The translations under genes and the position numbers were made by a program. From IMG/VR virus record IMGVR_UViG_3300045988_101216: a DNA stretch of 44,644 nt; one strand, given 5' to 3'. The DNA is from a virus. Positions 1 to 44,644 of this stretch are shown here, one piece after another; positions within the stretch are counted from its first letter, which is position 1, and every line of letters begins with the position of its first letter. The notes under the pieces were generated by a model that was not told the DNA's origin, ran no database searches, and worked only from the letters and a program-made list of their open reading frames with translations.

Positions 1-119
1 AACCGCCCACAAAGTGGTTGACCTTAAAACATTAGTGACACATAGAATTGCCACCCTGCTACCGGTCAAAGTTTTGGGGTGGTTTTTCTATGCTTAAAAC
101 ATTATCTGATAAACGTAAA
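1..119. repeat. Terminal direct repeat, copy 1 (identical to 44526-44644)
   Basis: Read directly: bases 1-119 (aaccgcccacaaagtggttg...ctgataaacgtaaa) recur base for base at 44526-44644, giving a unit length of 44525 bp. Confidence 0.95.
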
Positions 120-200
120 AACGAATGTCAGCAATGCCAGAATGAACATGCCAAAGGCCATAAGGTCTTTGAAATCAAAATGATTTCTATTGTTGTTCAT
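102..200 (-). CDS. 32-aa hydrophobic peptide, holin-like toxin (Hol_Tox / type I toxin-like)
   Basis: Manual translation MNNNRNHFDFKDLMAFGMFILALLTFVFTFIR. RBS GGGGGGTGG lies 5 nt upstream. Below the ORF-track size cutoff. Polar N-terminus plus a single TM. Confidence 0.5.
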   Translation of the reverse strand: MNNNRNHFDFKDLMAFGMFILALLTFVFTFIR

Positions 201-269
201 CAGCACCACCCCCCATTCTATGTAAGAATAGAGGTCAGCCACCCTGCAACACGGTTATTCCCTGTTCAT

Positions 270-298
270 ATTCTACCATGCCGCCGCTGTTTCTTCAA
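270..298 (-). promoter_or_regulatory. Sigma-A-type promoter upstream of the toxin peptide
   Basis: Minus strand TTGAAG (298-293), 17 nt spacer, TGgTAGAAT (-10 at 275-270). Confidence 0.4.
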
Positions 299-350
299 TC
301 GCATTTCTCAAAACTCTAGCCAATATTCGATTATCAAGGTACACTGTTAC

Positions 351-920
351 TTACTTTTTAATTCCCAGAAGCTCCCTCAATGCTTCTTTCTCTTCTTCGC
401 TTCTCTCCGCTTTTCTTACTTTGAGATCAACGAGCTTTTTATTGCTCTGGTAAAACTCTTTTTCCCACTTTTCTAATTTTTTTCCTTTGCTTTTTTTATT
501 TCTTATGTTAATAACTTGGGAATATAATCCTTCGCCTATTTCCATGTATAGGCTCATAAATGTCCACCAATGCAAGTAGGGTATACTTCTGATCTCTCTT
601 CCAGCAACCTTGTTAATTGCAGGAATTAATATAGGAGCGTCTTGATTCCAATCCATTAACTTATGTGCTTTTCTCTTCTTAGAATCTTCAAAACTATAAT
701 CTATAAATTCGATAGCTTTGTCACACGCTTCTCTTAAACAACCAATATGAATTTTATCCTTATAAAATATTTTAAGCATAATCATAGTCTTTTCTTGGTC
801 ATTAAACTGAGAATCGTTATATGCCGACAATATATCTAATATAGCTCTGAAATCACTCCTTATTGCACATTCTTGTCCGTTTATACAAATAGATTGTGGT
901 AAGGACCATACATCAATCAT
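351..920 (-). CDS. Gp15-like tail assembly protein (Listeria A118 Gp15 family)
   Basis: ORF track. N-terminus ICINGQECAIRSDFRAILDIL...DQEK matches the remembered Phage_Gp15 pattern. Position is between the tail chaperone and the tape measure. Confidence 0.7.
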   Translation of the reverse strand: MIDVWSLPQSICINGQECAIRSDFRAILDILSAYNDSQFNDQEKTMIMLKIFYKDKIHIGCLREACDKAIEFIDYSFEDSKKRKAHKLMDWNQDAPILIPAINKVAGREIRSIPYLHWWTFMSLYMEIGEGLYSQVINIRNKKSKGKKLEKWEKEFYQSNKKLVDLKVRKAERSEEEKEALRELLGIKK

Positions 921-1326
921 CAGAATATTTCCTTGTATATTTTTCCATTGCTTCTTTTACTTTTTTAGAGCGCGCATTTACTTCGGTCCTAATAAACTCA
1001 TAAATAATATCAAATATGTACACTGCATACAAAATGCCTTCGTCTGTTATTGCAAGTGGTGAATTGTACCTGAAAAATGTATCACCTGCACTTTCGCCCA
1101 AAAGAAACTGCATTTGTTTTCTGATTTCCAGATTTACTTTTTCTAGCTCATTAATATCTCCTTTATCACTTATAGAATTGGTTAATTCATTAAGTTTGTC
1201 CTGAACTACATTACATCTTCTTATAATGTCAGGGTCTGCGGGATTGAAATAAAAGTAACCCATGACATCACCATTATTGTCTTTAACTTCTATTTTTTCC
1301 CCTATATTTGCTGTAATACTTTTCAT
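913..1326 (-). CDS. Tail assembly chaperone-like protein
   Basis: ORF track 913..1380. Start moved to the ATG at 1326 (MKSITANIGEK) behind GGGAGAA. Called by position between the major tail protein and the Gp15-like gene. Stop overlaps the next start (ATGATTGA). Confidence 0.5.
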   Translation of the reverse strand: MKSITANIGEKIEVKDNNGDVMGYFYFNPADPDIIRRCNVVQDKLNELTNSISDKGDINELEKVNLEIRKQMQFLLGESAGDTFFRYNSPLAITDEGILYAVYIFDIIYEFIRTEVNARSKKVKEAMEKYTRKYSDD

Positions 1327-1394
1327 ATCGTTCTCCCAATGTTCATTAATTTTTATAAAGATAAAGACGTGATATTGCACACGCCTTTAAGTTA

Positions 1395-1949
1395 TTAGAC
1401 GCCAAGGCCCTCCGTCTCTTTTTCTAACTTCAGCATAGACGGATCAGGAATTTCACCCTCTGTAAATTCTGGGTTCCCTGTTTTTAACGATGTAGCAGAT
1501 ACATATCCTTTAGTTCTTGCTCCATCTTCTGATACCTGAAATGGAATATTCAATCCCGCTGTATCCCCACCATAACTTTGCGGTTTAACAATGACTTCCT
1601 GCACATACGCCAGATGATTTGTGGCCTCCGTATCTTCCACAATAACTTCTAACATAAGAGTTTTACAGGAATCCCCTTTTAAACGATCAAAAGCAATTTC
1701 TCTGATTTTCGGGTAAAGTTTCTTCGCAGGGTCTGCATAAAATGGGTCGGCATCCATTGTCGGCTCATAACCATTATCCTTTGTTTTCGTCTGACCCAGG
1801 ATGTTTTTCAATGTTTCCATATCCGGGTTAAGTTCATTAGACATTTCTTCGATGTCATCACCAATAATTTCCCACTCTGCACTTTCAGCAACATTCTTAA
1901 AAGATGTATCAAGATAGTGCGCCAGTGCTTCACGATTTAACTTTGCCAT
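1395..1949 (-). CDS. Major tail protein
   Basis: ORF track, 184 aa. Canonical position directly upstream of the chaperone pair and tape measure. Confidence 0.7.
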   Translation of the reverse strand: MAKLNREALAHYLDTSFKNVAESAEWEIIGDDIEEMSNELNPDMETLKNILGQTKTKDNGYEPTMDADPFYADPAKKLYPKIREIAFDRLKGDSCKTLMLEVIVEDTEATNHLAYVQEVIVKPQSYGGDTAGLNIPFQVSEDGARTKGYVSATSLKTGNPEFTEGEIPDPSMLKLEKETEGLGV

Positions 1950-1963
1950 GTCTCTTTTCCTTT

Positions 1964-2482
1964 CTATCTGTTCTTGTAAAATATGTTCCTATATTTCAGT
2001 GCAAGGCTGATAACCCAGTCCTGCACATTTCCCTCTGATGTGCTGTCCAGATATGCCGGGGTCTGCCGCGCGATCTCTGTGATTTCCCGTCCATCTGTCA
2101 GTGCCGGATAATCTTTCAGCTTCTTCTGTTCTCCATCAATGGTTATCGGCTGTTTTTCAAGCCATTTGCCGAGATTGTCCAGAAACTCCTTAATATCAAT
2201 TTTAGAGTTTTGACTATCTGCTGATGTTCGGTACACCACATAAAACGGATAGTTGCAAAGCTGATTGACTTTTCCGGTAACAGACTTTGTTTCTGTTGCT
2301 ATAACTGCCCCAGATATTGGATAGAATGATATTCCGCTTTCTTCTTCCAGAGTGGAGAACTTAATAGATTCCCCTTCTGTCAGCCCCGGAAAGCTGTTTA
2401 GTAAGTCCTTGATTGCATTTGTCACAACATCATATCCATCTATGTCATATCTTTTCGGTTTATTTAGTGCCTCCTCCGGCAA
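1964..2482 (-). CDS. Tail completion / head-tail joining protein (A118-type minor capsid family)
   Basis: ORF track, 172 aa. Called by synteny between the connector genes and the major tail protein. Confidence 0.55.
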   Translation of the reverse strand: MPEEALNKPKRYDIDGYDVVTNAIKDLLNSFPGLTEGESIKFSTLEEESGISFYPISGAVIATETKSVTGKVNQLCNYPFYVVYRTSADSQNSKIDIKEFLDNLGKWLEKQPITIDGEQKKLKDYPALTDGREITEIARQTPAYLDSTSEGNVQDWVISLALKYRNIFYKNR

Positions 2483-2933
2483 TTCGCTTCACTCCTTTTA
2501 CCCATGCTTTACCGTGCGCGTCTTTTGCTGTATCAAACCAATGCGGTGTAGCTTTTGGATTGCTGTATGTAAGCGGTCGCTCTGTCACAACTTTCTTTGC
2601 TCCTTTTCTCGCCCAGGGTGACCATGTCACAGGGTCAATCATAACTTTACCCTCATACAAAAAACGTCCCATAGGTGGCGCAGCCGCAACAACTTTTCCG
2701 CTTCCTGCCAATGCTGCGCTCTGCAATCTCGTTACATTCACAAAGTTTCCGTCTCTATGCGGCATATACGGCACCATATCCGTCATGATCTGACTATCAA
2801 GATAGTATTGAGCACGTTCATACTGTCGTTCAAAACGATTTAGGCTCACATCAACTCTTATATCTCCCTGCACTAAAGAGAATCCCGGAAAATGAAATGT
2901 CCTACCTGCCATGTCACTTCCCTCCAATCTCAA
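2460..2933 (-). CDS. Head-tail joining protein (minor capsid protein family)
   Basis: ORF track, 157 aa. Called by synteny. Overlaps both neighbours, as is typical of coupled head-tail genes. Confidence 0.55.
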   Translation of the reverse strand: MRLEGSDMAGRTFHFPGFSLVQGDIRVDVSLNRFERQYERAQYYLDSQIMTDMVPYMPHRDGNFVNVTRLQSAALAGSGKVVAAAPPMGRFLYEGKVMIDPVTWSPWARKGAKKVVTERPLTYSNPKATPHWFDTAKDAHGKAWVKGVKRIAGGGTK

Positions 2934-3297
2934 AATGCGGTATTAGCGTATACGGCCCGCCGACTGTTGTTATCAGAAACACATAATCATGCCGCTTGTT
3001 CAGGTAATCGTAAAATCCACCGTCTACACGGTTTGCATAATCGGAATCCAGAATAGGAGCTTCCGCGTATTCCCCTTGCATGAAGAAATCCCCAGAAGCA
3101 AAGGTAATGCTTTCTTCCAGTTCGTCATTTGGTTGTTTCCCCCACTCTTTCGGCGGCAGATATGGCTTGTCTCCTACCATTACGGTGCCGTCAACGGTAT
3201 GGTATTTAACATGCAAATTCGCCGTATCTGCGCTATCCAGACCTGTCTTTGCTACGTTTGCTGCTTTGTCAATAATCAGGTCAACGCCGGAAAGCAC
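2914..3297 (-). CDS. Head-tail joining protein; true N-terminus probably extends to about 3369-3375
   Basis: ORF-track start is a GTG. The frame stays open upstream (IPIYTDTVTIFNKYESQTGDIYWYPH) back to an AAAGGAGGGG RBS, with no canonical start codon in that stretch. Confidence 0.55.
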   Translation of the reverse strand: MLSGVDLIIDKAANVAKTGLDSADTANLHVKYHTVDGTVMVGDKPYLPPKEWGKQPNDELEESITFASGDFFMQGEYAEAPILDSDYANRVDGGFYDYLNKRHDYVFLITTVGGPYTLIPHFEIGGK

Positions 3298-3383
3298 ATG
3301 AGGATACCAATATATATCCCCGGTCTGACTTTCGTATTTGTTAAAAATCGTTACAGTATCGGTATATATCGGTATCCCCTCCT

Positions 3384-3860
3384 TTAAATTCTTGCACTAA
3401 GCAGATTGATTCCTTTTTTATCTCCAACATTAGCAAGGTACTCTGTCGCAACTTGCCGCAGTAGTACGTTTTCTACTTTCTTATCCATAGCCGCCTGAAA
3501 ATAAATATCAGCATTGCTTCCAGATATTCCCGTAACGTAGGAAATACTTTCAGCGCCGGAAGAAACAGACGAAACCATTTTCCCGGTCATTGTGCCGTCC
3601 TCTCTTGTAACTGTTCCCACAGTAGCCATAGACGCTTTCTTTACTTCGTCAATCTGGTATAAGCAATCAGCAACCGCACAGACCGCTTTCTTTACCTTTG
3701 TTTGCGCTCGTTCATTGTCTGGGAGGCCGTCCACAAGACGGTCAAAGGTAATGTTGTCTATGCGGTCACTGGCTTTCTCCAGATACTTTTCAAGGGATTT
3801 GTCCGGCACAGTATCGCCATAATATTTAGTTTTATAAAACTCTGTATCTGCGTATGCCAT
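3384..3860 (-). CDS. Head-tail connector (gp6-like adaptor)
   Basis: ORF track. N-terminus MAYADTEFYKTKYYGDTVP...ASDRIDNITFDRL resembles the gp6-like connector pattern. Immediately downstream of the capsid gene. Confidence 0.7.
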   Translation of the reverse strand: MAYADTEFYKTKYYGDTVPDKSLEKYLEKASDRIDNITFDRLVDGLPDNERAQTKVKKAVCAVADCLYQIDEVKKASMATVGTVTREDGTMTGKMVSSVSSGAESISYVTGISGSNADIYFQAAMDKKVENVLLRQVATEYLANVGDKKGINLLSARI

Positions 3861-3872
3861 GCCGGAGCCTCC

Positions 3873-5042
3873 TTATGATTTTGCGGTTACATCGTCATTT
3901 CCCGATTTCAGTGCCTTATAGGTATTGTCACATTCAACAACCGTGATATACTGTCCGGTAGTGGCTGTAATATCAGACTTGCCGTCCCAAGGTGTCCAAG
4001 TCTTTACACTCTGTCCGAACTTTACTTCCGGCGCGGAACCTGCTGCCACTTTGTATTTGTACATGTGTCCGGTTTCAAGCCCCGGAGAAACAGTCACTTT
4101 GGTATCTCCCGTCTTTGTGCCTGCGGCGGATGTTACCGTTAAAGTACCGAGTGTTGTATCGTCCGTCATATCAACAACTGAAATAGCGTCAATATATTCT
4201 GCAAAAAGAGTTAATCCCATGATTGCAAATGCTTCTGATACAGCATGTTTGTAGTCGCCTTGAGTGTGGAATCCAATCAGATTCGTTTCTCCGCTGACCG
4301 TATATACCAGTCCAGCCCGTACAAAATCACTCTCGTTCGGGTCAACATAGTAAAGAACGATATTTTCTACCGGGGTAGCAATAATGCGTCCTCTCTGGAT
4401 TTCTCCCTCAGAAAGCAGGAAGATCGTGTTGAATCCCATGAAGTCCTTGATATACTGGAATCCAAACTGATTCTGAATCGTAATATCTGCCGCACCGATG
4501 TACTCATACACGTCAAGGATATTTACAAAGCCTACAACTCCCGTTGCTGTCCTGTGCATCATTTTGAACTTGTTCTCCACAAGACCTTTGGCCATAGCAA
4601 GCGCCATCTGGAAAGTAGTCTCTGTCGCTGTCAGTGTGCCGGTATTCAGATAATCATAGAATCTGCCAGTAACCATAGTGGTAAGCTGGAACAGAAATTC
4701 ATCATCGGTCATCTGCACTGCGTTCTCATAGCCGTGGTCTTTAATGCTTTCAATGGAAACAGCCTTTGCATACTTCTCAATGGTCATTTCCGCATATTCT
4801 TTTTCTTTTACAGTAAATTTGCTGTATGGGATTTCCTCGCCCTCGCCTACGTTTCCATCTGCAAGACTTCCCTCTGCATATTTACTTTTCAGGATTGCTC
4901 CCGGCTGTTTCTTAATCGGGCGCATAATACCGAGAATCTCTCTTAAATGCTCCCAGTTCCGCTCAAATCTAGTAACAAAATCAATTTCCCTTGCCGTTAC
5001 CTGAATGTCAGCGGTTTTGATAAGATTATTTTTTGCTGCCAT
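3873..5042 (-). CDS. Major capsid protein with C-terminal Ig-like extension
   Basis: ORF track, 389 aa, directly after the scaffold gene. The last ~90 aa (TLGTLTVTSAAGTKTGDTKVTVSPG...YKYKV) look like a Big/Ig-like decoration domain. Confidence 0.8.
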   Translation of the reverse strand: MAAKNNLIKTADIQVTAREIDFVTRFERNWEHLREILGIMRPIKKQPGAILKSKYAEGSLADGNVGEGEEIPYSKFTVKEKEYAEMTIEKYAKAVSIESIKDHGYENAVQMTDDEFLFQLTTMVTGRFYDYLNTGTLTATETTFQMALAMAKGLVENKFKMMHRTATGVVGFVNILDVYEYIGAADITIQNQFGFQYIKDFMGFNTIFLLSEGEIQRGRIIATPVENIVLYYVDPNESDFVRAGLVYTVSGETNLIGFHTQGDYKHAVSEAFAIMGLTLFAEYIDAISVVDMTDDTTLGTLTVTSAAGTKTGDTKVTVSPGLETGHMYKYKVAAGSAPEVKFGQSVKTWTPWDGKSDITATTGQYITVVECDNTYKALKSGNDDVTAKS

Positions 5043-5680
5043 TATTCTTCTCCTTGTCCAAATAATCCAAGATTTTCAGCAATCGCCGCCTGCCTCTCTG
5101 ACGGGTCTTTGATTGCATAAATATCTTTCTTTGTCATAGTTCCATGTCCGCCCGGTGTTTTTCCTGTTCCTGGGGTTGTAAATCGCGCCGCCTGCTGCTG
5201 CGCTTTCTGCTGCTGCTCATCAACGAACGCCGAAGCATCTCTTTCTTTAATCTGCCCGATCAGATCAGACAAGCCTAAAATCTTACCGTCTTTCAACTTT
5301 AAGCCAGATTCTTTGATTTCTGTCATGACCGCCTTTTTCGCCGCTTCGCTGGAAAACTTAATGGATTCCATTTCAGTTTTCAATGCGTCAGAAAAATCTC
5401 TATCATAAATCTTCTGTTTATAGTCGTTTTCGGCTGTTTCCGCTTTCTGTTTCCATGTGTCAAGTTCTGCCTGCATGGTTTCCAAGTCCACACCGTCAAA
5501 CCTTTTCAGCGTTTCTTCGGCTGTTTCTGCCTGTCCTTTCCACTTGTCGCGGTCAGATTCCACTTTTTCATAGTCCTTTACAGTCTTGTAATTCTCATGG
5601 AATACTTTTCTGAAATCCTCGGACTGTTCTTTTGGTACTTCAAGACCAAACTGTTTCAAGATTGCTTCAATGTTCTGCAT
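5042..5680 (-). CDS. Scaffolding protein (phage GP20-like)
   Basis: ORF track. Acidic coiled-coil protein beginning MQNIEAILKQFGLEVPKEQ. Stop overlaps the capsid start. Confidence 0.75.
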   Translation of the reverse strand: MQNIEAILKQFGLEVPKEQSEDFRKVFHENYKTVKDYEKVESDRDKWKGQAETAEETLKRFDGVDLETMQAELDTWKQKAETAENDYKQKIYDRDFSDALKTEMESIKFSSEAAKKAVMTEIKESGLKLKDGKILGLSDLIGQIKERDASAFVDEQQQKAQQQAARFTTPGTGKTPGGHGTMTKKDIYAIKDPSERQAAIAENLGLFGQGEE

Positions 5681-5759
5681 AATAATCCTCCTAAACGTCT
5701 ACTTATTAACCGCCCGTCAGCGGTAATGGATTCAGACAGATAAACCTCTGTCGGGGTAA

Positions 5760-5832
5760 TCGGGACACCCGGAATCGAACCGGGGACTTGCTGTGTATAA
5801 GACAGGTGCTCTACCAACTGCGCTATGTCCCA
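5760..5832 (-). tRNA. tRNA, anticodon UAU (Ile, AUA-decoding) by manual folding
   Basis: Sequence: TGGGACATAGCGCAGTTGGTAGAGCACCTGTCTTATACACAGCAAGTCCCCGGTTCGATTCCGGGTGTCCCGA. U8, A14, G18G19, A21 and the GGTTCGATTCC T-arm are present. The anticodon loop is CTTATAC with U33 and A37. No CCA is encoded. Confidence 0.85.
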
Positions 5833-6019
5833 AAATGCCGCCAAACAGCGGCAGAACATTTATAACCCGTTCAAAGGTGCTATTTGACCGGTAGACCCGT
5901 ACATTGATTATCAGGCTCAATGCGATAAGCCTAATGCACACGCCGGAAATTGCACCCGCTTTTCAACCTCCGGCATAAAGCCGTTTCTATTAAGGACGTG
6001 TGCTAAGAAAGGAGGTGTC

Positions 6020-6076
6020 AAAAATAAGAAAAGAGCCAACAAACCTGTCGGAATTTCCGATAAGTTCATTGGCTCT
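6020..6076 (-). terminator. Rho-independent terminator ending the accessory cassette
   Basis: Minus strand AGAGCCAA...TTGGCTCT stem (6069-6076 / 6032-6039) with an inner TCGGAAaTTCCGA stem, followed by TTTCTTATTTTT. Confidence 0.6.
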
Positions 6077-6093
6077 GTGTCTGGCAACTGGCT

Positions 6094-6267
6094 CTATACA
6101 ATATGTGTTATTACTTTTATTTTAAAGTCTGGCTCTATGTCCAGAATAGATTGTATTTTACACTTGGGGCAAAACACTGGTAGGTTTTCTGCCACAGTTT
6201 CTTTGCGTATTTTTATACGTGTTTTATTATTGCATATAGGACAATAAATCCATTTTTCTCTTACCAT
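6094..6267 (-). CDS. Cysteine-rich KTR-type small protein (57 aa)
   Basis: Manual translation MVREKWIYCPICNNKTRIKIRKETVAENLPVFCPKCKIQSILDIEPDFKIKVITHIV. AAGGAGG RBS. CPxC...KTR...CPKC pattern. Below the ORF-track cutoff. Confidence 0.75.
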   Translation of the reverse strand: MVREKWIYCPICNNKTRIKIRKETVAENLPVFCPKCKIQSILDIEPDFKIKVITHIV

Positions 6268-6366
6268 GTTCTACCTCCTTTACAATCCTAAGTATATTAT
6301 ATCAGACATGCGAAAAAACTTTGTACCCATATTTTAAGGGCGATAGCAAAACCACCGCCCTCATAT

Positions 6367-6897
6367 TTACATCATGTCTCTTAATTTGTCGATATACCGC
6401 TTCATGGTGTCTCTTTCTTCACGACAGTCGGCGTCGCGGCTCATGCCTTCCAACTCTTCCGTCAGAGCGTCCATATGCTCTTCCAGTGCTGCGAGCATTT
6501 TCTGTTTGCAATCCATATCTTTTCCGGCTCTGTAGGAATGCTTTTTATCCATGTACTCGTTATATGTGTCCATGTCTCTACCGCGACTATAATGCCCTCT
6601 TACATAGTGTTTGCCGCGAGTGCCACGATAGGAATTGTCATTGTCATAGTTTGGCATCATTCCATCGCGGGAATACCTCCCCATACTGTCACGCTTTCTG
6701 GCTTCGGAATATCCGCCGTCCATTTCTGCCAGAACAGCGTCATAATATTCTTCTTTGCATTTCCAGTATTCCACATTTTCCATGTCTTTCAACATATCAA
6801 TCAGCTTGTATGCAGTTTCAAGGTTTGAAGTATTCAGACCTTTTTCTGCAATTCTATCAAGCTCTTCTTTGATGTTTTGCATTAATTTATAACTCAT
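6367..6897 (-). CDS. Hypothetical protein with Tyr/Arg/Asp/Met-rich core
   Basis: ORF track, 176 aa. Helical ends flank YSEARKRDSMGRYSRDG...SYRGTRGKHYVRGHYSRGRDMD. Confidence 0.6.
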   Translation of the reverse strand: MSYKLMQNIKEELDRIAEKGLNTSNLETAYKLIDMLKDMENVEYWKCKEEYYDAVLAEMDGGYSEARKRDSMGRYSRDGMMPNYDNDNSYRGTRGKHYVRGHYSRGRDMDTYNEYMDKKHSYRAGKDMDCKQKMLAALEEHMDALTEELEGMSRDADCREERDTMKRYIDKLRDMM

Positions 6898-6909
6898 AGC
6901 CTGCCCTCC

Positions 6910-7305
6910 TTAACCTATTCTGCTCACAACGAGATTTGCGTCACTTACGATAGCCGCCACGGTTCCAATATTTCTTACGCTCAAGGTGGAGCAACATGGG
7001 CGATTTACCCTAACTTCTACTGTGGAAGAACCGTTTCCATACCCCGCTGCCGTAACTGTCGTAATAATTTTGCTTCCGGGAATGCTGTCTCCGTCCTGCC
7101 TGATTTCAAAGGCTAATGTTCCGGCTGCTACCGCCGAAAAGTTGCCATTAAAACCTACTCTGTAAAGCCCCGGTAGCAATGTCACTCTACCGCTCCCCGG
7201 CTCATGACGTATATTCTGACAATTTCCACCGATCCTATTTGTGGTAAAGGCAACATTGTCTCCGACATTTACTGTCTGTGTTCCTAAGCTTACCATATCT
7301 GCCAT
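6910..7305 (-). CDS. BclA C-terminal / C1q-TNF-like jelly-roll domain protein (131 aa)
   Basis: ORF track. The pattern VAF...G..RVTLLPGLYRVGFNGNF...LAFEIRQDGDSIPGS...STVEV...LSVRN...ANLVVSRIG resembles the exosporium BclA C-terminal domain. No collagen repeats. Confidence 0.5.
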   Translation of the reverse strand: MADMVSLGTQTVNVGDNVAFTTNRIGGNCQNIRHEPGSGRVTLLPGLYRVGFNGNFSAVAAGTLAFEIRQDGDSIPGSKIITTVTAAGYGNGSSTVEVRVNRPCCSTLSVRNIGTVAAIVSDANLVVSRIG

Positions 7306-7428
7306 AATTTCATTCTCCCTCCATAATATTGCAAAAGGGTAGACTATCAGCCCACCCTCTCACATTAGTAATAACGGCTTTTGCCGAACAACCCGGACGT
7401 GCCGGGAAGAAACCTCAATATGAAGTTT

Positions 7429-8103
7429 TTAGCAAGCACAGTTTCCGCACCCATTGCCATATCCATAAGTCGCCTGATAAGGACTGCAAGTAATATAAGC
7501 CGGCACCGGAGTCGGACGTAATGTATTGATAATATTGTTTGTCTGACTTACGTTCGCAAGCTGGAGCTGTGCGGATTGAAGCTCAGTCTGCAAGGACTGA
7601 ATCTTATCGGTTGTGATCAGATCAACAATCCTCTGTGTTCCTGCATTCTGGGCATCAATCACATCCCTAAAACCATTGCAAAGCTGGCTCTGGAGTGCAT
7701 TTGCATTCTGATTCATGGTGTTCTGTAGTGCATTGGTCTGCATCGCAAGATTGTAATTGATTTCGCCCTGTCCCTGTTTTAAATCACAGCAACAATTTGC
7801 CATCTGGGAACCAAGCGTATTAAATCCATTGCAAAGCTGTGTAGAAATGTTCTGGATTCCGCTTTCGATTCCCTGCGTGGACAATGCCGCGTCAATATCT
7901 GCGCGTGTTGCATATCCCTGAAATGCCGGAGAATTTGCTCCACCATTTCCGCCCCAGCCGTTGCCGTAACCGCCCCAGCCAAAAGCGCCAAAAATGAGGA
8001 ACAATATAATCCACCATGCTCCGTCTCCACCCCAGCCGTCATTATTTCTTCCATTGTTGCCAGTTAATACAGCAACATCAGAAGCACTTAATCCATCTGT
8101 CAT
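7429..8103 (-). CDS. Gly/Trp-rich membrane protein with Cys-rich C-terminus
   Basis: ORF track, 224 aa. N-terminus GWGGDGAWWIILFLIFGAFGWGGYGNGWGGNGG. Duplicated QLCNGF motif, an NCCCD triplet, and a tail YGYGNGCGNCAC. Confidence 0.6.
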   Translation of the reverse strand: MTDGLSASDVAVLTGNNGRNNDGWGGDGAWWIILFLIFGAFGWGGYGNGWGGNGGANSPAFQGYATRADIDAALSTQGIESGIQNISTQLCNGFNTLGSQMANCCCDLKQGQGEINYNLAMQTNALQNTMNQNANALQSQLCNGFRDVIDAQNAGTQRIVDLITTDKIQSLQTELQSAQLQLANVSQTNNIINTLRPTPVPAYITCSPYQATYGYGNGCGNCAC

Positions 8104-8156
8104 AATTGTTTGCTCCTTTGAATTTATTTACAAAATCATGGCCATTGATTTATGTA

Positions 8157-8366
8157 CTATTTGAACAGCCCCTGCATCTGTTGAGCCAGCTGCTGAACCT
8201 TATTAAGCTGCGCCTGAGATATTTTCCCAGACTGTAAAAGTTTCTGGACTTCTTCCTGTGGATTTACTCCCTGCATCTGTTTTTTGAACTGTTGGAACTG
8301 CTGAAGCATATTCCCCGATCCATTATTGGATTTTCCACCAAGAAGATTAAAAAGAGGATTTCCCAT
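8157..8366 (-). CDS. Gln-rich small protein (69 aa)
   Basis: ORF track 8157..8468. Start moved to the ATG at 8366 (MGNPLFNLLGGK), 5 nt after the upstream stop. Confidence 0.55.
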   Translation of the reverse strand: MGNPLFNLLGGKSNNGSGNMLQQFQQFKKQMQGVNPQEEVQKLLQSGKISQAQLNKVQQLAQQMQGLFK

Positions 8367-8370
8367 AATA

Positions 8371-8826
8371 TCACTCACCCTTTCCAGTAGGTTTTGTTGC
8401 TGTTTCAAGAAGCCCGTATAGTTCTTCGTATTTGCCCCGTAAATCGTTGTATTCCTGACGGGTAACATATTTATCGTCTAAGCTAATTTCTTGCTGTTTC
8501 TGCGGCTCTGGCGCATTTACGCCAACCTCTTTATACTCAAACGTTCGGAGCGTTGGCATACCGGCACTATCCGTTGTCTTGATATAAAACCTCTCATTTT
8601 CGCTATCCATAAGCAACACACTTGTATTTGGAGCGACCAGATAACTCTTTGCCCCTGCTTCGCCCTGTACCCACAGAATCCCTTGATTGGTCTGCGGCAC
8701 TTGCGGCTGCTGTGGTGGCTGATACTGAGCCTGCATTTGTGCCAGCCTATCCATTTGTGGCTGTAATGGGTTATAATACGGTGTCGGTGCATAACCGCCA
8801 TATCCATTATTCATATAGCCTGCCAT
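8371..8826 (-). CDS. Pro/Gln/Tyr-rich N-terminus protein with a conserved beta-rich core
   Basis: ORF track, 151 aa. N-terminus MAGYMNNGYGGYAPTPYYNPLQPQ...QPPQQPQVPQ, then ILWVQGEAGAKSYLVAPNTSVLLMDSENERFYIKTTD. GGAGGAAAC RBS. Confidence 0.6.
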   Translation of the reverse strand: MAGYMNNGYGGYAPTPYYNPLQPQMDRLAQMQAQYQPPQQPQVPQTNQGILWVQGEAGAKSYLVAPNTSVLLMDSENERFYIKTTDSAGMPTLRTFEYKEVGVNAPEPQKQQEISLDDKYVTRQEYNDLRGKYEELYGLLETATKPTGKGE

Positions 8827-8839
8827 AGTGTTTCCTCCG

Positions 8840-8870
8840 TTCTATGACTATTTCTATAACTTTCTATGAC
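8840..8870. repeat. Three tandem copies of TTCTAT(G/A)AC just upstream of the cassette RBS
   Basis: Read directly: copies at 8840-8848, 8852-8860 and 8862-8870. On the minus strand this reads GTCATAGAA a GTTATAGAA ata GTCATAGAA cGGAGG. Confidence 0.7.
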
Positions 8871-8951
8871 TTAATTTTAGACATAAAAAAAGAACTCTGA
8901 CAGTTCGTCAAAGTCCTTGAAAAGTATCAAAAAAATATCGCTATTATTTTT

Positions 8952-9137
8952 TTATGGATTTATAATAAATTTATTTTGCCCAATAGTTACTTTATTGTCT
9001 TTTTGCAAAAATACAGGTTCCGTTCCGTTATAAACGTCTGCACATACATTATTTTTCAAAATACTCGGCTTTTCGCCGCTTAGATCAATACAGGCAATTA
9101 CTTCTTTCGTATCCTCTTCATATACTACCACAATCAT
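8952..9137 (-). CDS. Hypothetical protein (61 aa)
   Basis: ORF track. Tightly packed behind 9139..9339. Confidence 0.45.
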   Translation of the reverse strand: MIVVVYEEDTKEVIACIDLSGEKPSILKNNVCADVYNGTEPVFLQKDNKVTIGQNKFIINP

Positions 9138-9138
9138 A

Positions 9139-9339
9139 TCAGCACACCCTTATAATCTTATTATTCACTTTCCTGCTCAACCGCTTAATGGTTGATACGC
9201 TTACATTCATCAGCTCCGCACACTGTTCAAGCGGTACACCTTTTGCACGATATTCAAAAAGCGTGCTTTCGTCCTTTGTGAAATTACAGTATGTACGAAA
9301 ATAATTCAGTTCCGGTACGGTAAAGTCATATACTTTCAA
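9139..9339 (-). CDS. Small sigma-70 region-4-like HTH protein
   Basis: ORF track, 66 aa. The segment FTKDESTLFEYRAKGVPLEQCAELMNVSVSTIKRLSRKVNNKI resembles a region 4 / LuxR-type HTH. Confidence 0.5.
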   Translation of the reverse strand: MKVYDFTVPELNYFRTYCNFTKDESTLFEYRAKGVPLEQCAELMNVSVSTIKRLSRKVNNKIIRVC

Positions 9340-9350
9340 TCCGCCACCCC

Positions 9351-9686
9351 TTATTTTTCGGTCAAGGCGTTTATAAGTTCGTCTCTTGTTTTTTTTAGAC
9401 CCTCTATGTTGTTTCCGGTTATCTTGTTTTCGATTAAGCAGAACATACTACGCATAAGCAGATTCATGTCATTTCGATTATTATTAATGCTTTCATAATC
9501 ATTATTAAGTTTCTGCTTTATATCTTTTATATCTGATTCTATTACTGTGATACGATTTTCTAAATCGTTTGTCGGTTTTTTGTACTTTTTATAAGCTCCG
9601 GTTAAAATAGCCGCAGCTCCTCCTATAATAGAAATTCCTCCACATATAGAAAGTATTGTTTGTACTGTTGTTATTAAGTCTTCCAT
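9351..9686 (-). CDS. N-terminally anchored coiled-coil membrane protein
   Basis: ORF track 9351..9779. Start moved to the ATG at 9686 (MEDLITTVQTILSICGGISIIGGAAAILTG), 1 nt after the upstream TAA. Confidence 0.5.
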   Translation of the reverse strand: MEDLITTVQTILSICGGISIIGGAAAILTGAYKKYKKPTNDLENRITVIESDIKDIKQKLNNDYESINNNRNDMNLLMRSMFCLIENKITGNNIEGLKKTRDELINALTEK

Positions 9687-9687
9687 A

Positions 9688-10065
9688 TTATCTCTCCCAG
9701 TAATATATTGGTATCTCGTTCCCACTATCCCACGAATCCCAGTAATACCCGTCCTGCACACATACCACATGACCGTCAATCGCCAGTATGTAAGTTCCTT
9801 TTGGGTTGTCCTCGCAGAAATCTCGGACAGTGTATATATCCTGATTGTGGTCGTCTACCAGATGTCGCCGGAATCCCTTACGGCGGAGATACGCGCTCCA
9901 TACATGATTAGCCGAGGGCATATCTGACAAAGAAAATCCCATGAATGACAGTCCTGCATAGGTCGTTTCCCAGTCTTGATTTAATGCTTTGCTGATTGCT
10001 CGGACTGTGCAGTCTCCGACATTACTGCCCCGTGGGTTCGGATTGTATAGTTTCCATCTGTTCAT
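9688..10065 (-). CDS. Putative papain-fold Cys-His-Asp peptidase/amidase
   Basis: ORF track 9688..10071 (TTG). Start moved to the ATG at 10065. Motifs GDCTVRAISKAL, IDGHVVCV and DSWDSG are spaced like a Cys/His/Asp triad. Confidence 0.35.
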   Translation of the reverse strand: MNRWKLYNPNPRGSNVGDCTVRAISKALNQDWETTYAGLSFMGFSLSDMPSANHVWSAYLRRKGFRRHLVDDHNQDIYTVRDFCEDNPKGTYILAIDGHVVCVQDGYYWDSWDSGNEIPIYYWER

Positions 10066-10175
10066 AGGCAATCAAACTTCTTCCTTCCGCATTTTTACAT
10101 TCTTTCAAAGCAATATATCCTCTATCCGTTCTTAATCTTGACTTCGTTTTATATATGTGTTTGCAAAATAACATC

Positions 10176-10654
10176 TTAATTAGACTTTTTTGCATTTTCA
10201 TATCTCCTCGCCGCTCCTGCCGCTTTCATAGCCTGTTCTCTGTCCCATTTCGCCGTTTTTAATCTTTCCGCATAAGGCTTTAAATTATTATCTTCGCAAT
10301 ACTGCTTGTATGCGGTGTTCTGCTTTTTCAGCAGATAAGACTTTCTGTCAAACTCCTGCTGCAACTCAAATTTTAGTTTTTCATCACGGCAATTATCAAT
10401 AGCAGTCTGCATATTCTGTATTTTCCGCTTCGTATCACGCACACGCCACTCCAATGCCCTTTGTCTCTGCTGTTTCTCATAGGTTTTTCTATTTTCTTCC
10501 GTGTCGTACTGTTCAAACGGGTTTGTTGATATTCCCGGATAGTACGGTCCGAAGCTATGCCGACAGTTGGCTAAGCTCCGCAGAGTCCATCAACATATCC
10601 ATATCTAGTAGATTCTACAAAATCTGGATATTTTCTTTCTTCTGCGTTTTCCAT
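10176..10654 (-). pseudogene. C-terminal half of the SPP1 gp7 / Mu F-type minor head protein, with an internal frameshift
   Basis: The ATG at 10654 gives MENAEERKYPDFVESTRYGYVDGLCGA, then TAG at 10571-10573. The -1 frame continues LANCRHSFGPYYPGISTNPFEQY...EWRVRDTKRK into ORF-track 10176..10454. Confidence 0.7.
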
Positions 10655-10655
10655 A

Positions 10656-11327
10656 TCAATCACCTGCCTTTTTATTCCAATACTTTTCTTCTGCTGTTAT
10701 TCTGGCTTCTACAGCTTCTTTTTCTGTATCGAAATATCCTAAATGTATTGTTTTATAATTCACGCCTATCGTGGCTCTGTATTTCACATTTCCACTTTTA
10801 AAAACAGTTTTTATAACTCCAGAATGGACGGTCTTACAATCAGTTCGTTTTCCACGATTCCAACAATTTTCTTGATGAGTTATCCATCTGCAATTTTCAG
10901 GACTATACCCTTTGTCATTGTCTATTCTATCAAGAGTCAAATCATCTGAATATCCATTTTCCATCGACCAATTATAAAAATTGGAAAATCCGTTTTCGCC
11001 TTTCCATTCTTCACATACATCAATTCCACGTCCTCCGTAGTTCTCATAATGCGAAGCAGATGGGTTTTTACACCTGTGAAGAATACCTCGCCATTCTTTA
11101 TGTATTCTGCTTTTATATTTACCATGAATTAAAGACGCTTTGGAAGTTCTTTCTTTCTGCAAACACCCACATGACTGTGTATGCCCTGATTTCAATTTTG
11201 AAGTAGACACATATAAAATATTACCACAATCACATAAACACTCCCATTTATGAATCCAGTTTTCATGCGTTCCGTCTCCAATGACTCTTAGCCTTCCAAA
11301 TTTCTTCCCTATAAGATTTTCTTTCAT
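10656..11327 (-). CDS. HNH homing endonuclease with C-terminal AP2-type DNA-binding domain
   Basis: ORF track. Contains GKKFGRLRVIG...CLCDCGN...SCGC, LTLDRIDNDKGYSPENCRWITHQEN (HNH) and YRATIGVNYKTIHLGYFDTEKEAVEAR (AP2-like). Its stop overlaps the next ATG (TGATATG). Confidence 0.8.
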   Translation of the reverse strand: MKENLIGKKFGRLRVIGDGTHENWIHKWECLCDCGNILYVSTSKLKSGHTQSCGCLQKERTSKASLIHGKYKSRIHKEWRGILHRCKNPSASHYENYGGRGIDVCEEWKGENGFSNFYNWSMENGYSDDLTLDRIDNDKGYSPENCRWITHQENCWNRGKRTDCKTVHSGVIKTVFKSGNVKYRATIGVNYKTIHLGYFDTEKEAVEARITAEEKYWNKKAGD

Positions 11328-11353
11328 TTATCACGCACTCCTTTTATATACAT

Positions 11354-11417
11354 TCAACTACTTTCAGTTTATCATAATTACATTGTAATTGCAAGTAGTT
11401 GAAATATATGATAGAAT
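11354..11417. promoter_or_regulatory. Divergent control region: nested palindromes plus TTGCAA-17-TGaTAGAAT promoter
   Basis: TTCAACTACTT (11354-11364) pairs with AAGTAGTTGAA (11393-11403). Inner palindrome AATTACAtTGTAATT at 11376-11390. Plus-strand -35 at 11389-11394 and -10 at 11412-11417. Confidence 0.6.
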
Positions 11418-11439
11418 ACAATAAAAGGAGGTTGACAGC

Positions 11440-11604
11440 ATGAAAGAAAATCGTGGCTTGAAAAACCGCATAGCCATATCAAACGCAATAGATAAATCCC
11501 TTTACGAAAAGCTTAAACAGTATTCCGATGATACGGGAATCCCTATAAGCAAACTTCTTGACAAATCAATAGCTATGTTTCTTGAAAGTATAGAGAGAAA
11601 TTGA
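11440..11604 (+). CDS. Ribbon-helix-helix (CopG/Arc-like) protein, 54 aa
   Basis: Manual translation MKENRGLKNRIAISNAIDKSLYEKLKQYSDDTGIPISKLLDKSIAMFLESIERN. AAAAGGAGG RBS. Below the ORF-track cutoff. Confidence 0.7.
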   Translation: MKENRGLKNRIAISNAIDKSLYEKLKQYSDDTGIPISKLLDKSIAMFLESIERN

Positions 11605-11610
11605 CTCTCT

Positions 11611-12372
11611 TTACACTTTTATTTTGTTCCAATCGACCGAAAATACCTTTCCTTGCCACGGTTCATGTGTCGGTCTCGCTCCCATGTGTGCAGATGTAAG
11701 AACATATTTCACACCCATCTCTTTCGCTCTTGCAAGCGATACCTCAGCGGCACACTGACTGATTCCTGTTCTCAAAATCATCATCGTGGCAGATTCTATA
11801 CTCATTTTATAGCCAGAAGGATAATTTACTTTCAGCCCTGTTTCTGATACCTCTTTTAGTACGTCTCTGACAGCTTCTGTGTACGATACAGCCCCAGAAA
11901 CAACCATATTATAAGCGCTGTCCATCTGATTGATAAAAAGCCTCTGAGCCTCGTTTGCGGTAGTCTTAGTGAAGTTTCGCCACTCCCCTGCGGTAGCCTC
12001 GTAATTCCTCTGCATTATCCGCATAAGTGCCGGAGATTGCAAGAGCGGAACGGGAGACAGCCCAGCGGCCTGATAGATTTTATCGTCCCACTGTAAAGCT
12101 GTTACTCCTGCATCTTCCATAGCTTCTTTGATTTCCTGCACCTGCTTTTTGGTCTTATCGGAAAGCTCCTGCTGTATATCTTCCAGAAGATAGCCAGCCT
12201 CTTGCAATACCTCAATCTGCCATTTGTCCGTAGCGGTCAGAAGATAATCTTCGCCCCGTCCGATTCTCGCCATCATGCGGGCTATAATCTTGTCCAGTAT
12301 ATTTTTATGAAGCTGCGAGGCGATATTTTCAGCCCCTTCGGTTATGCGGTATAGATATTCTGGTGTAAGCAT
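11611..12372 (-). CDS. N-terminal half of the SPP1 gp7 / Mu F-type minor head protein
   Basis: ORF track, 253 aa. Ends ...SAHMGARPTHEPWQGKVFSVDWNKIKV, so it stops inside the conserved domain, before the NCRH motif. Confidence 0.75.
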   Translation of the reverse strand: MLTPEYLYRITEGAENIASQLHKNILDKIIARMMARIGRGEDYLLTATDKWQIEVLQEAGYLLEDIQQELSDKTKKQVQEIKEAMEDAGVTALQWDDKIYQAAGLSPVPLLQSPALMRIMQRNYEATAGEWRNFTKTTANEAQRLFINQMDSAYNMVVSGAVSYTEAVRDVLKEVSETGLKVNYPSGYKMSIESATMMILRTGISQCAAEVSLARAKEMGVKYVLTSAHMGARPTHEPWQGKVFSVDWNKIKV

Positions 12373-12638
12373 TAAACCACCTCATATGTTTTTTCAAAAA
12401 TATCAGGTTTGCATGAATATAATTCTCCATTTATACCTTGAATAACATAATCTCCTACTGTTACATGGTGGTCCCCTTCAAGAGTGCGAATAAACAGCTC
12501 TGGTCCATCATAGTACATGGTATTATTATTCACTGCACTAATTGCCCATTCTGGGACATATGGTTTCCCAATAGAATTTATCATGTCTCCATCATACTGG
12601 AACGCTTCAATTACAACTGGTTTCTTCCTATACTTCAT
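12372..12638 (-). CDS. Hypothetical phage protein (88 aa)
   Basis: ORF track. MKYRKKPVVIEAFQ...GDYVIQGINGELYSCKPDIFEKTYE resembles a recurrent phage family of unknown function. Confidence 0.5.
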   Translation of the reverse strand: MKYRKKPVVIEAFQYDGDMINSIGKPYVPEWAISAVNNNTMYYDGPELFIRTLEGDHHVTVGDYVIQGINGELYSCKPDIFEKTYEVV

Positions 12639-12641
12639 AGC

Positions 12642-12938
12642 CTATTCCTCCGTCTTTTTAACCTGCTTAATAACCTGATTCACGTATGTACTCAGTCCGG
12701 CAACAAGAATACCCTGCACAAGCGCTGTAAATACCGCCAAAGCGATTTCCTGACCGTTTGTCAGCGGGCTTGTTGCCAGCACCCATATAGCACAAAGACC
12801 AATTCCAATGCCGCCTAAAATTAACGGGATGTACTTATCTGCTACAGCTTCTGCCTTTTTAAATCCCATTCCCACAAAATACAGTACAATAGCAACAACA
12901 ATCAGTTCCGGTTTTACATAGTTCATAATCTGTTCCAT
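12642..12938 (-). CDS. Holin (three TM segments, Hol44-like)
   Basis: ORF track, 98 aa. PELIVVAIVLYFVGMGFKK..DKYIPLILGGIGIGLCAIWVLA..ALAVFTALVQGILVAGLSTYVNQVIKQ, with a charged C-terminus. Confidence 0.65.
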   Translation of the reverse strand: MEQIMNYVKPELIVVAIVLYFVGMGFKKAEAVADKYIPLILGGIGIGLCAIWVLATSPLTNGQEIALAVFTALVQGILVAGLSTYVNQVIKQVKKTEE

Positions 12939-12950
12939 AGTCTTTCTCCT

Positions 12951-14420
12951 TTACTCTTCTTGAAATCTGCTAAATAGTGTTTCCTGTTCCATCTGCGCCG
13001 CCTTTGATTCTTCGATCATAGTTTTCGCTTCTTCTTCTGACATTTTTTCAAACTTCACATAATACATCCACGGTGGTACATCACCCTGTAAGCGATATTT
13101 CCACCAGTTTGCCATATCCTCCTGATAGTTATATGTAATATCGCCAAAGCTGAAAGACATGCCCTCTTTAAGCGTTTCCCATAACTCCGGCGGTGTATCT
13201 GAATACAGATCAGCCATAACATTGCAGCCATATAAAAGCTGTGTAATGGTGTCCTGCAAAGCGTCACGGATATTTTTGATTGTCCTTATGGTTTCCTGAT
13301 CGTCCGCCTCTACTTGCGTTGCCGTCATCATGCCTGTTTTTTCGTCCAGTACAAACATTCCCTGAGAGAATCCGCATTTCGTTGAAATCATGGCAAGAAT
13401 AGAATTTATATCCTTAATTCTTTGTTCTGTTAGCAAAGTCGAAACGTGTTCGTGAACTGTGCTGTCCGCGTCCACACCCATTTCCAATCCACGAAGGAAC
13501 CGGGGCAGCTTAACGCCATGCTGATCTGCGTACTGGATAGCTGCTTGTGCCACAAAAGTCATGTGCTTGCTGTCCTCAACCTCACTGGACTTCCGGCTCC
13601 AAGCTATGTCAAGGTCTTTTAATTCTTTCAAAGCGTTATGCCATATCGGAACGCCAAGAGGACTTGTCCTGTCAATGCGGTTCGGAGCGGGATTTTTGAA
13701 ATAGGCAAACAACGGCATTTCCACATTCAACAGAGATATATCTGGTTCGATATTCGCCCACTCCTTAACTTCTGTAAGCGGAATCTGGTCTCCGGGAGAA
13801 TTGCTTGCAGATTCATATTGCCAAGTACTAATATTAAATTTTGTTTTTTTCTTGTAAGCATAATTGGTAATCCGGTATACTCTTGACGACGTTCCGTCCT
13901 CTGTCGTCACTTCCTCAAACCTGTGCCATTCCAAACGTGTATATGTATACTCTCCACGATGTATCTGCGTTTGAAACACACAGCCCAAGATATTACCGTT
14001 GCTGTCCGTTTCCGTAGGCGCAAAGCTGCCCGGCTCAATGTAGTCTATGTTATCCCCATTTGGTTTAAACATAATGCCGCAATTTCCCAACGCCTCAGAA
14101 ACCTTGTCCGTGATAACTGCCAGTACATAATCAGCCTGCTTTTGTAAATACTCCGCACGCTTTCCGCCAGAAATATCAATGCCTAAGTCAAGCGTCACAA
14201 GCCCGGCTGTCACATCATTTATGTACCCGGCAAAATTGATACTTTCTATGTCGTCGTCCGGGTCTAGCCACGGCGGCTTCCCGGCTGTGATGTTGTAATA
14301 ATCATTTATAGCTTTCTCCATGACAGACGATAGCTGTATATCTGCCTGAAACCGCTCTTCTATCTCTTTCCGAAACAATCTATTCCACACCGCCTTTATC
14401 CATGTTATCAGCCCCATCAC
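12951..14420 (-). CDS. Portal protein (SPP1 gp6-like)
   Basis: ORF track, 489 aa. Position between the terminase and the minor head protein. Confidence 0.85.
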   Translation of the reverse strand: MMGLITWIKAVWNRLFRKEIEERFQADIQLSSVMEKAINDYYNITAGKPPWLDPDDDIESINFAGYINDVTAGLVTLDLGIDISGGKRAEYLQKQADYVLAVITDKVSEALGNCGIMFKPNGDNIDYIEPGSFAPTETDSNGNILGCVFQTQIHRGEYTYTRLEWHRFEEVTTEDGTSSRVYRITNYAYKKKTKFNISTWQYESASNSPGDQIPLTEVKEWANIEPDISLLNVEMPLFAYFKNPAPNRIDRTSPLGVPIWHNALKELKDLDIAWSRKSSEVEDSKHMTFVAQAAIQYADQHGVKLPRFLRGLEMGVDADSTVHEHVSTLLTEQRIKDINSILAMISTKCGFSQGMFVLDEKTGMMTATQVEADDQETIRTIKNIRDALQDTITQLLYGCNVMADLYSDTPPELWETLKEGMSFSFGDITYNYQEDMANWWKYRLQGDVPPWMYYVKFEKMSEEEAKTMIEESKAAQMEQETLFSRFQEE

Positions 14421-14421
14421 A

Positions 14422-14643
14422 TCACCTTACAATTTTTCCAAGTTCCACAGGCTCACCGTGGATTTTTTCATATTCTCTTGCTCCTAATAATATTACTTCT
14501 CTTAGCTTATCCTCATCGATGAGGACGGCGTTTCTAAGCCCTGAGTTTTCGGAAATCCATTTATTTATTGCTTCTATAATGGCTTTGTTCTGCTTCTCCT
14601 GAACTACCTCTACCATTATTTCTACTGTCGTTATTGCGTCCAT
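14422..14643 (-). CDS. Hypothetical protein (73 aa)
   Basis: ORF track 14422..14664. Start moved to the ATG at 14643 behind AGGAGGATAT. Confidence 0.45.
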   Translation of the reverse strand: MDAITTVEIMVEVVQEKQNKAIIEAINKWISENSGLRNAVLIDEDKLREVILLGAREYEKIHGEPVELGKIVR

Positions 14644-14677
14644 ATATCCTCCTATACAATCCACCTATTCAATTGCC

Positions 14678-16309
14678 TTATGCTTGTGTTCCACGTCTCA
14701 TAAATACTGGCTCAAACGCGTATCTGAGAGCGTCTATAATATGGTTATCTGCGTCAGGATAGCCGGAAATAATGTTTCCGTCCTTATCCCGTTCGTATTC
14801 ATATTTTGTCAGTTCGTTATATGCGTTCGGCGTTCTCCTTCGGTCAATAACTATCTTCCTTTTCTGCAACCACTTCATTCCGTAATCCACAGAACCAGGC
14901 CCTTTGATTGCCGCCCGGGAGAATACACCTAAATCTTTGTAATCATTCACGGACTTTTTCTCGGCAGAATCACAGATAATGCAATAATCATTATAGCCTT
15001 TCTCCTTTATCCAGTCCGCTGTTACCGTGTTAGGCTCTTTGTTTGCGTAATGTTCATCTATCAGATAAATAGTTTCTCTCGCATGGTCGTAATATGCTCT
15101 GATAAAAGCATACGGGTCAGGAAACCATCCCCAGTCAACACCCTGGTATATCTTATCCATGTGGGATATTTCTTCGTCCGTGATTTCCTTAAGTTCTAAA
15201 TAATCAAATACGTTGCCGCCGTTACCATTGGCAACACCCTCATATTCGTTTTCATAGGCAGCAGGGTTCACCTTTTTCAGATGTTCAGCTTCGTTTATAA
15301 ATTCTTCGCCCAGCCATTCCTCCGGCACGTCTTTGTATGTGCTTCTTACAACCATTGCATCCGGGTTACTATATTCTGCTTCCTCGACATATTCATTTGC
15401 ATAATTGTTTTTGCTTTTGGGTGGGTTAAAGGATTTAAACCTATAAGCCTTATCTCCGCCGCGAATAGCGGACTGTTGAATACTTCTGATTTCTTCCAGC
15501 CCTGCAAATTGGTCAAATTCTTCAAACCATACTATCCCTATATAGCCAAATTCCGGTTTGATAGATTTAATTTTTAAAGGGTCATCTGCACCGCGGAAAT
15601 ATATCTTCTGCCCTGTGGGTTTATAAATAATCTCAAACGGAGATTTCTTAAACTGAAATCCTTGTTCCAGCTCAAGTGTTGCTATCGCCCATTTCATTTG
15701 TGCATACACGGAATCTTTAATGGTGTTTCCTACTTTACGAAGAATAAGAGCGTGCATGGACGGATTGTTTTTTATCAGTTCCAAGATAATACAGGATATT
15801 CCAGACGATTTTGTTGAACCACGGCCGCCAGGAAGCACATACTCCGAATGGTTTCCTTTGCGAATATCCCTAACCATTGGATGAAAAACATCTGCGATAA
15901 CATCAAGGTCAATGTGGTATGTGCCGCTCTGTCTCGCTTCTTCCAGTGCTTTCTTTTCAGCTTCTTTTTCCTCTTTGATAGTCAGAGCCTTTTCCAAATC
16001 ATTCATGGCTTTTAGCTGGTCTGAAAAATCCGGGGCAAAGCCAAAATCATCTTTTAATTCTCCCTTTGCCAGCTTAGAGCGGCGCTCCTGGATTTCCGTC
16101 AGGCTCATAATATCCCTTTTGGCTTTTTTCTCTATTTCTTGCTGGCGTTCGGCTATATAGTTCAAAATGCTATCATTTGCTATCAATCGTGCGGCATTTG
16201 CATTACTTCCTTTTTTGCGATACCCTGCTTTTCTGTATGCCTCGGCTGCATTTCCACCATTCTTCAGATATTCATCCGCAAAGGCTTTCTGCTTTGGTGT
16301 GAGATTCAT
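14678..16309 (-). CDS. Terminase: small-subunit-like HTH N-domain fused to a PBSX-type large subunit
   Basis: ORF track, 543 aa. The N-terminus MNLTPKQKAFADEYLKNGGNAAEAYRKAGY... is TerS (Terminase_2)-like. The Walker A motif GGRGSTKS appears at about residue 160, followed by a TerL body. Confidence 0.8.
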   Translation of the reverse strand: MNLTPKQKAFADEYLKNGGNAAEAYRKAGYRKKGSNANAARLIANDSILNYIAERQQEIEKKAKRDIMSLTEIQERRSKLAKGELKDDFGFAPDFSDQLKAMNDLEKALTIKEEKEAEKKALEEARQSGTYHIDLDVIADVFHPMVRDIRKGNHSEYVLPGGRGSTKSSGISCIILELIKNNPSMHALILRKVGNTIKDSVYAQMKWAIATLELEQGFQFKKSPFEIIYKPTGQKIYFRGADDPLKIKSIKPEFGYIGIVWFEEFDQFAGLEEIRSIQQSAIRGGDKAYRFKSFNPPKSKNNYANEYVEEAEYSNPDAMVVRSTYKDVPEEWLGEEFINEAEHLKKVNPAAYENEYEGVANGNGGNVFDYLELKEITDEEISHMDKIYQGVDWGWFPDPYAFIRAYYDHARETIYLIDEHYANKEPNTVTADWIKEKGYNDYCIICDSAEKKSVNDYKDLGVFSRAAIKGPGSVDYGMKWLQKRKIVIDRRRTPNAYNELTKYEYERDKDGNIISGYPDADNHIIDALRYAFEPVFMRRGTQA

Positions 16310-16489
16310 TTACCCACCGTCCTTACAATTCCATTTATATATTCTTGGGCAACCAAAGGAGCATGTGCCAATCAAAGTTGACGTTAATATTTGAGTTTTG
16401 CAAGCAGGATTCTTGCAAAACCATGCACTATCATATTTGCACCTTGTTCCTTTTTCGCCATTTCCTTTGCAGCTTATCTTTTCATTCAT
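16310..16489 (-). CDS. Cys-rich small protein (59 aa)
   Basis: ORF track 16310..16507. Start moved to the ATG at 16489 (MNEKISCKGNGEKGTRCKYDSAWFCKNPACK). Confidence 0.4.
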   Translation of the reverse strand: MNEKISCKGNGEKGTRCKYDSAWFCKNPACKTQILTSTLIGTCSFGCPRIYKWNCKDGG

Positions 16490-16740
16490 TCTCTCACCGC
16501 CTGCCATATATCATTTAAACAATTCACAATTTCTATCTGAGACGCACTCCGCAATATTTCATAATCTTTTTCTTTCCATTCGTCACGTTGATTCTTCTGC
16601 AATACCCGTGTGCTGAGAATATATATAGTTATCATGCGTTTCTGCTCTGCGCTATAAAACTGCGTAGAACCTATCTTGATAATAAGACCCTTTTGAATGA
16701 TCGCCCTTTGCAGCTTTCGCATTATGCTATTCAAGTTCAT
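16486..16740 (-). CDS. Hypothetical protein (84 aa)
   Basis: ORF track 16486..16836. Start moved to the ATG at 16740 (MNLNSIMRKLQ) so that the gene does not run through the tRNA-like element. Confidence 0.4.
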   Translation of the reverse strand: MNLNSIMRKLQRAIIQKGLIIKIGSTQFYSAEQKRMITIYILSTRVLQKNQRDEWKEKDYEILRSASQIEIVNCLNDIWQAVRE

Positions 16741-16778
16741 TTTTTCTCCAACAAAAAAGGGAACCCATTTCTGGATTC

Positions 16779-16858
16779 CCGTAACAAGTGCCCGGATTTG
16801 AACCGGGGTCCATACGCTATTGCGTTGCTTCTCCATCCTGAGCTACTACTTGTTACGG
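16779..16858 (-). other. Degenerate tRNA-like element (T-arm and D-arm present, anticodon arm truncated)
   Basis: Minus strand CCGTAACAAGTAGTAGCTCAGGATGGAGAAGCAACGCAATAGCGTATGGACCCCGGTTCAAATCCGGGCACTTGTTACGG. It has an 11-bp closing stem, a TAGCTCAGGATGG D-arm and a GGTTCAAATCC T-arm. The anticodon position holds only ACGC-AATA-GCGT. Confidence 0.5.
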
Positions 16859-17241
16859 TGATTGTACCATATCTTTTTTATTCTTTCAATCAGCTCTTTT
16901 TCCTTTTGGTTTATACCTCTATCTCCAATTTCATTATGTTCATATCCAATATGCGCATGGGGTTTTTCACCCATGCCATTTATACGATGAAAATGTAGTA
17001 AGTCAATTTGTTTGTACCTTTCATTTTCTGAATCGTAGAAACTAATACTTTTTAAGTCATTTTTATTTCCTACTGTTACATAAATTCGTCCTCTACTTTG
17101 GGTTTCCATTGGTGCTGACACTGAACCCTCATTCTTTTTTACAAACTTAATATTTCCAGACTGCAAAACTGTTTTGTATTCAGTTCCATATCGCTTCCCC
17201 TTATCGCTAATTCCGCTGGAAGCACCTCTGCCTCCCATCAT
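16846..17241 (-). CDS. Hypothetical protein (131 aa) with His-rich C-terminal motif
   Basis: ORF track. MMGGRGASSG...RIYVTVGNKNDLKSISFYDSENERYKQIDLLHFH...PHAHIGYEH. Confidence 0.45.
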   Translation of the reverse strand: MMGGRGASSGISDKGKRYGTEYKTVLQSGNIKFVKKNEGSVSAPMETQSRGRIYVTVGNKNDLKSISFYDSENERYKQIDLLHFHRINGMGEKPHAHIGYEHNEIGDRGINQKEKELIERIKKIWYNHRNK

Positions 17242-17858
17242 TTCACCTCTTTAAACTTCTCACTGTATGGTTTTATCTGTACAATACTTCCGTCACATTC
17301 TTCCGGTATCTGTCCGTAGAATATAATTGTTTCCGGGTGCAACCTGTCTATCATTTCCCGGTATCCGGCCATAAATAACTCCTTTCGTTTTTTACTGTTC
17401 ATACAGCCGACCGAAGATACCGCTACCACGCCACCAACCGGCTCACCATCAAAACACCACTCAAAAGATTCTGGTGTGCTCCATGATATTGTCGGAATTA
17501 CGTTTATATCATACATCTGCAAATATGCCCCTACCCAATGTTTGCGGTAATGATTGTATATCTGTATTGATTTGGGGAAATCGGTGTATGTACTGAAATC
17601 AGGAGACATTACACAATCAAACTCTAACAGCATATCTATGTACCGATCTGGTGCATTCCATAGTCGGTTAAATTGATAATCATCTATGAAGAAATGAACT
17701 CCTTTTCCTGTCTTATCCTTACAGCCTTTTGCATAGTTGAACGGAATAAAATCGCACTTTTTGTATGATGTAAGTTTTATTTCTGGTATGCCATACTCTC
17801 CCACGCCTTCAAATATCATTCTTTGCAAATTTTCATAATTCTTCTGACTTCGATACAT
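17238..17858 (-). CDS. DUF4417-like protein
   Basis: ORF track 17238..17876. Start moved to the ATG at 17858 behind GGGGTGA. GVHFFIDDYQFNRLWNAPDRY...SPDFSTYTDFP...IYNHYRKHW matches the remembered DUF4417 pattern. Confidence 0.6.
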   Translation of the reverse strand: MYRSQKNYENLQRMIFEGVGEYGIPEIKLTSYKKCDFIPFNYAKGCKDKTGKGVHFFIDDYQFNRLWNAPDRYIDMLLEFDCVMSPDFSTYTDFPKSIQIYNHYRKHWVGAYLQMYDINVIPTISWSTPESFEWCFDGEPVGGVVAVSSVGCMNSKKRKELFMAGYREMIDRLHPETIIFYGQIPEECDGSIVQIKPYSEKFKEVK

Positions 17859-17953
17859 ACAAATCACCCCACACACAGTATTCTTAATTATATTTTACCG
17901 CATGTGGGGTGGTTTCGTTGTACCCATATTTATTAACTTTTTCTATTTTCTTC

Positions 17954-17982
17954 TTGACTTTACGCTAATATTAGCGTATAAT
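17954..17982 (+). promoter_or_regulatory. Consensus sigma-A promoter with embedded 16-bp perfect palindrome
   Basis: TTGACT (17954-17959), 17 nt spacer, TATAAT (17977-17982). The palindrome ACGCTAATATTAGCGT occupies 17962-17977. Confidence 0.8.
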
Positions 17983-18014
17983 ATAATTAAAGATAAGGAA
18001 AGGGGATCACCACA

Positions 18015-18341
18015 ATGACAAAGAGAGAGGCTATCGAAAATATCATAAGCAGAATCGAGGAGATCAGAGAGAATTCCGAATATGAATACATCGGCGTAAG
18101 AGTGCAGGAAAACGAGTTTACAAAAGGTGAAATCCTTGATAACTCTTTTGTATGGGTTGATGGAGAAATGACCGATGAAGAACTTGACGGAACATGTGCA
18201 GTAAAGCTGGAAGATGTTGAACTGGCAAAGGGATATTTTGGTGACCACGTTGCAGTCATTGGCGGTGACTCTATGGAATACGGACAAGATCTCGGCGAGA
18301 TCATTATCCGTGATGCGGAGGTTTTGGAGGTACTTGCATAA
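18015..18341 (+). CDS. Small strongly acidic protein (108 aa); anti-defence / DNA-mimic candidate
   Basis: ORF track. By hand count 19 Glu + 9 Asp against 9 Lys/Arg. First gene behind the palindrome-bearing promoter. Confidence 0.6.
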   Translation: MTKREAIENIISRIEEIRENSEYEYIGVRVQENEFTKGEILDNSFVWVDGEMTDEELDGTCAVKLEDVELAKGYFGDHVAVIGGDSMEYGQDLGEIIIRDAEVLEVLA

Positions 18342-18622
18342 TGAAAAAGTATCCTGATTGTATCAGATCAGACGGAATGTGCGGTATATGTTCTCTAGTA
18401 ATCAGAGGTCTTGACTGTCACAACAATAAAATCAATGGTCTGTTGTACCAGCGCAGCAACATGGGAATGACCCAGAAAGACCTGGCAGAGAAGTCCGGAG
18501 TAAATATCCGGCAGATCCAGCGCTATGAATCCGGAACATCCGGATGTGGAAACATGACTCTAAAAAATGCGATTGCCATTGCTGACGTCCTGGAATGTGA
18601 TGTACGAGATTTATTAAATTAA
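18341..18622 (+). CDS. XRE-type HTH regulator with Cys-rich N-terminus
   Basis: ORF track. MTQKDLAEKSGVNIRQIQRYESG...LKNAIAIADVLECDVRDLL. Its start overlaps the upstream stop (TAATGA). Confidence 0.75.
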   Translation: MKKYPDCIRSDGMCGICSLVIRGLDCHNNKINGLLYQRSNMGMTQKDLAEKSGVNIRQIQRYESGTSGCGNMTLKNAIAIADVLECDVRDLLN

Positions 18623-18638
18623 AAAGGGGATGAGAGTC

Positions 18639-19274
18639 ATGAGCGATCTTACCGGAAAAAGATTTGGAAAATTGACCGTATTGAGTAAGACATGTGACAA
18701 GAAAAACGGATCTTATCTTTATAAATGTAAATGCGATTGTGGTAATATAAAAATGGCAACAGCTAGAGATCTTGGATCTAAACGAGTTCAAAGCTGTGGT
18801 TGTTCAAAAGGATTTCATAGGAATTTGGTTGGACAGAGATTTGGAAAGCTTACTGTTATAGAAGACTCCGGAGAAAAGCAGAAGAATGTCCGTATGTGGA
18901 CTTGTAAATGTGATTGTGGAAACATTGTAAATATACGAACAGATTCTTTAACCGGCGGAAAAGTTGTGAGCTGTGGATGTGGTAAAAAAAACGAAGAAAA
19001 AGCTAAGCAGCTTTTGTCCGGAAGGAATATTGTCGATCATACATCTGAGGTATTTTTTAAGGGAACAATCTCAAAAAACAATCATACAGGTGTAAATGGA
19101 GTATGTCTTTCTAAAGGTCGGTATATTGCGTATATTGGATATAAAGGAAAAACATACCGACTACTAACGACAACAGATTTTGATAAAGCAGTACAAGCAC
19201 GAAAAGAAGCAGAACAGCATATATTTAAAGATTTTGAGGAGTGGTATGGAAAATGGAAAACAATAAGAAAATAA
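18639..19274 (+). CDS. AP2-type DNA-binding protein with duplicated CxCDCGN...SCGC modules (no HNH motif)
   Basis: ORF track 18630..19274. Start moved to the ATG at 18639. Two GxRFGKLTV...C.CDCGN...SCGC units plus an AP2-like RYIAYIGYKGKTYRLLTTTDFDKAVQARKEAE. Paralogue of the N-terminus and AP2 part of 10656..11327. Confidence 0.65.
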   Translation: MSDLTGKRFGKLTVLSKTCDKKNGSYLYKCKCDCGNIKMATARDLGSKRVQSCGCSKGFHRNLVGQRFGKLTVIEDSGEKQKNVRMWTCKCDCGNIVNIRTDSLTGGKVVSCGCGKKNEEKAKQLLSGRNIVDHTSEVFFKGTISKNNHTGVNGVCLSKGRYIAYIGYKGKTYRLLTTTDFDKAVQARKEAEQHIFKDFEEWYGKWKTIRK

Positions 19275-19513
19275 TAAATCTCATTGAAAGCGCTTTGGAA
19301 TATGATGATTATGATTTTAGAATCAATTTTTTAGTTGGCGGAATGATGTCTGCCGATTCAAACGATACGCAAGAAAAGATTAAAAATAATGAAAACTGGC
19401 TGTCTATAATCGCTGAATATGCCAGAAATTATGTTGGTTCTCCAGAAAAAGAATCATACTTTTCTCATCTGTCAGAATCAATAAAAGAATTTTTAAACAG
19501 CCCCGGTGAGTAA
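19253..19513 (+). CDS. Hypothetical acidic protein (86 aa)
   Basis: ORF track 19241..19513 (GTG). ATG at 19253 preferred, behind GAGGAG. Confidence 0.45.
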   Translation: MENNKKIINLIESALEYDDYDFRINFLVGGMMSADSNDTQEKIKNNENWLSIIAEYARNYVGSPEKESYFSHLSESIKEFLNSPGE

Positions 19514-19524
19514 ACATCGGGGCT
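19499..19524. terminator. Hairpin at the convergence of the plus operon and the minus early genes
   Basis: AGCCCCG (19499-19505) pairs with CGGGGCT (19518-19524). Flanked by A/T-rich runs on both sides. Confidence 0.5.
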
Positions 19525-19532
19525 ATATTTGA

Positions 19533-19826
19533 CTATACAATCTGCTTTCCAGTCAATATCATATACCTGTTATATGTCTCTATCGTCTTCCGGCGGTATC
19601 CCTGGAAATCCTTACGCTGCATTGGAATGTTACCCATTCGGTCGTAACCAAGACCGGTAGTCAGGTTCAGGAAGAGATACGGCGCGATCTCAGGGTATGT
19701 GTTCTGCGCTGCCTCTAATAGCAAGCGCTGTTCATAGCCTTTTGCTTTGCGGCAATACGCAATAATCTTTCCCACATCCTCTTCTGATAGTCCGTAATCT
19801 TTTAAGTATGTATCACGTACACTCAT
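19533..19826 (-). CDS. Hypothetical protein (97 aa)
   Basis: ORF track. Confidence 0.45.
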   Translation of the reverse strand: MSVRDTYLKDYGLSEEDVGKIIAYCRKAKGYEQRLLLEAAQNTYPEIAPYLFLNLTTGLGYDRMGNIPMQRKDFQGYRRKTIETYNRYMILTGKQIV

Positions 19827-19830
19827 TTGA

Positions 19831-20037
19831 CTACTCCTTCCCTAAAATTTCATCAATACTGGCGTTCCAGCCACCAGTCCTCGGACACCAATCTGGTTTT
19901 TCTTCAGTAAGATTCTTCTCCGTTATTTCTTTTTGCAATCCCATACACCTGTATTCTATTGGTACGGTTGCTTTTGCAAACCAAAATTTACATTGGTTGC
20001 ATCTTTCCGGCATATCCACCACAATAATTCCCTTCAT
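19831..20037 (-). CDS. Hypothetical Cys-containing protein (68 aa)
   Basis: ORF track. CNQCKFW...DWCP pattern. Confidence 0.45.
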   Translation of the reverse strand: MKGIIVVDMPERCNQCKFWFAKATVPIEYRCMGLQKEITEKNLTEEKPDWCPRTGGWNASIDEILGKE

Positions 20038-20312
20038 TCAATCCCGCCTTTCTCGACAATCTCTATCGCCTTATTAAATACGCAAGCCATACAATCATTT
20101 TCTCTACATTCTTCTCCGAAGCAGTCTTTACTTGCAGGTGATAGCATAATCTGTTTACATTTGTCCAGTTCCTCGATCACCTTTTCCTTGTCAAAAGCGG
20201 CAGGCTGACTGTCGATTAGTCTCTGTGCTCCGTCTATTATGTCTCTTGCAAATTCCGAATTACCGCCAAACACCTTTTTAAAATCTATCTTGTCAGCGTC
20301 AATCAGTCTCAT
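20034..20312 (-). CDS. Hypothetical protein (92 aa)
   Basis: ORF track. Overlapping start and stop with both neighbours. Confidence 0.45.
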   Translation of the reverse strand: MRLIDADKIDFKKVFGGNSEFARDIIDGAQRLIDSQPAAFDKEKVIEELDKCKQIMLSPASKDCFGEECRENDCMACVFNKAIEIVEKGGIE

Positions 20313-20763
20313 TCTTCCTCACTCCTTTCCGGCGGTATGGCTCTGGAAGTGGCTGCCATGCTGTCAAAATATGGTTTGCGTTATTCACTTTATTCGGCAA
20401 CCTTACAATTTGGGGCTTATCCCCTCTGTCAAAATCTATTTCTCTGTCCAAATATCTATCTGTCATAAACCAAATAAGAACATACCAGCTTTCACAATCC
20501 GGGTTGTACCATCCTTCTGTCACCCCATATTTTGTCATTACATAATATTTCGGGCAAAAATCACCTTTGCGTTTGGCGTTTGGTGGAAGCTCACGCTCCA
20601 CTGGAATCCATCCGTCATTCATGTGCTTGCGGATGATTTCTTGCACTATGAAAATACAACTATTCCAATGTCTAGCAAGCATCTTACTCTTTATATCCGA
20701 ATACTCATCAACATCTGCCCTTTCATCCTCTATCTCTTCCAGAATCTTCTCTAATTCCTGCAT
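20299..20763 (-). CDS. DUF551-like protein
   Basis: ORF track. Contains DGWIPVERELPPN and the C-terminal TAWQPLPEPY motif. Confidence 0.55.
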   Translation of the reverse strand: MQELEKILEEIEDERADVDEYSDIKSKMLARHWNSCIFIVQEIIRKHMNDGWIPVERELPPNAKRKGDFCPKYYVMTKYGVTEGWYNPDCESWYVLIWFMTDRYLDREIDFDRGDKPQIVRLPNKVNNANHILTAWQPLPEPYRRKGVRKNETD

Positions 20764-20774
20764 GTCAGTCCTCC

Positions 20775-20879
20775 CTATTTCCTACTCAAAAACGTCCGCA
20801 GCATCCGCTCCCGATAATCCATTTTTTTCTGCTGCTCTTCTACTTCTTTGATCGTCCGGTCAAGCTTATACTCCATCAT
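20775..20879 (-). CDS. Small hypothetical protein (34 aa)
   Basis: Manual translation MMEYKLDRTIKEVEEQQKKMDYRERMLRTFLSRK. Fills the gap between two genes. Confidence 0.3.
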   Translation of the reverse strand: MMEYKLDRTIKEVEEQQKKMDYRERMLRTFLSRK

Positions 20880-20882
20880 CGG

Positions 20883-21125
20883 CTACACATCATCCTCAAT
20901 CCCTAGCAAATATTCCACCTGCGGAGCCACATTCTTTACGTCCGCGATCTCTTCGATCACAGGGCGTTTATCCCCTGTCAGAACATACTTGCTCAATGCC
21001 TGAACCAGCTCGCCGCACTCCTCTGCCAGCTTCCAAATCTGCTTTTCCTGGTAGTGGTCTGCGATCTGGCGAAGCTTCTGCTGCCGTTCATCAATCATGT
21101 TTTCAATCTCAATCATTCTTATCAC
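20883..21125 (-). CDS. MazG-like nucleotide pyrophosphohydrolase (short form)
   Basis: ORF track, 80 aa. KLAEECGELVQAL...VIEEIADV resembles the MazG EExxE/ADV pattern. Confidence 0.55.
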   Translation of the reverse strand: MIRMIEIENMIDERQQKLRQIADHYQEKQIWKLAEECGELVQALSKYVLTGDKRPVIEEIADVKNVAPQVEYLLGIEDDV

Positions 21126-21409
21126 CCTTTCTCTGGATATAGCCGTAAAACATCGTATAATCTCGATACAGCCTTTTGATTGCTTTCCTCAACCAATTTT
21201 ACATATTCATCCAGATTAACCGTGGAATCGTCCATAATCGCTTTTTGTCGCTCTTCCAGATATCTTTCCGCCAAAGCTGTCATGCTGCCATAATACCCAA
21301 CCGTACGATCTATCTCTTTTCCACTCTTCTTTGCTATACATTTCTCTTTCAAAATATAATTTAACCGGTCCGTTTCAATAAAGTATTTCTCATCAATGAT
21401 GATTCTCAT
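21122..21409 (-). CDS. Hypothetical protein (95 aa)
   Basis: ORF track. Confidence 0.45.
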   Translation of the reverse strand: MRIIIDEKYFIETDRLNYILKEKCIAKKSGKEIDRTVGYYGSMTALAERYLEERQKAIMDDSTVNLDEYVKLVEESNQKAVSRLYDVLRLYPEKG

Positions 21410-21425
21410 ACGTTCACCTCTTGCC

Positions 21426-21656
21426 TTATCCTTTTTTCAATTTTTGATATTTTTCATTAAGATATTTTGCGTATGCTACGATTTGCCCCTTGCAAAAGTC
21501 TGTGGGATATTTTTCATAAAGCCGATTCGCGTAATCACTTAGCCCTTTCCAGTACTCATCTGCATCCTCTGGAATCCAAAATTTCTTTACCATATCCCAA
21601 AATTCTGTCATAAACCTGGCTTCTAATGGGATGTCCTGTTTATTTACACCTGCCAT
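21426..21656 (-). CDS. Hypothetical protein (76 aa)
   Basis: ORF track 21426..21749. Start moved to the ATG at 21656 (MAGVNKQDIP) behind TTAGGAGGACAG. Confidence 0.45.
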   Translation of the reverse strand: MAGVNKQDIPLEARFMTEFWDMVKKFWIPEDADEYWKGLSDYANRLYEKYPTDFCKGQIVAYAKYLNEKYQKLKKG

Positions 21657-21696
21657 CTGTCCTCCTAAGATACACAAGTTACCATTTTCTTTTTTT

Positions 21697-21878
21697 GGTA
21701 ACACTTTTTGTGTGCCCTTAAAATCCCTTGTTTTTACTGTATTTTTCATGCTTCTTATTCTTTGGTTACACGGTTACACCCTATTTCTCTATATAGGACA
21801 AAAACAAAAGAAATGATTTCATTTTTTTATTTTATATATAGGGCGAAAAATTTCATGTAACCGGTGTAACGTGTAACC
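21697..21878. repeat. GGT(T/A)ACAC iterons in inverted arrays flanking an AT-rich core
   Basis: GGTAACAC at 21697-21704. GGTTACACGGTTACAC at 21764-21779. Inverted GTAACCGGTGTAACGTGTAACC at 21857-21878. About 75 bp of A/T-rich DNA lies between the arms. Confidence 0.7.
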
Positions 21879-21879
21879 C

Positions 21880-23754
21880 TTATCGAAACGGAAGCTCCAT
21901 CTGTGTGTCTTCATCAACCGTCATAAACCCATCTTTATCCACTTGAATTCCATCATCCATCTTTATCCAGACACACCGGCAGGATTGCCCATTAATTTTC
22001 TTTACTTTTGTCAGCTTTCCGGCTTGAGTCTGAATCAATGATTTTCTGTCTGCCCATGACAAAAAAGATTTTTTGGAGAAACCGCCCATTCTGCACAGAT
22101 CGTCAAAGGCTGAATTATAGATGATTGCATATCCATTTTCGATCATGCCCCATTTTTCACATTTGGTATCTGTGTCAAACCTCTGATCGTTCATGGATAC
22201 TTTGTCCAGAATATAACGGTAAGCCCTTTCATTGTCTGATAACTCGTTTCGGTCTACTAGGACCGCTTTCGCTTCATTGACAGACAAATACTGCTGATCT
22301 TTAAAAAGCTGTTCCGTAATAATCTTGTCTGCCACAAGTACAATCGACAGAGAAATAGCCTGCTTTTGCATCTTGTCATCATCAAATAGCTGGAGTTGGA
22401 TTTCTTTTTGCATTTCTCGTATTTTTTCAATGCCGATTTTTCTTATCAGTTCCACAAACGCTTTCCCAGCAAAGCCGTAATTTTGTTTTAGCAAATTTGC
22501 GGTTTGCTGCGGGTTATCATATATTTTTTCGCCGCATTCTATTTCCAGTATCCGGTTGATTGCCCCTCCTTGATTGACATAGCTGTTAAGAGGGCGCTCT
22601 CCATTGGTTAGGATGCAGTTTTTCCATCGGTTTTCCCGGTTAATCCCAAGCTCTTTGTTTGACCTGCTTTTCCCTTTCCCTGAGCAAAGGTCATACACAA
22701 TTCCCTCAAAGTTATCCCGGATTCTGGCAGACGTTTTGCTGGTATCATCTAAAATCATCGGTAAATGGTTCAGCATATCCGCTTTCGCTTCCAGAGCCAC
22801 ATCTGTAGTCTTAAAATCTCCAATATACCGGCTTTCATCTGGATTTGCCCAGACTGATGCGGCTAACATCAGTGTTACGGATTTTCCTCCTTCTGTTTCT
22901 CCCCACAGGTCTACAAAAAATGGCAGTCCACCGAGCAAATAAATGAGAACACTCGCAAATGACGCTGCCAGCATAAATTTGATCTCCATACGGCCAGATC
23001 TGCGAAGCTGCTTGACATGATTAAACCATTTTTCCCGGCTTCCGTGTTCCTCAATGCTTTCAAAAAGCTGCCTGAATCGTGTGTCTCCATCAAAGATGAT
23101 TTCTGTATCATACGGTAAAAAATCATCTTTTATCCACCCCAACTTACTGCTAGAATACTGGACTTTTATATAATCTTCGTTGGCATTCTCCACGTCAGCT
23201 AAATACTGGACCAGATACTTGGCATTTTCCGATGTGACGGAAATCCCGCGCCCTGAAAGAGACACGATTTTATTTGCGGATGTAATCATAGTCTTAGGGA
23301 CAATCATTTCGCTCCAGCGTCCATTGCGCTTATACACTAGTTTTATTTGTTCTTCCCCAGTTTCCAGGTTTTTCATTCGTTCCAAGGGTAAAATAGGATG
23401 GTAGCAAGCCAAAATGTCCGTATATCCAAAAGGATTTTCTTTGTATATTTTCTCATCTGTCGCAATCCACCCACGGCACTGCATCTGTTCATATGGGCTG
23501 TCGGAAAAGTTCGTCCAATTCTCCAGAGTGCAAATCCGCATTTTTTTCTTTTTCATTTCCCGTTCTACTCTTTTGCAAGCTTTCACCATTTCAGAAAATT
23601 CCGTCTTGCACCCTAATTCTTTTGCCCGCAGCCCTAAAGATGCTAATAATTCCGCTCGGTATAGTTCATCTTCTTGATCGAATACCTCTTCCAGAATATC
23701 GGCTTTTAGTATGGTTTCTTTCGTCAGTTGGTTCAATGGAACCATGGGCCTCAC
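21880..23754 (-). CDS. Replicative helicase/primase-associated P-loop protein (DUF927 / SF3-like)
   Basis: ORF track, 624 aa. Walker A LWGETEGGKS and Walker B-like PMILDD. Sits next to the CHC2 zinc-finger gene. Confidence 0.6.
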   Translation of the reverse strand: MRPMVPLNQLTKETILKADILEEVFDQEDELYRAELLASLGLRAKELGCKTEFSEMVKACKRVEREMKKKKMRICTLENWTNFSDSPYEQMQCRGWIATDEKIYKENPFGYTDILACYHPILPLERMKNLETGEEQIKLVYKRNGRWSEMIVPKTMITSANKIVSLSGRGISVTSENAKYLVQYLADVENANEDYIKVQYSSSKLGWIKDDFLPYDTEIIFDGDTRFRQLFESIEEHGSREKWFNHVKQLRRSGRMEIKFMLAASFASVLIYLLGGLPFFVDLWGETEGGKSVTLMLAASVWANPDESRYIGDFKTTDVALEAKADMLNHLPMILDDTSKTSARIRDNFEGIVYDLCSGKGKSRSNKELGINRENRWKNCILTNGERPLNSYVNQGGAINRILEIECGEKIYDNPQQTANLLKQNYGFAGKAFVELIRKIGIEKIREMQKEIQLQLFDDDKMQKQAISLSIVLVADKIITEQLFKDQQYLSVNEAKAVLVDRNELSDNERAYRYILDKVSMNDQRFDTDTKCEKWGMIENGYAIIYNSAFDDLCRMGGFSKKSFLSWADRKSLIQTQAGKLTKVKKINGQSCRCVWIKMDDGIQVDKDGFMTVDEDTQMELPFR

Positions 23755-23764
23755 CTCTTTTCTT

Positions 23765-24250
23765 TCAATACGGTATTCCGTTCAACTCTCCATGTACGTA
23801 GAGTTGATATTGCAGGGCATTGTAACACTCGCACCATTCCTCACTTAATGGTTGCAACTTTTTCAGTTGTTCTTGGAATGCTCCTATTTTTTTGATATTG
23901 AGTAGGCGCTCTTGTGCTTCTCGTTCTTTCTTCTTTTGTCTCATTTCCTGTCTTTTTTTTGCCCGGTATATTGCAAGCTGAGAAGAAAATGTGGGGCTTT
24001 GATAAGTCCCTCCAAGAGACTGGAACGCTTCCCGAAAAGAAATATCTTCCATCCGCTGAACAAACGAAAAAATATCTCCATTGGCCCCGCAACCAAAACA
24101 ATGAAAATCCTTATCATAGATCTTCATGGACGCTTCTCTGTCTCCTTTATGGAAAGGACAGGAAATAAATCCTGACCGATTCGGATATAATCCGTATCTG
24201 GCTATAATTTCCCGCATAGAATATCTTTCTTTTATTTCTTCTTTAGTCAT
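23765..24250 (-). CDS. CHC2 (DnaG-type) zinc-finger protein
   Basis: ORF track. CPFHKGDREASMKIYDKDFHCFGCGANGDIFSFV is the zf-CHC2 signature. No Toprim domain is visible. Confidence 0.8.
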   Translation of the reverse strand: MTKEEIKERYSMREIIARYGLYPNRSGFISCPFHKGDREASMKIYDKDFHCFGCGANGDIFSFVQRMEDISFREAFQSLGGTYQSPTFSSQLAIYRAKKRQEMRQKKKEREAQERLLNIKKIGAFQEQLKKLQPLSEEWCECYNALQYQLYVHGELNGIPY

Positions 24251-24765
24251 TTTTCTAACCCTTGTAAATGCTCTTTCAACTCCCTGTACAGAATGTCTCT
24301 GATTAACCTTCCCGTCGTCTCCTCTTTGCAGAAGTCTAACTGCATACCATACCTTGCCCGAAAAGCGTCAATACTGGCAACCAGGGCTTTCGCATTGTAG
24401 AGACTCCGGTATTTGCCGTTGTAAGCTTTCTCCCAGTTCCCGCCTTCCACCAAAAGGTAAATCCTACACCCGGACTCCCTGGCACGTTCAAACTCTCTTT
24501 CAAAACGCTTCCGCTCCTTTCCAAAGCATAAACACAGTTCATCCAGGTTCATCTTCCTTTCGATTGCCACCTTGCCGGAGAGGTCTAATTCCTCCCCGTC
24601 CGGCAAAGTACATTTGCAAGAATAATCCCCTTGTTCCAACTTTTTCCGCTCATAAGGCAGCCCTGTCTGTTCTATTCTCCTTTTTAACCGTTCTGTCGGC
24701 TGCTCTCTTGTATCAACCAGAAGCACCATACTGTCCAGGCATTTTTCCAAATCAAATGGTGTCAT
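24247..24765 (-). CDS. ERCC4/XPF-type nuclease
   Basis: ORF track 24247..24780 (TTG). ATG at 24765 preferred, behind GAGAGGA. Motifs LLVDTREQ, GDY and IERKMNLDEL. Confidence 0.65.
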   Translation of the reverse strand: MTPFDLEKCLDSMVLLVDTREQPTERLKRRIEQTGLPYERKKLEQGDYSCKCTLPDGEELDLSGKVAIERKMNLDELCLCFGKERKRFEREFERARESGCRIYLLVEGGNWEKAYNGKYRSLYNAKALVASIDAFRARYGMQLDFCKEETTGRLIRDILYRELKEHLQGLEK

Positions 24766-24776
24766 TTTCATTCCTC

Positions 24777-25376
24777 TCAATTAAACGGCAGTTCTTCATC
24801 AATTCCGTCTGGGATATTCATAAATCCATCTATGCCAGGGGTACTTCCTGTTGGATATCCGTTGTCTCTCTTTTCTTTCAAAAGAGTATCTTCCGGAATC
24901 GTAAACTTGCCGGAACGGATTTTTTCTACTGTTACCAGACTGTGGCAGTTTGTAAAGAACCCATGCCTGCCGTCAAATTCATATTCTTTGTTGTTAAACA
25001 AAGCGCCAATCATTTTTCCTTTTAAGGTTTGTTCATCCCAGTTCCAATGATATCCTGAATTAGATTCCTCGAAGGCGGAAATCACCGTCTTAAACCTGCG
25101 CATTGTCCAGTTATCTTGTTCCGAACCATCGTCCTTTGGAACACGGAGTCTGTATGTACCCTTCCATTTTTTATCCTCCTGTGTCTGCGCCCGGTAATTG
25201 TTGGCAAAAAATCCTTTATATTCGCCTTCCTCAATATCAAAAGACAAAAGGATTACGTCTCCCCAGCTATTTTCTTGATATTTCACATCTAAGATTTTCA
25301 GGACATAGCCCCCTACCGGAAGCCGCTCCTGTTCAAAATATGCCTGTGCTGTTTCATAACCATTTAATTTTTTCAT
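24777..25376 (-). CDS. DUF669-type ssDNA-binding-like protein
   Basis: ORF track 24777..25400. Start moved to the ATG at 25376 (MKKLNGYE). Acidic tail ...DGIDEELPFN is typical of SSB-type C-termini. Confidence 0.55.
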   Translation of the reverse strand: MKKLNGYETAQAYFEQERLPVGGYVLKILDVKYQENSWGDVILLSFDIEEGEYKGFFANNYRAQTQEDKKWKGTYRLRVPKDDGSEQDNWTMRRFKTVISAFEESNSGYHWNWDEQTLKGKMIGALFNNKEYEFDGRHGFFTNCHSLVTVEKIRSGKFTIPEDTLLKEKRDNGYPTGSTPGIDGFMNIPDGIDEELPFN

Positions 25377-25377
25377 T

Positions 25378-26019
25378 CTAAAATTCCTCCAATGCTTCAA
25401 TTACTTTTACAATATCATTTTCAATTTCAAAACTTTCGAAAGCTCCTAGGGGACTCTTGGCCGTGCTATTCTTCGCCTGGGTCTCAAAAAGGTATTTCCC
25501 ATCCACACACTTTGACAGAAGTACCGTAGTAAACTTACTTTCCAGCACAATCTTGTCCAGCTTCTTCCCGGATGTTTTAATGCGAGTAAACATATAGCCT
25601 GCTTCGTCATGGTCTGTCTGGGTATGGGCTGTAAAAATTACTGTCAGATCGTCTCGTAATTCATAGGCATAGCATACTAAATCCCAGACACAAGCGGCTA
25701 GATCAACCCATTTGTCATACCCTTTTTCCTTACTCCGACGCATTTCGTCCGCTATCATAAGCCCGTTAAGAGTATCAATAACAACTACTTTTTTATCCTT
25801 CCAGTCTGTTTCCAGCTTTTTTAATGCAATAAGCACTTGCTGTACAAAATCTGTCTTGATATAATTCTTGTTTTCTGTGTTATACTGCTGCTTCCATCCC
25901 TTCCACGACAGCCCCTTTTTATCACAGTCTATGTACAACGTCGTTTTGGGGTCTAAATTCCGCATACTCGTTGTTTTGCCGGAACCAGATTCCCCTGCAA
26001 TGCAGATTACTTTTGACAC
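25378..26019 (-). CDS. AAA_24 / Sak4-like recombination ATPase
   Basis: ORF track, GTG start behind AAAGGAGAGGAAG. Walker A IAGESGSGKTTS and Walker B VVVIDTL. Confidence 0.65.
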   Translation of the reverse strand: MSKVICIAGESGSGKTTSMRNLDPKTTLYIDCDKKGLSWKGWKQQYNTENKNYIKTDFVQQVLIALKKLETDWKDKKVVVIDTLNGLMIADEMRRSKEKGYDKWVDLAACVWDLVCYAYELRDDLTVIFTAHTQTDHDEAGYMFTRIKTSGKKLDKIVLESKFTTVLLSKCVDGKYLFETQAKNSTAKSPLGAFESFEIENDIVKVIEALEEF

Positions 26020-26228
26020 TGATCTTCCTCTCCTTTGTCATATACTACTTTGTCCGCCGTTTCCAAAATCAAAATCGTTGCGATTTCCTTCATGGAAAGA
26101 GTTGACTCGTTGTAAATGTCAATAAGCGCATTGTACGCTTCTGCGGAAACTCTAACGACTGCCTAGCATCCCTTTGGCAAACGTTCTCTATTTCTTGCAG
26201 GAATATGTATTTCCCACCTGTCGCTCAT
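26007..26228 (-). pseudogene. RHH-like gene interrupted by an in-frame TAG
   Basis: Manual translation MSDRWEIHIPARNRERLPKGC-TAG-AVVRVSAEAYNALIDIYNESTLSMKEIATILILETADKVVYDKGEEDQCQK. The TAG is at 26163-26165. The only canonical start after it is the ATG of MKEIAT, too far downstream to include the beta strand. Confidence 0.5.
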
Positions 26229-26382
26229 TTTTGTCCACCTCCATCAACGTTTTTATTGCTTGCGCATAATTTGAAATTGACCGGCTGCGATACTGCTCAT
26301 AAACTGGATTATCATTAATTTCTGAAAGCTGTTCATCCATCAGATCATACAGCCTGGAAATTCGTCCTGTATTATCCATCAA
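26188..26382 (-). CDS. Hypothetical protein (64 aa)
   Basis: ORF track. Confidence 0.45.
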   Translation of the reverse strand: MMDNTGRISRLYDLMDEQLSEINDNPVYEQYRSRSISNYAQAIKTLMEVDKNERQVGNTYSCKK

Positions 26383-26582
26383 CTCAGCTCCTTCCCCAAT
26401 GACCGGATATAATCGCCAATACAGTCTTCACAGACCGACAGCCCATTGATCTCATACACCATGTCGCCATTGTAAAAGCTGTCCTCCCGGTATATTGGCT
26501 GTTCGCAAAGATCGCAAAGGATAAAATCCCGGTCCGTCTGTTCGTGCCTTTCCGCATCGAATACTGGATTATTCGTTTTCAT
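26379..26582 (-). CDS. Cys-rich zinc-finger-like small protein
   Basis: ORF track 26379..26594 (TTG). ATG at 26582 preferred. CDLCEQ...CEDC pairs. Confidence 0.45.
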   Translation of the reverse strand: MKTNNPVFDAERHEQTDRDFILCDLCEQPIYREDSFYNGDMVYEINGLSVCEDCIGDYIRSLGKELS

Positions 26583-26715
26583 CTGATTCTCCAATAATCT
26601 TTTTCAATGTTTTTGAAAGAATGCATTCATCTTTATCCGTCATTCTTTTAATGATTTCCAGTTTCTCTTCTGCTTTGATTAATCGAATGAAATCTTCGTA
26701 ATCTACTTTAATCAT
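26569..26715 (-). CDS. Small hypothetical protein (48 aa)
   Basis: Manual translation MIKVDYEDFIRLIKAEEKLEIIKRMTDKDECILSKTLKKIIGESDENE. GAGAGGGAAA RBS. Confidence 0.35.
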   Translation of the reverse strand: MIKVDYEDFIRLIKAEEKLEIIKRMTDKDECILSKTLKKIIGESDENE

Positions 26716-26784
26716 TTGACATTTCCCTCTCTTTCTTTTATGATAAAGACAGGTATTTTTACCTGTATTTTTTTATTTAGAGCC

Positions 26785-26982
26785 TTATGGGGTGCTGCCC
26801 TGAGGCTCATTTTTACTTTCCAACCAGATCACTACGATCAAAATCACCAAGGCCATCCCTAGAAAAGTACAGATTGTTTGAGATACCCGGCCAAACTCAA
26901 AAAATCCTGAGCAGGTAATCAGGTATGCCAACAGGCCCGTGATCGCCATATCCCTAGCGGGGTCCTTCAATAGCTTTTTCAT
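26785..26982 (-). CDS. Two-TM small membrane protein
   Basis: ORF track, 65 aa. AAGAGGAA RBS. Confidence 0.5.
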   Translation of the reverse strand: MKKLLKDPARDMAITGLLAYLITCSGFFEFGRVSQTICTFLGMALVILIVVIWLESKNEPQGSTP

Positions 26983-27202
26983 ACTCTTGGTTCCTCTTTT
27001 CCAATATTTCTAGCGGTACTTTTAATTCTTCCGCTGCAACATACGGGAAAAATTCGTAAATCCTGCGCTTTTTGCTTGTATTTGCTACTCTGCTGTAAAC
27101 ATTTTTCCCCCTTTTTGTCTGCTCCCGAAATGCCTGAGGGGGAATCTGTAAGATATAAGCCGCCTGCTCTGCACTCCGTATAATTGGTCTCAGATGTTTC
27201 AC
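26954..27202 (-). CDS. Hypothetical, possible HTH protein (start uncertain)
   Basis: ORF track. The GTG start abuts the AGGAG with no spacer, so the real start is unclear. Confidence 0.35.
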   Translation of the reverse strand: MKHLRPIIRSAEQAAYILQIPPQAFREQTKRGKNVYSRVANTSKKRRIYEFFPYVAAEELKVPLEILEKRNQEYEKAIEGPR

Positions 27203-27205
27203 CTC

Positions 27206-27361
27206 CTATGTAAATATCCATATTAGGTTGGACACGAACAATGCTGCCAAGGTCAAAATCCATGCAATAAACCATCTCCTTGTCTTCCTTTTTTCTTGGC
27301 TGATAACCTCTACTGCCCATCCTTCTGCTTCTTTCCATGTCTTGATTTCTTCTTTTTTCAT
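27206..27361 (-). CDS. Tail-anchored small membrane protein
   Basis: ORF track 27206..27397. Start moved to the ATG at 27361 (MKKEEIKTW) behind GGAGGAAAAG. Confidence 0.5.
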   Translation of the reverse strand: MKKEEIKTWKEAEGWAVEVISQEKRKTRRWFIAWILTLAALFVSNLIWIFT

Positions 27362-27491
27362 CTTTTCCTCCAATTTTAGAACATTTGTTCTTGCCATTTG
27401 CAGGAAAATATGTTAGTATAATCTTGCAAACAGCTAGACAGGTTAGTTGGTTGCGTTGCCTCGGTAGTGGTTCCAGCACTGCCGGGGCTTT

Positions 27492-27593
27492 TTACTTATC
27501 TCTTTTATTTGCGATAAGTGCTATTACGATTAATGTCGTGATTCCTACTACCGCCCCTGCGATAAATCCAAGGGCAAATTCTGGTATGTACAT
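27492..27593 (-). CDS. 33-aa single-TM peptide
   Basis: Manual translation MYIPEFALGFIAGAVVGITTLIVIALIANKRDK. AAGGAGG RBS. Confidence 0.5.
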   Translation of the reverse strand: MYIPEFALGFIAGAVVGITTLIVIALIANKRDK

Positions 27594-27608
27594 TTCCGCC
27601 TCCTTATC

Positions 27609-27637
27609 TTGCTTTTCTCCTGATTTTTTCCTATACT
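27609..27637 (+). promoter_or_regulatory. Promoter TTGCTT-17-TATACT for the plus-strand gene embedded in the early region
   Basis: -35 at 27609-27614 and -10 at 27632-27637, followed by AAAGGAGAAAAAAC-ATG. Confidence 0.55.
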
Positions 27638-27659
27638 GTTATCAAAAAGGAGAAAAAAC

Positions 27660-27971
27660 ATGAGATTCATACCATCAAATCCACTCGATTCATACCATTC
27701 TCAAATTGAAATTGAAAATTTTAAGGAAGAACAGCAGCAAAAGAAAGAATTTATGAATTCCGTAAAAAGAATTGCTGATTCCGCTGAGCAAAAAGCTGAT
27801 TCTGCTGAGCGATTAGCTAATTCTTCCATGAAAATTGCTGATTCCGCAAAAATCCAATCTGAAATTGCTTCTAAACAATCTCAAAAAGCTGATATTAAAG
27901 GTTGGATTTCTGTTGTAATAGCTTTTCTTGCTTTTCTTCTTGAATTGTGTGGACGCTTGGGATTATTTTAA
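27660..27971 (+). CDS. Tail-anchored membrane protein with ADSA-type repeats
   Basis: ORF track, 103 aa. RIADSAEQKADSAERLANSSMKIADSAKIQSEIASKQSQKAD, then a C-terminal TM WISVVIAFLAFLLELCG. Confidence 0.6.
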   Translation: MRFIPSNPLDSYHSQIEIENFKEEQQQKKEFMNSVKRIADSAEQKADSAERLANSSMKIADSAKIQSEIASKQSQKADIKGWISVVIAFLAFLLELCGRLGLF

Positions 27972-28067
27972 AAATATCCCTGAAAGTACAAATAACAGAG
28001 TAATAATTGACATTACCAATCCCACATCTGAAACCGTTATCTTTGGCGGTTTCTTTTCTTTCTTCAT
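27963..28067 (-). CDS. 34-aa single-TM peptide
   Basis: Manual translation MKKEKKPPKITVSDVGLVMSIITLLFVLSGIFLK. AAAAGGAGGAAAT RBS. Confidence 0.45.
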   Translation of the reverse strand: MKKEKKPPKITVSDVGLVMSIITLLFVLSGIFLK

Positions 28068-28121
28068 ATTTCCTCCTTTTCTCACTCTAAGAAATACTCA
28101 ATGCTTACGCCGAAGTAGTCA

Positions 28122-28304
28122 TCAAGAATTTGATTTTACTGTCCGTCTGGAATCCTCAAATGCCTTGATATCGTCCTCAGAAATCCTGTATTCCTTACCG
28201 ATTTTGATTGCTGGCAGCTTCTTTTTGCGAATCCAACCCCAGATTGTAATAATCTGAACACCGTATCGCTGTGCTACTTCTTCACAAGTGTACATTTTTG
28301 ACAA
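28122..28304 (-). CDS. Excisionase-family / Cro-like HTH protein
   Basis: ORF track. YTCEEVAQRYGVQIITIWGWIRKKKLPAIKIGKEYRISEDDI is an excisionase-type (MerR-like) HTH. First gene of the early leftward operon. Confidence 0.7.
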   Translation of the reverse strand: MSKMYTCEEVAQRYGVQIITIWGWIRKKKLPAIKIGKEYRISEDDIKAFEDSRRTVKSNS

Positions 28305-28359
28305 AATATCACCTCTTTCAATTTTTTGTTGTATTTACCACTGTTTGCAGTTATAATGG

Positions 28360-28739
28360 TGATGTGCCTATTGGCAAAAGAAAGGCTGGTGGATATGTTA
28401 ACCAAACTTTTGAATTTGCCTGCTCCCTTAATCTAAGGTTGCCATAGTGGAACCAAAGCACTTAAAACTGGTCAAAGGTAATTACTGATACAGCGTTACG
28501 CAACTCAGAGAAGGAGTATAAAACGCATGGCTGGCCGCCTAACGGCTTCACTGTATCGTGTATTCCTTTTGTCTTGCCAGCGATTAGGCATATCGCAGAA
28601 CCATAACTGCAAAAGTGGCAAGGTACTTGATAGAAGCACTTGGCTCTATCGAGTGTGGTGAAAACCTGCAAAGTACATAGGGTAAACAAATTTGGCATAG
28701 AGCCGTTCGAGATAGAGCCTCGGACGGTTTCTTTGATTT
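28360..28739 (+). ncRNA. Candidate structured noncoding RNA in the immunity intergenic region
   Basis: No credible ORF. Helices: 28573-28579/28616-28622, 28580-28584/28592-28596 and 28629-28634/28645-28650. Terminator hairpin 28703-28711/28719-28727 plus a T-run. Possible promoter TTGTAT-17-TATAAT near 28328-28356. Confidence 0.35.
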
Positions 28740-28766
28740 AAATGCATAATTTAGTTCAATATATAC

Positions 28767-28923
28767 TTGCGTTTACTTCGGTTTAGTGATATACTTTGTT
28801 TACCGAACGAAATAATTCACTTTTGCAACATTTCACTTTTAAGTATCATCATACATTGCTTAACCGAACTATGCTTATACTATAACGCATTATTTCGGTT
28901 TTGTCAACATGTTTATTTCGTTC
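28767..28923 (+). promoter_or_regulatory. Repressor promoter/operator region with repeated (A/T)ACCGAA half-sites
   Basis: TTGCGT (28767-28772), 17 nt spacer, TGaTATACT (-10 at 28790-28795). TTCGGTT at 28777-28783 and 28895-28901. ACCGAA at 28802-28807 and 28863-28868. ATTTCG at 28892-28897 and 28915-28920. Confidence 0.5.
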
Positions 28924-28953
28924 TTGCAAATTAATTTGAATGGAGATGAATTC

Positions 28954-29574
28954 ATGTATGAAATTTTCAAACGATTGTGTGAGGAACGTGGAATTACTAC
29001 TTATCGTTTTTGCAAAGATACCGGAATAAACGCTTCTACAATCAGCACATGGAAAAAACGGAATACTACTTGCAACCTAAAACTCGCTACAACAATCGCA
29101 GAATATTTCGGAGTATCTGTAGACTATGTAATGACAGGTCAAGAATCTGATATTCCAGCATTATCCAATGTATTTCCTATCGAACTAAAAAGATTTCCCA
29201 TGCTCGGAGAAATAGCTTGCGGAAAGCCGAAATATACAAATGAAGATAGGGAGAGTTACATTATGGCCGGAACAAATATTAATGCTGATTTTTGTTTACG
29301 TGCCTCTGGTGACAGTATGATTAATGCTAGAATTTTAGACGGAGACATTGTTTTTATCAGAAAACAGGACATGGTAGAAAATGGCGAAATTGCCGCAGTT
29401 GTTGTAAATGGTGATGAAGCTACATTGAAAAGAGTATTTTATTATCAGGAACAAGCTCTTTTAATTCTAAGAGCAGAAAATCCAATATATGAAGAAATGC
29501 GTTTTGCAGGGGAAGAACTAAACCAAGTGCACATTTTAGGAAAAGCTGTTGCATTTCAAAGCGACGTGAGATAA
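28954..29574 (+). CDS. CI/LexA-like repressor (XRE HTH + S24 peptidase)
   Basis: ORF track 28909..29574. Start moved to the ATG at 28954 (MYEIFKRLCEERGIT). C-terminal half has RASGDSMINARILDGDIVFIRKQ...ATLKRV. Confidence 0.85.
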   Translation: MYEIFKRLCEERGITTYRFCKDTGINASTISTWKKRNTTCNLKLATTIAEYFGVSVDYVMTGQESDIPALSNVFPIELKRFPMLGEIACGKPKYTNEDRESYIMAGTNINADFCLRASGDSMINARILDGDIVFIRKQDMVENGEIAAVVVNGDEATLKRVFYYQEQALLILRAENPIYEEMRFAGEELNQVHILGKAVAFQSDVR

Positions 29575-29600
29575 ATATATAAAATAAAAAGGAGATCAAT

Positions 29601-30101
29601 ATGGAAAAGAAAAAATGTCCTCATTGTGGAATGCCACTTAATAATGGAATATGTGCCTTATGTGGATATAAAGACGGGGACCAGATTCAAAATAATTTCA
29701 GTCATATTCAAAACAACAATTCACATAATGAAGAGAAAGATCAGAAGTATTGTAAGCATTGCGGCCAATTAATAGACAGTGAATGTATTATATGTCCTAA
29801 ATGTGGAAAACAGGTAGAGAGTTTAAAAAGCGATGATAAAAATATCATTATAAATAACTCTGCTTCTTCTTCTGCATCCGCTGTTTCTACTTCACATGTT
29901 AGTATTCCTAGAGTTAAAACATGTAATAAATGGGTTGCTTTCTGTTTATGTCTGTTTTTAGGTTTTTTAGGTGGACACAAGTTCTATGAAGGGAAAATTG
30001 GAATGGCAATATTATATATATTTACTTTAGGTCTATTAGGAATCGGAGTAATAATTGATCTAATATCAATATTGACAAAGCCCAATCCATATTATGTATA
30101 G
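29601..30101 (+). CDS. Double zinc-ribbon plus TM2-domain membrane protein
   Basis: ORF track. CPHCG...CALCG, CKHCG...CPKCG, then WVAFCLCLFLGFLGGHKFYEGKIGMAILYIFTLG (TM2-like). Confidence 0.65.
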   Translation: MEKKKCPHCGMPLNNGICALCGYKDGDQIQNNFSHIQNNNSHNEEKDQKYCKHCGQLIDSECIICPKCGKQVESLKSDDKNIIINNSASSSASAVSTSHVSIPRVKTCNKWVAFCLCLFLGFLGGHKFYEGKIGMAILYIFTLGLLGIGVIIDLISILTKPNPYYV

Positions 30102-30250
30102 CGATTAACCCCGTGAAAATGAAAAAAATAATCAACACGCCCCTACATTCCAACCGTAGGGGCAGCACTTTGACAATATAATATACTTACCCGGGCAGCC
30201 GAGGGGCGTGCTGGTTCCCGTTCCGAGTCTTGCGGAAAGGGGAAATACTT

Positions 30251-30331
30251 ATGAGTACATATGAGGAAATGCAAATTTTACTTACATTCGCATTGCTTGT
30301 TGTTGCTATTCTAAATTTGAAAAATAAGTAA
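30251..30331 (+). CDS. 26-aa holin-like toxin (Hol_Tox, type I toxin)
   Basis: Manual translation MSTYEEMQILLTFALLVVAILNLKNK. AAAGGGGAAA RBS. Followed at once by a hairpin. Confidence 0.65.
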   Translation: MSTYEEMQILLTFALLVVAILNLKNK

Positions 30332-30460
30332 GCCGCCCTGTATCTTGGTCGGATAGGACGGCTTACTAAGTTCGTTTTAATTCGCCGGAACGGGTAGCTT
30401 GCACCTACCTGTCGGCTGTCTTGTTAAGTATATTATATGTCAAAGCAAACTATTTGTCAA
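30322..30460 (-). ncRNA. Candidate antitoxin sRNA with consensus promoter
   Basis: Minus strand TTGACA (30460-30455), 17 nt spacer, TATAAT (30437-30432). The predicted ~100 nt transcript ends at the shared hairpin, overlapping the toxin 3' end. Confidence 0.5.
30330..30364. terminator. Bidirectional hairpin shared by the toxin mRNA and the convergent sRNA
   Basis: AAGCCGCCCT (30330-30339) pairs with AGGACGGCTT (30355-30364), one mismatch. The T-run on the minus strand is the complement of aaaaataagt at 30321-30330. Confidence 0.55.
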
Positions 30461-30461
30461 A

Positions 30462-30561
30462 CGTAAAAACCGCCCCTGCGCCAACAGGAGCGGCCACATA
30501 TCCGAAGATATGCTATTACTTTGGTCGGTAATATTGTATCATCTTCGGACAGCCCCCGCAA
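30462..30561 (-). ncRNA. Second candidate short minus-strand transcript upstream of int
   Basis: Minus strand TTGCGG (30561-30556), 17 nt spacer, TGaTACAAT (-10 at 30538-30533). Terminator hairpin 30470-30478/30485-30493 followed by TTTTT. Inverted repeat CCGAAGAT/ATCTTCGG at 30502-30509/30541-30548. Confidence 0.3.
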
Positions 30562-30617
30562 GCGGAACACTCGTTCGCGCTGGCTGTTATTTTTATACCC
30601 AAAAGGAGGATGATTTT

Positions 30618-31841
30618 ATGGCAAAAAGGAAAAAACACCCAAATCTCCCTAATGGTTTTGGCAGTATCCGCAAACTATCTGGAAACCGTAATGTCGCTTA
30701 CGCAGTACACCCACCTGTGAAAGACTTCGGCGAAGATGGGAAACCAGTAACCCCCAAAGCTCTATGCTATGTATCTGATTGGTATGTAGGTTTCTCGGTT
30801 CTGATGGCTTACAAGGCTGGTACTTATAAACCAGGGCTAGAAAAAGAGCTGGAAATCATGCGTGCCATGGATGATGGGGACTTACATGGGTTTACTAAAC
30901 GAATCCTTGCAGATTACACTATAGCAGTACGTCCGGTCCAAGAAAATAAGGGTGACATGACTTTTACTCAATTATACGAAAAATACTATACATGGAAATA
31001 TGATGGGAAGAAACAATATTCTGATCAATCCAAAAGGTCCACCAGGGCTGCGTACAAGAACTGTGAAGCCATTCATGGGGAGAAGGTAAAGAATATCACC
31101 TATGAGCAATTACAACGCATTGTAGACGGTTCTGCGCTTAAGCACGCCAGCCTGGAACTGATAGTATCCCTTCTTAAGCAGATGTTTAAATATGCTTTGG
31201 CTCAAAACTTTGTAGAAAAAAATCCTACAGAGCTGCTGCGCATCAATATTCCAGACGATGATGAGCACGGGGTTCCGTTTAGTATCCGAGATATAGAACG
31301 ACTGTGGAATCATGAAGACAATGATATTGCCCAAGTACTCCTAATTATGTGTTATACAGGGTATCGTATCGGAGAATTGAAAGTTATAAAAACTGATCTA
31401 AAAAAATGTTTCTTTTCGGGTGGCTTGAAAACAAGGACAAGTAAAGATCGAATCGTCCCTATCCACTCGGCTATTTACCCGATTGTCAAAAAACGAATAA
31501 GGAAATATGGTGAAATAATGCCTTTATCTGATGTCAAATTCCGAGAGTCTATGAGGACCTACATCAAATCTCTCGGAATCGGAGAACATACACCGCATGA
31601 CTGTCGGCACACTTTCTCAGCCCTTTGCGAAAAATACGAGGTAAAAGAAAATGACCGAAAAAGAATGTTGGGACACAAATTTATGGATGTCACAAATGAA
31701 GTATACGGACATAGGGCACTAGAAGATCTCCGAAAAGAAATCGAGAAAATTCCGTGTCTAAAATGCGTCGAAAATGGAACCTCAAAATCAATTCAAAAAG
31801 AACAAATATTCGAGACAATACAAGACAAGAAAATGGCGTAA
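30618..31841 (+). CDS. int: Tyrosine integrase
   Basis: ORF track 30399..31841. Start moved to the ATG at 30618 (MAKRKKHPNLPNGFG) behind AAAAGGAGGA. C-terminal HDCRHTF...LGH...VYGH catalytic pattern. Confidence 0.9.
   Translation: MAKRKKHPNLPNGFGSIRKLSGNRNVAYAVHPPVKDFGEDGKPVTPKALCYVSDWYVGFSVLMAYKAGTYKPGLEKELEIMRAMDDGDLHGFTKRILADYTIAVRPVQENKGDMTFTQLYEKYYTWKYDGKKQYSDQSKRSTRAAYKNCEAIHGEKVKNITYEQLQRIVDGSALKHASLELIVSLLKQMFKYALAQNFVEKNPTELLRINIPDDDEHGVPFSIRDIERLWNHEDNDIAQVLLIMCYTGYRIGELKVIKTDLKKCFFSGGLKTRTSKDRIVPIHSAIYPIVKKRIRKYGEIMPLSDVKFRESMRTYIKSLGIGEHTPHDCRHTFSALCEKYEVKENDRKRMLGHKFMDVTNEVYGHRALEDLRKEIEKIPCLKCVENGTSKSIQKEQIFETIQDKKMA
31755..31777. repeat. Direct repeat A (TGTCTAAAATGCGTCgAAAATgG), inside the int 3' end
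   Basis: Matches 31953-31975 at 21 of 23 positions, by direct reading. Confidence 0.8.
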
Positions 31842-31952
31842 AATCAAGGGTTTGCGCCGTTTTCCTTGTAATTAAAAGCTTTTTTTAAAGTATATAGAAA
31901 TTAATATTTTTTTAACATTAAAGAACGATTTTAAGCCATTTTCAAGCATTTT

Positions 31953-31975
31953 TGTCTAAAATGCGTCTAAAATAG
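31953..31975. repeat. Direct repeat B (TGTCTAAAATGCGTCtAAAATaG), in the AT-rich spacer after int
   Basis: Matches 31755-31777 at 21 of 23 positions. Confidence 0.8.
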
Positions 31976-32038
31976 AAATATAATTTTTAAAAAGTAAAAG
32001 TAAGATGATACAATATTTATTTGCCTAAAAAACAATTT

Positions 32039-32059
32039 CCCCCGGCCGCTCACCGGGGG
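32039..32059. terminator. Bidirectional rho-independent terminator between int and the endolysin
   Basis: CCCCCGG-ccgctca-CCGGGGG, flanked by an A-run upstream and TTTTT downstream. Confidence 0.75.
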
Positions 32060-32066
32060 ATTTTTG

Positions 32067-33899
32067 TCATACTTTTTTAATACTATCCGCCCAAGCATAC
32101 CCTATGTACTGATCGGCCACACAGACCTTGTACCAGTTGTCCTCATAGCCGTCCCGGCCTAAGACATCCACCAGGTTTCCTTTGGACAATTTCGGATATC
32201 CCGTGATCGCAGGAGAGGCTTTCTTGGCTTTCTCATGGACGGCACAGGTCTTTTGTACTTTACCTACAAAACGTTGGAAGCCTGCCTGAGTGTTTTTCTG
32301 TTTGAACAATTCTGCCTTTATCTTGGCTAAAGTTTTCGGCCCTGCACAGCTGTCAGCATCTAAACCGCAAGCTTTCTGGAATGCTTTTACAGCTGCCTCG
32401 GTATCTGCACCAAAATCTCCATCGGCACCACTCGCACCACAGTCGTAACCTAAATAGATCAGATTGCTTTGCAGTTCTTTTACTTGGCCGCCTTGGTCGC
32501 CCACGCACAAAAAGTCCTTTCCTGCCTGCTGCTCTTTCACCGCAGCCTCAATTTTGCTTTTGGTATCTGGTCCATAAAAACCATCCACAGTAAGACCGTA
32601 CTTCTTTTGCGCTTGTTTTACCGCTGCCTGCGTGTCTTGTCCAAAGCTGCCATCTGCCCCGAATGCGCCAACATCAAAACCCAGGGCAATCAAATTTTGC
32701 TGCATAACTTTCACTTCGGGGCCAGTATCTCCTAGTTGCAAATAATCCCTGACAACGGCCTCGGAAGAATCGGTATAATCAATCCATACATAGCCATCAA
32801 TCCCCGAATAATTCCGGGTGTAGACTTTGTCGGCCACACAGCCTCCGTTTGCCTCTACGTTATTCAACCCACCTTTTGAGGTATTCCCTTCGTTGGTGTA
32901 AATTTGAGTGGAAGTAACTTTCGTCACCCTGCCGATGTGGGCTCCGTTACGGAAGATTACCAGTGCTCCAAGCTTTGGCTCGCTATGCCAGGTTCTTTTG
33001 GATTTTGCATGGTTTTTGATACTGTTGCAGTTGTAGAAACCGCCTCCCATAATCTCTAAAGCCCTGGACAGACCAAAGATTTTTACACAAATCCAGAACT
33101 GGTACACGGCGCACCACGGCTGCCCCTGGCATCCAGGCTGTCCCCAGGCATTTACATCCCGGGCATACTTGGTATAATTCCCATAGCCAGCGTTGCCGGT
33201 CTTGCTGTCTAAATTACTTTCCGATGCTTTTTCCAGATATCCAGACTCCGCCGCCATCAATTCCGCTGTTTTACTCCACAAGTCTTCCGCCACGTTCGTT
33301 TCCTCCTTTTCGCCGTAATAATAGTTCATGTCCACGTTGCCTTGGATTCCTGCAATCCTCCCGCTTCTCGTGTACTGTTGATAGAGACAAGGATAATCTG
33401 GCTCGCCCGTGTAATCTGCCAGCCACAACGGGTACTTGTTCAGGACATCTTGGCGATACCAGTTTGTATAGTAGTCCCCATTAGTGTAAATACCAGTGTT
33501 GTAACCTCTTTTTTTGAAGAAATCGCAAAATGTCTGGGTAAACAGATTGCACTCATTGGGGCCAAGATTCACTCCTTTTTTGGCTGCGTTGGAGACGGTG
33601 TCATACTCAAAGTCCGCCCATACATAGATAGTTTTCGGCAGCCCCGCCTTTTCGATGTTAGCTAGACAGCTTTCCGCCTCTGCGATCACATCCTGGTTAT
33701 TTAAAGCGTATAGGAAATGGTACACGCCATGGATGGGTACCTGGTTATTTTTGCACCCCTCCACGTTCCGGAAAAAGTACTTATCCGCTGCTTTCCGGTA
33801 CCCTTCCCGTAGGATTACAAAATCAATCTGAGACTTTACAGCAGCCCAATCAATGGACGCCTGCCATTCGGATACATCAATTCCTGTTATTTTCGCCAT
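32067..33899 (-). CDS. Endolysin: GH25 muramidase + CHAP + 2x PG_binding_1 + SH3-like
   Basis: ORF track, 610 aa. GIDVSEWQASIDW...GVYHF (GH25). QPWCAVYQFW...GAHIGRV (CHAP Cys/His). Two LxxGDxGxxVKxLQxxL...DGxFGxxTxxAVKxxQ repeats. Confidence 0.9.
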   Translation of the reverse strand: MAKITGIDVSEWQASIDWAAVKSQIDFVILREGYRKAADKYFFRNVEGCKNNQVPIHGVYHFLYALNNQDVIAEAESCLANIEKAGLPKTIYVWADFEYDTVSNAAKKGVNLGPNECNLFTQTFCDFFKKRGYNTGIYTNGDYYTNWYRQDVLNKYPLWLADYTGEPDYPCLYQQYTRSGRIAGIQGNVDMNYYYGEKEETNVAEDLWSKTAELMAAESGYLEKASESNLDSKTGNAGYGNYTKYARDVNAWGQPGCQGQPWCAVYQFWICVKIFGLSRALEIMGGGFYNCNSIKNHAKSKRTWHSEPKLGALVIFRNGAHIGRVTKVTSTQIYTNEGNTSKGGLNNVEANGGCVADKVYTRNYSGIDGYVWIDYTDSSEAVVRDYLQLGDTGPEVKVMQQNLIALGFDVGAFGADGSFGQDTQAAVKQAQKKYGLTVDGFYGPDTKSKIEAAVKEQQAGKDFLCVGDQGGQVKELQSNLIYLGYDCGASGADGDFGADTEAAVKAFQKACGLDADSCAGPKTLAKIKAELFKQKNTQAGFQRFVGKVQKTCAVHEKAKKASPAITGYPKLSKGNLVDVLGRDGYEDNWYKVCVADQYIGYAWADSIKKV

Positions 33900-33913
33900 G
33901 GTTTTTCCTTCTA

Positions 33914-34426
33914 TCAGATCAAAAGTTCTTTCTGTTCGATAACCTCATCCGCTTCCAGTTCACCTTTTAAAATTCCTTCTGCTTGCTCTTTGGTAATCTC
34001 TTTCCAGAATCGTTCATCTACTCCCATAGTACCAGGCTCCCAGGTGTTCATGATATCTTTTAAAGCGTTAATCCAGTATTTGGTGTTATGCTCCACGACA
34101 TCTCCATAGCTATACCATTCCTGCGCAATTCCGTCCCAAGGTTCCCATGCTGGCACTGTAACCTCACCCGGCTCTGGTTCCGGTTCCCCTTTTAGCTTTT
34201 TCACCTCTTCTTCCAGTACTGCCACTCTGTCTTCCAGACGTTTGTAGCGTTCTGCCTCTTCCGGAGCTTCTGTCCCTGGGTTCAGATGGGAGGTAATCAT
34301 CTGCCGTAGTTCTGTGCGCTGTTCATCTGTTAAGTCCCCGCTGACCCAGAGCACATCAATCTTATTTGTGATGTCTGTGACTTTAAAATCTCCTGATATG
34401 ATAATACTTTTAATCATTTCATGCAT
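33914..34426 (-). CDS. Tail-fibre-associated protein with aromatic CBM5/12-like motif
   Basis: ORF track 33914..34432 (TTG). ATG at 34426 preferred. AWEPWDGIAQEWYSYGDVVEHNTKYWINAL...WEPG. No TM segment. Confidence 0.35.
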   Translation of the reverse strand: MHEMIKSIIISGDFKVTDITNKIDVLWVSGDLTDEQRTELRQMITSHLNPGTEAPEEAERYKRLEDRVAVLEEEVKKLKGEPEPEPGEVTVPAWEPWDGIAQEWYSYGDVVEHNTKYWINALKDIMNTWEPGTMGVDERFWKEITKEQAEGILKGELEADEVIEQKELLI

Positions 34427-37400
34427 GTTCAATGTCCTCCATAATTACTTTGTTTAATACTTGTGTGTTTGTGTTTACCAGGGCTTTTTGCAGTTCCTCG
34501 AATTTTTTGTCTATGTAAGACTTGGTGTCTGCTACATATTCCATTTCTAAGCCTACTTGCGGGTCGGAATCTGTGAAAACATTGGTAGTTGAGTAGTTCG
34601 TGTGTAAAGCACGGTAAGCCGCAATTTCTTCCGATGTAAGATCAGTTTCAATCGGAGTTTTTAGTACATACACTAAGTCAATTTCCGTTAAAATTTTGTC
34701 TTCGTAGTGTGCTACTACTTGAATATCATTATTATTTACAACTGCCCTAACACCATTGGTAGTATATCCGGCCACTCTGTTATATTGCAGCGTGGATGAT
34801 ATCGCTTCGATTCTGCCCGGTACATATGTCGTTTTTCCTACGTATCTGACACCACCCTCACCTTCTTGTGCAGATAAACTAACGGTTTCTGTATATACAC
34901 GCCGTATATATTTCTCTGCTTTAAAATCCACCTCATCACACACCCACTCTTGTCCTTCTGCGTCCATGTAATTACCGCCAGAATCTACCGGAATTCCTGG
35001 GAGACCGTTAGGAGTGGAGAGGGTGAGGGGTTGTAGTTTGCAAGGTTCCCATGGAAGAGCGGTGGAACCAGCGTTTAGCATCGGACGAATTATTTCATTT
35101 GTTACTGTCGCCCCTTCGGTAATTTGTATTTGGATTCTTGAATTAGGATATTTTTCATAGTCAAATTGATTTGGTATATAAATTCCATTACCTACGTCCT
35201 TATAACCTTTATTTACCATATTTGTATATACTATCGAGATGCTTTCACTTTTTCCTCCACTTAGAAAAACATCGTTAGCCTTTGGTAACATTGACAAAAG
35301 GAAAAAGGAATTGCTTGTTGCCTTACCATTTGCAGTTACACTTCCGTCATCATTAACGGTATATGTTATCCCGTTAATCGTTGCTGATGCATATGTTTTT
35401 GCAATCAACTGCGCTCCAAATACACGAACCTCTAAACTCCCATCACTCCCAGGAATCTTAATCTCCTGCGGATACTCCGGGCTGGGAGAGGGTTGTCTAC
35501 CAGTATATAGCTCCCATGTACCATCACCGTCTTGATATAGCATAGGCTTTACTATTCCTGATACGATTTCTTTTCCAATTCTTCCATAAAATTGAACTTT
35601 AATATGAAACGATTCATTGTTTATTTCATTTTCTAATATTTCCAATCTAGTTTCTTCTTTGGAAGTCGTATTTAACTCCTTTTGGGATTCGTTAAAATAA
35701 ATAACAATGCTTACATAAGGTTCTGTTTTATTGGCACGCAAGTTTAAAAAACCTTTTTTTAATAGACGAACACTTTCTTCATGGTTTAAATCATAAGCCT
35801 GTCTAAATTCTCCTGAAAGAGTTCCACTTCCACTAATTGTAAAACTCCCGTCACCATTATTCGTTACAGTCGCACCATTTGCACTTTTTGTTGGCAGCTT
35901 TGAAGCATCAAATAGCTGCGCCCCTGTTGTAGTCACCTGCTGACTCTTTCCCAATACCTTCAGCCCTTTTAGTCCCAGATCAGAACTGTCCGTAACATTT
36001 AGCGTTTCTCCACTTGCCTTCTCCGCAATCGCCGGGGCTTTCTGGGTATTTTCATTGATGGACTTTTCTATGTAGTCTTCTGTCTCAGGGACATAATCAA
36101 CCGCTATTCCAGGCATGAGAGATTCCGCCGTAAAGACGTTTACTACAGGATTGTACAACTTTAATGCCCGGTAAGCTGCGATTTCTTCTGAGGATAAATC
36201 AGTTTCAATAGGAGTTTGCAGAACATACAGAAATTCGAAGGTTTTTAGCTTTTCGATGTCTTCTTGCTCATTTTTGCTATCTTTGAATCTCGCCCGAATA
36301 GATTTTGGGTACGCATACATTCCGTTCAGATTATTATCAAGGATCTTCTTATCATATTTAAGTCCGGTGCACAAACACGGTGGATAATCATTCTCCGCTA
36401 AATCACTCAGATAAGCTTCATAGAGGTAAGATTCTTCTTGTATTCCATAATTTACTCTCTTGAACACCAGACCGCTTGCTCTTTTCAGCCTTTGGATTTT
36501 CTTTCCAGTTCCGTCACTGTAAAATTTCACGCTGTCACAAATCCATTGTTGTCCATTTGAATCGGTATAGTTCCCACTACCATCCACAGGGAGCCCGGAT
36601 AAGCCGTTTTTGGTGGAGAGAACAAGGGATTGCGATTTCCTTGGCGGTTCGTACTCTGTTGCTTCTTCCCCGATTTCTACTTGTAAAAGTTCGCTTTCTG
36701 TGCAAGTATGTATTCTAGACTTTCCGTCTGTCCATACGCTTGCCAACATGCAAACAAGCACGCCATTTCCTATTGCAGTGATTGTTTGTGATTTTGCTTC
36801 TCCACCTGCTATAACAGAATTAATATTATTTTCTTGATTGTTCATTTCTTCTTCGTTTCTATATTCGGTGATTCCAAGTGAAGCATTTTTGTTTGGGTTT
36901 GTGACTGATAAAGTGTATGTTCGCCCTTTTTTACAAGGTATGATATATCCGATGCCATTAGATTCTGCTTTAGGCGTATACGGAAGCTTTACATCTTCTT
37001 TATTAAAAATAAATGCATGTCCATCTGAATAATTTACATAATAAAGCCTCCCTGTCGCAAGGTTTTTGCCGTTCATGGAAGTTTCTATCTTCCCATCACT
37101 TCCAGGAATCTCAATCTCCTGCGGATACTCCGGGCTGGGAGAGGGTTTCTCACCGGTGTAAGGCTCCCAGGGTAAAGCCTTAGAACCAGCATTTATCATA
37201 GGGTATATGGTTTTTGGTGAAGAATCTGTGTAAGTATACGCAACACCTGTGATCTGTATTTCTGTCTCACTGGTTATCGCGCCTGTTTTTAATGCACTGT
37301 TTCCCAGCGTTTGCATGGAACAGTTCTGTAAATAGTATTTTCCGGCCGGCAAAGTCATCACTACATCCACTCCGTTATAACTTCCAATGAACCAGAATGT

Positions 37401-38231
37401 TGCATTGTTTGATGACAACGTACCACTAAAAGATGCTATCCCCCCAGAAACACTCATGGTTACTCCAAATATTTTATTAGTTTTATCTGGTGCATTGAGT
37501 AACTGTGCCCCTGTCGTTGTATTCTGTTCGGCCTTACCATATACTCTCATCCCTACTGGCGGCTGTTCTGCTGGATTCTCAATCTGCAAAATTTCCCCGC
37601 TGACTGTCTCAACTGGCCCTCGTAATTTTACAGCATCAATTTCATGCAGTCTTGCCCCAACCTTCTCCGCATCCGCAGCTTGTCCCGTCTGGCTTAGAGT
37701 ATCATCTACTTTGATTGGGATTTCCCCCGGCTTTACTGTTCCGTCTTCCCCAACAACAAGAGCTTTCCCGGTATTCTCTGCGCCCTGGTCTTTGTCCAGC
37801 TTCTTTTCCAACTCCTCTGCCTGCTCTTCTTTTGTTGGATAAGATTTTAATTTCTCCGTTAGTTTTGTGTCTGTGACATACTCCGCAGGAATTTCGGTTA
37901 TATAGTCCCCTTTTTGCTGGATTCCTAGTTGTTCAAGACTTTTGTCCCCGGATAACTCCACTCCACCGATAGAGGGCTTGTTTTCCAGGTTGTTATAGTC
38001 CTGATCTGGAATATCGTCCTTAAAGGCAAACTCTTTTGTATCTCCTGGCCCAAACGCTATAACTGCTTTTTTGGTATCTGTCGCTACCCCTATCTCTGCC
38101 GGGACAAACTTACTTTCGTCCATTTCGGATTCTTTTCCATGTCGCATCTGCAAGGTGGCGTATATCGTTCCACCGTCTTCTGCCAAGATTGCCGCTTTGT
38201 TTTCCGCCAGAGCATTACTTTTTATTGCCAT
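34419..38231 (-). CDS. Tail fibre / receptor-binding protein with tandemly duplicated ~520-aa module
   Basis: ORF track 34419..38264. Start moved to the ATG at 38231 (MAIKSNALAEN) behind GGAAGGAG. Paired motifs: PSPSPEYPQEI.IPGSDG (x2), TTGAQL (x2), PIETDL(S/T)SEEIAAYRAL (x2). Confidence 0.8.
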   Translation of the reverse strand: MAIKSNALAENKAAILAEDGGTIYATLQMRHGKESEMDESKFVPAEIGVATDTKKAVIAFGPGDTKEFAFKDDIPDQDYNNLENKPSIGGVELSGDKSLEQLGIQQKGDYITEIPAEYVTDTKLTEKLKSYPTKEEQAEELEKKLDKDQGAENTGKALVVGEDGTVKPGEIPIKVDDTLSQTGQAADAEKVGARLHEIDAVKLRGPVETVSGEILQIENPAEQPPVGMRVYGKAEQNTTTGAQLLNAPDKTNKIFGVTMSVSGGIASFSGTLSSNNATFWFIGSYNGVDVVMTLPAGKYYLQNCSMQTLGNSALKTGAITSETEIQITGVAYTYTDSSPKTIYPMINAGSKALPWEPYTGEKPSPSPEYPQEIEIPGSDGKIETSMNGKNLATGRLYYVNYSDGHAFIFNKEDVKLPYTPKAESNGIGYIIPCKKGRTYTLSVTNPNKNASLGITEYRNEEEMNNQENNINSVIAGGEAKSQTITAIGNGVLVCMLASVWTDGKSRIHTCTESELLQVEIGEEATEYEPPRKSQSLVLSTKNGLSGLPVDGSGNYTDSNGQQWICDSVKFYSDGTGKKIQRLKRASGLVFKRVNYGIQEESYLYEAYLSDLAENDYPPCLCTGLKYDKKILDNNLNGMYAYPKSIRARFKDSKNEQEDIEKLKTFEFLYVLQTPIETDLSSEEIAAYRALKLYNPVVNVFTAESLMPGIAVDYVPETEDYIEKSINENTQKAPAIAEKASGETLNVTDSSDLGLKGLKVLGKSQQVTTTGAQLFDASKLPTKSANGATVTNNGDGSFTISGSGTLSGEFRQAYDLNHEESVRLLKKGFLNLRANKTEPYVSIVIYFNESQKELNTTSKEETRLEILENEINNESFHIKVQFYGRIGKEIVSGIVKPMLYQDGDGTWELYTGRQPSPSPEYPQEIKIPGSDGSLEVRVFGAQLIAKTYASATINGITYTVNDDGSVTANGKATSNSFFLLSMLPKANDVFLSGGKSESISIVYTNMVNKGYKDVGNGIYIPNQFDYEKYPNSRIQIQITEGATVTNEIIRPMLNAGSTALPWEPCKLQPLTLSTPNGLPGIPVDSGGNYMDAEGQEWVCDEVDFKAEKYIRRVYTETVSLSAQEGEGGVRYVGKTTYVPGRIEAISSTLQYNRVAGYTTNGVRAVVNNNDIQVVAHYEDKILTEIDLVYVLKTPIETDLTSEEIAAYRALHTNYSTTNVFTDSDPQVGLEMEYVADTKSYIDKKFEELQKALVNTNTQVLNKVIMEDIEHA

Positions 38232-38235
38232 TTTC

Positions 38236-38676
38236 TCACTCCTTCCAGTCTGTAAATGTACCACCGCTTATTGTCTTGATCTGCTTTCTGGACAATTCTT
38301 CTAACTTTTGCAATATTTGTTCATAGACACCCGGGGACGGCGGGGCGGAAGCATCGCTTTCTTGGTATCCTGATTTGAAAATCTTGATGTATGCCTCATT
38401 CGCAGTTCTTAAATCTCCACAAAATACAGAAACGCTTCCCACGCATTCCCGGTCCGTGTCCCAGAATTCCCACGGGATTAAGCATTCGTTATTATCGTCC
38501 AAGACCGCAGCTTTGGTCTGCTTGCCCTGGGTAAACAACGCTGTTTTAATGCCCGTCCATTCCGGTGTCTGAAAATCAAAATGTGCATAAAAATAATTCC
38601 GAGATTTTGCTACTGGGGCCAGGCTATCTATCCGGGTGATATATTGGCCCTTTAAAGCAAATTGTAAAGTTGGCAT
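38236..38676 (-). CDS. Hypothetical baseplate/fibre-associated protein
   Basis: ORF track, 146 aa. Called by position between Tal and the fibre. Confidence 0.4.
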   Translation of the reverse strand: MPTLQFALKGQYITRIDSLAPVAKSRNYFYAHFDFQTPEWTGIKTALFTQGKQTKAAVLDDNNECLIPWEFWDTDRECVGSVSVFCGDLRTANEAYIKIFKSGYQESDASAPPSPGVYEQILQKLEELSRKQIKTISGGTFTDWKE

Positions 38677-40995
38677 CTAATCACTCCTTATCATTCCTTT
38701 TAGTTTATTTACTTCATTTTTTAATTCTTTTATTTCTTCATTCTGCTTTTTTAAAAGCTGTACCATATAAGGTATCATAGCTCTATAATTCCAATCTTCT
38801 GGCTTCCCATCTTTATCATATTGCACAACATCCGGAATAACGTCGTTCAATTCCTCTGCATAAAACCCAGGAATTTCTTTACCGCACATATGATCTGTCT
38901 GACTTAAATATCCATCTTTATACTTAAACCATACGACGTGAATATCTAAAAGTTTCTCAGCGTCCCGATCGGTCATATCTTTTACATGATTTTTATAACG
39001 CTTCGATGAAGATGCTAAATATGCTAAAGTTACACCGTCTGAACCAAACACTATGTGTCCTCCACTGGATACATGATCTAAATTATACAATTCCGGCGCC
39101 TTTCGAAAATGCGATTTATATTCAAACTCTACATCTGAGGTAAAATAAACCCAGTTTGTAAATTCTACTGAATTATTAAAATATACTGAATCTATAAAAG
39201 ATATATAATCTTCTACGATGATCTCCGTCCCTGCTTGCAAGTGTAAATAGTCATATCCTTTAAGCACCACATGCCTATCACCATCATCGTACATTGCAGA
39301 CAAATCAAGTAAGCCCGTTGTAGTGCTTCCATAAAAACCTCTTATGGTACCTTCTTCTACAGTAAGCCCTTTTCTTTTACCGCCATAAAGCTCTTCTGAT
39401 GTAAATAACCCATTAATGTGTACTTCACCCGTTTTTGCATTGACATACAATGTCTGTTCCCCGGAGGGTGTCTGGATAATCAGTGTTCCACCAACACCCC
39501 AGTCAAAGTTAAGGCCAATCGTGCTCATAATTTTTGTGATTAGATCGCCGTCAACCGTTAGCCCGGCATTCCAAGTTTTTCCGCCGTCTGTCGATACCGC
39601 CATAGCCTCAGCGGTCATTTTCCAGACAATCATAGATTCTTCCAGAGTAGGCTTGTCGTGCATATAATAAATGCTGCTGCCGTCTTCTTGTTCTTCCTTT
39701 GTCATATATAAACCCGAGGAATTATTAATACGATCAGCCAAATCTTCCATGGCTTTTTCCCACTCGGCTTTGTTTTTTTTGACTTCCTCTTTAGCTTTTC
39801 GGTACATTTCCGTTGCATTGCTATAATAAATACCCTTATTTCTTTCAGGACTTTTCGTATCATTGGATACTGTACAATCTCCTAAATAATTAAAAGTAAA
39901 AGACGATACAAAAGACCTATAAACGTTATTTTTACGGTCTACCAAATAAACAGGGTCCATAAATTCTATCGTTGGGTTAGGGAAAAAGCTTCCCGAAAAT
40001 GGTCGCACAGATAGTCCAATTAAGATATCACCGATCATTCTTAAAGCTTTTTCTTCATTTCCCTTTATCAACGGATTATCAATCTTCAGACAATAATCAT
40101 CTGTACCATAAAGCAAAGTGGATGTTTCGCTGCTTCCCTCTTCTGTCTCTACCTCTGTCGCAAGTCCGGTTATTGTCACATCATCTGTACCAACATCAGG
40201 GTCTGACGAAAAATCAGTTAGCATAATATAGTCATCAGTGGCATTAAAATCTCCACTGGTTATCAAGAAATCTGTGTCTTGGCCAAAGCTTCCGCCACTA
40301 ATCCTTTTATTCAATTCCTGTTTAAACGTTCCACCGCTTATCAGGTCTGTATTTGTAATCCCTAAAGACTGGTAAGATTTGATATGTAAATTATTATTTT
40401 CATCTACAATAGCGTTACCACCCGCAATCTGGGCTACGTATCCTATTGCCTGCCTACAAGTCAACCCGTCCGGTTTTTGCTGTATCTCAAAATTATCATT
40501 AACAAACGCAGCATCCCCCAAACGAATACCACACTGAGTACATACATCTTTCAAAAATATCAATGCTGTTGCTGGAAAAGACGCTTTGGGTACATAGGTG
40601 ATATCCGCTTTGTACATATCATTGGATGCAGTAAATTCAATGGTATCTCCCGGCGCAATAGAATCTACAACTGTAAAGGTTCCTTCTAAAATTCTCTCTG
40701 TTCTACCATCTTCTAGATCAGCTTCGGTATAAAATGCAATTCGAGCATAGTAAAAATCATAATTAGAAAATCTTTCATCGGAGTTATCAATGCCTATATC
40801 AATAGTTTTGGCAACAGCAACTCCCAATGGAAAACCACTTTCGCTGGATTCTGTGTAATTATTCCCAGAAATGTAAAAATCATCCTTGGAATTTAGTTCT
40901 AGCTGCGTACCATTTGATAAGGTTACTTTTGCATAAGCATAGAAAGGTCCGCCGTCTTTTATTACTTTCTTAAATGCATTACTTACGTTCTTCAT
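38677..40995 (-). CDS. Tail-associated (Tal) minor structural protein with C-terminal S74-type intramolecular chaperone domain
   Basis: ORF track, 772 aa. The C-terminal SSKRYKNHVKDMTDRDAEKLLDIHVVWFKYKD...coiled coil resembles the peptidase S74 auto-cleaving chaperone. Confidence 0.7.
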   Translation of the reverse strand: MKNVSNAFKKVIKDGGPFYAYAKVTLSNGTQLELNSKDDFYISGNNYTESSESGFPLGVAVAKTIDIGIDNSDERFSNYDFYYARIAFYTEADLEDGRTERILEGTFTVVDSIAPGDTIEFTASNDMYKADITYVPKASFPATALIFLKDVCTQCGIRLGDAAFVNDNFEIQQKPDGLTCRQAIGYVAQIAGGNAIVDENNNLHIKSYQSLGITNTDLISGGTFKQELNKRISGGSFGQDTDFLITSGDFNATDDYIMLTDFSSDPDVGTDDVTITGLATEVETEEGSSETSTLLYGTDDYCLKIDNPLIKGNEEKALRMIGDILIGLSVRPFSGSFFPNPTIEFMDPVYLVDRKNNVYRSFVSSFTFNYLGDCTVSNDTKSPERNKGIYYSNATEMYRKAKEEVKKNKAEWEKAMEDLADRINNSSGLYMTKEEQEDGSSIYYMHDKPTLEESMIVWKMTAEAMAVSTDGGKTWNAGLTVDGDLITKIMSTIGLNFDWGVGGTLIIQTPSGEQTLYVNAKTGEVHINGLFTSEELYGGKRKGLTVEEGTIRGFYGSTTTGLLDLSAMYDDGDRHVVLKGYDYLHLQAGTEIIVEDYISFIDSVYFNNSVEFTNWVYFTSDVEFEYKSHFRKAPELYNLDHVSSGGHIVFGSDGVTLAYLASSSKRYKNHVKDMTDRDAEKLLDIHVVWFKYKDGYLSQTDHMCGKEIPGFYAEELNDVIPDVVQYDKDGKPEDWNYRAMIPYMVQLLKKQNEEIKELKNEVNKLKGMIRSD

Positions 40996-40999
40996 TTGC

Positions 41000-41392
41000 T
41001 TATTCCTTTATATCCAATGGATTTACACTTGTTACTTGGAAACTTAACTCATTTGCCATCTCGTGACCATCAACCAAAGAATAGTAAGAAGAAGATATAT
41101 TATTGGCTATAAACGGATTCGTTTCCCATTGTGCCGTATAAGAATTAAAATGGTAAAAATCAAATTGTTGTTTCCCAAGTATTCTCTTTTTAATCTCTGC
41201 TACATCTTTGGCGGAAATATTAGTCCATTTTAAGTTGTACGCCTCCACCGTAAACAGGACACCGCCCTTCATGTCTCCCCTCATGGTTCTGCCTCTGTTC
41301 GACACTGATGTAACAGCTTCAGCCACTTGGTACCCGTCCTCATCGACCATAGGAGCTGTATAATCATTAAATTTTAAATACTGTTGTGCCAT
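41000..41392 (-). CDS. Short distal tail protein (Dit) candidate
   Basis: ORF track 41000..41416. Start moved to the ATG at 41392 (MAQQYLKFNDY) behind GGAGGAAAGTT. Called by position directly after the tape measure. Confidence 0.45.
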   Translation of the reverse strand: MAQQYLKFNDYTAPMVDEDGYQVAEAVTSVSNRGRTMRGDMKGGVLFTVEAYNLKWTNISAKDVAEIKKRILGKQQFDFYHFNSYTAQWETNPFIANNISSSYYSLVDGHEMANELSFQVTSVNPLDIKE

Positions 41393-41402
41393 AACTTTCC
41401 TC

Positions 41403-44402
41403 CTATGCAAGTTCAAAAGGATTTTTACCCGTTTGTTGTCTCATCAACTTTGCTTCATCAATTACCAGTTTTGCTAGTTCACGCCGTCCAACTTTCAAAG
41501 CTACCTCATACTTATTTCCGCCGCCAGCAGCTTCTTCCCGGACAATCCGTCTGATTAAGCTCTCAGGAGCCTCGATATTGTTACCATGTTTCTGATCTCC
41601 AAGTACTGCCATAAACTCTTTGTTCGGCGGGATTACTGCTCCTGATGCAAGATAAGGGATAGTCGGAACTCTTGGGAACGATGCTTCATAGCCAATCGTC
41701 ACATCCCCGAACGGTGTAGGTACGTCCCACGGGCCAAACGTAAAAGCATCTTCGGCGCTTGATATTGCATCATTGATAAGTCCAATAGCGCCATTAGCAA
41801 TATCTATAGCGTTGTTTATAATTGATCGAATGGTATCAGCGATTCCGTTAAATATATCCTCAACAGTATTTTTTGCTGCATTAAATTTATCAACGATTGC
41901 ATCTTTTATTCGTTCTGCTTTGCTTGAAATAAAGCTACCAATACTATTCCATACATTTACGGCCTTTGATCTAATACCATCCCATATCTTTCCTGCCTCT
42001 GATTTAAGACTTTTAAATTTTCCAGTAACAGTTGATACTAGTTTGCTTGCTATTTCTTTTGCCTTTTCATACATCCTGTTAAATACATCGGCAAAATAAG
42101 AACCGAGATTGTACCATATCTGTTGCAAGTCATTCCAAAGTCCCACAAAAGCCTCTTTGAAATTTCCTGAAAAAATGTTTTTGACAAATTCCAGAAGTGC
42201 CGATAGCGTATCAACAACAGACGTAATGGCTGTGATAAGTAATCCTATTGCTTCAATAAAAACAGTTCCGATAATATTAACAATAGGAGCTAAAATTGGC
42301 ATAACATTCTCAGCAATCCAAGCAAATACAGGCATCAATGCCTCCTGCCAGACTACCATTAATATTTCAAAGATTTTCCCAAGTAATGTTAAAACAGATT
42401 CCATTAGGGTCCCAACAGGTCCCTCTAAGAGTTCCGATAATTTCTGAGATAAACCATCAAGAACCGGAACAATATAAGTATTGTATCCTTCTAAAAGCTT
42501 TCCGAGTATATCGGATACTCCACTAGAAATTGAATCTATAAAAGGTTTTATACTTTCATCGTAGACACTATTGACTTTATCCCATACACGCTGCACTAAC
42601 TCTTCAAGTGACTGAGTAACTGTCCTTATTGGTTCAAGCGTCTCTAATAACGAATTTTTGATTGCGTCCTTATTTTCTCTAAAAGGTCTTGTGATTCCGT
42701 CTAAAAGGTCTCTTCCTAATTTGGCACCTATCTCTAATAGACCAAAACTGTTTTCTGCAAAAATTCCAATAATATTTCCTGTTATATCTTGTGCAGCCTG
42801 AGAACTAATTACCTCCGAAAAAACTTCTGCAAAGTCTGCCGCAAATCCTCCAGCTAAATCAGAAATTTCGGCACCTATATCAAACAAAGATACTAAATGA
42901 TTTTTTATTCTTTCTTTGTTTTCTGATAAATAGCTCTCAACCCCTCCTACAACATTACTAGCAATAGCCAAGCCAATACTCGTTAAAGAACCTAATACCT
43001 TACCGACATTGTAAACAAAAGAATCAATAAACCGGCTGGCGGCTGCCTGGACATCTGCATCCGTAAAAATATCTTTTAAAGATGCGCCAATAGAAGATAG
43101 ATCTCGTTTAAGCTCGTTTAAAATTGGTTTATAATCCCCAAGTCCATCCCAAAAGCCTTTTTTTAATAGATCTCCAAGCTCTTTTACTCTTGCAATGATT
43201 TTATCTATCAGACTGCTTGTTTCATCTAATACCGTATTCCCTTTTGCTGCTTCTCCAAAGTCAACACCTGCTCCGACAATTCCACCATTGCCGCTTGCTC
43301 CATTCCCTCCGCTCGGAGTTGTCCCTGTTTCTTGGCTCGCAGTTTCCTTGCTCATCCTATTAATATCGTCAAGTGGTGAGAGATAATCTTCGGCGGCTTC
43401 TGTTGCTTCTTGTGTAGCTTCTGCCTGATCTGCTGTTGCGTTTGCGGAGTCCTCTGTGTTCGATGCCATATTGTTAGATGCATTAGACACGCTATTATAT
43501 TCGTCTTCCAAACCGGATAAGTCATTTGTTGCGGATTGTATGGGCTTTGATTCAGTAGCTTTTTTCCCTGTCAGTAATTCCGTGAAAGATTTAAATGCGT
43601 TCGCTGCTGTTGCGATCTTTTCAAGGAAAACGTTAATTGATTTTATAATTGGGGTAAAAAGATTAATCAATCCCTGTCCGATACTAGCTTTGATAGATTG
43701 AAGCTGAAGCTGCATCACACGCATTTGGTTAGCCCACGAATCGCTAGTCCTAATAAAGTCTCCTGAAGCTGCTGAAAGCTGTTCTTGCACAAACGCAAAT
43801 CTAAGGGCAACTTTTTCTTGTTCCGTCATGGCTTGCGTGGTTTTTCCGTATCCGTTTGCTAACGCATATTGGTCTAGAGCGGACTGAGTCATTACAACAC
43901 CCAAATCTTTTAATGTCTCAGTTTCGCCCGTGAATACAGATTTAAGCTTGTAATACGCTTCTTCTTGGCTCAGGTTATAAAAAGATGCAACATCCCCGGC
44001 TAACCCTGTCAATGCGGTAGACATGGAATAAGCTTCTTGTTCCGTGAATCCAAAGCTTTTTGCCATGGCTCCAAAAGTACCTACATATCGCTTTGCCATC
44101 GTCTCTGACAGTCCAAACGACTTTGCCGCATCCTTAGCAAATGTATCTACTTTGTCGGACATACTGGTAAACGTCACGTCCACAACATTTTGTACTTCTT
44201 GCAAATCAGAACCCAACTCTAGGCATTCTTTCCCAAATTCTACAATCTTTCCAACCGCAAAAGCAGTAGCTATTATGCCGCCTATTTTTTTTACAGTGCC
44301 AGACAGCCCTTGCATTTGTGATTTTATATTTTTTGTTCCGTTTGACACTCCATCTGTATCAATTCGTGTATCAATAATAATAGAGCCATCCGCTTGTGCC
44401 AC
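41403..44402 (-). CDS. Tape measure protein
   Basis: ORF track, 999 aa. GTG start behind AAGAGGTGG. Long helical/hydrophobic repeats. Canonical position. Confidence 0.9.
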   Translation of the reverse strand: MAQADGSIIIDTRIDTDGVSNGTKNIKSQMQGLSGTVKKIGGIIATAFAVGKIVEFGKECLELGSDLQEVQNVVDVTFTSMSDKVDTFAKDAAKSFGLSETMAKRYVGTFGAMAKSFGFTEQEAYSMSTALTGLAGDVASFYNLSQEEAYYKLKSVFTGETETLKDLGVVMTQSALDQYALANGYGKTTQAMTEQEKVALRFAFVQEQLSAASGDFIRTSDSWANQMRVMQLQLQSIKASIGQGLINLFTPIIKSINVFLEKIATAANAFKSFTELLTGKKATESKPIQSATNDLSGLEDEYNSVSNASNNMASNTEDSANATADQAEATQEATEAAEDYLSPLDDINRMSKETASQETGTTPSGGNGASGNGGIVGAGVDFGEAAKGNTVLDETSSLIDKIIARVKELGDLLKKGFWDGLGDYKPILNELKRDLSSIGASLKDIFTDADVQAAASRFIDSFVYNVGKVLGSLTSIGLAIASNVVGGVESYLSENKERIKNHLVSLFDIGAEISDLAGGFAADFAEVFSEVISSQAAQDITGNIIGIFAENSFGLLEIGAKLGRDLLDGITRPFRENKDAIKNSLLETLEPIRTVTQSLEELVQRVWDKVNSVYDESIKPFIDSISSGVSDILGKLLEGYNTYIVPVLDGLSQKLSELLEGPVGTLMESVLTLLGKIFEILMVVWQEALMPVFAWIAENVMPILAPIVNIIGTVFIEAIGLLITAITSVVDTLSALLEFVKNIFSGNFKEAFVGLWNDLQQIWYNLGSYFADVFNRMYEKAKEIASKLVSTVTGKFKSLKSEAGKIWDGIRSKAVNVWNSIGSFISSKAERIKDAIVDKFNAAKNTVEDIFNGIADTIRSIINNAIDIANGAIGLINDAISSAEDAFTFGPWDVPTPFGDVTIGYEASFPRVPTIPYLASGAVIPPNKEFMAVLGDQKHGNNIEAPESLIRRIVREEAAGGGNKYEVALKVGRRELAKLVIDEAKLMRQQTGKNPFELA

Positions 44403-44446
44403 AATTCCACCTCTTTTCCATGGCTCTGCGACTAGCGACTGGCTCT

Positions 44447-44481
44447 AAAATAAAAAACTACTAACCGATATTGGCTAGTAG
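44447..44481 (-). terminator. Minus-strand rho-independent terminator just upstream of the tape-measure gene
   Basis: Minus strand CTACTAGCC-aatatc-GGTTAGTAG (44473-44481 / 44458-44466), followed by TTTTTTATTTT. Confidence 0.55.
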
Positions 44482-44483
44482 TC

Positions 44484-44512
44484 TTGAATATTCGTTTAGA
44501 CTGTGCTATATT
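44484..44512 (+). promoter_or_regulatory. Promoter TTGAAT-17-TATATT driving a short plus-strand RNA
   Basis: -35 at 44484-44489, 17 nt spacer, -10 at 44507-44512. Confidence 0.5.
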
Positions 44513-44518
44513 ATAGAA

Positions 44519-44612
44519 AAGGAATAACCGCCCACAAAGTGGTTGACCTTAAAACATTAGTGACACATAGAATTGCCACCCTGCTACCGGTCAAAGTTTT
44601 GGGGTGGTTTTT
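44519..44612 (+). ncRNA. Candidate ~95-nt antitoxin sRNA, antisense to the 3' region of the 102..200 toxin transcript
   Basis: Starts after the 44484-44512 promoter. Ends at CCACCC...GGGTGG-TTTTT (44576-44612, equal to 51-87 in copy 1). Convergent with the toxin peptide gene. Confidence 0.45.
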
Positions 44613-44644
44613 CTATGCTTAAAACATTATCTGATAAACGTAAA
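44526..44644. repeat. Terminal direct repeat, copy 2 (identical to 1-119)
   Basis: Direct reading, as for copy 1. Confidence 0.95.

Follow-up and report, generated by a model that had tools for sequence, protein, structure and literature searches.

The junction analyzed here lies in a viral record of IMG/VR (IMGVR_UViG_3300045988_101216), whose whole stretch of 44,644 nucleotides is referred to as the window. Because the two ends of the window overlap exactly by 119 bp (positions 1 to 119 are identical to 44526 to 44644), we treat it as a circular assembly of 44,525 bp. The phage is a temperate Lachnospiraceae siphophage; we call it temperate because it encodes an integrase and a CI/S24 repressor. 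On its minus strand, a tail chaperone gene of the Gp15 type (351 to 920; Pfam Phage_Gp15, E = 9e-22) is separated from the tape measure gene (41403 to 44402; phrog_1535, "tail length tape measure protein," E = 2.5e-146) by 350 + 123 = 473 bp. A first-pass annotation, made from the letters alone, had noted a gap of this size and considered it long for the position, and the measurements agree: in six close relatives, whose chaperones are 88 to 95% identical, the same junction spans ~70 bp and contains no hairpin.

These relatives, with the empty junction that had been proposed as a check, indicate that the gap holds a self-contained insert of ~400 bp. The same insert is present in one close and two distant phages, and it is 89% identical in phages whose chaperones share only 54% identity. 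Alignment with the empty sites places an imperfect direct repeat on either side of the insert, with the left copy, ATATTGGCTAGAGTTTT, at 310 to 326 on the minus strand and the right copy, ATATCGGTTAGTAGTTTT, at 44455 to 44472; where this flanking repeat lies, the empty sites read GAATATTGGCTAGTAGTTTTTTT. The initial view of a terminated module inserted in a tail operon is thus borne out by the empty junctions and by the recurrence of the cassette in other contexts.

Searches of Lachnospiraceae genomes and phages gave at least 136 distinct copies of a ~370-bp cassette in many contexts. Conservation across 136 unique cassettes spans the region from the −35 element of the predicted toxin promoter to the −35 element of the predicted small RNA promoter and ends sharply at both, and by this measure the cassette is one conserved unit. 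The neighbors vary among copies and include endolysins, an antirepressor, and a transposase, while some bacterial copies apparently lie between metabolic genes, as judged by eye from open reading frame (ORF) translations that were not database searched. Tandem arrays also exist, with at least five units in one Enterocloster aldenensis contig; for Fozo et al., such duplication is a hallmark by which type I toxin-antitoxin loci can be recognized (PMC2887945). The cassette is widespread in gut Lachnospiraceae, whose type I systems are, to our knowledge, unstudied; our literature search found no paper on this subfamily. Among GenBank phages, neither blastn with the junction nor tblastn with the peptide returned anything relevant, and PADLOC gave no match.

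The insert contains a 32-aa peptide gene (MNNNRNHFDFKDLMAFGMFILALLTFVFTFIR) on the minus strand at 102 to 200, with its stop codon at 102 to 104, as first annotated. The peptide has a polar N terminus, a single hydrophobic helix at residues 13 to 31 (mean Kyte-Doolittle score, 2.5), and a basic C-terminal residue; family members are 27 to 35 aa long. Like type I toxins in general, it is shorter than 60 aa and hydrophobic and has one predicted transmembrane helix. Codon statistics indicate that the gene is coding and under purifying selection. Of the 7 differences from L004 over 99 nt, 6 are synonymous and 1 is an R-to-K change, and across the family the entropy by codon position is 5.0/1.6/18.0, so that the third position dominates. 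The pN/pS ratio was 0.27 at codons not fixed by the search pattern, compared to 0.72 in frame +1; we used these unconstrained codons because the value over all codons (0.078) is biased by the amino acid-based search pattern. Two other ORFs were rejected. A 46-aa reading of the peptide from an upstream GTG start is ruled out by a 1-nt indel that breaks it upstream in L004, and a 27-aa plus-strand ORF at 14 to 97 falls in an indel-rich variable stretch.

We compared the peptide with known families. In the proposed comparison with Pfam PF16935 (Hol_Tox), all 21 aligned peptides of the family matched at E ≤ 0.01 (best E = 5e-7), and the window's own copy scored 20.0 bits (E = 6e-4), below the gathering cutoff of 23.3 bits. 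A search for homologous proteins, in which the query was the 46-aa upstream-extended reading, returned one with a precomputed PF16935 match and close ones named "Putative Holin-like Toxin" or Hol-Tox in nr. The window peptide did not match the Fst Pfam family, and a profile search of the PDB with the peptide family returned nothing. With hhalign, the family profile showed weak similarity to TxpA and BsrG, reaching probabilities of 26% and 2%, respectively. We link the peptide to the TxpA family because Fozo et al. assigned "holin-like toxins" to that family and reported TxpA-like sequences in Clostridium bolteae (PMC2887945). The peptide is thus a predicted toxin that appears to be of the Hol-Tox/TxpA kind, at the edge of Pfam Hol_Tox.

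Convergent promoters flank the gene and its 3′ untranslated region (UTR). On the minus strand at 298 to 270, a scan recovered the toxin promoter as it had first been described, with TTGAAG (298 to 293), a 17-nt spacer, and a TG-extended −10 element, TAGAAT (275 to 270); transcription is predicted to start near 263. The −35 and extended −10 elements are kept in the 136 cassettes, with a variable spacer. The convergent plus-strand promoter of the first-pass annotation (44484 to 44512; TTGAAT-17-TG-n-TATATT) was likewise recovered, and ~118 of the 136 cassettes have TTGAAT or TTGAAA, a 17-nt spacer, and TATATT or TATAAT at the same place; the TG extension is present in 99 of the 136, and the spacer sequence varies. 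In the window alone, such scans do not exceed shuffle expectation (4 matches versus 3.5 expected and 4 versus 1.6), and we judge the promoters and associated elements to be real because they are conserved in 136 related cassettes. The plus-strand promoter lies at the expected distance from the predicted start, near 44519, of a putative antisense RNA of ~96 nt (44519 to 44612), which ends in a T-run at 44608 to 44614 (83 to 89 in the first copy). Measured from the −10 element through the T-run, lengths across the family cluster at 95 to 110 nt. The predicted RNA is fully complementary to the toxin 3′ UTR, and at the level of gene structure the cassette would thus carry an antisense gene complementary to the toxin mRNA, as type I systems do. 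At gathering thresholds, Rfam gave no match to the cassette, and at E ≤ 10 it gave only a spurious 21-bit one. Annotation usually omits the peptide or gives it the wrong start; for this reason, and because the small RNA has no Rfam family, the locus is missed when the genomes of these bacteria and phages are annotated.

The antisense RNA would terminate at a hairpin just 3′ of the toxin stop codon (42 to 91), in which CCACCC (51 to 56) pairs with GGGUGG (77 to 82), followed on the plus strand by UUUUUCU (83 to 89). A simple scan missed this terminator because its loop is long. The hairpin folds at −20.3 kcal/mol on the plus strand and −20.1 kcal/mol on the minus strand, and 7 of its 11 pairs covary in relatives. 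Its loop, ACUUUGACC, is conserved and forms the most conserved unpaired stretch of the cassette. The earlier description of a terminated plus-strand small RNA gene is upheld by this stable, covarying hairpin and its constant U-tract, the RNA itself being predicted. On the minus strand, the hairpin is followed by a weak U-tract (CAAUUCUA): in the 8 nt past the stem, the mean U count is 6.0 on the small RNA strand and 4.4 on the toxin strand (94 cassettes; 3 in the window). Its sequence thus makes it a weak terminator for toxin transcripts. A distal toxin-strand terminator (44447 to 44485, minus strand), comprising a 13-bp stem (44485 to 44454; −16.1 kcal/mol) and a U-run, sits 45 nt upstream of the tape measure start codon; the scan thereby reproduced the minus-strand terminator that had been placed in front of this gene. 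Its 5′ half-stem comes with the insert, and relatives with an empty site have the 3′ half and T-run alone and hence no hairpin. With two terminators upstream of the tape measure gene, the phage must read through both.

We used RNAalifold on the 136 cassettes to examine the structure of the predicted toxin mRNA. A long-range closing helix joins a 5′ arm (GGGAAUAACCGUGUUGCAGGGUGGCUGACC; 233 to 262, minus strand) to the distal 3′ UTR, where the 3′ arm crosses the circular junction (1 to 23 plus 44521 to 44525, minus strand) and reads GGUCAACC-ACUUUGU-GGGCGGUUAUUCC on the toxin strand. Of its 24 pairs, 94.8% of cells are canonical and 11 pairs show double-sided changes; when the partner was slid by 1 to 3 columns as a control, only 39 to 55% were canonical. 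With 525 G-U cells and 51 A-C cells, the pairing belongs specifically to the toxin strand. In the window, the duplex energy is −39.8 kcal/mol, and one pair is a compensated U-A that is C-G in most cassettes. Because the 5′ end forms this covarying helix with the far 3′ UTR, the toxin transcript must reach the distal terminator. The 3′ strand of the helix is also the complement of the first ~28 nt of the antisense RNA. Downstream of the 5′ arm, a 5′ UTR hairpin (206 to 232, minus strand; CUCUAUUC-UUACAU-AGAAUGGG) runs into the Shine-Dalgarno (SD) sequence GGGGGGUGG (214 to 206); it is 90.8% canonical with 2 covarying pairs. A further helix is predicted between the SD/AUG region and ORF codons about 15 to 20 (94.9% canonical, with little covariation). 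The fold of the single sequence pairs the SD sequence with CCACCCC past the stop codon, and in the alignment fold the preferred partner of the SD sequence is the coding region. A candidate pairing of a loop with the 3′ arm (UUGACC with GGUCAA) shows weak covariation.

The first-pass annotation had proposed a par/Fst-type arrangement in which the small RNA pairs with both ends of the toxin mRNA through a repeated 10-mer. The 10-mer, GCCACCCTGC, does occur twice (chance expectation, 0.05 matches per window), with one copy at 50 to 59 as reported and the second at 238 to 247, one base off the reported 239 to 248. The pairing itself did not hold up in relatives, where the repeat reduces to a 6- to 8-nt GGGTGG core and the longest shared k-mer averages 7.1 nt within a cassette versus 7.0 nt between unrelated cassettes. 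We therefore rejected the 10-mer as a conserved pairing site: it is specific to the window, and the leader copy, which lies in the 5′ arm of the closing helix, belongs to a covarying helix with the mRNA's own 3′ UTR. The par locus (fst/RNA II) of pAD1 resembles the cassette in its convergent transcription to a shared hairpin terminator and its small hydrophobic peptide. In par, however, direct repeats make the RNAs complementary at their 5′ ends and at the translation start, whereas the sole such repeat here is unconserved and the antisense overlap lies at the toxin 3′ UTR, a layout like that of txpA/RatA or bsrG/SR4 instead.

The ~400-bp insert is, in our view, probably a type I toxin-antitoxin-like cassette of the Hol-Tox/TxpA kind that resides in the tail operon as a moron, that is, an accessory gene with its own promoter. 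The roles of toxin and antitoxin are ones that we infer from the sequence. Both promoters would fire in the lysogen, with the sigma-A-type toxin promoter driving a highly structured mRNA for the 32-aa single-helix membrane peptide. Closed by the 5′-3′ helix, and with its 5′ UTR hairpin and the pairing of SD/AUG with the coding region, this mRNA would be stable yet poorly translated. The conserved terminator loop (GGUCAAAGU against ACUUUGACC) may be where the small RNA first docks, before it zips along the toxin 3′ UTR and displaces the 5′ arm of the closing helix. The resulting ~96-bp duplex would be cut by RNase III, leading to mRNA degradation as in txpA/RatA and bsrG/SR4. The small RNA may act at the level of decay, translation, or both. 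If the short-lived RNA were no longer made, for example because the element was lost, surviving toxin mRNA would be translated and the peptide would damage the membrane. The payoff may lie in retaining the prophage, in excluding other phages, or in nothing more than the cassette's own persistence. Such a cassette can evidently occupy a phage tail operon whose relatives preserve the empty site. For this Hol-Tox subfamily, the comparative data predict where the transcripts end, as well as a kissing loop and a closing helix that would have to be opened by the antisense RNA.

This kind of system is already well known, and the cassette is a further member. In txpA/RatA (skin element of Bacillus subtilis), bsrG/SR4 (SPbeta prophage), and EF3263, as in the cassette, one of two convergent genes encodes a small peptide with a single helix, apparently of the same Hol-Tox/TxpA kind, the antisense overlap is at the toxin 3′ UTR and not at the 5′ end, and the locus is housed in a prophage-like element. 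The coordinates show the same TxpA/RatA-type organization, with the predicted small RNA running from ~44519 to ~89, the stop codon at 102 to 104, and a toxin mRNA that must reach at least 44521. The peptides here are shorter (27 to 35 aa, versus 38 to 59 aa in the txpA/bsrG systems), and so is the antisense RNA, at ~96 nt compared to the 180 to 220 nt of SR4 and RatA. The 24-bp covarying closing helix also sets the cassette apart from txpA and bsrG, for which we know of no description of a 5′-3′ closing helix. For enterococcal EF3263, Fozo et al. detected a ~110-nt RNA antisense to the 3′ UTR (PMC2887945). SR4 makes its first contact via the antitoxin's terminator loop (PMC3834814), the element that is the most conserved unpaired stretch here, and RNase III-dependent decay is established for both txpA/RatA and bsrG/SR4 (PMC3531473, PMC6563280). 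Long-distance 5′-3′ pairing closes the full-length toxin mRNAs of hok/sok (fold-back inhibition) and of Helicobacter aapA1/IsoA1, and folding is central to control there (PMC5416894). The likeness to the cassette lies in this closure of the 5′ end with the 3′ region. Their antisense RNAs are directed at the 5′ region or the start of translation, and their mRNAs become active through 3′ processing, whereas the cassette's antisense RNA spans the 3′ strand of the closing helix itself; the peptides are unrelated. Type I modules of Clostridioides difficile prophages (CD0977.1/RCd11 and others), for which a role in mobile-element retention has been proposed (PMC7699646), share clostridial hosts and a prophage location with the cassette but have longer toxins (34 to 59 aa) and a different antisense arrangement, and we detected no sequence similarity between them and the cassette.

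We also considered whether the peptide might be a harmless small membrane protein, such as a ComI-like modulator or an exclusion factor, whose level is tuned by the antisense RNA, making the cassette a regulated moron. In NCBIfam, the peptide weakly matches ComI, a competence inhibitor, although its 17.8 bits are far below the cutoff of 55. Not every predicted type I toxin proved toxic when overproduced, YhzE-2 being one that did not (PMC2887945), which is a precedent for such a reading. In addition, the toxin gene of contig L101 is that of L090, but the sequence beyond the stop codon differs, so that L101 lacks the antisense gene; a peptide gene kept in this state fits poorly with a lethal peptide. 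Elaborate covarying mRNA structure and a fully overlapping antisense RNA are, however, typical where leaky expression is costly, and the tandem amplification and scattered intergenic copies look selfish. We regard a harmless protein as unlikely.

Another explanation makes the cassette an accessory for phage lysis or the late phase and not an addiction module. Late read-through would swamp the cell with sense RNA and suppress the antisense promoter, and the Hol-Tox peptide, made only late in the lytic cycle, would depolarize the membrane and aid or time holin-dependent lysis. Consistent with this, the cassette lies directly upstream of an endolysin in four independent phage contexts (Amidase_2 twice, Amidase_3, and GH25), the family name and single short transmembrane helix are reminiscent of holins, and phage copies are co-oriented with their neighbors (++ in 14 versus −− in 2), with no bias in bacterial genomes (26 versus 21). 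The avoidance of transcription collisions may alone explain this co-orientation, however, and peptides of 27 to 35 aa are much shorter than typical holins. Close phage relatives live without the cassette, the window's own lysis region (endolysin at 32067 to 33899) has no copy, many chromosomal copies seemingly lie between metabolic genes, and some tandem arrays have no phage genes nearby. A role in lysis is, in our view, quite improbable. Of similarly low probability is a toxin-antitoxin unit that phages have adopted as a late-phase switch, co-oriented within late operons, for example among tail genes or immediately upstream of endolysins. Read-through would here supply sense RNA and silence the antitoxin promoter, a membrane-depolarizing peptide would appear only when infection ends and would time lysis or abort a competing infection, and the closing helix, with the antisense target as its 3′ strand, would sense promoter-initiated versus read-through transcripts. 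Finally, the view that ordinary spacer or regulatory sequence of the tail operon fills the gap, with an ORF, promoters, and hairpins arising by chance, agrees with promoter-like matches that in the window alone are no more frequent than after shuffling, but it is refuted by the empty junctions in close relatives, the occurrence of the same cassette with sharp conservation boundaries in unrelated contexts, the codon-position signature of coding sequence, and the covarying helices.

The first and last 119 bp of the window are identical (1-119 = 44526-44644), so the window is a circular assembly of 44,525 bp whose junction is spanned by the cassette. Between the stop at 351 of the Gp15-family tail chaperone gene (351-920, minus strand; Pfam PF06854, E = 9e-22) and the GTG start at 44402 of the gene for the 999-aa tape-measure protein (41403-44402, minus strand; phrog_1535, E = 2.5e-146) lies a gap of 350 + 123 = 473 bp, the length reported in the first-pass annotation, which had read this gap as a type I toxin-antitoxin-like module. 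The 32-aa ORF was located at 102-200 on the minus strand, as described there, and a scan recovered the minus-strand promoter TTGAAG-17-TG-n-TAGAAT at 298-270, the plus-strand promoter TTGAAT-17-TG-n-TATATT at 44484-44512, and the minus-strand terminator, a 13-bp hairpin plus T-run at 44485-44447. The proposed plus-strand terminator of the small RNA is also present (CCACCC 51-56 / GGGTGG 77-82 / TTTTTCT 83-89; -20.3 kcal/mol); a simple scan missed it because its loop is long. Promoter-like matches in the window alone were no more frequent than in shuffled sequence, and it is comparison with relatives that argues for the reality of the gap features.

An IMG/VR search based on the chaperone protein gave 80 loci, in almost all of which the chaperone to tape-measure distance was 12-70 bp. 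Six close relatives (L001-L003 and L006-L008; chaperone identity 88-95%) have the 70-bp junction GAATATTGGCTAGTAGTTTTTTTATTTTAG. A ~470-bp gap with the same insert was found in another close relative, L004, and in L010 and L012, whose chaperones are only 54% identical to that of the window; the sequence of L011 ends within the insert. Nucleotide identity to the window insert was 91% for L004 and 89% for the phages with the 54% identical chaperone. An imperfect direct repeat flanks the insert (ATATTGGCTAGAGTTTT on the left, 326-310; ATATCGGTTAGTAGTTTT on the right, 44472-44455), and the empty site looks like the product of a crossover between the two repeat copies. The insert supplies the 5' half-stem of the terminator that precedes the tape-measure gene; empty sites carry just the 3' half-stem and T-run and thus have no terminator. 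The first-pass annotation had raised the alternative that the spacer is conserved tail-operon sequence, and the opposite holds, since the junction is empty in close relatives.

To survey the cassette more widely, we used a degenerate peptide-core pattern, which matched 41 IMG/VR contigs, and a looser peptide pattern, which matched at least 120 places in bacterial genomes. Among the matches listed, the bacterial carriers are almost all Lachnospiraceae (Lacrimispora, Dorea, Blautia, Mediterraneibacter, Faecalicatena, Hungatella, Enterocloster, and Sellimonas), and several genomes hold more than one copy. Five cassette contigs (L128, L133, L188, L171, and L193) are binned as Bacteroides or Phascolarctobacterium MAGs, the rest of the matches listed being Lachnospiraceae; these five look mis-binned rather than derived from true hosts. 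We aligned 136 unique copies with their flanks (175 bp before the pattern start and 270 bp past the stop codon). Conservation covered ~370 bp, from the toxin -35 to the small RNA -35, with none beyond, and the neighbors vary between copies; they include an antirepressor and a transposase, and in the complete genome of Hungatella hathewayi they look like ordinary metabolic genes, judged by eye from ORF translations alone. Two copies each are present in contigs L208, L144, and L237, and Enterocloster aldenensis (L159, NZ_BAABZL010000002.1, about 1700-3300) carries an array in which at least five tandem units repeat every ~328 bp. In this array, an antisense promoter adjoins the toxin promoter of the following unit, no distal terminator was found between units, and some units are decaying, with a damaged Shine-Dalgarno (SD) sequence or a frameshifted ORF. 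Tandem duplication of small intergenic units was a search criterion for type I loci in the work of Fozo et al. (PMC2887945). In the NCBI protein P0001 (77 aa), one called ORF joins two tandem peptide copies by way of the second unit's translated leader, which again points to tandem duplication and to annotation mis-calling cassette loci.

The peptide (MNNNRNHFDFKDLMAFGMFILALLTFVFTFIR) has a polar N-terminus, variable in length across the family, and a single hydrophobic helix, with the invariant core DFKDL..FG.FI..LLT. Between the window and L004, 7 of the 99 ORF positions differ, of which six are synonymous and one changes R to K, a comparison that is independent of the search pattern. Across the family, entropy summed by codon position was 5.0, 1.6, and 18.0. 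A first pN/pS estimate of 0.078 was biased because the search pattern fixes amino acids. Restricted to the 11 codons that the pattern does not cover, pN/pS was 0.27, compared to 0.72 for the same bases in frame +1, a frame that is free of stop codons in only 11 sequences. A 46-aa reading frame with a GTG start was rejected, as it is destroyed in L004 by a 1-nt indel just upstream. Against the Pfam Hol_Tox family (PF16935), the window peptide scored 20.0 bits, below the cutoff of 23.3, and all 21 family members tested gave a match (best E-value, 5e-7). A large-database search returned 369 clusters, some named "Putative Holin-like Toxin (Hol-Tox) [Caudoviricetes sp.]" and one from Eubacterium ramulus; no match was found in PADLOC or PDB. 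Fozo et al. place proteins annotated as holin-like toxins in the TxpA family and showed that the enterococcal member EF3263 has a ~110-nt RNA antisense to its 3'UTR (PMC2887945), and a later review lists TxpA-like sequences in Clostridium bolteae (Lachnospiraceae). Our peptide-family profile matched TxpA and BsrG weakly. The peptide likely belongs to the TxpA family.

The predicted antisense gene has a conserved promoter. In ~118 of the 136 cassettes, TTGAAT/TTGAAA and TATATT/TATAAT, separated by a 17-nt spacer of unconserved sequence, lie on the opposite strand 120-170 nt past the stop codon, and a TG extension is present in 99 of the 136. Lengths measured from the -10 to the T-run end cluster at 95-110 nt, which predicts an RNA of ~90-105 nt (~96 nt in the window). 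The terminator hairpin shows two-sided changes at 7 of 11 pairs. Of the U-tracts that follow this hairpin, the one on the small-RNA strand is constant (6.0 U in 8 nt) and the one on the toxin strand is weaker and varies more (4.4 U in 8 nt, with 3 in the window), indicating that the hairpin is a firm stop for the small RNA and leaky for the toxin transcript. An Rfam search of the cassette gave no matching family.

RNAalifold analysis of the 136 cassettes predicted pairing between the 5'-terminal ~30 nt of the toxin mRNA (262-233) and the far 3'UTR (23-1 plus 44525-44521). This closing helix has 24 pairs that are 94.8% canonical, 11 of them changed on both sides (155 cells). Sliding the 3' partner by 1-3 columns reduced these values to 39-55% and 26-43 cells, and column shuffles reached at most 91.6% canonical. 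Compensated versions include GGAACAACCG/CGGTTGTTCC, GGACACCG/CGGTGTCC, GAGCAATCG/CGATTGCTC, and GGAATATCG/CGGTATTCC, the window having GGAATAACCG/CGGTTATTCC. G-U outnumbers A-C by 525 to 51 cells, which argues that selection acts on the helix in the toxin strand, rather than on the opposite transcript or on a DNA inverted repeat. Pairing of the 5' arm with its own 3'UTR averaged -37.8 kcal/mol (109/109 cassettes tested; -39.8 in the window), compared to -19.2 for shuffled arms. Because the helix needs the far 3'UTR, a functional toxin transcript must extend past the first hairpin as far as the distal terminator. The first ~28 nt of the small RNA are the exact complement of the helix 3' strand. 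Two further predicted structures have weaker support: a 5'UTR hairpin overlapping the start of the SD sequence, with some covariation, and pairing of the SD and AUG with codons about 15-20 (94.9% canonical; covariation almost nil).

The first-pass annotation had also proposed par/Fst-type pairing of the small RNA with both ends of the toxin mRNA through a repeated 10-mer, GCCACCCTGC (chance expectation, ~0.05 matches). Both copies exist, at 50-59 and 238-247, the second one base from its original placement. The leader copy is contained in the closing-helix 5' arm, the other forms half of the terminator stem, and in relatives the word common to both sites shrinks to AGGGTGG. Within a cassette, the longest word common to the leader and terminator region averaged 7.1 nt, as against 7.0 nt when unrelated cassettes were compared; this lends no support to a conserved second par/Fst-type pairing site.

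Comparison across the family shows an architecture of convergent predicted promoters, a structured membrane-peptide mRNA, a putative ~96-nt RNA fully complementary to the 3'UTR, and a closing helix of which one strand is the small RNA target. By analogy with txpA/RatA and bsrG/SR4, the small RNA would make first contact through its conserved terminator loop, as shown for SR4 (PMC3834814), and would then lengthen the duplex along the 3'UTR, opening the closing helix; RNase III would cut the duplex and the toxin mRNA would be degraded, as in both of those systems (PMC3531473, PMC6563280). We consider it probable that the cassette is a type I toxin-antitoxin unit working in this way. Long-distance pairing of 5' and 3' regions, which the closing helix resembles, keeps hok and aapA1 mRNAs inert (PMC5416894), although here the antisense RNA would target the 3' partner and not the 5' region.

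That the peptide is instead a non-toxic, regulated membrane peptide seems unlikely. It draws support from contig L101 (IMGVR_UViG_3300029352_000075), which shares the toxin promoter, leader, and ORF with contig L090 and has different sequence right after the stop codon, so that it keeps the peptide gene but has neither the antisense gene nor the closing-helix 3' arm; L101 may represent either a natural "orphan toxin" or an artifact of assembly. A lysis-related or late-phase role would fit the frequent position of the cassette just upstream of endolysin genes (four independent phage contexts: Amidase_2 twice, Amidase_3, and GH25-ChW) and its orientation with its neighbors in phages (++ 14 versus -- 2; unbiased in bacterial genomes, 26 versus 21), but the tandem arrays, the large number of chromosomal copies, and close relatives that lack the cassette make it quite improbable. 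Chance origin of the gap features is ruled out for practical purposes by the empty sites, the widespread cassette, the coding signal, the conserved antisense gene, and the covarying helix.

Type I systems of this kind are already well known, and close homologs are labeled Hol-Tox in public records. New here are the complete cassette defined for the Lachnospiraceae Hol-Tox subfamily, its unannotated predicted antisense RNA gene without an Rfam family, the covariation-supported closing helix, and a copy within a tail operon for which relatives provide matched empty sites. A limited literature search, which is weak evidence of absence, found no paper on this subfamily.

The window phage is a temperate siphophage with nearly all structural genes on the minus strand. 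It encodes an integrase (30399-31841, plus strand), a CI-type repressor with an S24 peptidase domain (28909-29574, plus strand), and a GH25-CHAP endolysin (32067-33899, minus strand). A single 543-aa terminase ORF (14678-16309, minus strand) matches Terminase_2 (residues 3-114), Terminase_3, and Terminase_3C, and the small- and large-subunit domains in one ORF suggest a fused terminase. A RAGATH-21 RNA (RF03097, 83 bits) adjoins a tRNA-Ile gene (anticodon TAT) within the phage genome (5935-6004 and 5759-5833, both minus strand). A full-length FuFi-1 RNA (Rfam RF02986; 147 bits versus a gathering score of 59.6) lies at 28573-28733 on the plus strand, ~175 bp upstream of the repressor gene and on the same strand. 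The placement of this RNA at the lysogeny switch may be a useful clue. The gene at 29601-30101 (plus strand), which lies between those for the repressor and the integrase, encodes a 166-aa protein that combines a zinc ribbon with a TM2 domain and is likely a lysogeny-expressed membrane protein.

Follow-up and report, generated by a model that had tools for sequence, protein, structure and literature searches.

The window analysed here, a stretch of 44,644 nucleotides of viral DNA (IMG/VR record IMGVR_UViG_3300045988_101216), stems from a temperate siphovirus and carries five consecutive genes on its minus strand, termed g1 (8371-8826, 151 aa), g2 (8157-8366, 69 aa), g3 (7429-8103, 224 aa), g4 (6910-7305, 131 aa) and g5 (6367-6897, 176 aa), separated by gaps of 4, 53, 123 and 12 nt, respectively. 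For g2 the start at MGNPLF was chosen, as a longer open reading frame reaching position 8468 overlaps g1 and the match to its PHROG family starts only at residue 35 of that frame. Each of the five proteins matches its own PHROG of unknown function (E 5e-17 to 1e-68), and all five exact sequences are on record in genomes of Blautia hydrogenotrophica, those of g4 and g5 on at least 1000 and 890 contigs, respectively. An earlier note, made from the sequence alone, had described these genes as a cassette of low-complexity, coat-like proteins unlike any standard phage module, and this observation is confirmed. In agreement with it, comparison with 18 other proteins of the window showed that g1 is enriched in Pro (2.9x), Gln (2.8x) and Tyr (1.9x), g2 in Gln (6.2x), g3 in Cys (4.1x), Asn (2.2x), Gly (1.8x) and Trp (1.7x) and g5 in Met (4.0x), Arg (2.5x), Tyr (1.9x) and Asp (1.7x).

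For g1, g2, g3 and g5 no Pfam, NCBIfam or PDB relative was found. Protein g1 (phrog_21718, E 2e-57) features a disordered Tyr/Gly/Pro/Gln-rich N-terminus followed by a short helix, a conserved five-strand beta core and a C-terminal helix (YVTRxEF...L). Its family comprises 2129 clusters at 90% identity and 2900 clusters at 50% identity with E<=1e-3, all of which are 100-200 aa in length and none of which is a fusion. Profile searches for g1 gave no PDB hit, and its AlphaFold2 model was not reliable (pLDDT 46). Protein g2 (phrog_22984, E 3e-26) is a Gln/Met-rich helical protein with the motif GxNPQEEVQxLLxSGKI, and in other phages its place is taken by a Met/Gln/Asn-Pro-rich protein, g2b; alignment of g2 with CPD1_037 by hhalign gave a probability of 85. 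Protein g5 (phrog_28802, E 1e-68) consists of helical N- and C-terminal parts around an Arg/Tyr/Asp/Gly/Met-rich low-complexity centre (RDSMGRYSRDG...YRGTRGKHYVRGHYSRGRD) and belongs to the same family as the 210-aa proteins of larger phages (hhalign probability 100).

The signature protein of the cassette is g3 (phrog_16490, E 8e-57), for which more than 7400 clusters at 90% identity were found; homologues occur in Clostridium perfringens, crAss-like and Bacteroides phages. It starts with a conserved N-terminal peptide, followed by a Gly/Trp-flanked hydrophobic anchor (residues 29-43) with the segment AWWIILFLIFGAFGW, an amphipathic helical stalk with QLCNGF motifs and an invariant CCC (residues 104-106), the motif LRPxPxPAY and a Cys/Gly-rich tail of the Pro/Asn/Tyr-(CGC)n type, the tails of about 110 variants having been compared. 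The hydrophobic periodicity of 3.6-3.65 was reached by only 4 of 300 shuffled sequences. On the other hand, the hydrophobic core is short (14-15 residues; maximum Kyte-Doolittle score over 19 residues 1.43). Within the gap between g3 and g4, a hairpin (GGGTGGGCTGATAGTCTACCC) with a T run and a -10-like TATTAT is located at 7323-7365 on the minus strand (fold z-score -3.7 for the 123-nt gap) and may represent an internal attenuator or a second promoter.

The assignment of g4 (phrog_20016, E 5.5e-17) as a BclA-C/C1q-like jelly roll, as proposed in the earlier note, is confirmed. Homologues with 54-57% identity match Pfam BclA_C over its full length, albeit just below the cut-off (E 6e-9 to 5e-7, 30-36 bits against a cut-off of 38), the AlphaFold2 model has a pLDDT of 86 and a pTM of 0.81, and UniRef names the exact sequence 'BclA C-terminal domain-containing protein'. 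In a Foldseek search of the PDB (9h38, 2r6q, 1wck and 8d02, TM 0.65-0.81) the top matches were F-BclA, BclA and BxpB/ExsFA, followed by TNF-family proteins, while a search of BFVD returned stand-alone phage proteins of 130-145 aa with TM up to 0.90. The protein is a stand-alone domain with conserved Cys29 and Cys104-Cys105 and is replaced in other phages by an unrelated Cys-rich beta protein, g4b.

Upstream of g1 the minus strand carries a compact region (8840-8939) with features of a dedicated control region. The array of three direct repeats claimed in the earlier note is real: GTCATAGAA, GTTATAGAA and GTCATAGAA, the two types followed by A, are located at 8862-8870, 8852-8860 and 8840-8848, in the 5' leader between the -10 element and the ribosome-binding site of g1, and relatives carry 0 to 4 copies at the same place. 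Further upstream, a sigma-A-type promoter-like site (8874-8903; CTGTCA, 18 nt, TAAAAT) overlaps an intrinsic terminator hairpin (8890-8918) that was detected by a terminator scan and features a 13-pair stem followed by a T run. The 3' arm of the stem carries the -35-like CTGTCA, and the hairpin is inferred to insulate the cassette from upstream transcription. In relatives the stem sequence changes while pairing is kept, e.g., AAGGACTTTGAC, AGAGCCAGAAAC and GGAGCCTTAA, and the -10 element (TAAAAT, GATAAT, CATAAT or TATAAT) is kept at the same distance from the hairpin. Two further direct repeats, GATATTTTT and GATACTTTT, lie 11 nt apart at 8920-8939 and constitute a candidate activator site. 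The pair (A/G)ATACTTT, about 11 nt apart, is kept at the same place in many relatives, and the only other exact minus-strand copy in the window (18345) has a different context. In contrast, the downstream terminator proposed in the earlier note is only a GC-rich hairpin after g5 (6338-6360, GGGCG...CGCCC) without a T run that was not called by the terminator scan, and it is a weak candidate for the end of the transcription unit; the next gene (Cys_rich_KTR, 6094-6267) has its own TGnTATAAT-like promoter.

The unit is larger than the five genes originally noted. Directly upstream of g1 in most loci lies a gene for a 66-aa helix-turn-helix protein of the sigma-70 region 4/GerE type (sig66, 9139-9339, minus strand). 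The protein encoded here reaches Sigma70_r4_2 with E 4.9e-4 only (20.1 bits against a cut-off of 25.7) and phrog_1190 'RNA polymerase sigma factor' with E 9e-6, while diverse members of the family reach Sigma70_r4 with E 2.4e-10 and GerE with E 8.6e-6. A different sig66 variant, found in a group of larger phages termed L105 type, goes with different upstream repeats, ATGGCGT x3 instead of GATACTTT x2. Sig66 is a putative dedicated activator of the cassette promoter, its binding being inferred. The 61-aa open reading frame u61 between sig66 and the terminator (8952-9137, minus strand) gave no family hit and has no homologue in 165 loci, so that it is probably not part of the module. The minus-strand frame at 9351-9779 encodes a small XhlA-like or holin-like membrane protein with a transmembrane segment followed by a coiled coil, probably starting at the internal Met near 9686. 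Only weak hits were obtained for it (Pfam XhlA E 0.0065 and DUF7365 E 0.0018, both below cut-off; holin phrog_1296 E 1.7e-4), and the family is present in 123 of 247 loci, mostly from close relatives.

A further component of the module is p127 (9688-10071, minus strand), a 127-aa protein (phrog_3754, unknown function, E 3e-36) with invariant Cys21, His101 and Asp112/115 and an NPNP motif, encoded adjacent to the cassette in 183 of 247 loci. It resembles C39-type papain-like peptidases that cut double-glycine leaders in its small size, a DC..A motif about 80 residues before GH(V)V and a following Asp, and several cassette proteins have Gly-Gly-rich N-termini. However, no Pfam, NCBIfam or PDB match was found at any threshold tried and there is no transporter partner, such that the assignment as a putative processing peptidase is an inference from the residue pattern.

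To find out whether these genes form a unit, gene order was compared across loci. The order g1, g2, g3, g4, g5 recurs in more than 200 fetched loci and the same gene order is found in more than 120 of 165 viral loci. Among 80 species-level genome loci, where g3 is only 27-71% identical to the window protein, all five positions are filled in 65, with g1 present in 74, g2 or g2b in 71 and g5 in 64, while a DUF7841 protein replaces g5 in 12. Strict pairings between parts were observed: p127 lies upstream of g1 in 29 of 30 loci with g2 but never in the 41 loci with g2b, where it is located downstream of g5 (19) or absent (22), and DUF7841 occurs only together with g4b (12/12) and never with g4 (0/42). 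The possibility that the genes are independent hitch-hikers without a joint function, held together only by descent, appears very unlikely. Phage genomes do carry many small open reading frames of unknown function, and close relatives dominate the first set of loci, but order and co-occurrence are kept at 27-40% protein identity across species-level loci from many families, parts are swapped in defined pairs and the block moves as a unit between genome positions.

In the window, the module lies in the head operon, on the same strand, between the minor capsid gene and the scaffold gene. Elsewhere, the commonest upstream neighbour family is endolysin/amidase (up to 7 of 61 per family) and the commonest downstream neighbour is integrase (14 of 65). 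In Butyrivibrio phage Ceridwen the complete cassette (p127, g1, g2, g3, g4, g5) follows the endolysin, and in crAss cr125_1 the g3 gene follows holin and a LysB-like gene. At least three different major-head-protein families flank the cassette. In being bounded by a terminator and a promoter, inserted between conserved late genes or next to the attachment site, and exchanged horizontally, the module resembles morons, the autonomous transcription units in late operons of temperate phages such as lambdoid and HK97-type phages, but it comprises five to seven genes with their own regulator rather than one gene, is conserved at deep divergence and is also present in a phage seen only in lytic growth.

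The earlier note had interpreted the cassette either as a phage-carried module acting on the host spore or cell surface or as an unusual capsid decoration set, and its interpretation is only partly supported: the cassette does have its own regulatory region and matches no described phage module, diverse members of its families having no Pfam hit, but neither a role on the host spore nor a capsid-decoration set is. With regard to the spore, a lysogenic-conversion module remodelling the cell or spore surface, i.e., a nap like that of an exosporium with a stalk plus a BclA-type head made in lysogens or in sporulating mother cells, could be envisaged. The fold of g4 matches exosporium nap and endospore-appendage tip proteins of the Bacillus cereus group (BclA, L-BclA/F-BclA and the anchor BxpB/ExsFA; Pfam BclA_C PF18573, C1q_TNF clan), exosporium proteins are likewise Cys-rich and lack signal peptides, and BclA attachment needs N-terminal proteolysis (PMC11362473), which parallels the putative peptidase p127. 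Furthermore, a GerE-like regulator is present, the compositions are rich in Tyr, Gly, Gln and Cys, integrase as the commonest downstream neighbour marks the usual site of conversion genes, the unit is bounded like a moron, and in Lachnospira intestinalis the cassette is the outermost prophage block, next to host sporulation-sigma-like genes. Nevertheless, this reading is considered unlikely. Ceridwen, a phage of Butyrivibrio fibrisolvens, was isolated as plaques and seen only in the lytic cycle (PMC7372960), which argues against a spore-specific role. The genus Butyrivibrio is not known to sporulate. Homologues of g3 are present in crAss-like phages and in a phage isolated on Bacteroides uniformis. 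Homologues in non-sporulating hosts, one half of the condition set beforehand as refuting the proposal, were thus found. In addition, Blautia hydrogenotrophica is described as non-sporulating, the regulator gene here sits in the late operon with no separate promoter seen, and g4 is a bare domain with neither a collagen-like stalk nor an exosporium leader, the stalk candidate g3 being a separate helical protein with a hydrophobic anchor. CotY/ExsY partners are lacking, and seven g4b representatives scanned, including the CPD1 copy, have no Pfam hit of any kind, DUF3992 included.

A lattice-specific capsid decoration would not be expected to accompany several major-head-protein families or to change its position between the head module, the region after the endolysin and the vicinity of the integrase. 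As a broader alternative, a virion-associated accessory set remains possible, though doubtful. Here, g3 and g4 would form a coiled-coil fibre or needle with a TNF-like knob, or g3 together with the disordered g1 and g5 would be internal or ejected proteins that open the host membrane at infection, matured by p127. In this phage, in Dulem virus 35 and in the larger L105-type phages the cassette lies inside the head or connector module, fold matches of g4 include knobs of phage spikes and fibres (phi812 central spike 9eul, cyanophage A4 9k09 and fibre 8ke9) as well as many collagen-like phage fibres, and g3 homologues are annotated as 'viral fiber' or 'spike protein' in Bacteroides and crAss records, although these are fold- or HHpred-style labels rather than experimental results. 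The Gly-rich hydrophobic N-terminus of g3 followed by helical repeats resembles a fusion or penetration element (weak hit to a coronavirus spike helical region). P22/Sf6-type tail needles are coiled coils and the Sf6 needle ends in a TNF-like knob. In contrast to such structures, shaft and knob are separate genes here, the shaft carries a membrane-type anchor and a metallothionein-like Cys tail, and the position is not fixed in the tail module. Moreover, the cassette accompanies unrelated capsid lineages, it has its own terminator, promoter and regulator, which virion genes in a late operon do not need, one natural variant (locus L021) lacks g1-g3, and the window already encodes a full tail set (tape measure, tail protein and a 1281-aa protein) and an Ig-like domain on its capsid protein.

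It is also conceivable, but unlikely, that the proteins are released at lysis and self-assemble or cross-link by thiol, metal or Tyr chemistry and sticky low-complexity regions into a matrix that coats, clumps or protects progeny virions or membrane debris during passage between anaerobic guts, an occlusion-body-like strategy. The absence of signal peptides, implying release only by lysis, the dedicated promoter suggesting a late burst, the Tyr-rich (g1) and Arg/Tyr-rich (g5) low-complexity regions, the Cys-rich g3 tail and g4/g4b would agree with this, as would a cassette that works with any virion type and the fact that all sources seen are animal guts (human, lemur, rodent, rabbit, horse, chicken and rumen). 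However, the reasoning is purely compositional, without precedent in phages and without any indication of high expression or assembly, and the g3 membrane anchor remains unexplained.

The juxtaposition with lysis genes, including XhlA-like genes beside the cassette in 123 loci, invites comparison with phage lysis accessories that combine a transmembrane segment with a coiled coil, i.e., the i-spanin Rz and XhlA of PBSX-type lysis cassettes. Like these, g3 has an N-terminal hydrophobic segment, a long helical region and conserved Cys. However, g3 gave no Pfam hit at all and hence none to a spanin or XhlA family, no lipoprotein partner was noticed among the translated open reading frames next to the cassette, albeit without a dedicated lipobox search, most hosts have a single membrane and need no spanin, and spanins do not come with a TNF-like protein, low-complexity proteins or their own regulator. 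The phage has a canonical endolysin and relatives carry a Phage_holin_5_2 gene, so no lysis function is obviously missing.

Taken together, the analysis establishes that the five genes are the core of one mobile phage module, consisting of the gene for the sigma-region-4/GerE-type putative regulator, the terminator, promoter and repeat region, p127 and five positions filled by g1, g2 (or g2b), g3, g4 (or g4b) and g5 (or a DUF7841 protein). It occurs in a very large number of gut phages, has no characterised relative and is probably not specific to spores. How it works is inferred at every step, including expression, localisation and interactions, and the following model is put forward only tentatively. 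The regulator would switch on the dedicated promoter, shielded by the upstream terminator from read-through, such that the set would be made as a burst late in the lytic cycle. Protein g3 would insert into the cytoplasmic membrane through its Trp-flanked hydrophobic segment and form a long, probably trimeric, helical stalk, locked by its CCC motif and (CGC)n tail through metal-thiolate clusters or disulfides. Protein g4, whose fold is that of proteins that are trimers in all solved relatives, or g4b in its place, would cap or decorate this stalk, while g1, g2 and g5 would act as assembly or matrix partners and p127 would trim one of the components. Several points speak against this model. None of g1, g2, g4 or g5 has a signal peptide, and if the g3 stalk points outwards, g4 could only meet it after lysis. 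The type of g3 tail does not co-vary with g4 versus g4b, and identities of g3 and g4 vary independently among close relatives, both of which argue against a specific g3-g4 contact. The short hydrophobic core of g3, the absence of an obviously missing lysis function and the natural variant (L021) that lacks g1-g3 likewise count against the model. A site next to the integrase is also the classic place for lysogenic-conversion genes, and a terminator plus an own regulator inside a late operon could equally mean expression uncoupled from late transcription. On the other hand, the late and lysis-linked context, the full copy in a phage seen only in lytic growth and the lack of a tie to one virion type are in line with it. 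In this view, the module would provide a late-expressed assembly at the host membrane, a trimeric stalk with a trimeric cap built near lysis, that acts on the envelope of the infected cell around the time of lysis and release and would be neither part of the spore nor an obligatory part of the virion.

The region holds five minus-strand ORFs exactly where the earlier note had placed them, namely g1 (8371-8826, 151 aa), g2 (8157-8366, 69 aa), g3 (7429-8103, 224 aa), g4 (6910-7305, 131 aa) and g5 (6367-6897, 176 aa), so that the observation on which that note was built is confirmed. In the case of g2 a longer ORF up to 8468 overlaps g1, and only its last 69 residues match the family profile. The unusual compositions described in the note also hold when compared with 18 other proteins of the same window: g1 is enriched in Pro, Gln and Tyr, g2 in Gln (6.2x), g3 in Cys (4.1x), Asn, Gly and Trp, and g5 in Met (4.0x), Arg, Tyr and Asp. 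Each of the five proteins matches its own PHROG family, every one of which is labelled 'unknown function', while none has a Pfam or NCBIfam hit, and searches of the same three collections with the neighboring proteins gave nothing useful beyond unknown-function PHROGs. All five exact sequences are on record in Blautia hydrogenotrophica genomes, and the exact g4 and g5 sequences are present in strain DSM 10507 and on about 900 to more than 1000 assembled contigs. Megablast against phage records yielded only one short fragment.

The window is a temperate siphovirus that carries an integrase at 30399-31841, a CI-like repressor at 28909-29574 and an endolysin at 32067-33899. A FuFi-1 RNA (Rfam RF02986, 147 bits; 28573-28733, plus strand) lies about 175 nt upstream of the repressor gene. 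On the minus strand, the order is terminase, portal, minor capsid protein 2, p127 (a small protein with conserved Cys, His and Asp, 9688-10071), an XhlA-like membrane protein (9351-9779), a 66-aa sigma-region-4-like protein termed sig66 (9139-9339), a non-conserved 61-aa ORF, g1 to g5, a Cys_rich_KTR zinc ribbon, tRNA-Ile, scaffold and major capsid protein. The terminase (14678-16309) combines small-subunit (Terminase_2) and large-subunit (Terminase_3, Terminase_3C) domains in a single 543-aa protein. The gene for minor capsid protein 2 (10176-12372) appears to be split by a free-standing HNH/AP2 endonuclease: the N-terminal part is located at 11611-12372 (Pfam positions 1-244 of 366), the HNH gene at 10656-11327 and the C-terminal part, which aligns inside the intact 409-aa gene of Dulem virus 35, at 10176-10454. 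The same HNH family also sits inside the cassette in Butyrivibrio phage Ceridwen and Clostridium perfringens phage CPD1. Downstream of the cassette, the Cys_rich_KTR gene (6094-6267, minus strand, E 7e-20) has its own TGnTATAAT-like promoter and follows the cassette in 78 of the first 165 loci collected. The non-coding gap between this gene and tRNA-Ile contains a RAGATH-21 RNA (Rfam RF03097, 83 bits against a gathering score of 70.3; 5935-6004, minus strand), and the tRNA-Ile itself (5759-5833, minus strand), located between the cassette and the scaffold gene, has the anticodon TAT. The major capsid protein (3873-5042, minus strand) carries a C-terminal domain of the S-layer SbsC_C type (E 2e-16) that looks like a built-in surface decoration.

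To find out whether the five genes constitute a unit, we collected 247 related loci from viral and genome collections and from annotated phage records and classified their six-frame ORFs with iterated profile searches. The order p127, (XhlA-like), sig66, g1, g2, g3, g4, g5 is found in more than 120 viral loci. In addition, we examined 80 loci from species-representative genomes, which had been chosen only for a g3 relative (27-71% identity) in a genome scan with a g3 alignment of restricted diversity. Among these, g1 is present in 74, g2 or its analogue g2b in 71, g4 or its analogue g4b in 76, g5 in 64 with a DUF7841 protein in 13 more, p127 in 51 and sig66 in 49. All five positions are filled in 65 of the 80 loci, and several of the others are cut contigs. 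One natural variant, locus L021 (9283-10001), keeps p127, the XhlA-like gene, sig66, part of g4, and g5, but lacks g1-g3. Parts are exchanged in defined combinations: g2 goes with p127 upstream of g1 in 29 of 30 loci, whereas g2b never has p127 upstream (0 of 41), p127 lying after g5 or being absent in those loci, and DUF7841 occurs only with g4b (12 of 12) and never with the BclA-C-like g4 (0 of 42). This pattern is what a functional unit with interacting parts would show, and not what would be expected of independent hitch-hiking ORFs. In the g2b-type cassettes, a small HExxH protein (106-128 aa) recurs a few genes downstream of g5, as exemplified by loci L105 (8003-8389), L109 (8914-9234) and L197 (8459-8782), the last of which stems from a Lachnospira intestinalis isolate genome, and a PolyVal metallopeptidase gene is found near the g3 gene of the Bacteroides phage.

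Directly upstream of g1 lie two direct repeats of GATAyTTTT, 11 nt apart (8920-8939), a 13-pair hairpin with a T run (8890-8918), a -10-like TAAAAT located 18 nt after a CTGTCA that sits in the 3' arm of the hairpin (8874-8903), three leader repeats of GTCATAGAA(A) (8840-8870) and a GGAGG ribosome-binding site. In 91 distinct upstream sequences from relatives, the hairpin is kept through changes on both arms, the -10 element stays at the same distance and the upstream repeats are kept, while the leader repeats vary from 0 to 4 copies. Phages with a different sig66 variant (L105 type) have three ATGGCGT repeats instead. The possibility of a second copy of the GATACTTT-repeat promoter at the start of the late operon was rejected, as the only other exact copy of the repeat on this strand, which is located there, has a different context. 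We read this arrangement as a terminator that insulates the cassette and a dedicated promoter that would be driven by sig66, whose binding to the repeats is an inference. A similar arrangement of hairpin, T run and -10 sits between g3 and g4. The hairpin after g5 has no T run and is a weak terminator at best.

With regard to sig66 itself, the window protein scores 20.1 bits against a cut-off of 25.7 for the sigma-70 region 4 profile, while diverse family members reach E 2.4e-10 for Sigma70_r4 and E 8.6e-6 for GerE; at 66 aa it cannot be a complete sigma factor. An apparently divergently transcribed sig66 in L197 was discarded, because that hit is a host sporulation-type sigma factor. In this locus (L197 1-4200) the cassette is the outermost prophage block and abuts host genes for tryptophanyl-tRNA synthetase, a YlmC/YmxH-like protein and said sigma factor. 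The neighbor at 9351-9779 does not reach the cut-off of the XhlA profile (17.1 bits against 34.7), and its match to holin phrog_1296 (E 1.7e-4) is suggestive only. A chance-level ZorA hit for the coiled coil (E 0.004, 16 bits against a cut-off of 250) was the only hint of a known anti-phage defence system.

A Pfam scan of 94 diverse members of all cassette families hit only the sigma-r4/GerE and DUF7841 families. PDB sequence searches with single proteins and with profiles for g1, g3, g4, g5 and p127 found nothing significant, a tau hit for g4 being a 20-residue chance match. The window g4 gives no hit to the BclA_C domain (Pfam PF18573, C1q_TNF clan) at E<=1, and homologues 54-57% identical to it reach 30.1-36.4 bits over the full profile, just below the curated cut-off of 38 bits. 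The AlphaFold2 model, however, is confident (pLDDT 86) and all-beta, and it predicts a compact, stand-alone jelly roll of the C1q/TNF type, with F-BclA (9h38), BclA (2r6q/1wck/3tyj) and BxpB/ExsFA (8d02) as the best PDB matches, followed by TNF ligands. In the viral structure library the best matches are other stand-alone proteins of 130-145 aa from gut-metagenome phages. The N-terminal exosporium leader and the collagen-like GXX repeat stalk of BclA-type exosporium glycoproteins are absent: g4 starts directly with the beta domain, and no collagen repeats are visible in any cassette protein sequence. The knobs of some phage spikes and fibres also match the g4 model, and a virion-associated fibre or ejection set is a possible, though rather doubtful, alternative for the cassette. 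For g4b, the alternative protein at position 4 that does not occur in this window, the seven representatives scanned, including the CPD1 copy, have no Pfam hit of any kind at E<=0.01-0.1, and thus none to the DUF3992 profile of endospore-appendage (Ena) subunits; the N-terminal Cys motif (CxxxCxxC) is only a resemblance.

The most widespread component is g3 with more than 7400 clusters at 90% identity. It is found in phages of Clostridium perfringens, in crAss-like phages and in a phage isolated on Bacteroides uniformis, as well as in genome bins labelled with many gut taxa, though binning of phage contigs is unreliable. Its conserved features are a Gly/Trp-flanked hydrophobic segment, an amphipathic helical region (periodicity 3.6-3.65, reached by 4 of 300 shuffles), an invariant CCC, the motif LRPxPxPAY and a tail ending in (CGC)n, the resemblance of which to copper metallothionein is no more than a lead. 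When compared with i-spanins of two-component systems, which feature an N-terminal transmembrane segment followed by a coiled-coil periplasmic domain, g3 shows a hydrophobic segment with a Kyte-Doolittle score of 1.43 over 19 residues and the helical periodicity just mentioned, values that leave its topology undefined. Two-component spanins further require a host with an outer membrane and a partner o-spanin lipoprotein gene embedded in, overlapping or adjacent to the i-spanin gene. Such a partner gene was not found: inspection by eye of the translated ORFs in or beside g3 here and in Ceridwen, CPD1 and L105 revealed no lipobox ORF, and the confirmed hosts (Blautia, Butyrivibrio, C. perfringens) have a single membrane. 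The notion that g3 is the phage holin was rejected, since Ceridwen and CPD1 have their own holin candidates and relatives of this phage carry Phage_holin_5_2.

Among the remaining proteins, g1 forms 2129 clusters at 90% identity and 2900 clusters at 50% identity, the latter all 100-200 aa in length and never fused to another domain. Its beta core is strongly conserved, but the AlphaFold2 model was too poor for a fold search (pLDDT 46). g5 belongs to the same family as the 210-aa proteins of larger phages. In p127, Cys21, His101 and Asp112/Asp115 occur in papain order and are invariant in five sequences down to 41% identity, consistent with a putative C39-like peptidase, yet neither Pfam and NCBIfam nor the PDB gave a hit with a single sequence or a profile. 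The combination of a Cys/Gly tail with a C39-like peptidase prompted us to consider a RiPP or bacteriocin locus, but no modification enzyme or transporter is visible in the flanking annotation or ORFs. Likewise, the crAss neighbors gp029, gp030 and gp032 could not be established as homologues of g1, g4 and g5, as hhalign probabilities were below 8.

The location of the module differs between phages. In Dulem virus 35 it is in the head module, as here, in Ceridwen it follows the endolysin, and in CPD1 it lies between the lysis and replication genes. In crAss cr125_1 the g3 gene follows holin and a LysB-like gene; several ORFs of this locus (L084, 3242-7295) are interrupted by in-frame stop codons under translation table 11, which suggests stop-codon recoding in this crAss-like phage. 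Among the largest ORFs flanking 61-65 diverse loci, the commonest upstream families are endolysins or amidases and the commonest downstream family is integrase (14 of 65), while minor head proteins and three different major-head-protein families appear less often. The block is therefore mobile, inserted at the ends or in the middle of late operons, and not tied to one capsid lineage. It is almost absent from plasmids, a plasmid search having given a single hit, in a Vescimonas replicon.

The interpretation offered in the earlier note, a module acting on the host spore or cell surface or else an unusual capsid decoration set, is only partly supported. The spore hypothesis does not fit three facts: a complete cassette is present in Ceridwen, a phage isolated as plaques and seen only in lytic growth, whose host genus is not known to sporulate; g3 occurs in Bacteroides and crAss-like phages; and the regulator gene here lies in the late operon. 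A lysogenic-conversion surface module accordingly appears unlikely to us, though it is not excluded. A capsid-specific decoration does not fit the variable position or the unrelated capsid families. The best-supported reading, which is nevertheless tentative, is a late-expressed module that builds an assembly at the host membrane near lysis and would consist of a g3 stalk, a trimeric cap (g4 or g4b), low-complexity partners (g1, g2, g5) and a trimming peptidase (p127). While the existence of one mobile module with its own promoter region and an adjacent putative regulator gene is established by the sequence comparisons, each step of this model is inferred, including expression late in infection, membrane localization, activation by sig66, peptidase activity of p127 and the trimeric state of g4, which is deduced from solved relatives only. 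The model also has weak points beyond the lack of expression and localization data, as the partners have no signal peptides, the g3 tail type does not co-vary with the g4 type, the hydrophobic core of g3 is short, and no lysis function is obviously missing from the phage. A post-lysis cross-linking matrix is considered improbable, and a substantial minor share of the probability remains for something not considered here. A similarly unlikely possibility is that gut phages of strict anaerobes carry a portable 'very late' module with its own regulator that builds a material resembling a spore coat or exosporium, consisting of a membrane-anchored helical stalk with metallothionein-like Cys clusters, a BclA-type or Cys-rich cap and sticky Tyr/Arg-rich low-complexity proteins. 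After lysis this material would coat or clump progeny virions or membrane vesicles and protect or disperse them between hosts, which would make it a phage counterpart of occlusion bodies or spore coats.

The closest known items are the BclA, ExsFA and Ena-tip proteins of Bacillus spores (PMC11362473), which compare with the cassette in the predicted fold of g4 only, lysis accessories of the spanin or XhlA type, which do so in the architecture of g3 and gene neighborhood only, phage needles and fibres with a TNF-like knob (shape only) and morons (transcriptional layout only). Each test for membership fails on at least one defining feature. Literature searches for the PHROG ids, DUF7841, BclA in prophages, Ena in prophages and C. 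perfringens phage names found no description of the cassette. We therefore regard it as lying outside known kinds of system, although its function may still prove conventional.

The families concerned are very large and, even so, no component other than the BclA-C-like domain has a characterized relative. The present work defines the module, its alternative parts and its control region, and it identifies the Blautia hydrogenotrophica prophage, Butyrivibrio phage Ceridwen and Clostridium perfringens phages of the CPD1 type as tractable systems in which the question can be tested directly. A module of five to seven genes with its own putative regulator moves between unrelated phages of Clostridia, and its signature protein, g3, reaches crAss-like and Bacteroides phages. 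This points to a general step in the life of gut phages that current models of lysis, assembly or transmission do not cover. If the function turns out to be ordinary, e.g., that of a lysis accessory, it would still give names to several large protein families that are currently of 'unknown function'.

What the first reader, a model, noticed from the sequence alone, without database searches (positions are those of the whole stretch)
10176..12372. Minor head protein gene split within its conserved domain by an HNH-AP2 endonuclease/RHH cassette
ORF 11611-12372 ends ...HMGARPTHEPWQGKVFSVD-WNKIKV*. After 956 bp, an ATG at 10654 that overlaps the HNH stop (TGATATG) opens ...EERKYPDFVESTRYGYVDGLCGA..NCRHSFGPYYPGIS...QRQRALEWRVRDTKRK. 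In SPP1 gp7/Mu F-type proteins, the R-x-x-H...G-x-V-F block and the NCRH/C block belong to one continuous domain. One gene has therefore been cut in two.

The insert carries an HNH homing endonuclease with an AP2 domain (10656-11327) and a divergently transcribed RHH gene (11440-11604). Because the opposite-strand RHH gene has a strong promoter, I favour a free-standing endonuclease insertion with the halves made as separate polypeptides. An ORF-bearing group I intron cannot be excluded.
Basis: partly seen in the sequence, partly recalled or inferred. Interest (0 to 1): 0.75.

Follow-up and report, generated by a model that had tools for sequence, protein, structure and literature searches.

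The report
Endonuclease-split capsid gene needing ribosome hop
A selfish endonuclease cassette has cut a gut phage's minor capsid gene in two, and a second 5-base insert carried by the same cassette breaks the downstream half in a way that ribosomes can probably repair only by hopping between two matching alanine codons, which would be a short-range natural counterpart of the phage T4 gene 60 bypass.

Summary
The split is real, but the gene is in three pieces, not two. The pieces match PF06152 collinearly:
- N piece, 11611-12372
- 27-codon middle piece, 10571-10654
- C piece, 10176-10568

The 956-nt insert is a free-standing HNH plus Arc-like RHH cassette. It is not an intron.
- Rfam finds nothing.
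- The downstream half has its own Shine-Dalgarno and ATG.
- In relatives the cassette carries other HNHs, a reversed HNH, no RHH, or a GIY-YIG enzyme.

A 1323-nt block (10504-11826) is 100% identical to another phage contig whose flanks are only 80-93% identical. That indicates recent homing. The block includes the 5-base insert.

Across relatives I found five differently built micro-inserts of 4-10 nt at the same motif. Each is flanked by matching codons:
- GCU..GCC
- GUU..GUA
- GUU..GUU
- CGA..CGH
- GCC..GCU

A hop by the peptidyl-tRNA between the matched codons would restore the exact consensus protein. Chance gives about 5e-6. Three classes have a stop codon directly after take-off. The downstream ORF is intact in every case.

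Best reading: a homing cassette with a linked micro-insert that ribosomes bypass. The hop itself is inferred, not shown.

The parts
11611..12372 (-). Gene for the N-terminal piece of the minor capsid protein (253 aa, stop TAA). It ends in the variable linker after the WQGKVF block.
   Evidence: PF06152 positions 1-244, 193.8 bits. It is 84-89% identical to residues 1-250 of intact homologues. The split point is the same in all cassette-bearing relatives.
11440..11604 (+). Arc-like ribbon-helix-helix gene (54 aa) on the opposite strand. It is part of the cassette.
   Evidence: PF12651, 52.3 bits. phrog_3180 'Arc-like repressor', E=2e-16. It accompanies the endonuclease in most related cassettes.
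11315..11452 (.). Near-palindromic divergent control region between the RHH and HNH genes. Both ORFs begin ATGAAAGAAAATC behind the same ATAAAAGGAG, and there is a 17-nt inverted repeat in the centre. It is the presumed operator for the RHH protein.
   Evidence: Inverted repeats I1-I3. Promoter matches are only weak.
10656..11327 (-). Free-standing HNH-type endonuclease gene (223 aa).
   Evidence: phrog_374 'HNH endonuclease', E=1e-80. No Pfam hit. Invariant Cys cluster and R134/N145/N157 across homologues. Relatives at 47-100% identity sit at the same place in PF06152 genes.
10659..10665 (-). Shine-Dalgarno AGGTGAT for the downstream half. It lies inside the end of the HNH ORF, 4 nt before the ATG at 10654.
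   Evidence: Read from the sequence. Equivalent SD plus start codon in all relatives.
10571..10654 (-). Middle piece: 27 codons, MENAEERKYPDFVESTRYGYVDGLCGA, then TAG.
   Evidence: PF06152 positions 248-272. 91% identical to residues 269-290 of P0001.
10574..10576 (-). Proposed take-off codon GCT (Ala), followed directly by the TAG stop at 10571-10573.
   Evidence: Sequence. The matched-codon rule holds in five gap classes.
10570..10574 (-). The 5 extra bases (TTAGC) relative to intact GLCGANCRH alleles. They contain the stop and shift the frame.
   Evidence: Comparison with intact alleles. Identical in L006, L007, L010/L210, L011/L211 and L090.
10569..10571 (-). Proposed landing codon GCC (Ala), 5 nt downstream of the take-off codon. 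Decoding would resume at AAC (10566-10568).
   Evidence: A hop from GCT to GCC gives exactly ...GLCGA-NCRHSF..., the family consensus.
10176..10568 (-). C-terminal ORF (130 codons plus TAA): NCRHSFGPYYPGIS...ENAKKSN. There is no usable start codon before a TTG at 10454.
   Evidence: PF06152 positions 274-366, 50.8 bits. Frame and missing start. The ORF is intact in all interrupted relatives. Middle piece plus C ORF gives 157 aa, the size of uninterrupted C halves elsewhere.
10504..11826 (.). Recently transferred block. It holds the last 216 nt of the N piece, the cassette, the middle piece, the 5-nt insert and the next 67 nt.
   Evidence: 100% identical to IMGVR_UViG_3300045988_094856, whose flanks are 80-93% identical. 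The same interval is only 40-60% identical to cassette-free type-B relatives that match the flanks at 88-100%.

Best explanation
The locus holds a mobile homing-endonuclease cassette inserted in the variable linker of the phage's PF06152 minor capsid gene. The cassette carries an HNH-type nuclease, a divergently transcribed Arc-like RHH regulator and a palindromic control region.

Shown:
- The insertion turns one gene into an N-terminal gene with its own stop codon and a downstream gene with its own Shine-Dalgarno and ATG at the HNH stop.
- The cassette moves between related phages together with about 216 nt of upstream and about 150 nt of downstream gene sequence.
- The transferred block always includes a micro-insert, 5 nt in this window, placed in the codons of the invariant G-x-C-G-x-N-C-R-H motif about 80 nt downstream of the nuclease gene.

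Inferred:
1. The micro-insert destroys the nuclease's target in the most conserved DNA of the gene. It would so protect the carrier genome from self-cleavage, as the 50-nt insert of T4 gene 60 protects against MobA.
2. Ribosomes translating the downstream gene reach GCU with UAG in the A site.
3. The peptidyl-tRNA(Ala) then detaches and re-pairs with GCC 5 nt further on, and decoding resumes at AAC.
4. The product is a 157-aa C-terminal subunit with the exact consensus GLCGANCRH.
5. Ribosomes that do not hop terminate after 27 residues.

The N and C subunits would then assemble into the minor capsid protein, which is needed in only a few copies per virion.
For: **Split and cassette**
- Three collinear PF06152 matches.
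- Thousands of single-chain homologues.
- Nuclease and RHH assignments.
- Rfam finds nothing.

**Mobility**
- 10504-11826 is 100% identical to L210, against 80-93% in the flanks.
- The window has a type-B backbone with an imported centre.
- The same insertion point is used in very different phages, down to 25% PF06152 identity.
- Nucleases are exchanged: HNHs of 30-100% identity, a reversed HNH, and a GIY-YIG enzyme.

**A two-piece gene works**
- About 33 IMG/VR contigs and about 8 protein clusters have an uninterrupted 148-160 aa C half.

**Bypass**
- Five structurally different gaps sit at the same motif. Each is flanked by codons that match in their first two bases, and joining them restores the consensus exactly:
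  - GCT-TA-GCC (window)
  - GTT-TAGCCG-GTA (L009)
  - GTT-TGACCCG-GTT (L292)
  - CGA-N-CGT/CGC/CGA (more than 10 lineages)
  - GCC-CTACNNN-GCT (L291)
- Random inserts of the same size and place allow such a hop with p=0.07-0.11 each. The product over five classes is 5.5e-6.
- When the take-off codon is Val instead of Ala, the landing codon is Val too.
- A stop codon (TAG or TGA) follows take-off directly in three classes, even though gap length and frame differ.
- In the CGA class the take-off codon never varies, while neighbouring synonymous sites do. The landing codon is only CGU, CGC or CGA, the set read by one inosine tRNA(Arg). Intact alleles use AGA, AGG, CGG, CGC, CGT and CGA.
- The downstream ORF is intact in every interrupted locus (108-267 codons) and in 32 distinct 90%-identity protein clusters.
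- TAG is an ordinary stop in this genome.

**Precedent**
- The MobA/gene 60 cassette (bioRxiv 10.1101/2022.08.31.505936).
- Synthetic stop-hops between matched codons (PMC5009743).
Against: - No expression data exist. The hop, its efficiency and the immunity function are all inferred.
- Short hops measured in E. coli constructs are inefficient. From memory of Weiss et al. 1987 they run at about 1%.
- No convincing stimulatory RNA structure was found. The window hairpin has z=-1.9, and the consensus fold for the CGA class is weak with no covariation.
- The strong purifying selection on the C ORF (dN/dS 0.04-0.08) mostly reflects divergence that predates cassette transfer. It does not prove translation after the interruption.
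- Selection for immunity alone could conserve the insert.
- The 2-3-nt direct repeats flanking the gaps could in principle be a by-product of break repair.
- The nuclease lacks the canonical first histidine (DRID motif) and hits no Pfam HNH model.
- The cleavage site is unknown.
Confidence: 0.7

Rival explanations
1. Selfish cassette with an immunity scar and no recoding. The micro-insert protects against self-cleavage but simply kills the C-terminal third of the protein. The phage gets by with the N piece and a 27-residue peptide. The downstream ORF looks intact only because each invasion is recent.
For: The cassettes are much more similar to each other than their host backbones are, so invasions are recent. 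Selection on the element alone would keep the insert. dN/dS on the C ORF cannot separate divergence before and after invasion. The C ORF of L008 is 18 codons shorter than that of its relative L239.
Against: It does not explain several observations:
- All five gap classes keep matched flanking codons (p about 5e-6).
- Stop codons sit exactly after take-off in three classes.
- The take-off codon CGA is invariant.
- Frame-breaking inserts persist where in-frame or synonymous changes would protect equally well.
- 32 distinct interrupted protein clusters and more than 12 loci all keep full-length downstream ORFs, one of 267 codons.

Relatives with uninterrupted two-piece genes keep the C half, so it is evidently needed.
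Confidence: 0.2
2. Recoding occurs, but by ordinary frameshifting or readthrough rather than a hop. That would mean a -1 or +2 shift in the window, +1 in the CGA class and stop readthrough in L009. The products would carry 1-3 extra residues inside the motif.
For: The frames required are -1, +1 and 0. An SD-like GGAG/GGGG lies just upstream of the site in all classes.
Against: - Three different mechanisms would be needed for one family of elements.
- There is no slippery heptamer or other known shift site.
- The products would carry extra residues in an invariant motif (one search lists N291, C292, R293 and H294 as invariant).
- It does not explain why a codon synonymous with the take-off codon always ends the gap.
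Confidence: 0.07
3. ORF-bearing group I (or II) intron that is spliced out of the mRNA to restore one reading frame.
For: HNH genes are often intron-borne in phages of Gram-positive bacteria, for example SPO1 I-HmuI (general knowledge).
Against: - No Rfam intron model matches 9900-12600, even at E up to 10.
- The flanking pieces carry their own stop and their own SD plus ATG.
- A gene lies on the opposite strand.
- L232 has almost no non-coding DNA around the nuclease gene.
- The nuclease is reversed in L289, and L292 has a GIY-YIG plus Arc pair on the other strand.
- Splicing of the 956 nt would still leave the 5-nt frameshift.
Confidence: 0.01
4. Sequencing or assembly error, or a one-off mutation in a dead prophage.
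For: None beyond the prior that frameshifts in metagenomic contigs are often errors.
Against: The same 5-nt insert is found in at least six independent assemblies from different samples. Other gap classes recur in dozens more. The window is a complete circular-assembly phage genome with otherwise intact structural genes.
Confidence: 0.01

Closest known systems
Phage T4 mobA / gene 39-gene 60 cassette with the 50-nt translational bypass (Bonocora et al. 2011, from memory; Manning & Atkins, bioRxiv 10.1101/2022.08.31.505936; Atkins et al. 2016, PMC5009743)
   Same: - A free-standing HNH-type homing endonuclease splits a conserved phage gene into two genes.
- A short non-coding insert lies in the downstream gene, a few tens of nucleotides from the nuclease gene, and travels with the cassette.
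- Take-off and landing codons match, and a stop codon (UAG) follows take-off.
- The nuclease can be swapped for other families, including GIY-YIG, while the insert stays.
   Different: - Different target gene: a PF06152 capsid protein rather than topoisomerase.
- Different hosts: gut Firmicute-type siphophages.
- No sequence homology was tested or is evident.
- Gaps are 4-10 nt, not 50.
- At least five gap designs occur at three codon positions, rather than one conserved design.
- No demonstrated stem-loop, gap-internal SD or nascent-peptide signal.
- An Arc-like RHH gene accompanies the nuclease.
- Bypass here is inferred, not measured.
MobE-split nrdA of Aeromonas phage Aeh1 ('genes in pieces'; Crona et al., PMC3045599)
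   Same: A free-standing HEG inserted inside an ORF gives two separately translated polypeptides that reassemble. This matches the first break here and the uninterrupted two-piece relatives.
   Different: No second interruption and no recoding. It is an enzyme, not a virion protein.
Synthetic 'stop-hops' and +5/+6 hops in E. coli (Weiss et al. 1987, as reviewed in PMC5009743)
   Same: The peptidyl-tRNA moves between matched codons that flank a stop codon over a few nucleotides. This is the geometry of GCU-UAG-CC and of GUU-UAG-CCG-GUA.
   Different: Those were engineered constructs with low efficiency. The review states that no natural in-frame stop-hop was known.
Mitochondrial bypass elements ('byps') of Magnusiomyces capitatus (reviewed in PMC5009743)
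   Same: Many short mobile inserts in coding regions are skipped by ribosomes between matched codons.
   Different: Those are 27-55 nt GC-rich hairpin elements in a mitochondrial genome. They are not linked to a homing endonuclease.
Intron-encoded HNH endonucleases such as I-HmuI of SPO1/SP82
   Same: An HNH nuclease gene interrupts a conserved phage gene and spreads by homing.
   Different: Those sit in self-splicing group I introns. No ribozyme is present here.

Membership tests
PF06152 Phage_min_cap2 (minor capsid protein) | Match to the family HMM above the gathering score | tested here: met
   N piece 193.8 bits and C piece 50.8 bits, against a cut-off of 26.3. The middle piece scores 16.3 bits, below the cut-off but collinear.
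PF06152 Phage_min_cap2 (minor capsid protein) | Single continuous ORF covering the whole model | tested here: not met
   There are three pieces in three frames, separated by 956 nt and by a stop plus 5 nt. Homologues are single chains of 404-419 aa.
Free-standing homing endonuclease gene (HNH type) | Protein belongs to a nuclease family of the His-Me/HNH kind | tested here: inconclusive
   phrog_374 'HNH endonuclease', E=1e-80. However, no Pfam HNH model matches. The position of the first catalytic His is Arg (DRIDN), with R134/N145/N157 invariant.
Free-standing homing endonuclease gene (HNH type) | Presence/absence polymorphism at one site among close relatives | tested here: met
   Cassette-free alleles share 88-100% DNA identity in the flanks. 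Cassette-bearing alleles occur in several backbones.
Free-standing homing endonuclease gene (HNH type) | Cassette plus adjacent target sequence is more similar between genomes than the rest (co-conversion) | tested here: met
   A 1323-nt block is 100% identical, against 80-93% in the flanks. Similar profiles are seen in other pairs.
Free-standing homing endonuclease gene (HNH type) | Site-specific cleavage of the cassette-free allele and resistance of the carrier allele | not testable with these tools
   This needs purified protein or mixed infections.
Group I intron with an ORF | Ribozyme core recognisable by covariance models | tested here: not met
   No Intron_gpI or group II hit in 9900-12600 at E up to 10. 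Relatives leave no room for a core.
Gene 60-type translational bypass cassette | Coding gap in the gene fragment downstream of a HEG, inherited with the HEG | tested here: met
   The gap lies inside the 100%-identical transferred block. A gap is present with nucleases of 30-100% identity and with a GIY-YIG enzyme.
Gene 60-type translational bypass cassette | Matched take-off and landing codons whose joining restores the protein | tested here: met
   All five gap classes comply. The chance expectation is 0.07-0.11 per class.
Gene 60-type translational bypass cassette | Stop or slow-to-decode codon in the A site at take-off | tested here: inconclusive
   UAG or UGA follows take-off in three classes, including the window. 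The others have ACG/GCG or CUA, which are not especially rare in this genome. The take-off codon CGA is the 4th rarest codon.
Gene 60-type translational bypass cassette | Take-off stem-loop or other stimulatory RNA structure | tested here: inconclusive
   The window hairpin around the gap has -23.2 kcal/mol and z=-1.9. The consensus fold of the CGA class is weak, with covariation term +0.11.
Gene 60-type translational bypass cassette | Homology to the T4 50-nt cassette or to MobA | not tested
   No comparison with T4 sequence was made. Gap length (4-10 nt against 50 nt) and target gene differ, so I treat this as an analogue, not a member.
Gene 60-type translational bypass cassette | Demonstrated synthesis of one polypeptide from the two ORFs | not testable with these tools
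   This needs proteomics or reporter assays.
Arc/MetJ ribbon-helix-helix repressors | RHH domain HMM above threshold | tested here: met
   PF12651, 52.3 bits against 21.6. phrog_3180 'Arc-like repressor'. A palindromic candidate operator lies next to it.

The most novel reading that the evidence does not exclude
A widespread family of gut-phage homing cassettes carries, as part of the mobile unit, very short programmed translational bypass sites of 4-10 nt, including natural 'stop-hops'. These sites would protect the nuclease target while still allowing the interrupted capsid gene to be expressed. This would be an independent, convergent counterpart of the T4 mobA/gene 60 system. It has several interchangeable gap designs and several interchangeable nucleases.
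Probability: 0.65. Interest if true: 0.88.

Novelty: new variant of a known kind. Interest (0 to 1): 0.8.

Why it matters
- Programmed ribosomal bypassing in bacteria and phages rests essentially on one example, T4 gene 60. Its cassette was still called unique in the 2022 survey. The 2016 recoding review states that short matched-codon hops and stop-hops are known only from synthetic constructs.
- A second, unrelated HEG-linked system would show that the combination of a protective insert and a ribosome hop is a general way for selfish nucleases to colonise the most conserved DNA of essential genes.
- Its minimal 4-10-nt gaps in five natural designs form a ready-made mutational series for working out what a hop minimally requires.
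- There is a practical consequence. Gene callers annotate these loci as truncated or frameshifted genes, so such recoding is currently invisible in viromes.
- Even without the hop, the locus is a clear example of a genes-in-pieces virion protein and of modular exchange of nucleases at one homing site.

Tried and rejected
- **Introns:** Rfam scan for group I/II introns at E up to 10 found nothing.
- **TAG reassignment:** rejected. Four long ORFs end in TAG, and the window needs a frame change as well.
- **Assembly error:** rejected, because the insert recurs in independent assemblies.
- **Re-initiation for the C ORF:** there is no ATG, GTG or TTG in frame between the stop and 10454.
- **Structure:** prediction for an intact homologue, meant to place the motif and the split point, gave an unusable model (pLDDT 52, pTM 0.30). 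I did not run a fold search on it. A profile search of the PDB found no relative, and the HNH has no PDB relative either.
- **RNA structure around the gap:** single-sequence folds and a 9-sequence consensus fold were weak and showed no covariation.
- **Promoters:** the scan found nothing above the shuffled expectation.
- **dN/dS of the C ORF:** low, but uninformative about the period after invasion.
- **Other searches:**
  - An allele with the window's exon sequence but without the 5 nt: none in IMG/VR.
  - A cultured phage with the same arrangement: none. The best HNH identity is below 60%. Clostridium phage phiCP39-O has a related nuclease next to, not inside, an intact minor head gene.
- **First global DNA alignment across the insert:** it misaligned, so I replaced it with piecewise comparisons.


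Full report
**1. What is in the sequence**

On the minus strand, ORF 11611-12372 encodes 253 aa ending ...WQGKVFSVDWNKIKV*. It matches Pfam PF06152 (Phage_min_cap2) positions 1-244 with 193.8 bits.

Downstream lie the RHH ORF (11440-11604, plus strand; PF12651, 52.3 bits) and a 223-aa ORF (10656-11327, minus strand).

One base after that ORF's TGA, an ATG at 10654 opens MENAEERKYPDFVESTRYGYVDGLCGA. This matches PF06152 positions 248-272 and stops at TAG 10571-10573.

The continuation NCRHSFGPYYPGIS...ENAKKSN matches PF06152 positions 274-366 with 50.8 bits. It lies in a different frame (10176-10568) and has no ATG, GTG or TTG before 10454.

Relative to intact genes the DNA reads GGA GC[T TAG C]C AAC TGT, which is 5 extra bases inside the codons of the invariant GLCGANCRH motif.

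**2. The gene is normally continuous**

A search with the joined pieces found about 4,500 homologues. The best 120 are single chains of 404-419 aa at 70-83% identity.

The three pieces align collinearly with them. The 956-nt insert sits in a variable linker between the WQGKVF and YPDF blocks.

**3. The insert is a free-standing endonuclease cassette, not an intron**

- PHROGs places the 223-aa protein in phrog_374 'HNH endonuclease' at E=1e-80, and the RHH in 'Arc-like repressor'.
- Pfam finds no domain in the nuclease. The usual first histidine is an arginine, in a DRIDN motif with R134, N145 and N157 invariant. The nuclease assignment therefore rests on family annotation and on the mobility evidence.
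- Rfam gives no intron match at E up to 10.
- The N piece has its own stop.
- The downstream part has a perfect Shine-Dalgarno (AGGTGAT, 10659-10665) and an ATG.
- The region between the RHH and HNH genes (11315-11452) is a near-perfect palindrome. Both ORFs start ATGAAAGAAAATC behind the same ATAAAAGGAG. This looks like a shared operator. Promoter matches there are weak.

**4. The same site is occupied in many phages, by varied cassettes**

Relatives of the nuclease at 47-100% identity sit at the same point of PF06152 genes in human-gut virome contigs.

The cassette content varies:
- The RHH is absent in L232, where only 17 nt and about 3 nt of non-coding DNA surround the nuclease gene.
- The HNH is replaced by one only 30% identical in L239 and L240.
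- The HNH is on the opposite strand in L289.
- A GIY-YIG nuclease plus an Arc-family gene replace the pair in L292.

About 33 IMG/VR contigs carry the split with an uninterrupted C half, M..YPDF..GICGVNCRHHF... Their abundance implies that the two-piece gene is viable.

**5. Recent transfer**

The window and IMGVR_UViG_3300045988_094856 are 100% identical from 11826 to 10504, a stretch of 1323 nt. On both sides they are only 80-93% identical.

Cassette-free 'type-B' relatives such as L213 match the window at 88-100% outside that interval and at only 40-60% inside it.

The block holds the last 216 nt of the N piece, the cassette, the middle piece, the 5-nt insert and 67 nt beyond it. This is the pattern expected from homing with co-conversion of flanking gene sequence.

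**6. The second interruption is a regular feature**

Many cassette-bearing relatives, though not all, have a small insert within the 12 nt that encode G-x-N-C-R-H. I found five designs.

| Class | Sequence | Shift | Loci |
|---|---|---|---|
| a | GCT-TA-GCC | +5 | window, L006, L007, L010/L210, L011/L211, L090 |
| b | GTT-TAGCCG-GTA | +9, in frame | L009 |
| b' | GTT-TGACCCG-GTT | +10 | L292 |
| c | CGA-A/G-CGT/CGC/CGA | +4 | L008, L012-14, L091, L092, L205-207, L232-236, L239/240, L286, L289 |
| e | GCC-CTACNNN-GCT | +10 | L291 |

In every class the codon before the gap and the last codon of the gap are synonymous and share their first two bases. If the tRNA on the first codon re-pairs with the second, the protein is exactly the family consensus.

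Where the residue before N is Val instead of Ala, both codons are Val codons.

A search with the repaired C half retrieved the C-half ORFs as gene callers see them. The counts of 90%-identity clusters were:
- 23 with the class c signature
- 6 with class e
- 2 with class a
- 1 with class b'
- about 8 uninterrupted

**7. Why I read this as translational bypass**

- Random inserts of the same length and position permit an exact-restoring hop in 7-11% of trials per class. The joint probability for five classes is 5.5e-6. It is about 5e-4 if a, b and b' are counted as one origin.
- Three classes have a stop codon directly after take-off, although their gaps differ in length and frame. This parallels the UAG of gene 60.
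- In class c the take-off codon is always CGA, while neighbouring synonymous positions vary. The landing codon is CGU, CGC or CGA and never CGG or AGR, although intact alleles use all six Arg codons. By the standard wobble rules that is the decoding set of a single inosine-containing tRNA(Arg), and CGA is its weakest pairing. CGA is also the fourth rarest codon in the window's ORFs.
- The ORF after the gap is intact in every locus examined, at 108-267 codons.
- The repaired window product has 27+130=157 aa, which is the size of uninterrupted C halves.
- Frame-breaking inserts have persisted across nuclease divergence down to about 40-50% identity. In-frame or synonymous changes would have protected the site equally well.
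- TAG is a normal stop in this genome.

**8. What remains inferred**

Nothing here measures translation.
- dN/dS on the C ORF is 0.04-0.08, but most of that divergence predates cassette transfer.
- Immunity alone could preserve the insert.
- The flanking 2-3-nt repeats might be a repair by-product.
- I found no convincing stimulatory RNA structure.
- The nuclease's cleavage site is unknown. I place it at the NCRH codons by analogy with MobA and gene 60, and because the region from -90 to +50 around the gap is the best-conserved DNA between cassettes even when the nuclease gene has been swapped.
- Short hops in E. coli constructs are inefficient (from memory of Weiss et al. 1987, cited in PMC5009743). 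A minor capsid protein is needed in few copies, so a low yield may be enough.

**9. Comparison with what is known**

The closest system is the T4 mobA/gene 39-gene 60 cassette. There a homing endonuclease split a topoisomerase gene, and a 50-nt insert in the downstream fragment blocks MobA while being bypassed between matched GGA codons after a UAG. Nucleases have been exchanged for GIY-YIG or Vsr types there too (bioRxiv 10.1101/2022.08.31.505936; PMC5009743).

That survey calls the bypass cassette unique. The review says natural stop-hops are unknown.

The present elements share the logic but differ in several respects:
- target gene and phage group
- gap length, 4-10 nt against 50 nt
- the multiplicity of gap designs
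- the RHH partner

I therefore treat them as an analogue and not as a member of that family.

The first break on its own resembles the MobE-split nrdA of phage Aeh1 (PMC3045599). Literature searches found no description of a split PF06152 gene or of HEG-linked short hops.

**10. Verdict**

The free-standing endonuclease split is right, and the intron is excluded.

The most likely mechanism is a homing cassette whose protective 5-nt insert is bypassed by a GCU-to-GCC hop over UAG. My confidence is about 0.7 for the whole model, above 0.9 for the cassette and split, and about 0.65-0.7 for the hop. If confirmed, this is a new variant of a very rare kind of recoding.

Noticed in passing
window 1-119 and 44526-44644: The first 119 nt are identical to the last 119 nt. 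The window is therefore a circularly assembled, apparently complete phage genome of about 44.5 kb.
   Followed up: partly
window 11315-11452: The RHH and HNH genes start with the same 13 nt (ATGAAAGAAAATC) and the same ribosome-binding sequence, in mirror image around a 17-nt inverted repeat. The whole divergent region is a palindrome.
   Followed up: partly
window 5759-5833 (-): A phage-encoded tRNA-Ile with anticodon TAT (ARAGORN).
   Followed up: no
window 18630-19274 (+): A 214-aa ORF whose N-terminal part is about 40% identical to the Cys-rich N-terminal region (residues 1-70) of the cassette nuclease. It may be a second nuclease-like or DNA-binding gene.
   Followed up: no
window 12642-12938 (-) and 12372-12638 (-): A holin (PF16079) and an 88-aa gene sit between the portal gene and the minor capsid gene, an unusual place for a holin. 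The 88-aa gene's L006 counterpart is on record as PF21825 'Sequestin', and it resembles PGDYG proteins of Enterococcus phages.
   Followed up: no
L292 1787-2360: At the same split site of a PF06152 gene, a GIY-YIG nuclease and an Arc-family gene (both on the opposite strand) replace the HNH/RHH pair. The micro-insert there is GTT-TGACCCG-GTT.
   Followed up: partly
L281 2249-3150 (also L280, L282, L283): A related RHH-HNH gene pair (64% and 41% identity) sits among other structural genes with no PF06152 gene nearby. The pair therefore seems to be a general mobile module.
   Followed up: no
L205 3270-4074 and L208 3175-4089: In these relatives the C half carries a C-terminal extension of about 140-150 aa, giving 267-304 aa. 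In L205 this long ORF lies downstream of the 4-nt gap.
   Followed up: no
L255, L263, L268 (upstream of the N piece): A second, different HNH gene lies 1.5-2 kb upstream of the split capsid gene in some class-d phages. The head module seems to be a hotspot for such genes.
   Followed up: no
L290 (Clostridium phage phiCP39-O, EU588980.1, 4994-5644): A related nuclease gene lies just downstream of an intact 406-aa minor head protein gene. This may be the 'next to the target' stage of the same kind of element.
   Followed up: no
L286 (IMGVR_UViG_641736145_000003): A prophage from an isolate genome has a PF06152 gene only 25-33% identical to the window's relatives. It carries the same split, a 51%-identical HNH and the gap CGA-A-CGA. 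It could serve as an experimental system.
   Followed up: partly
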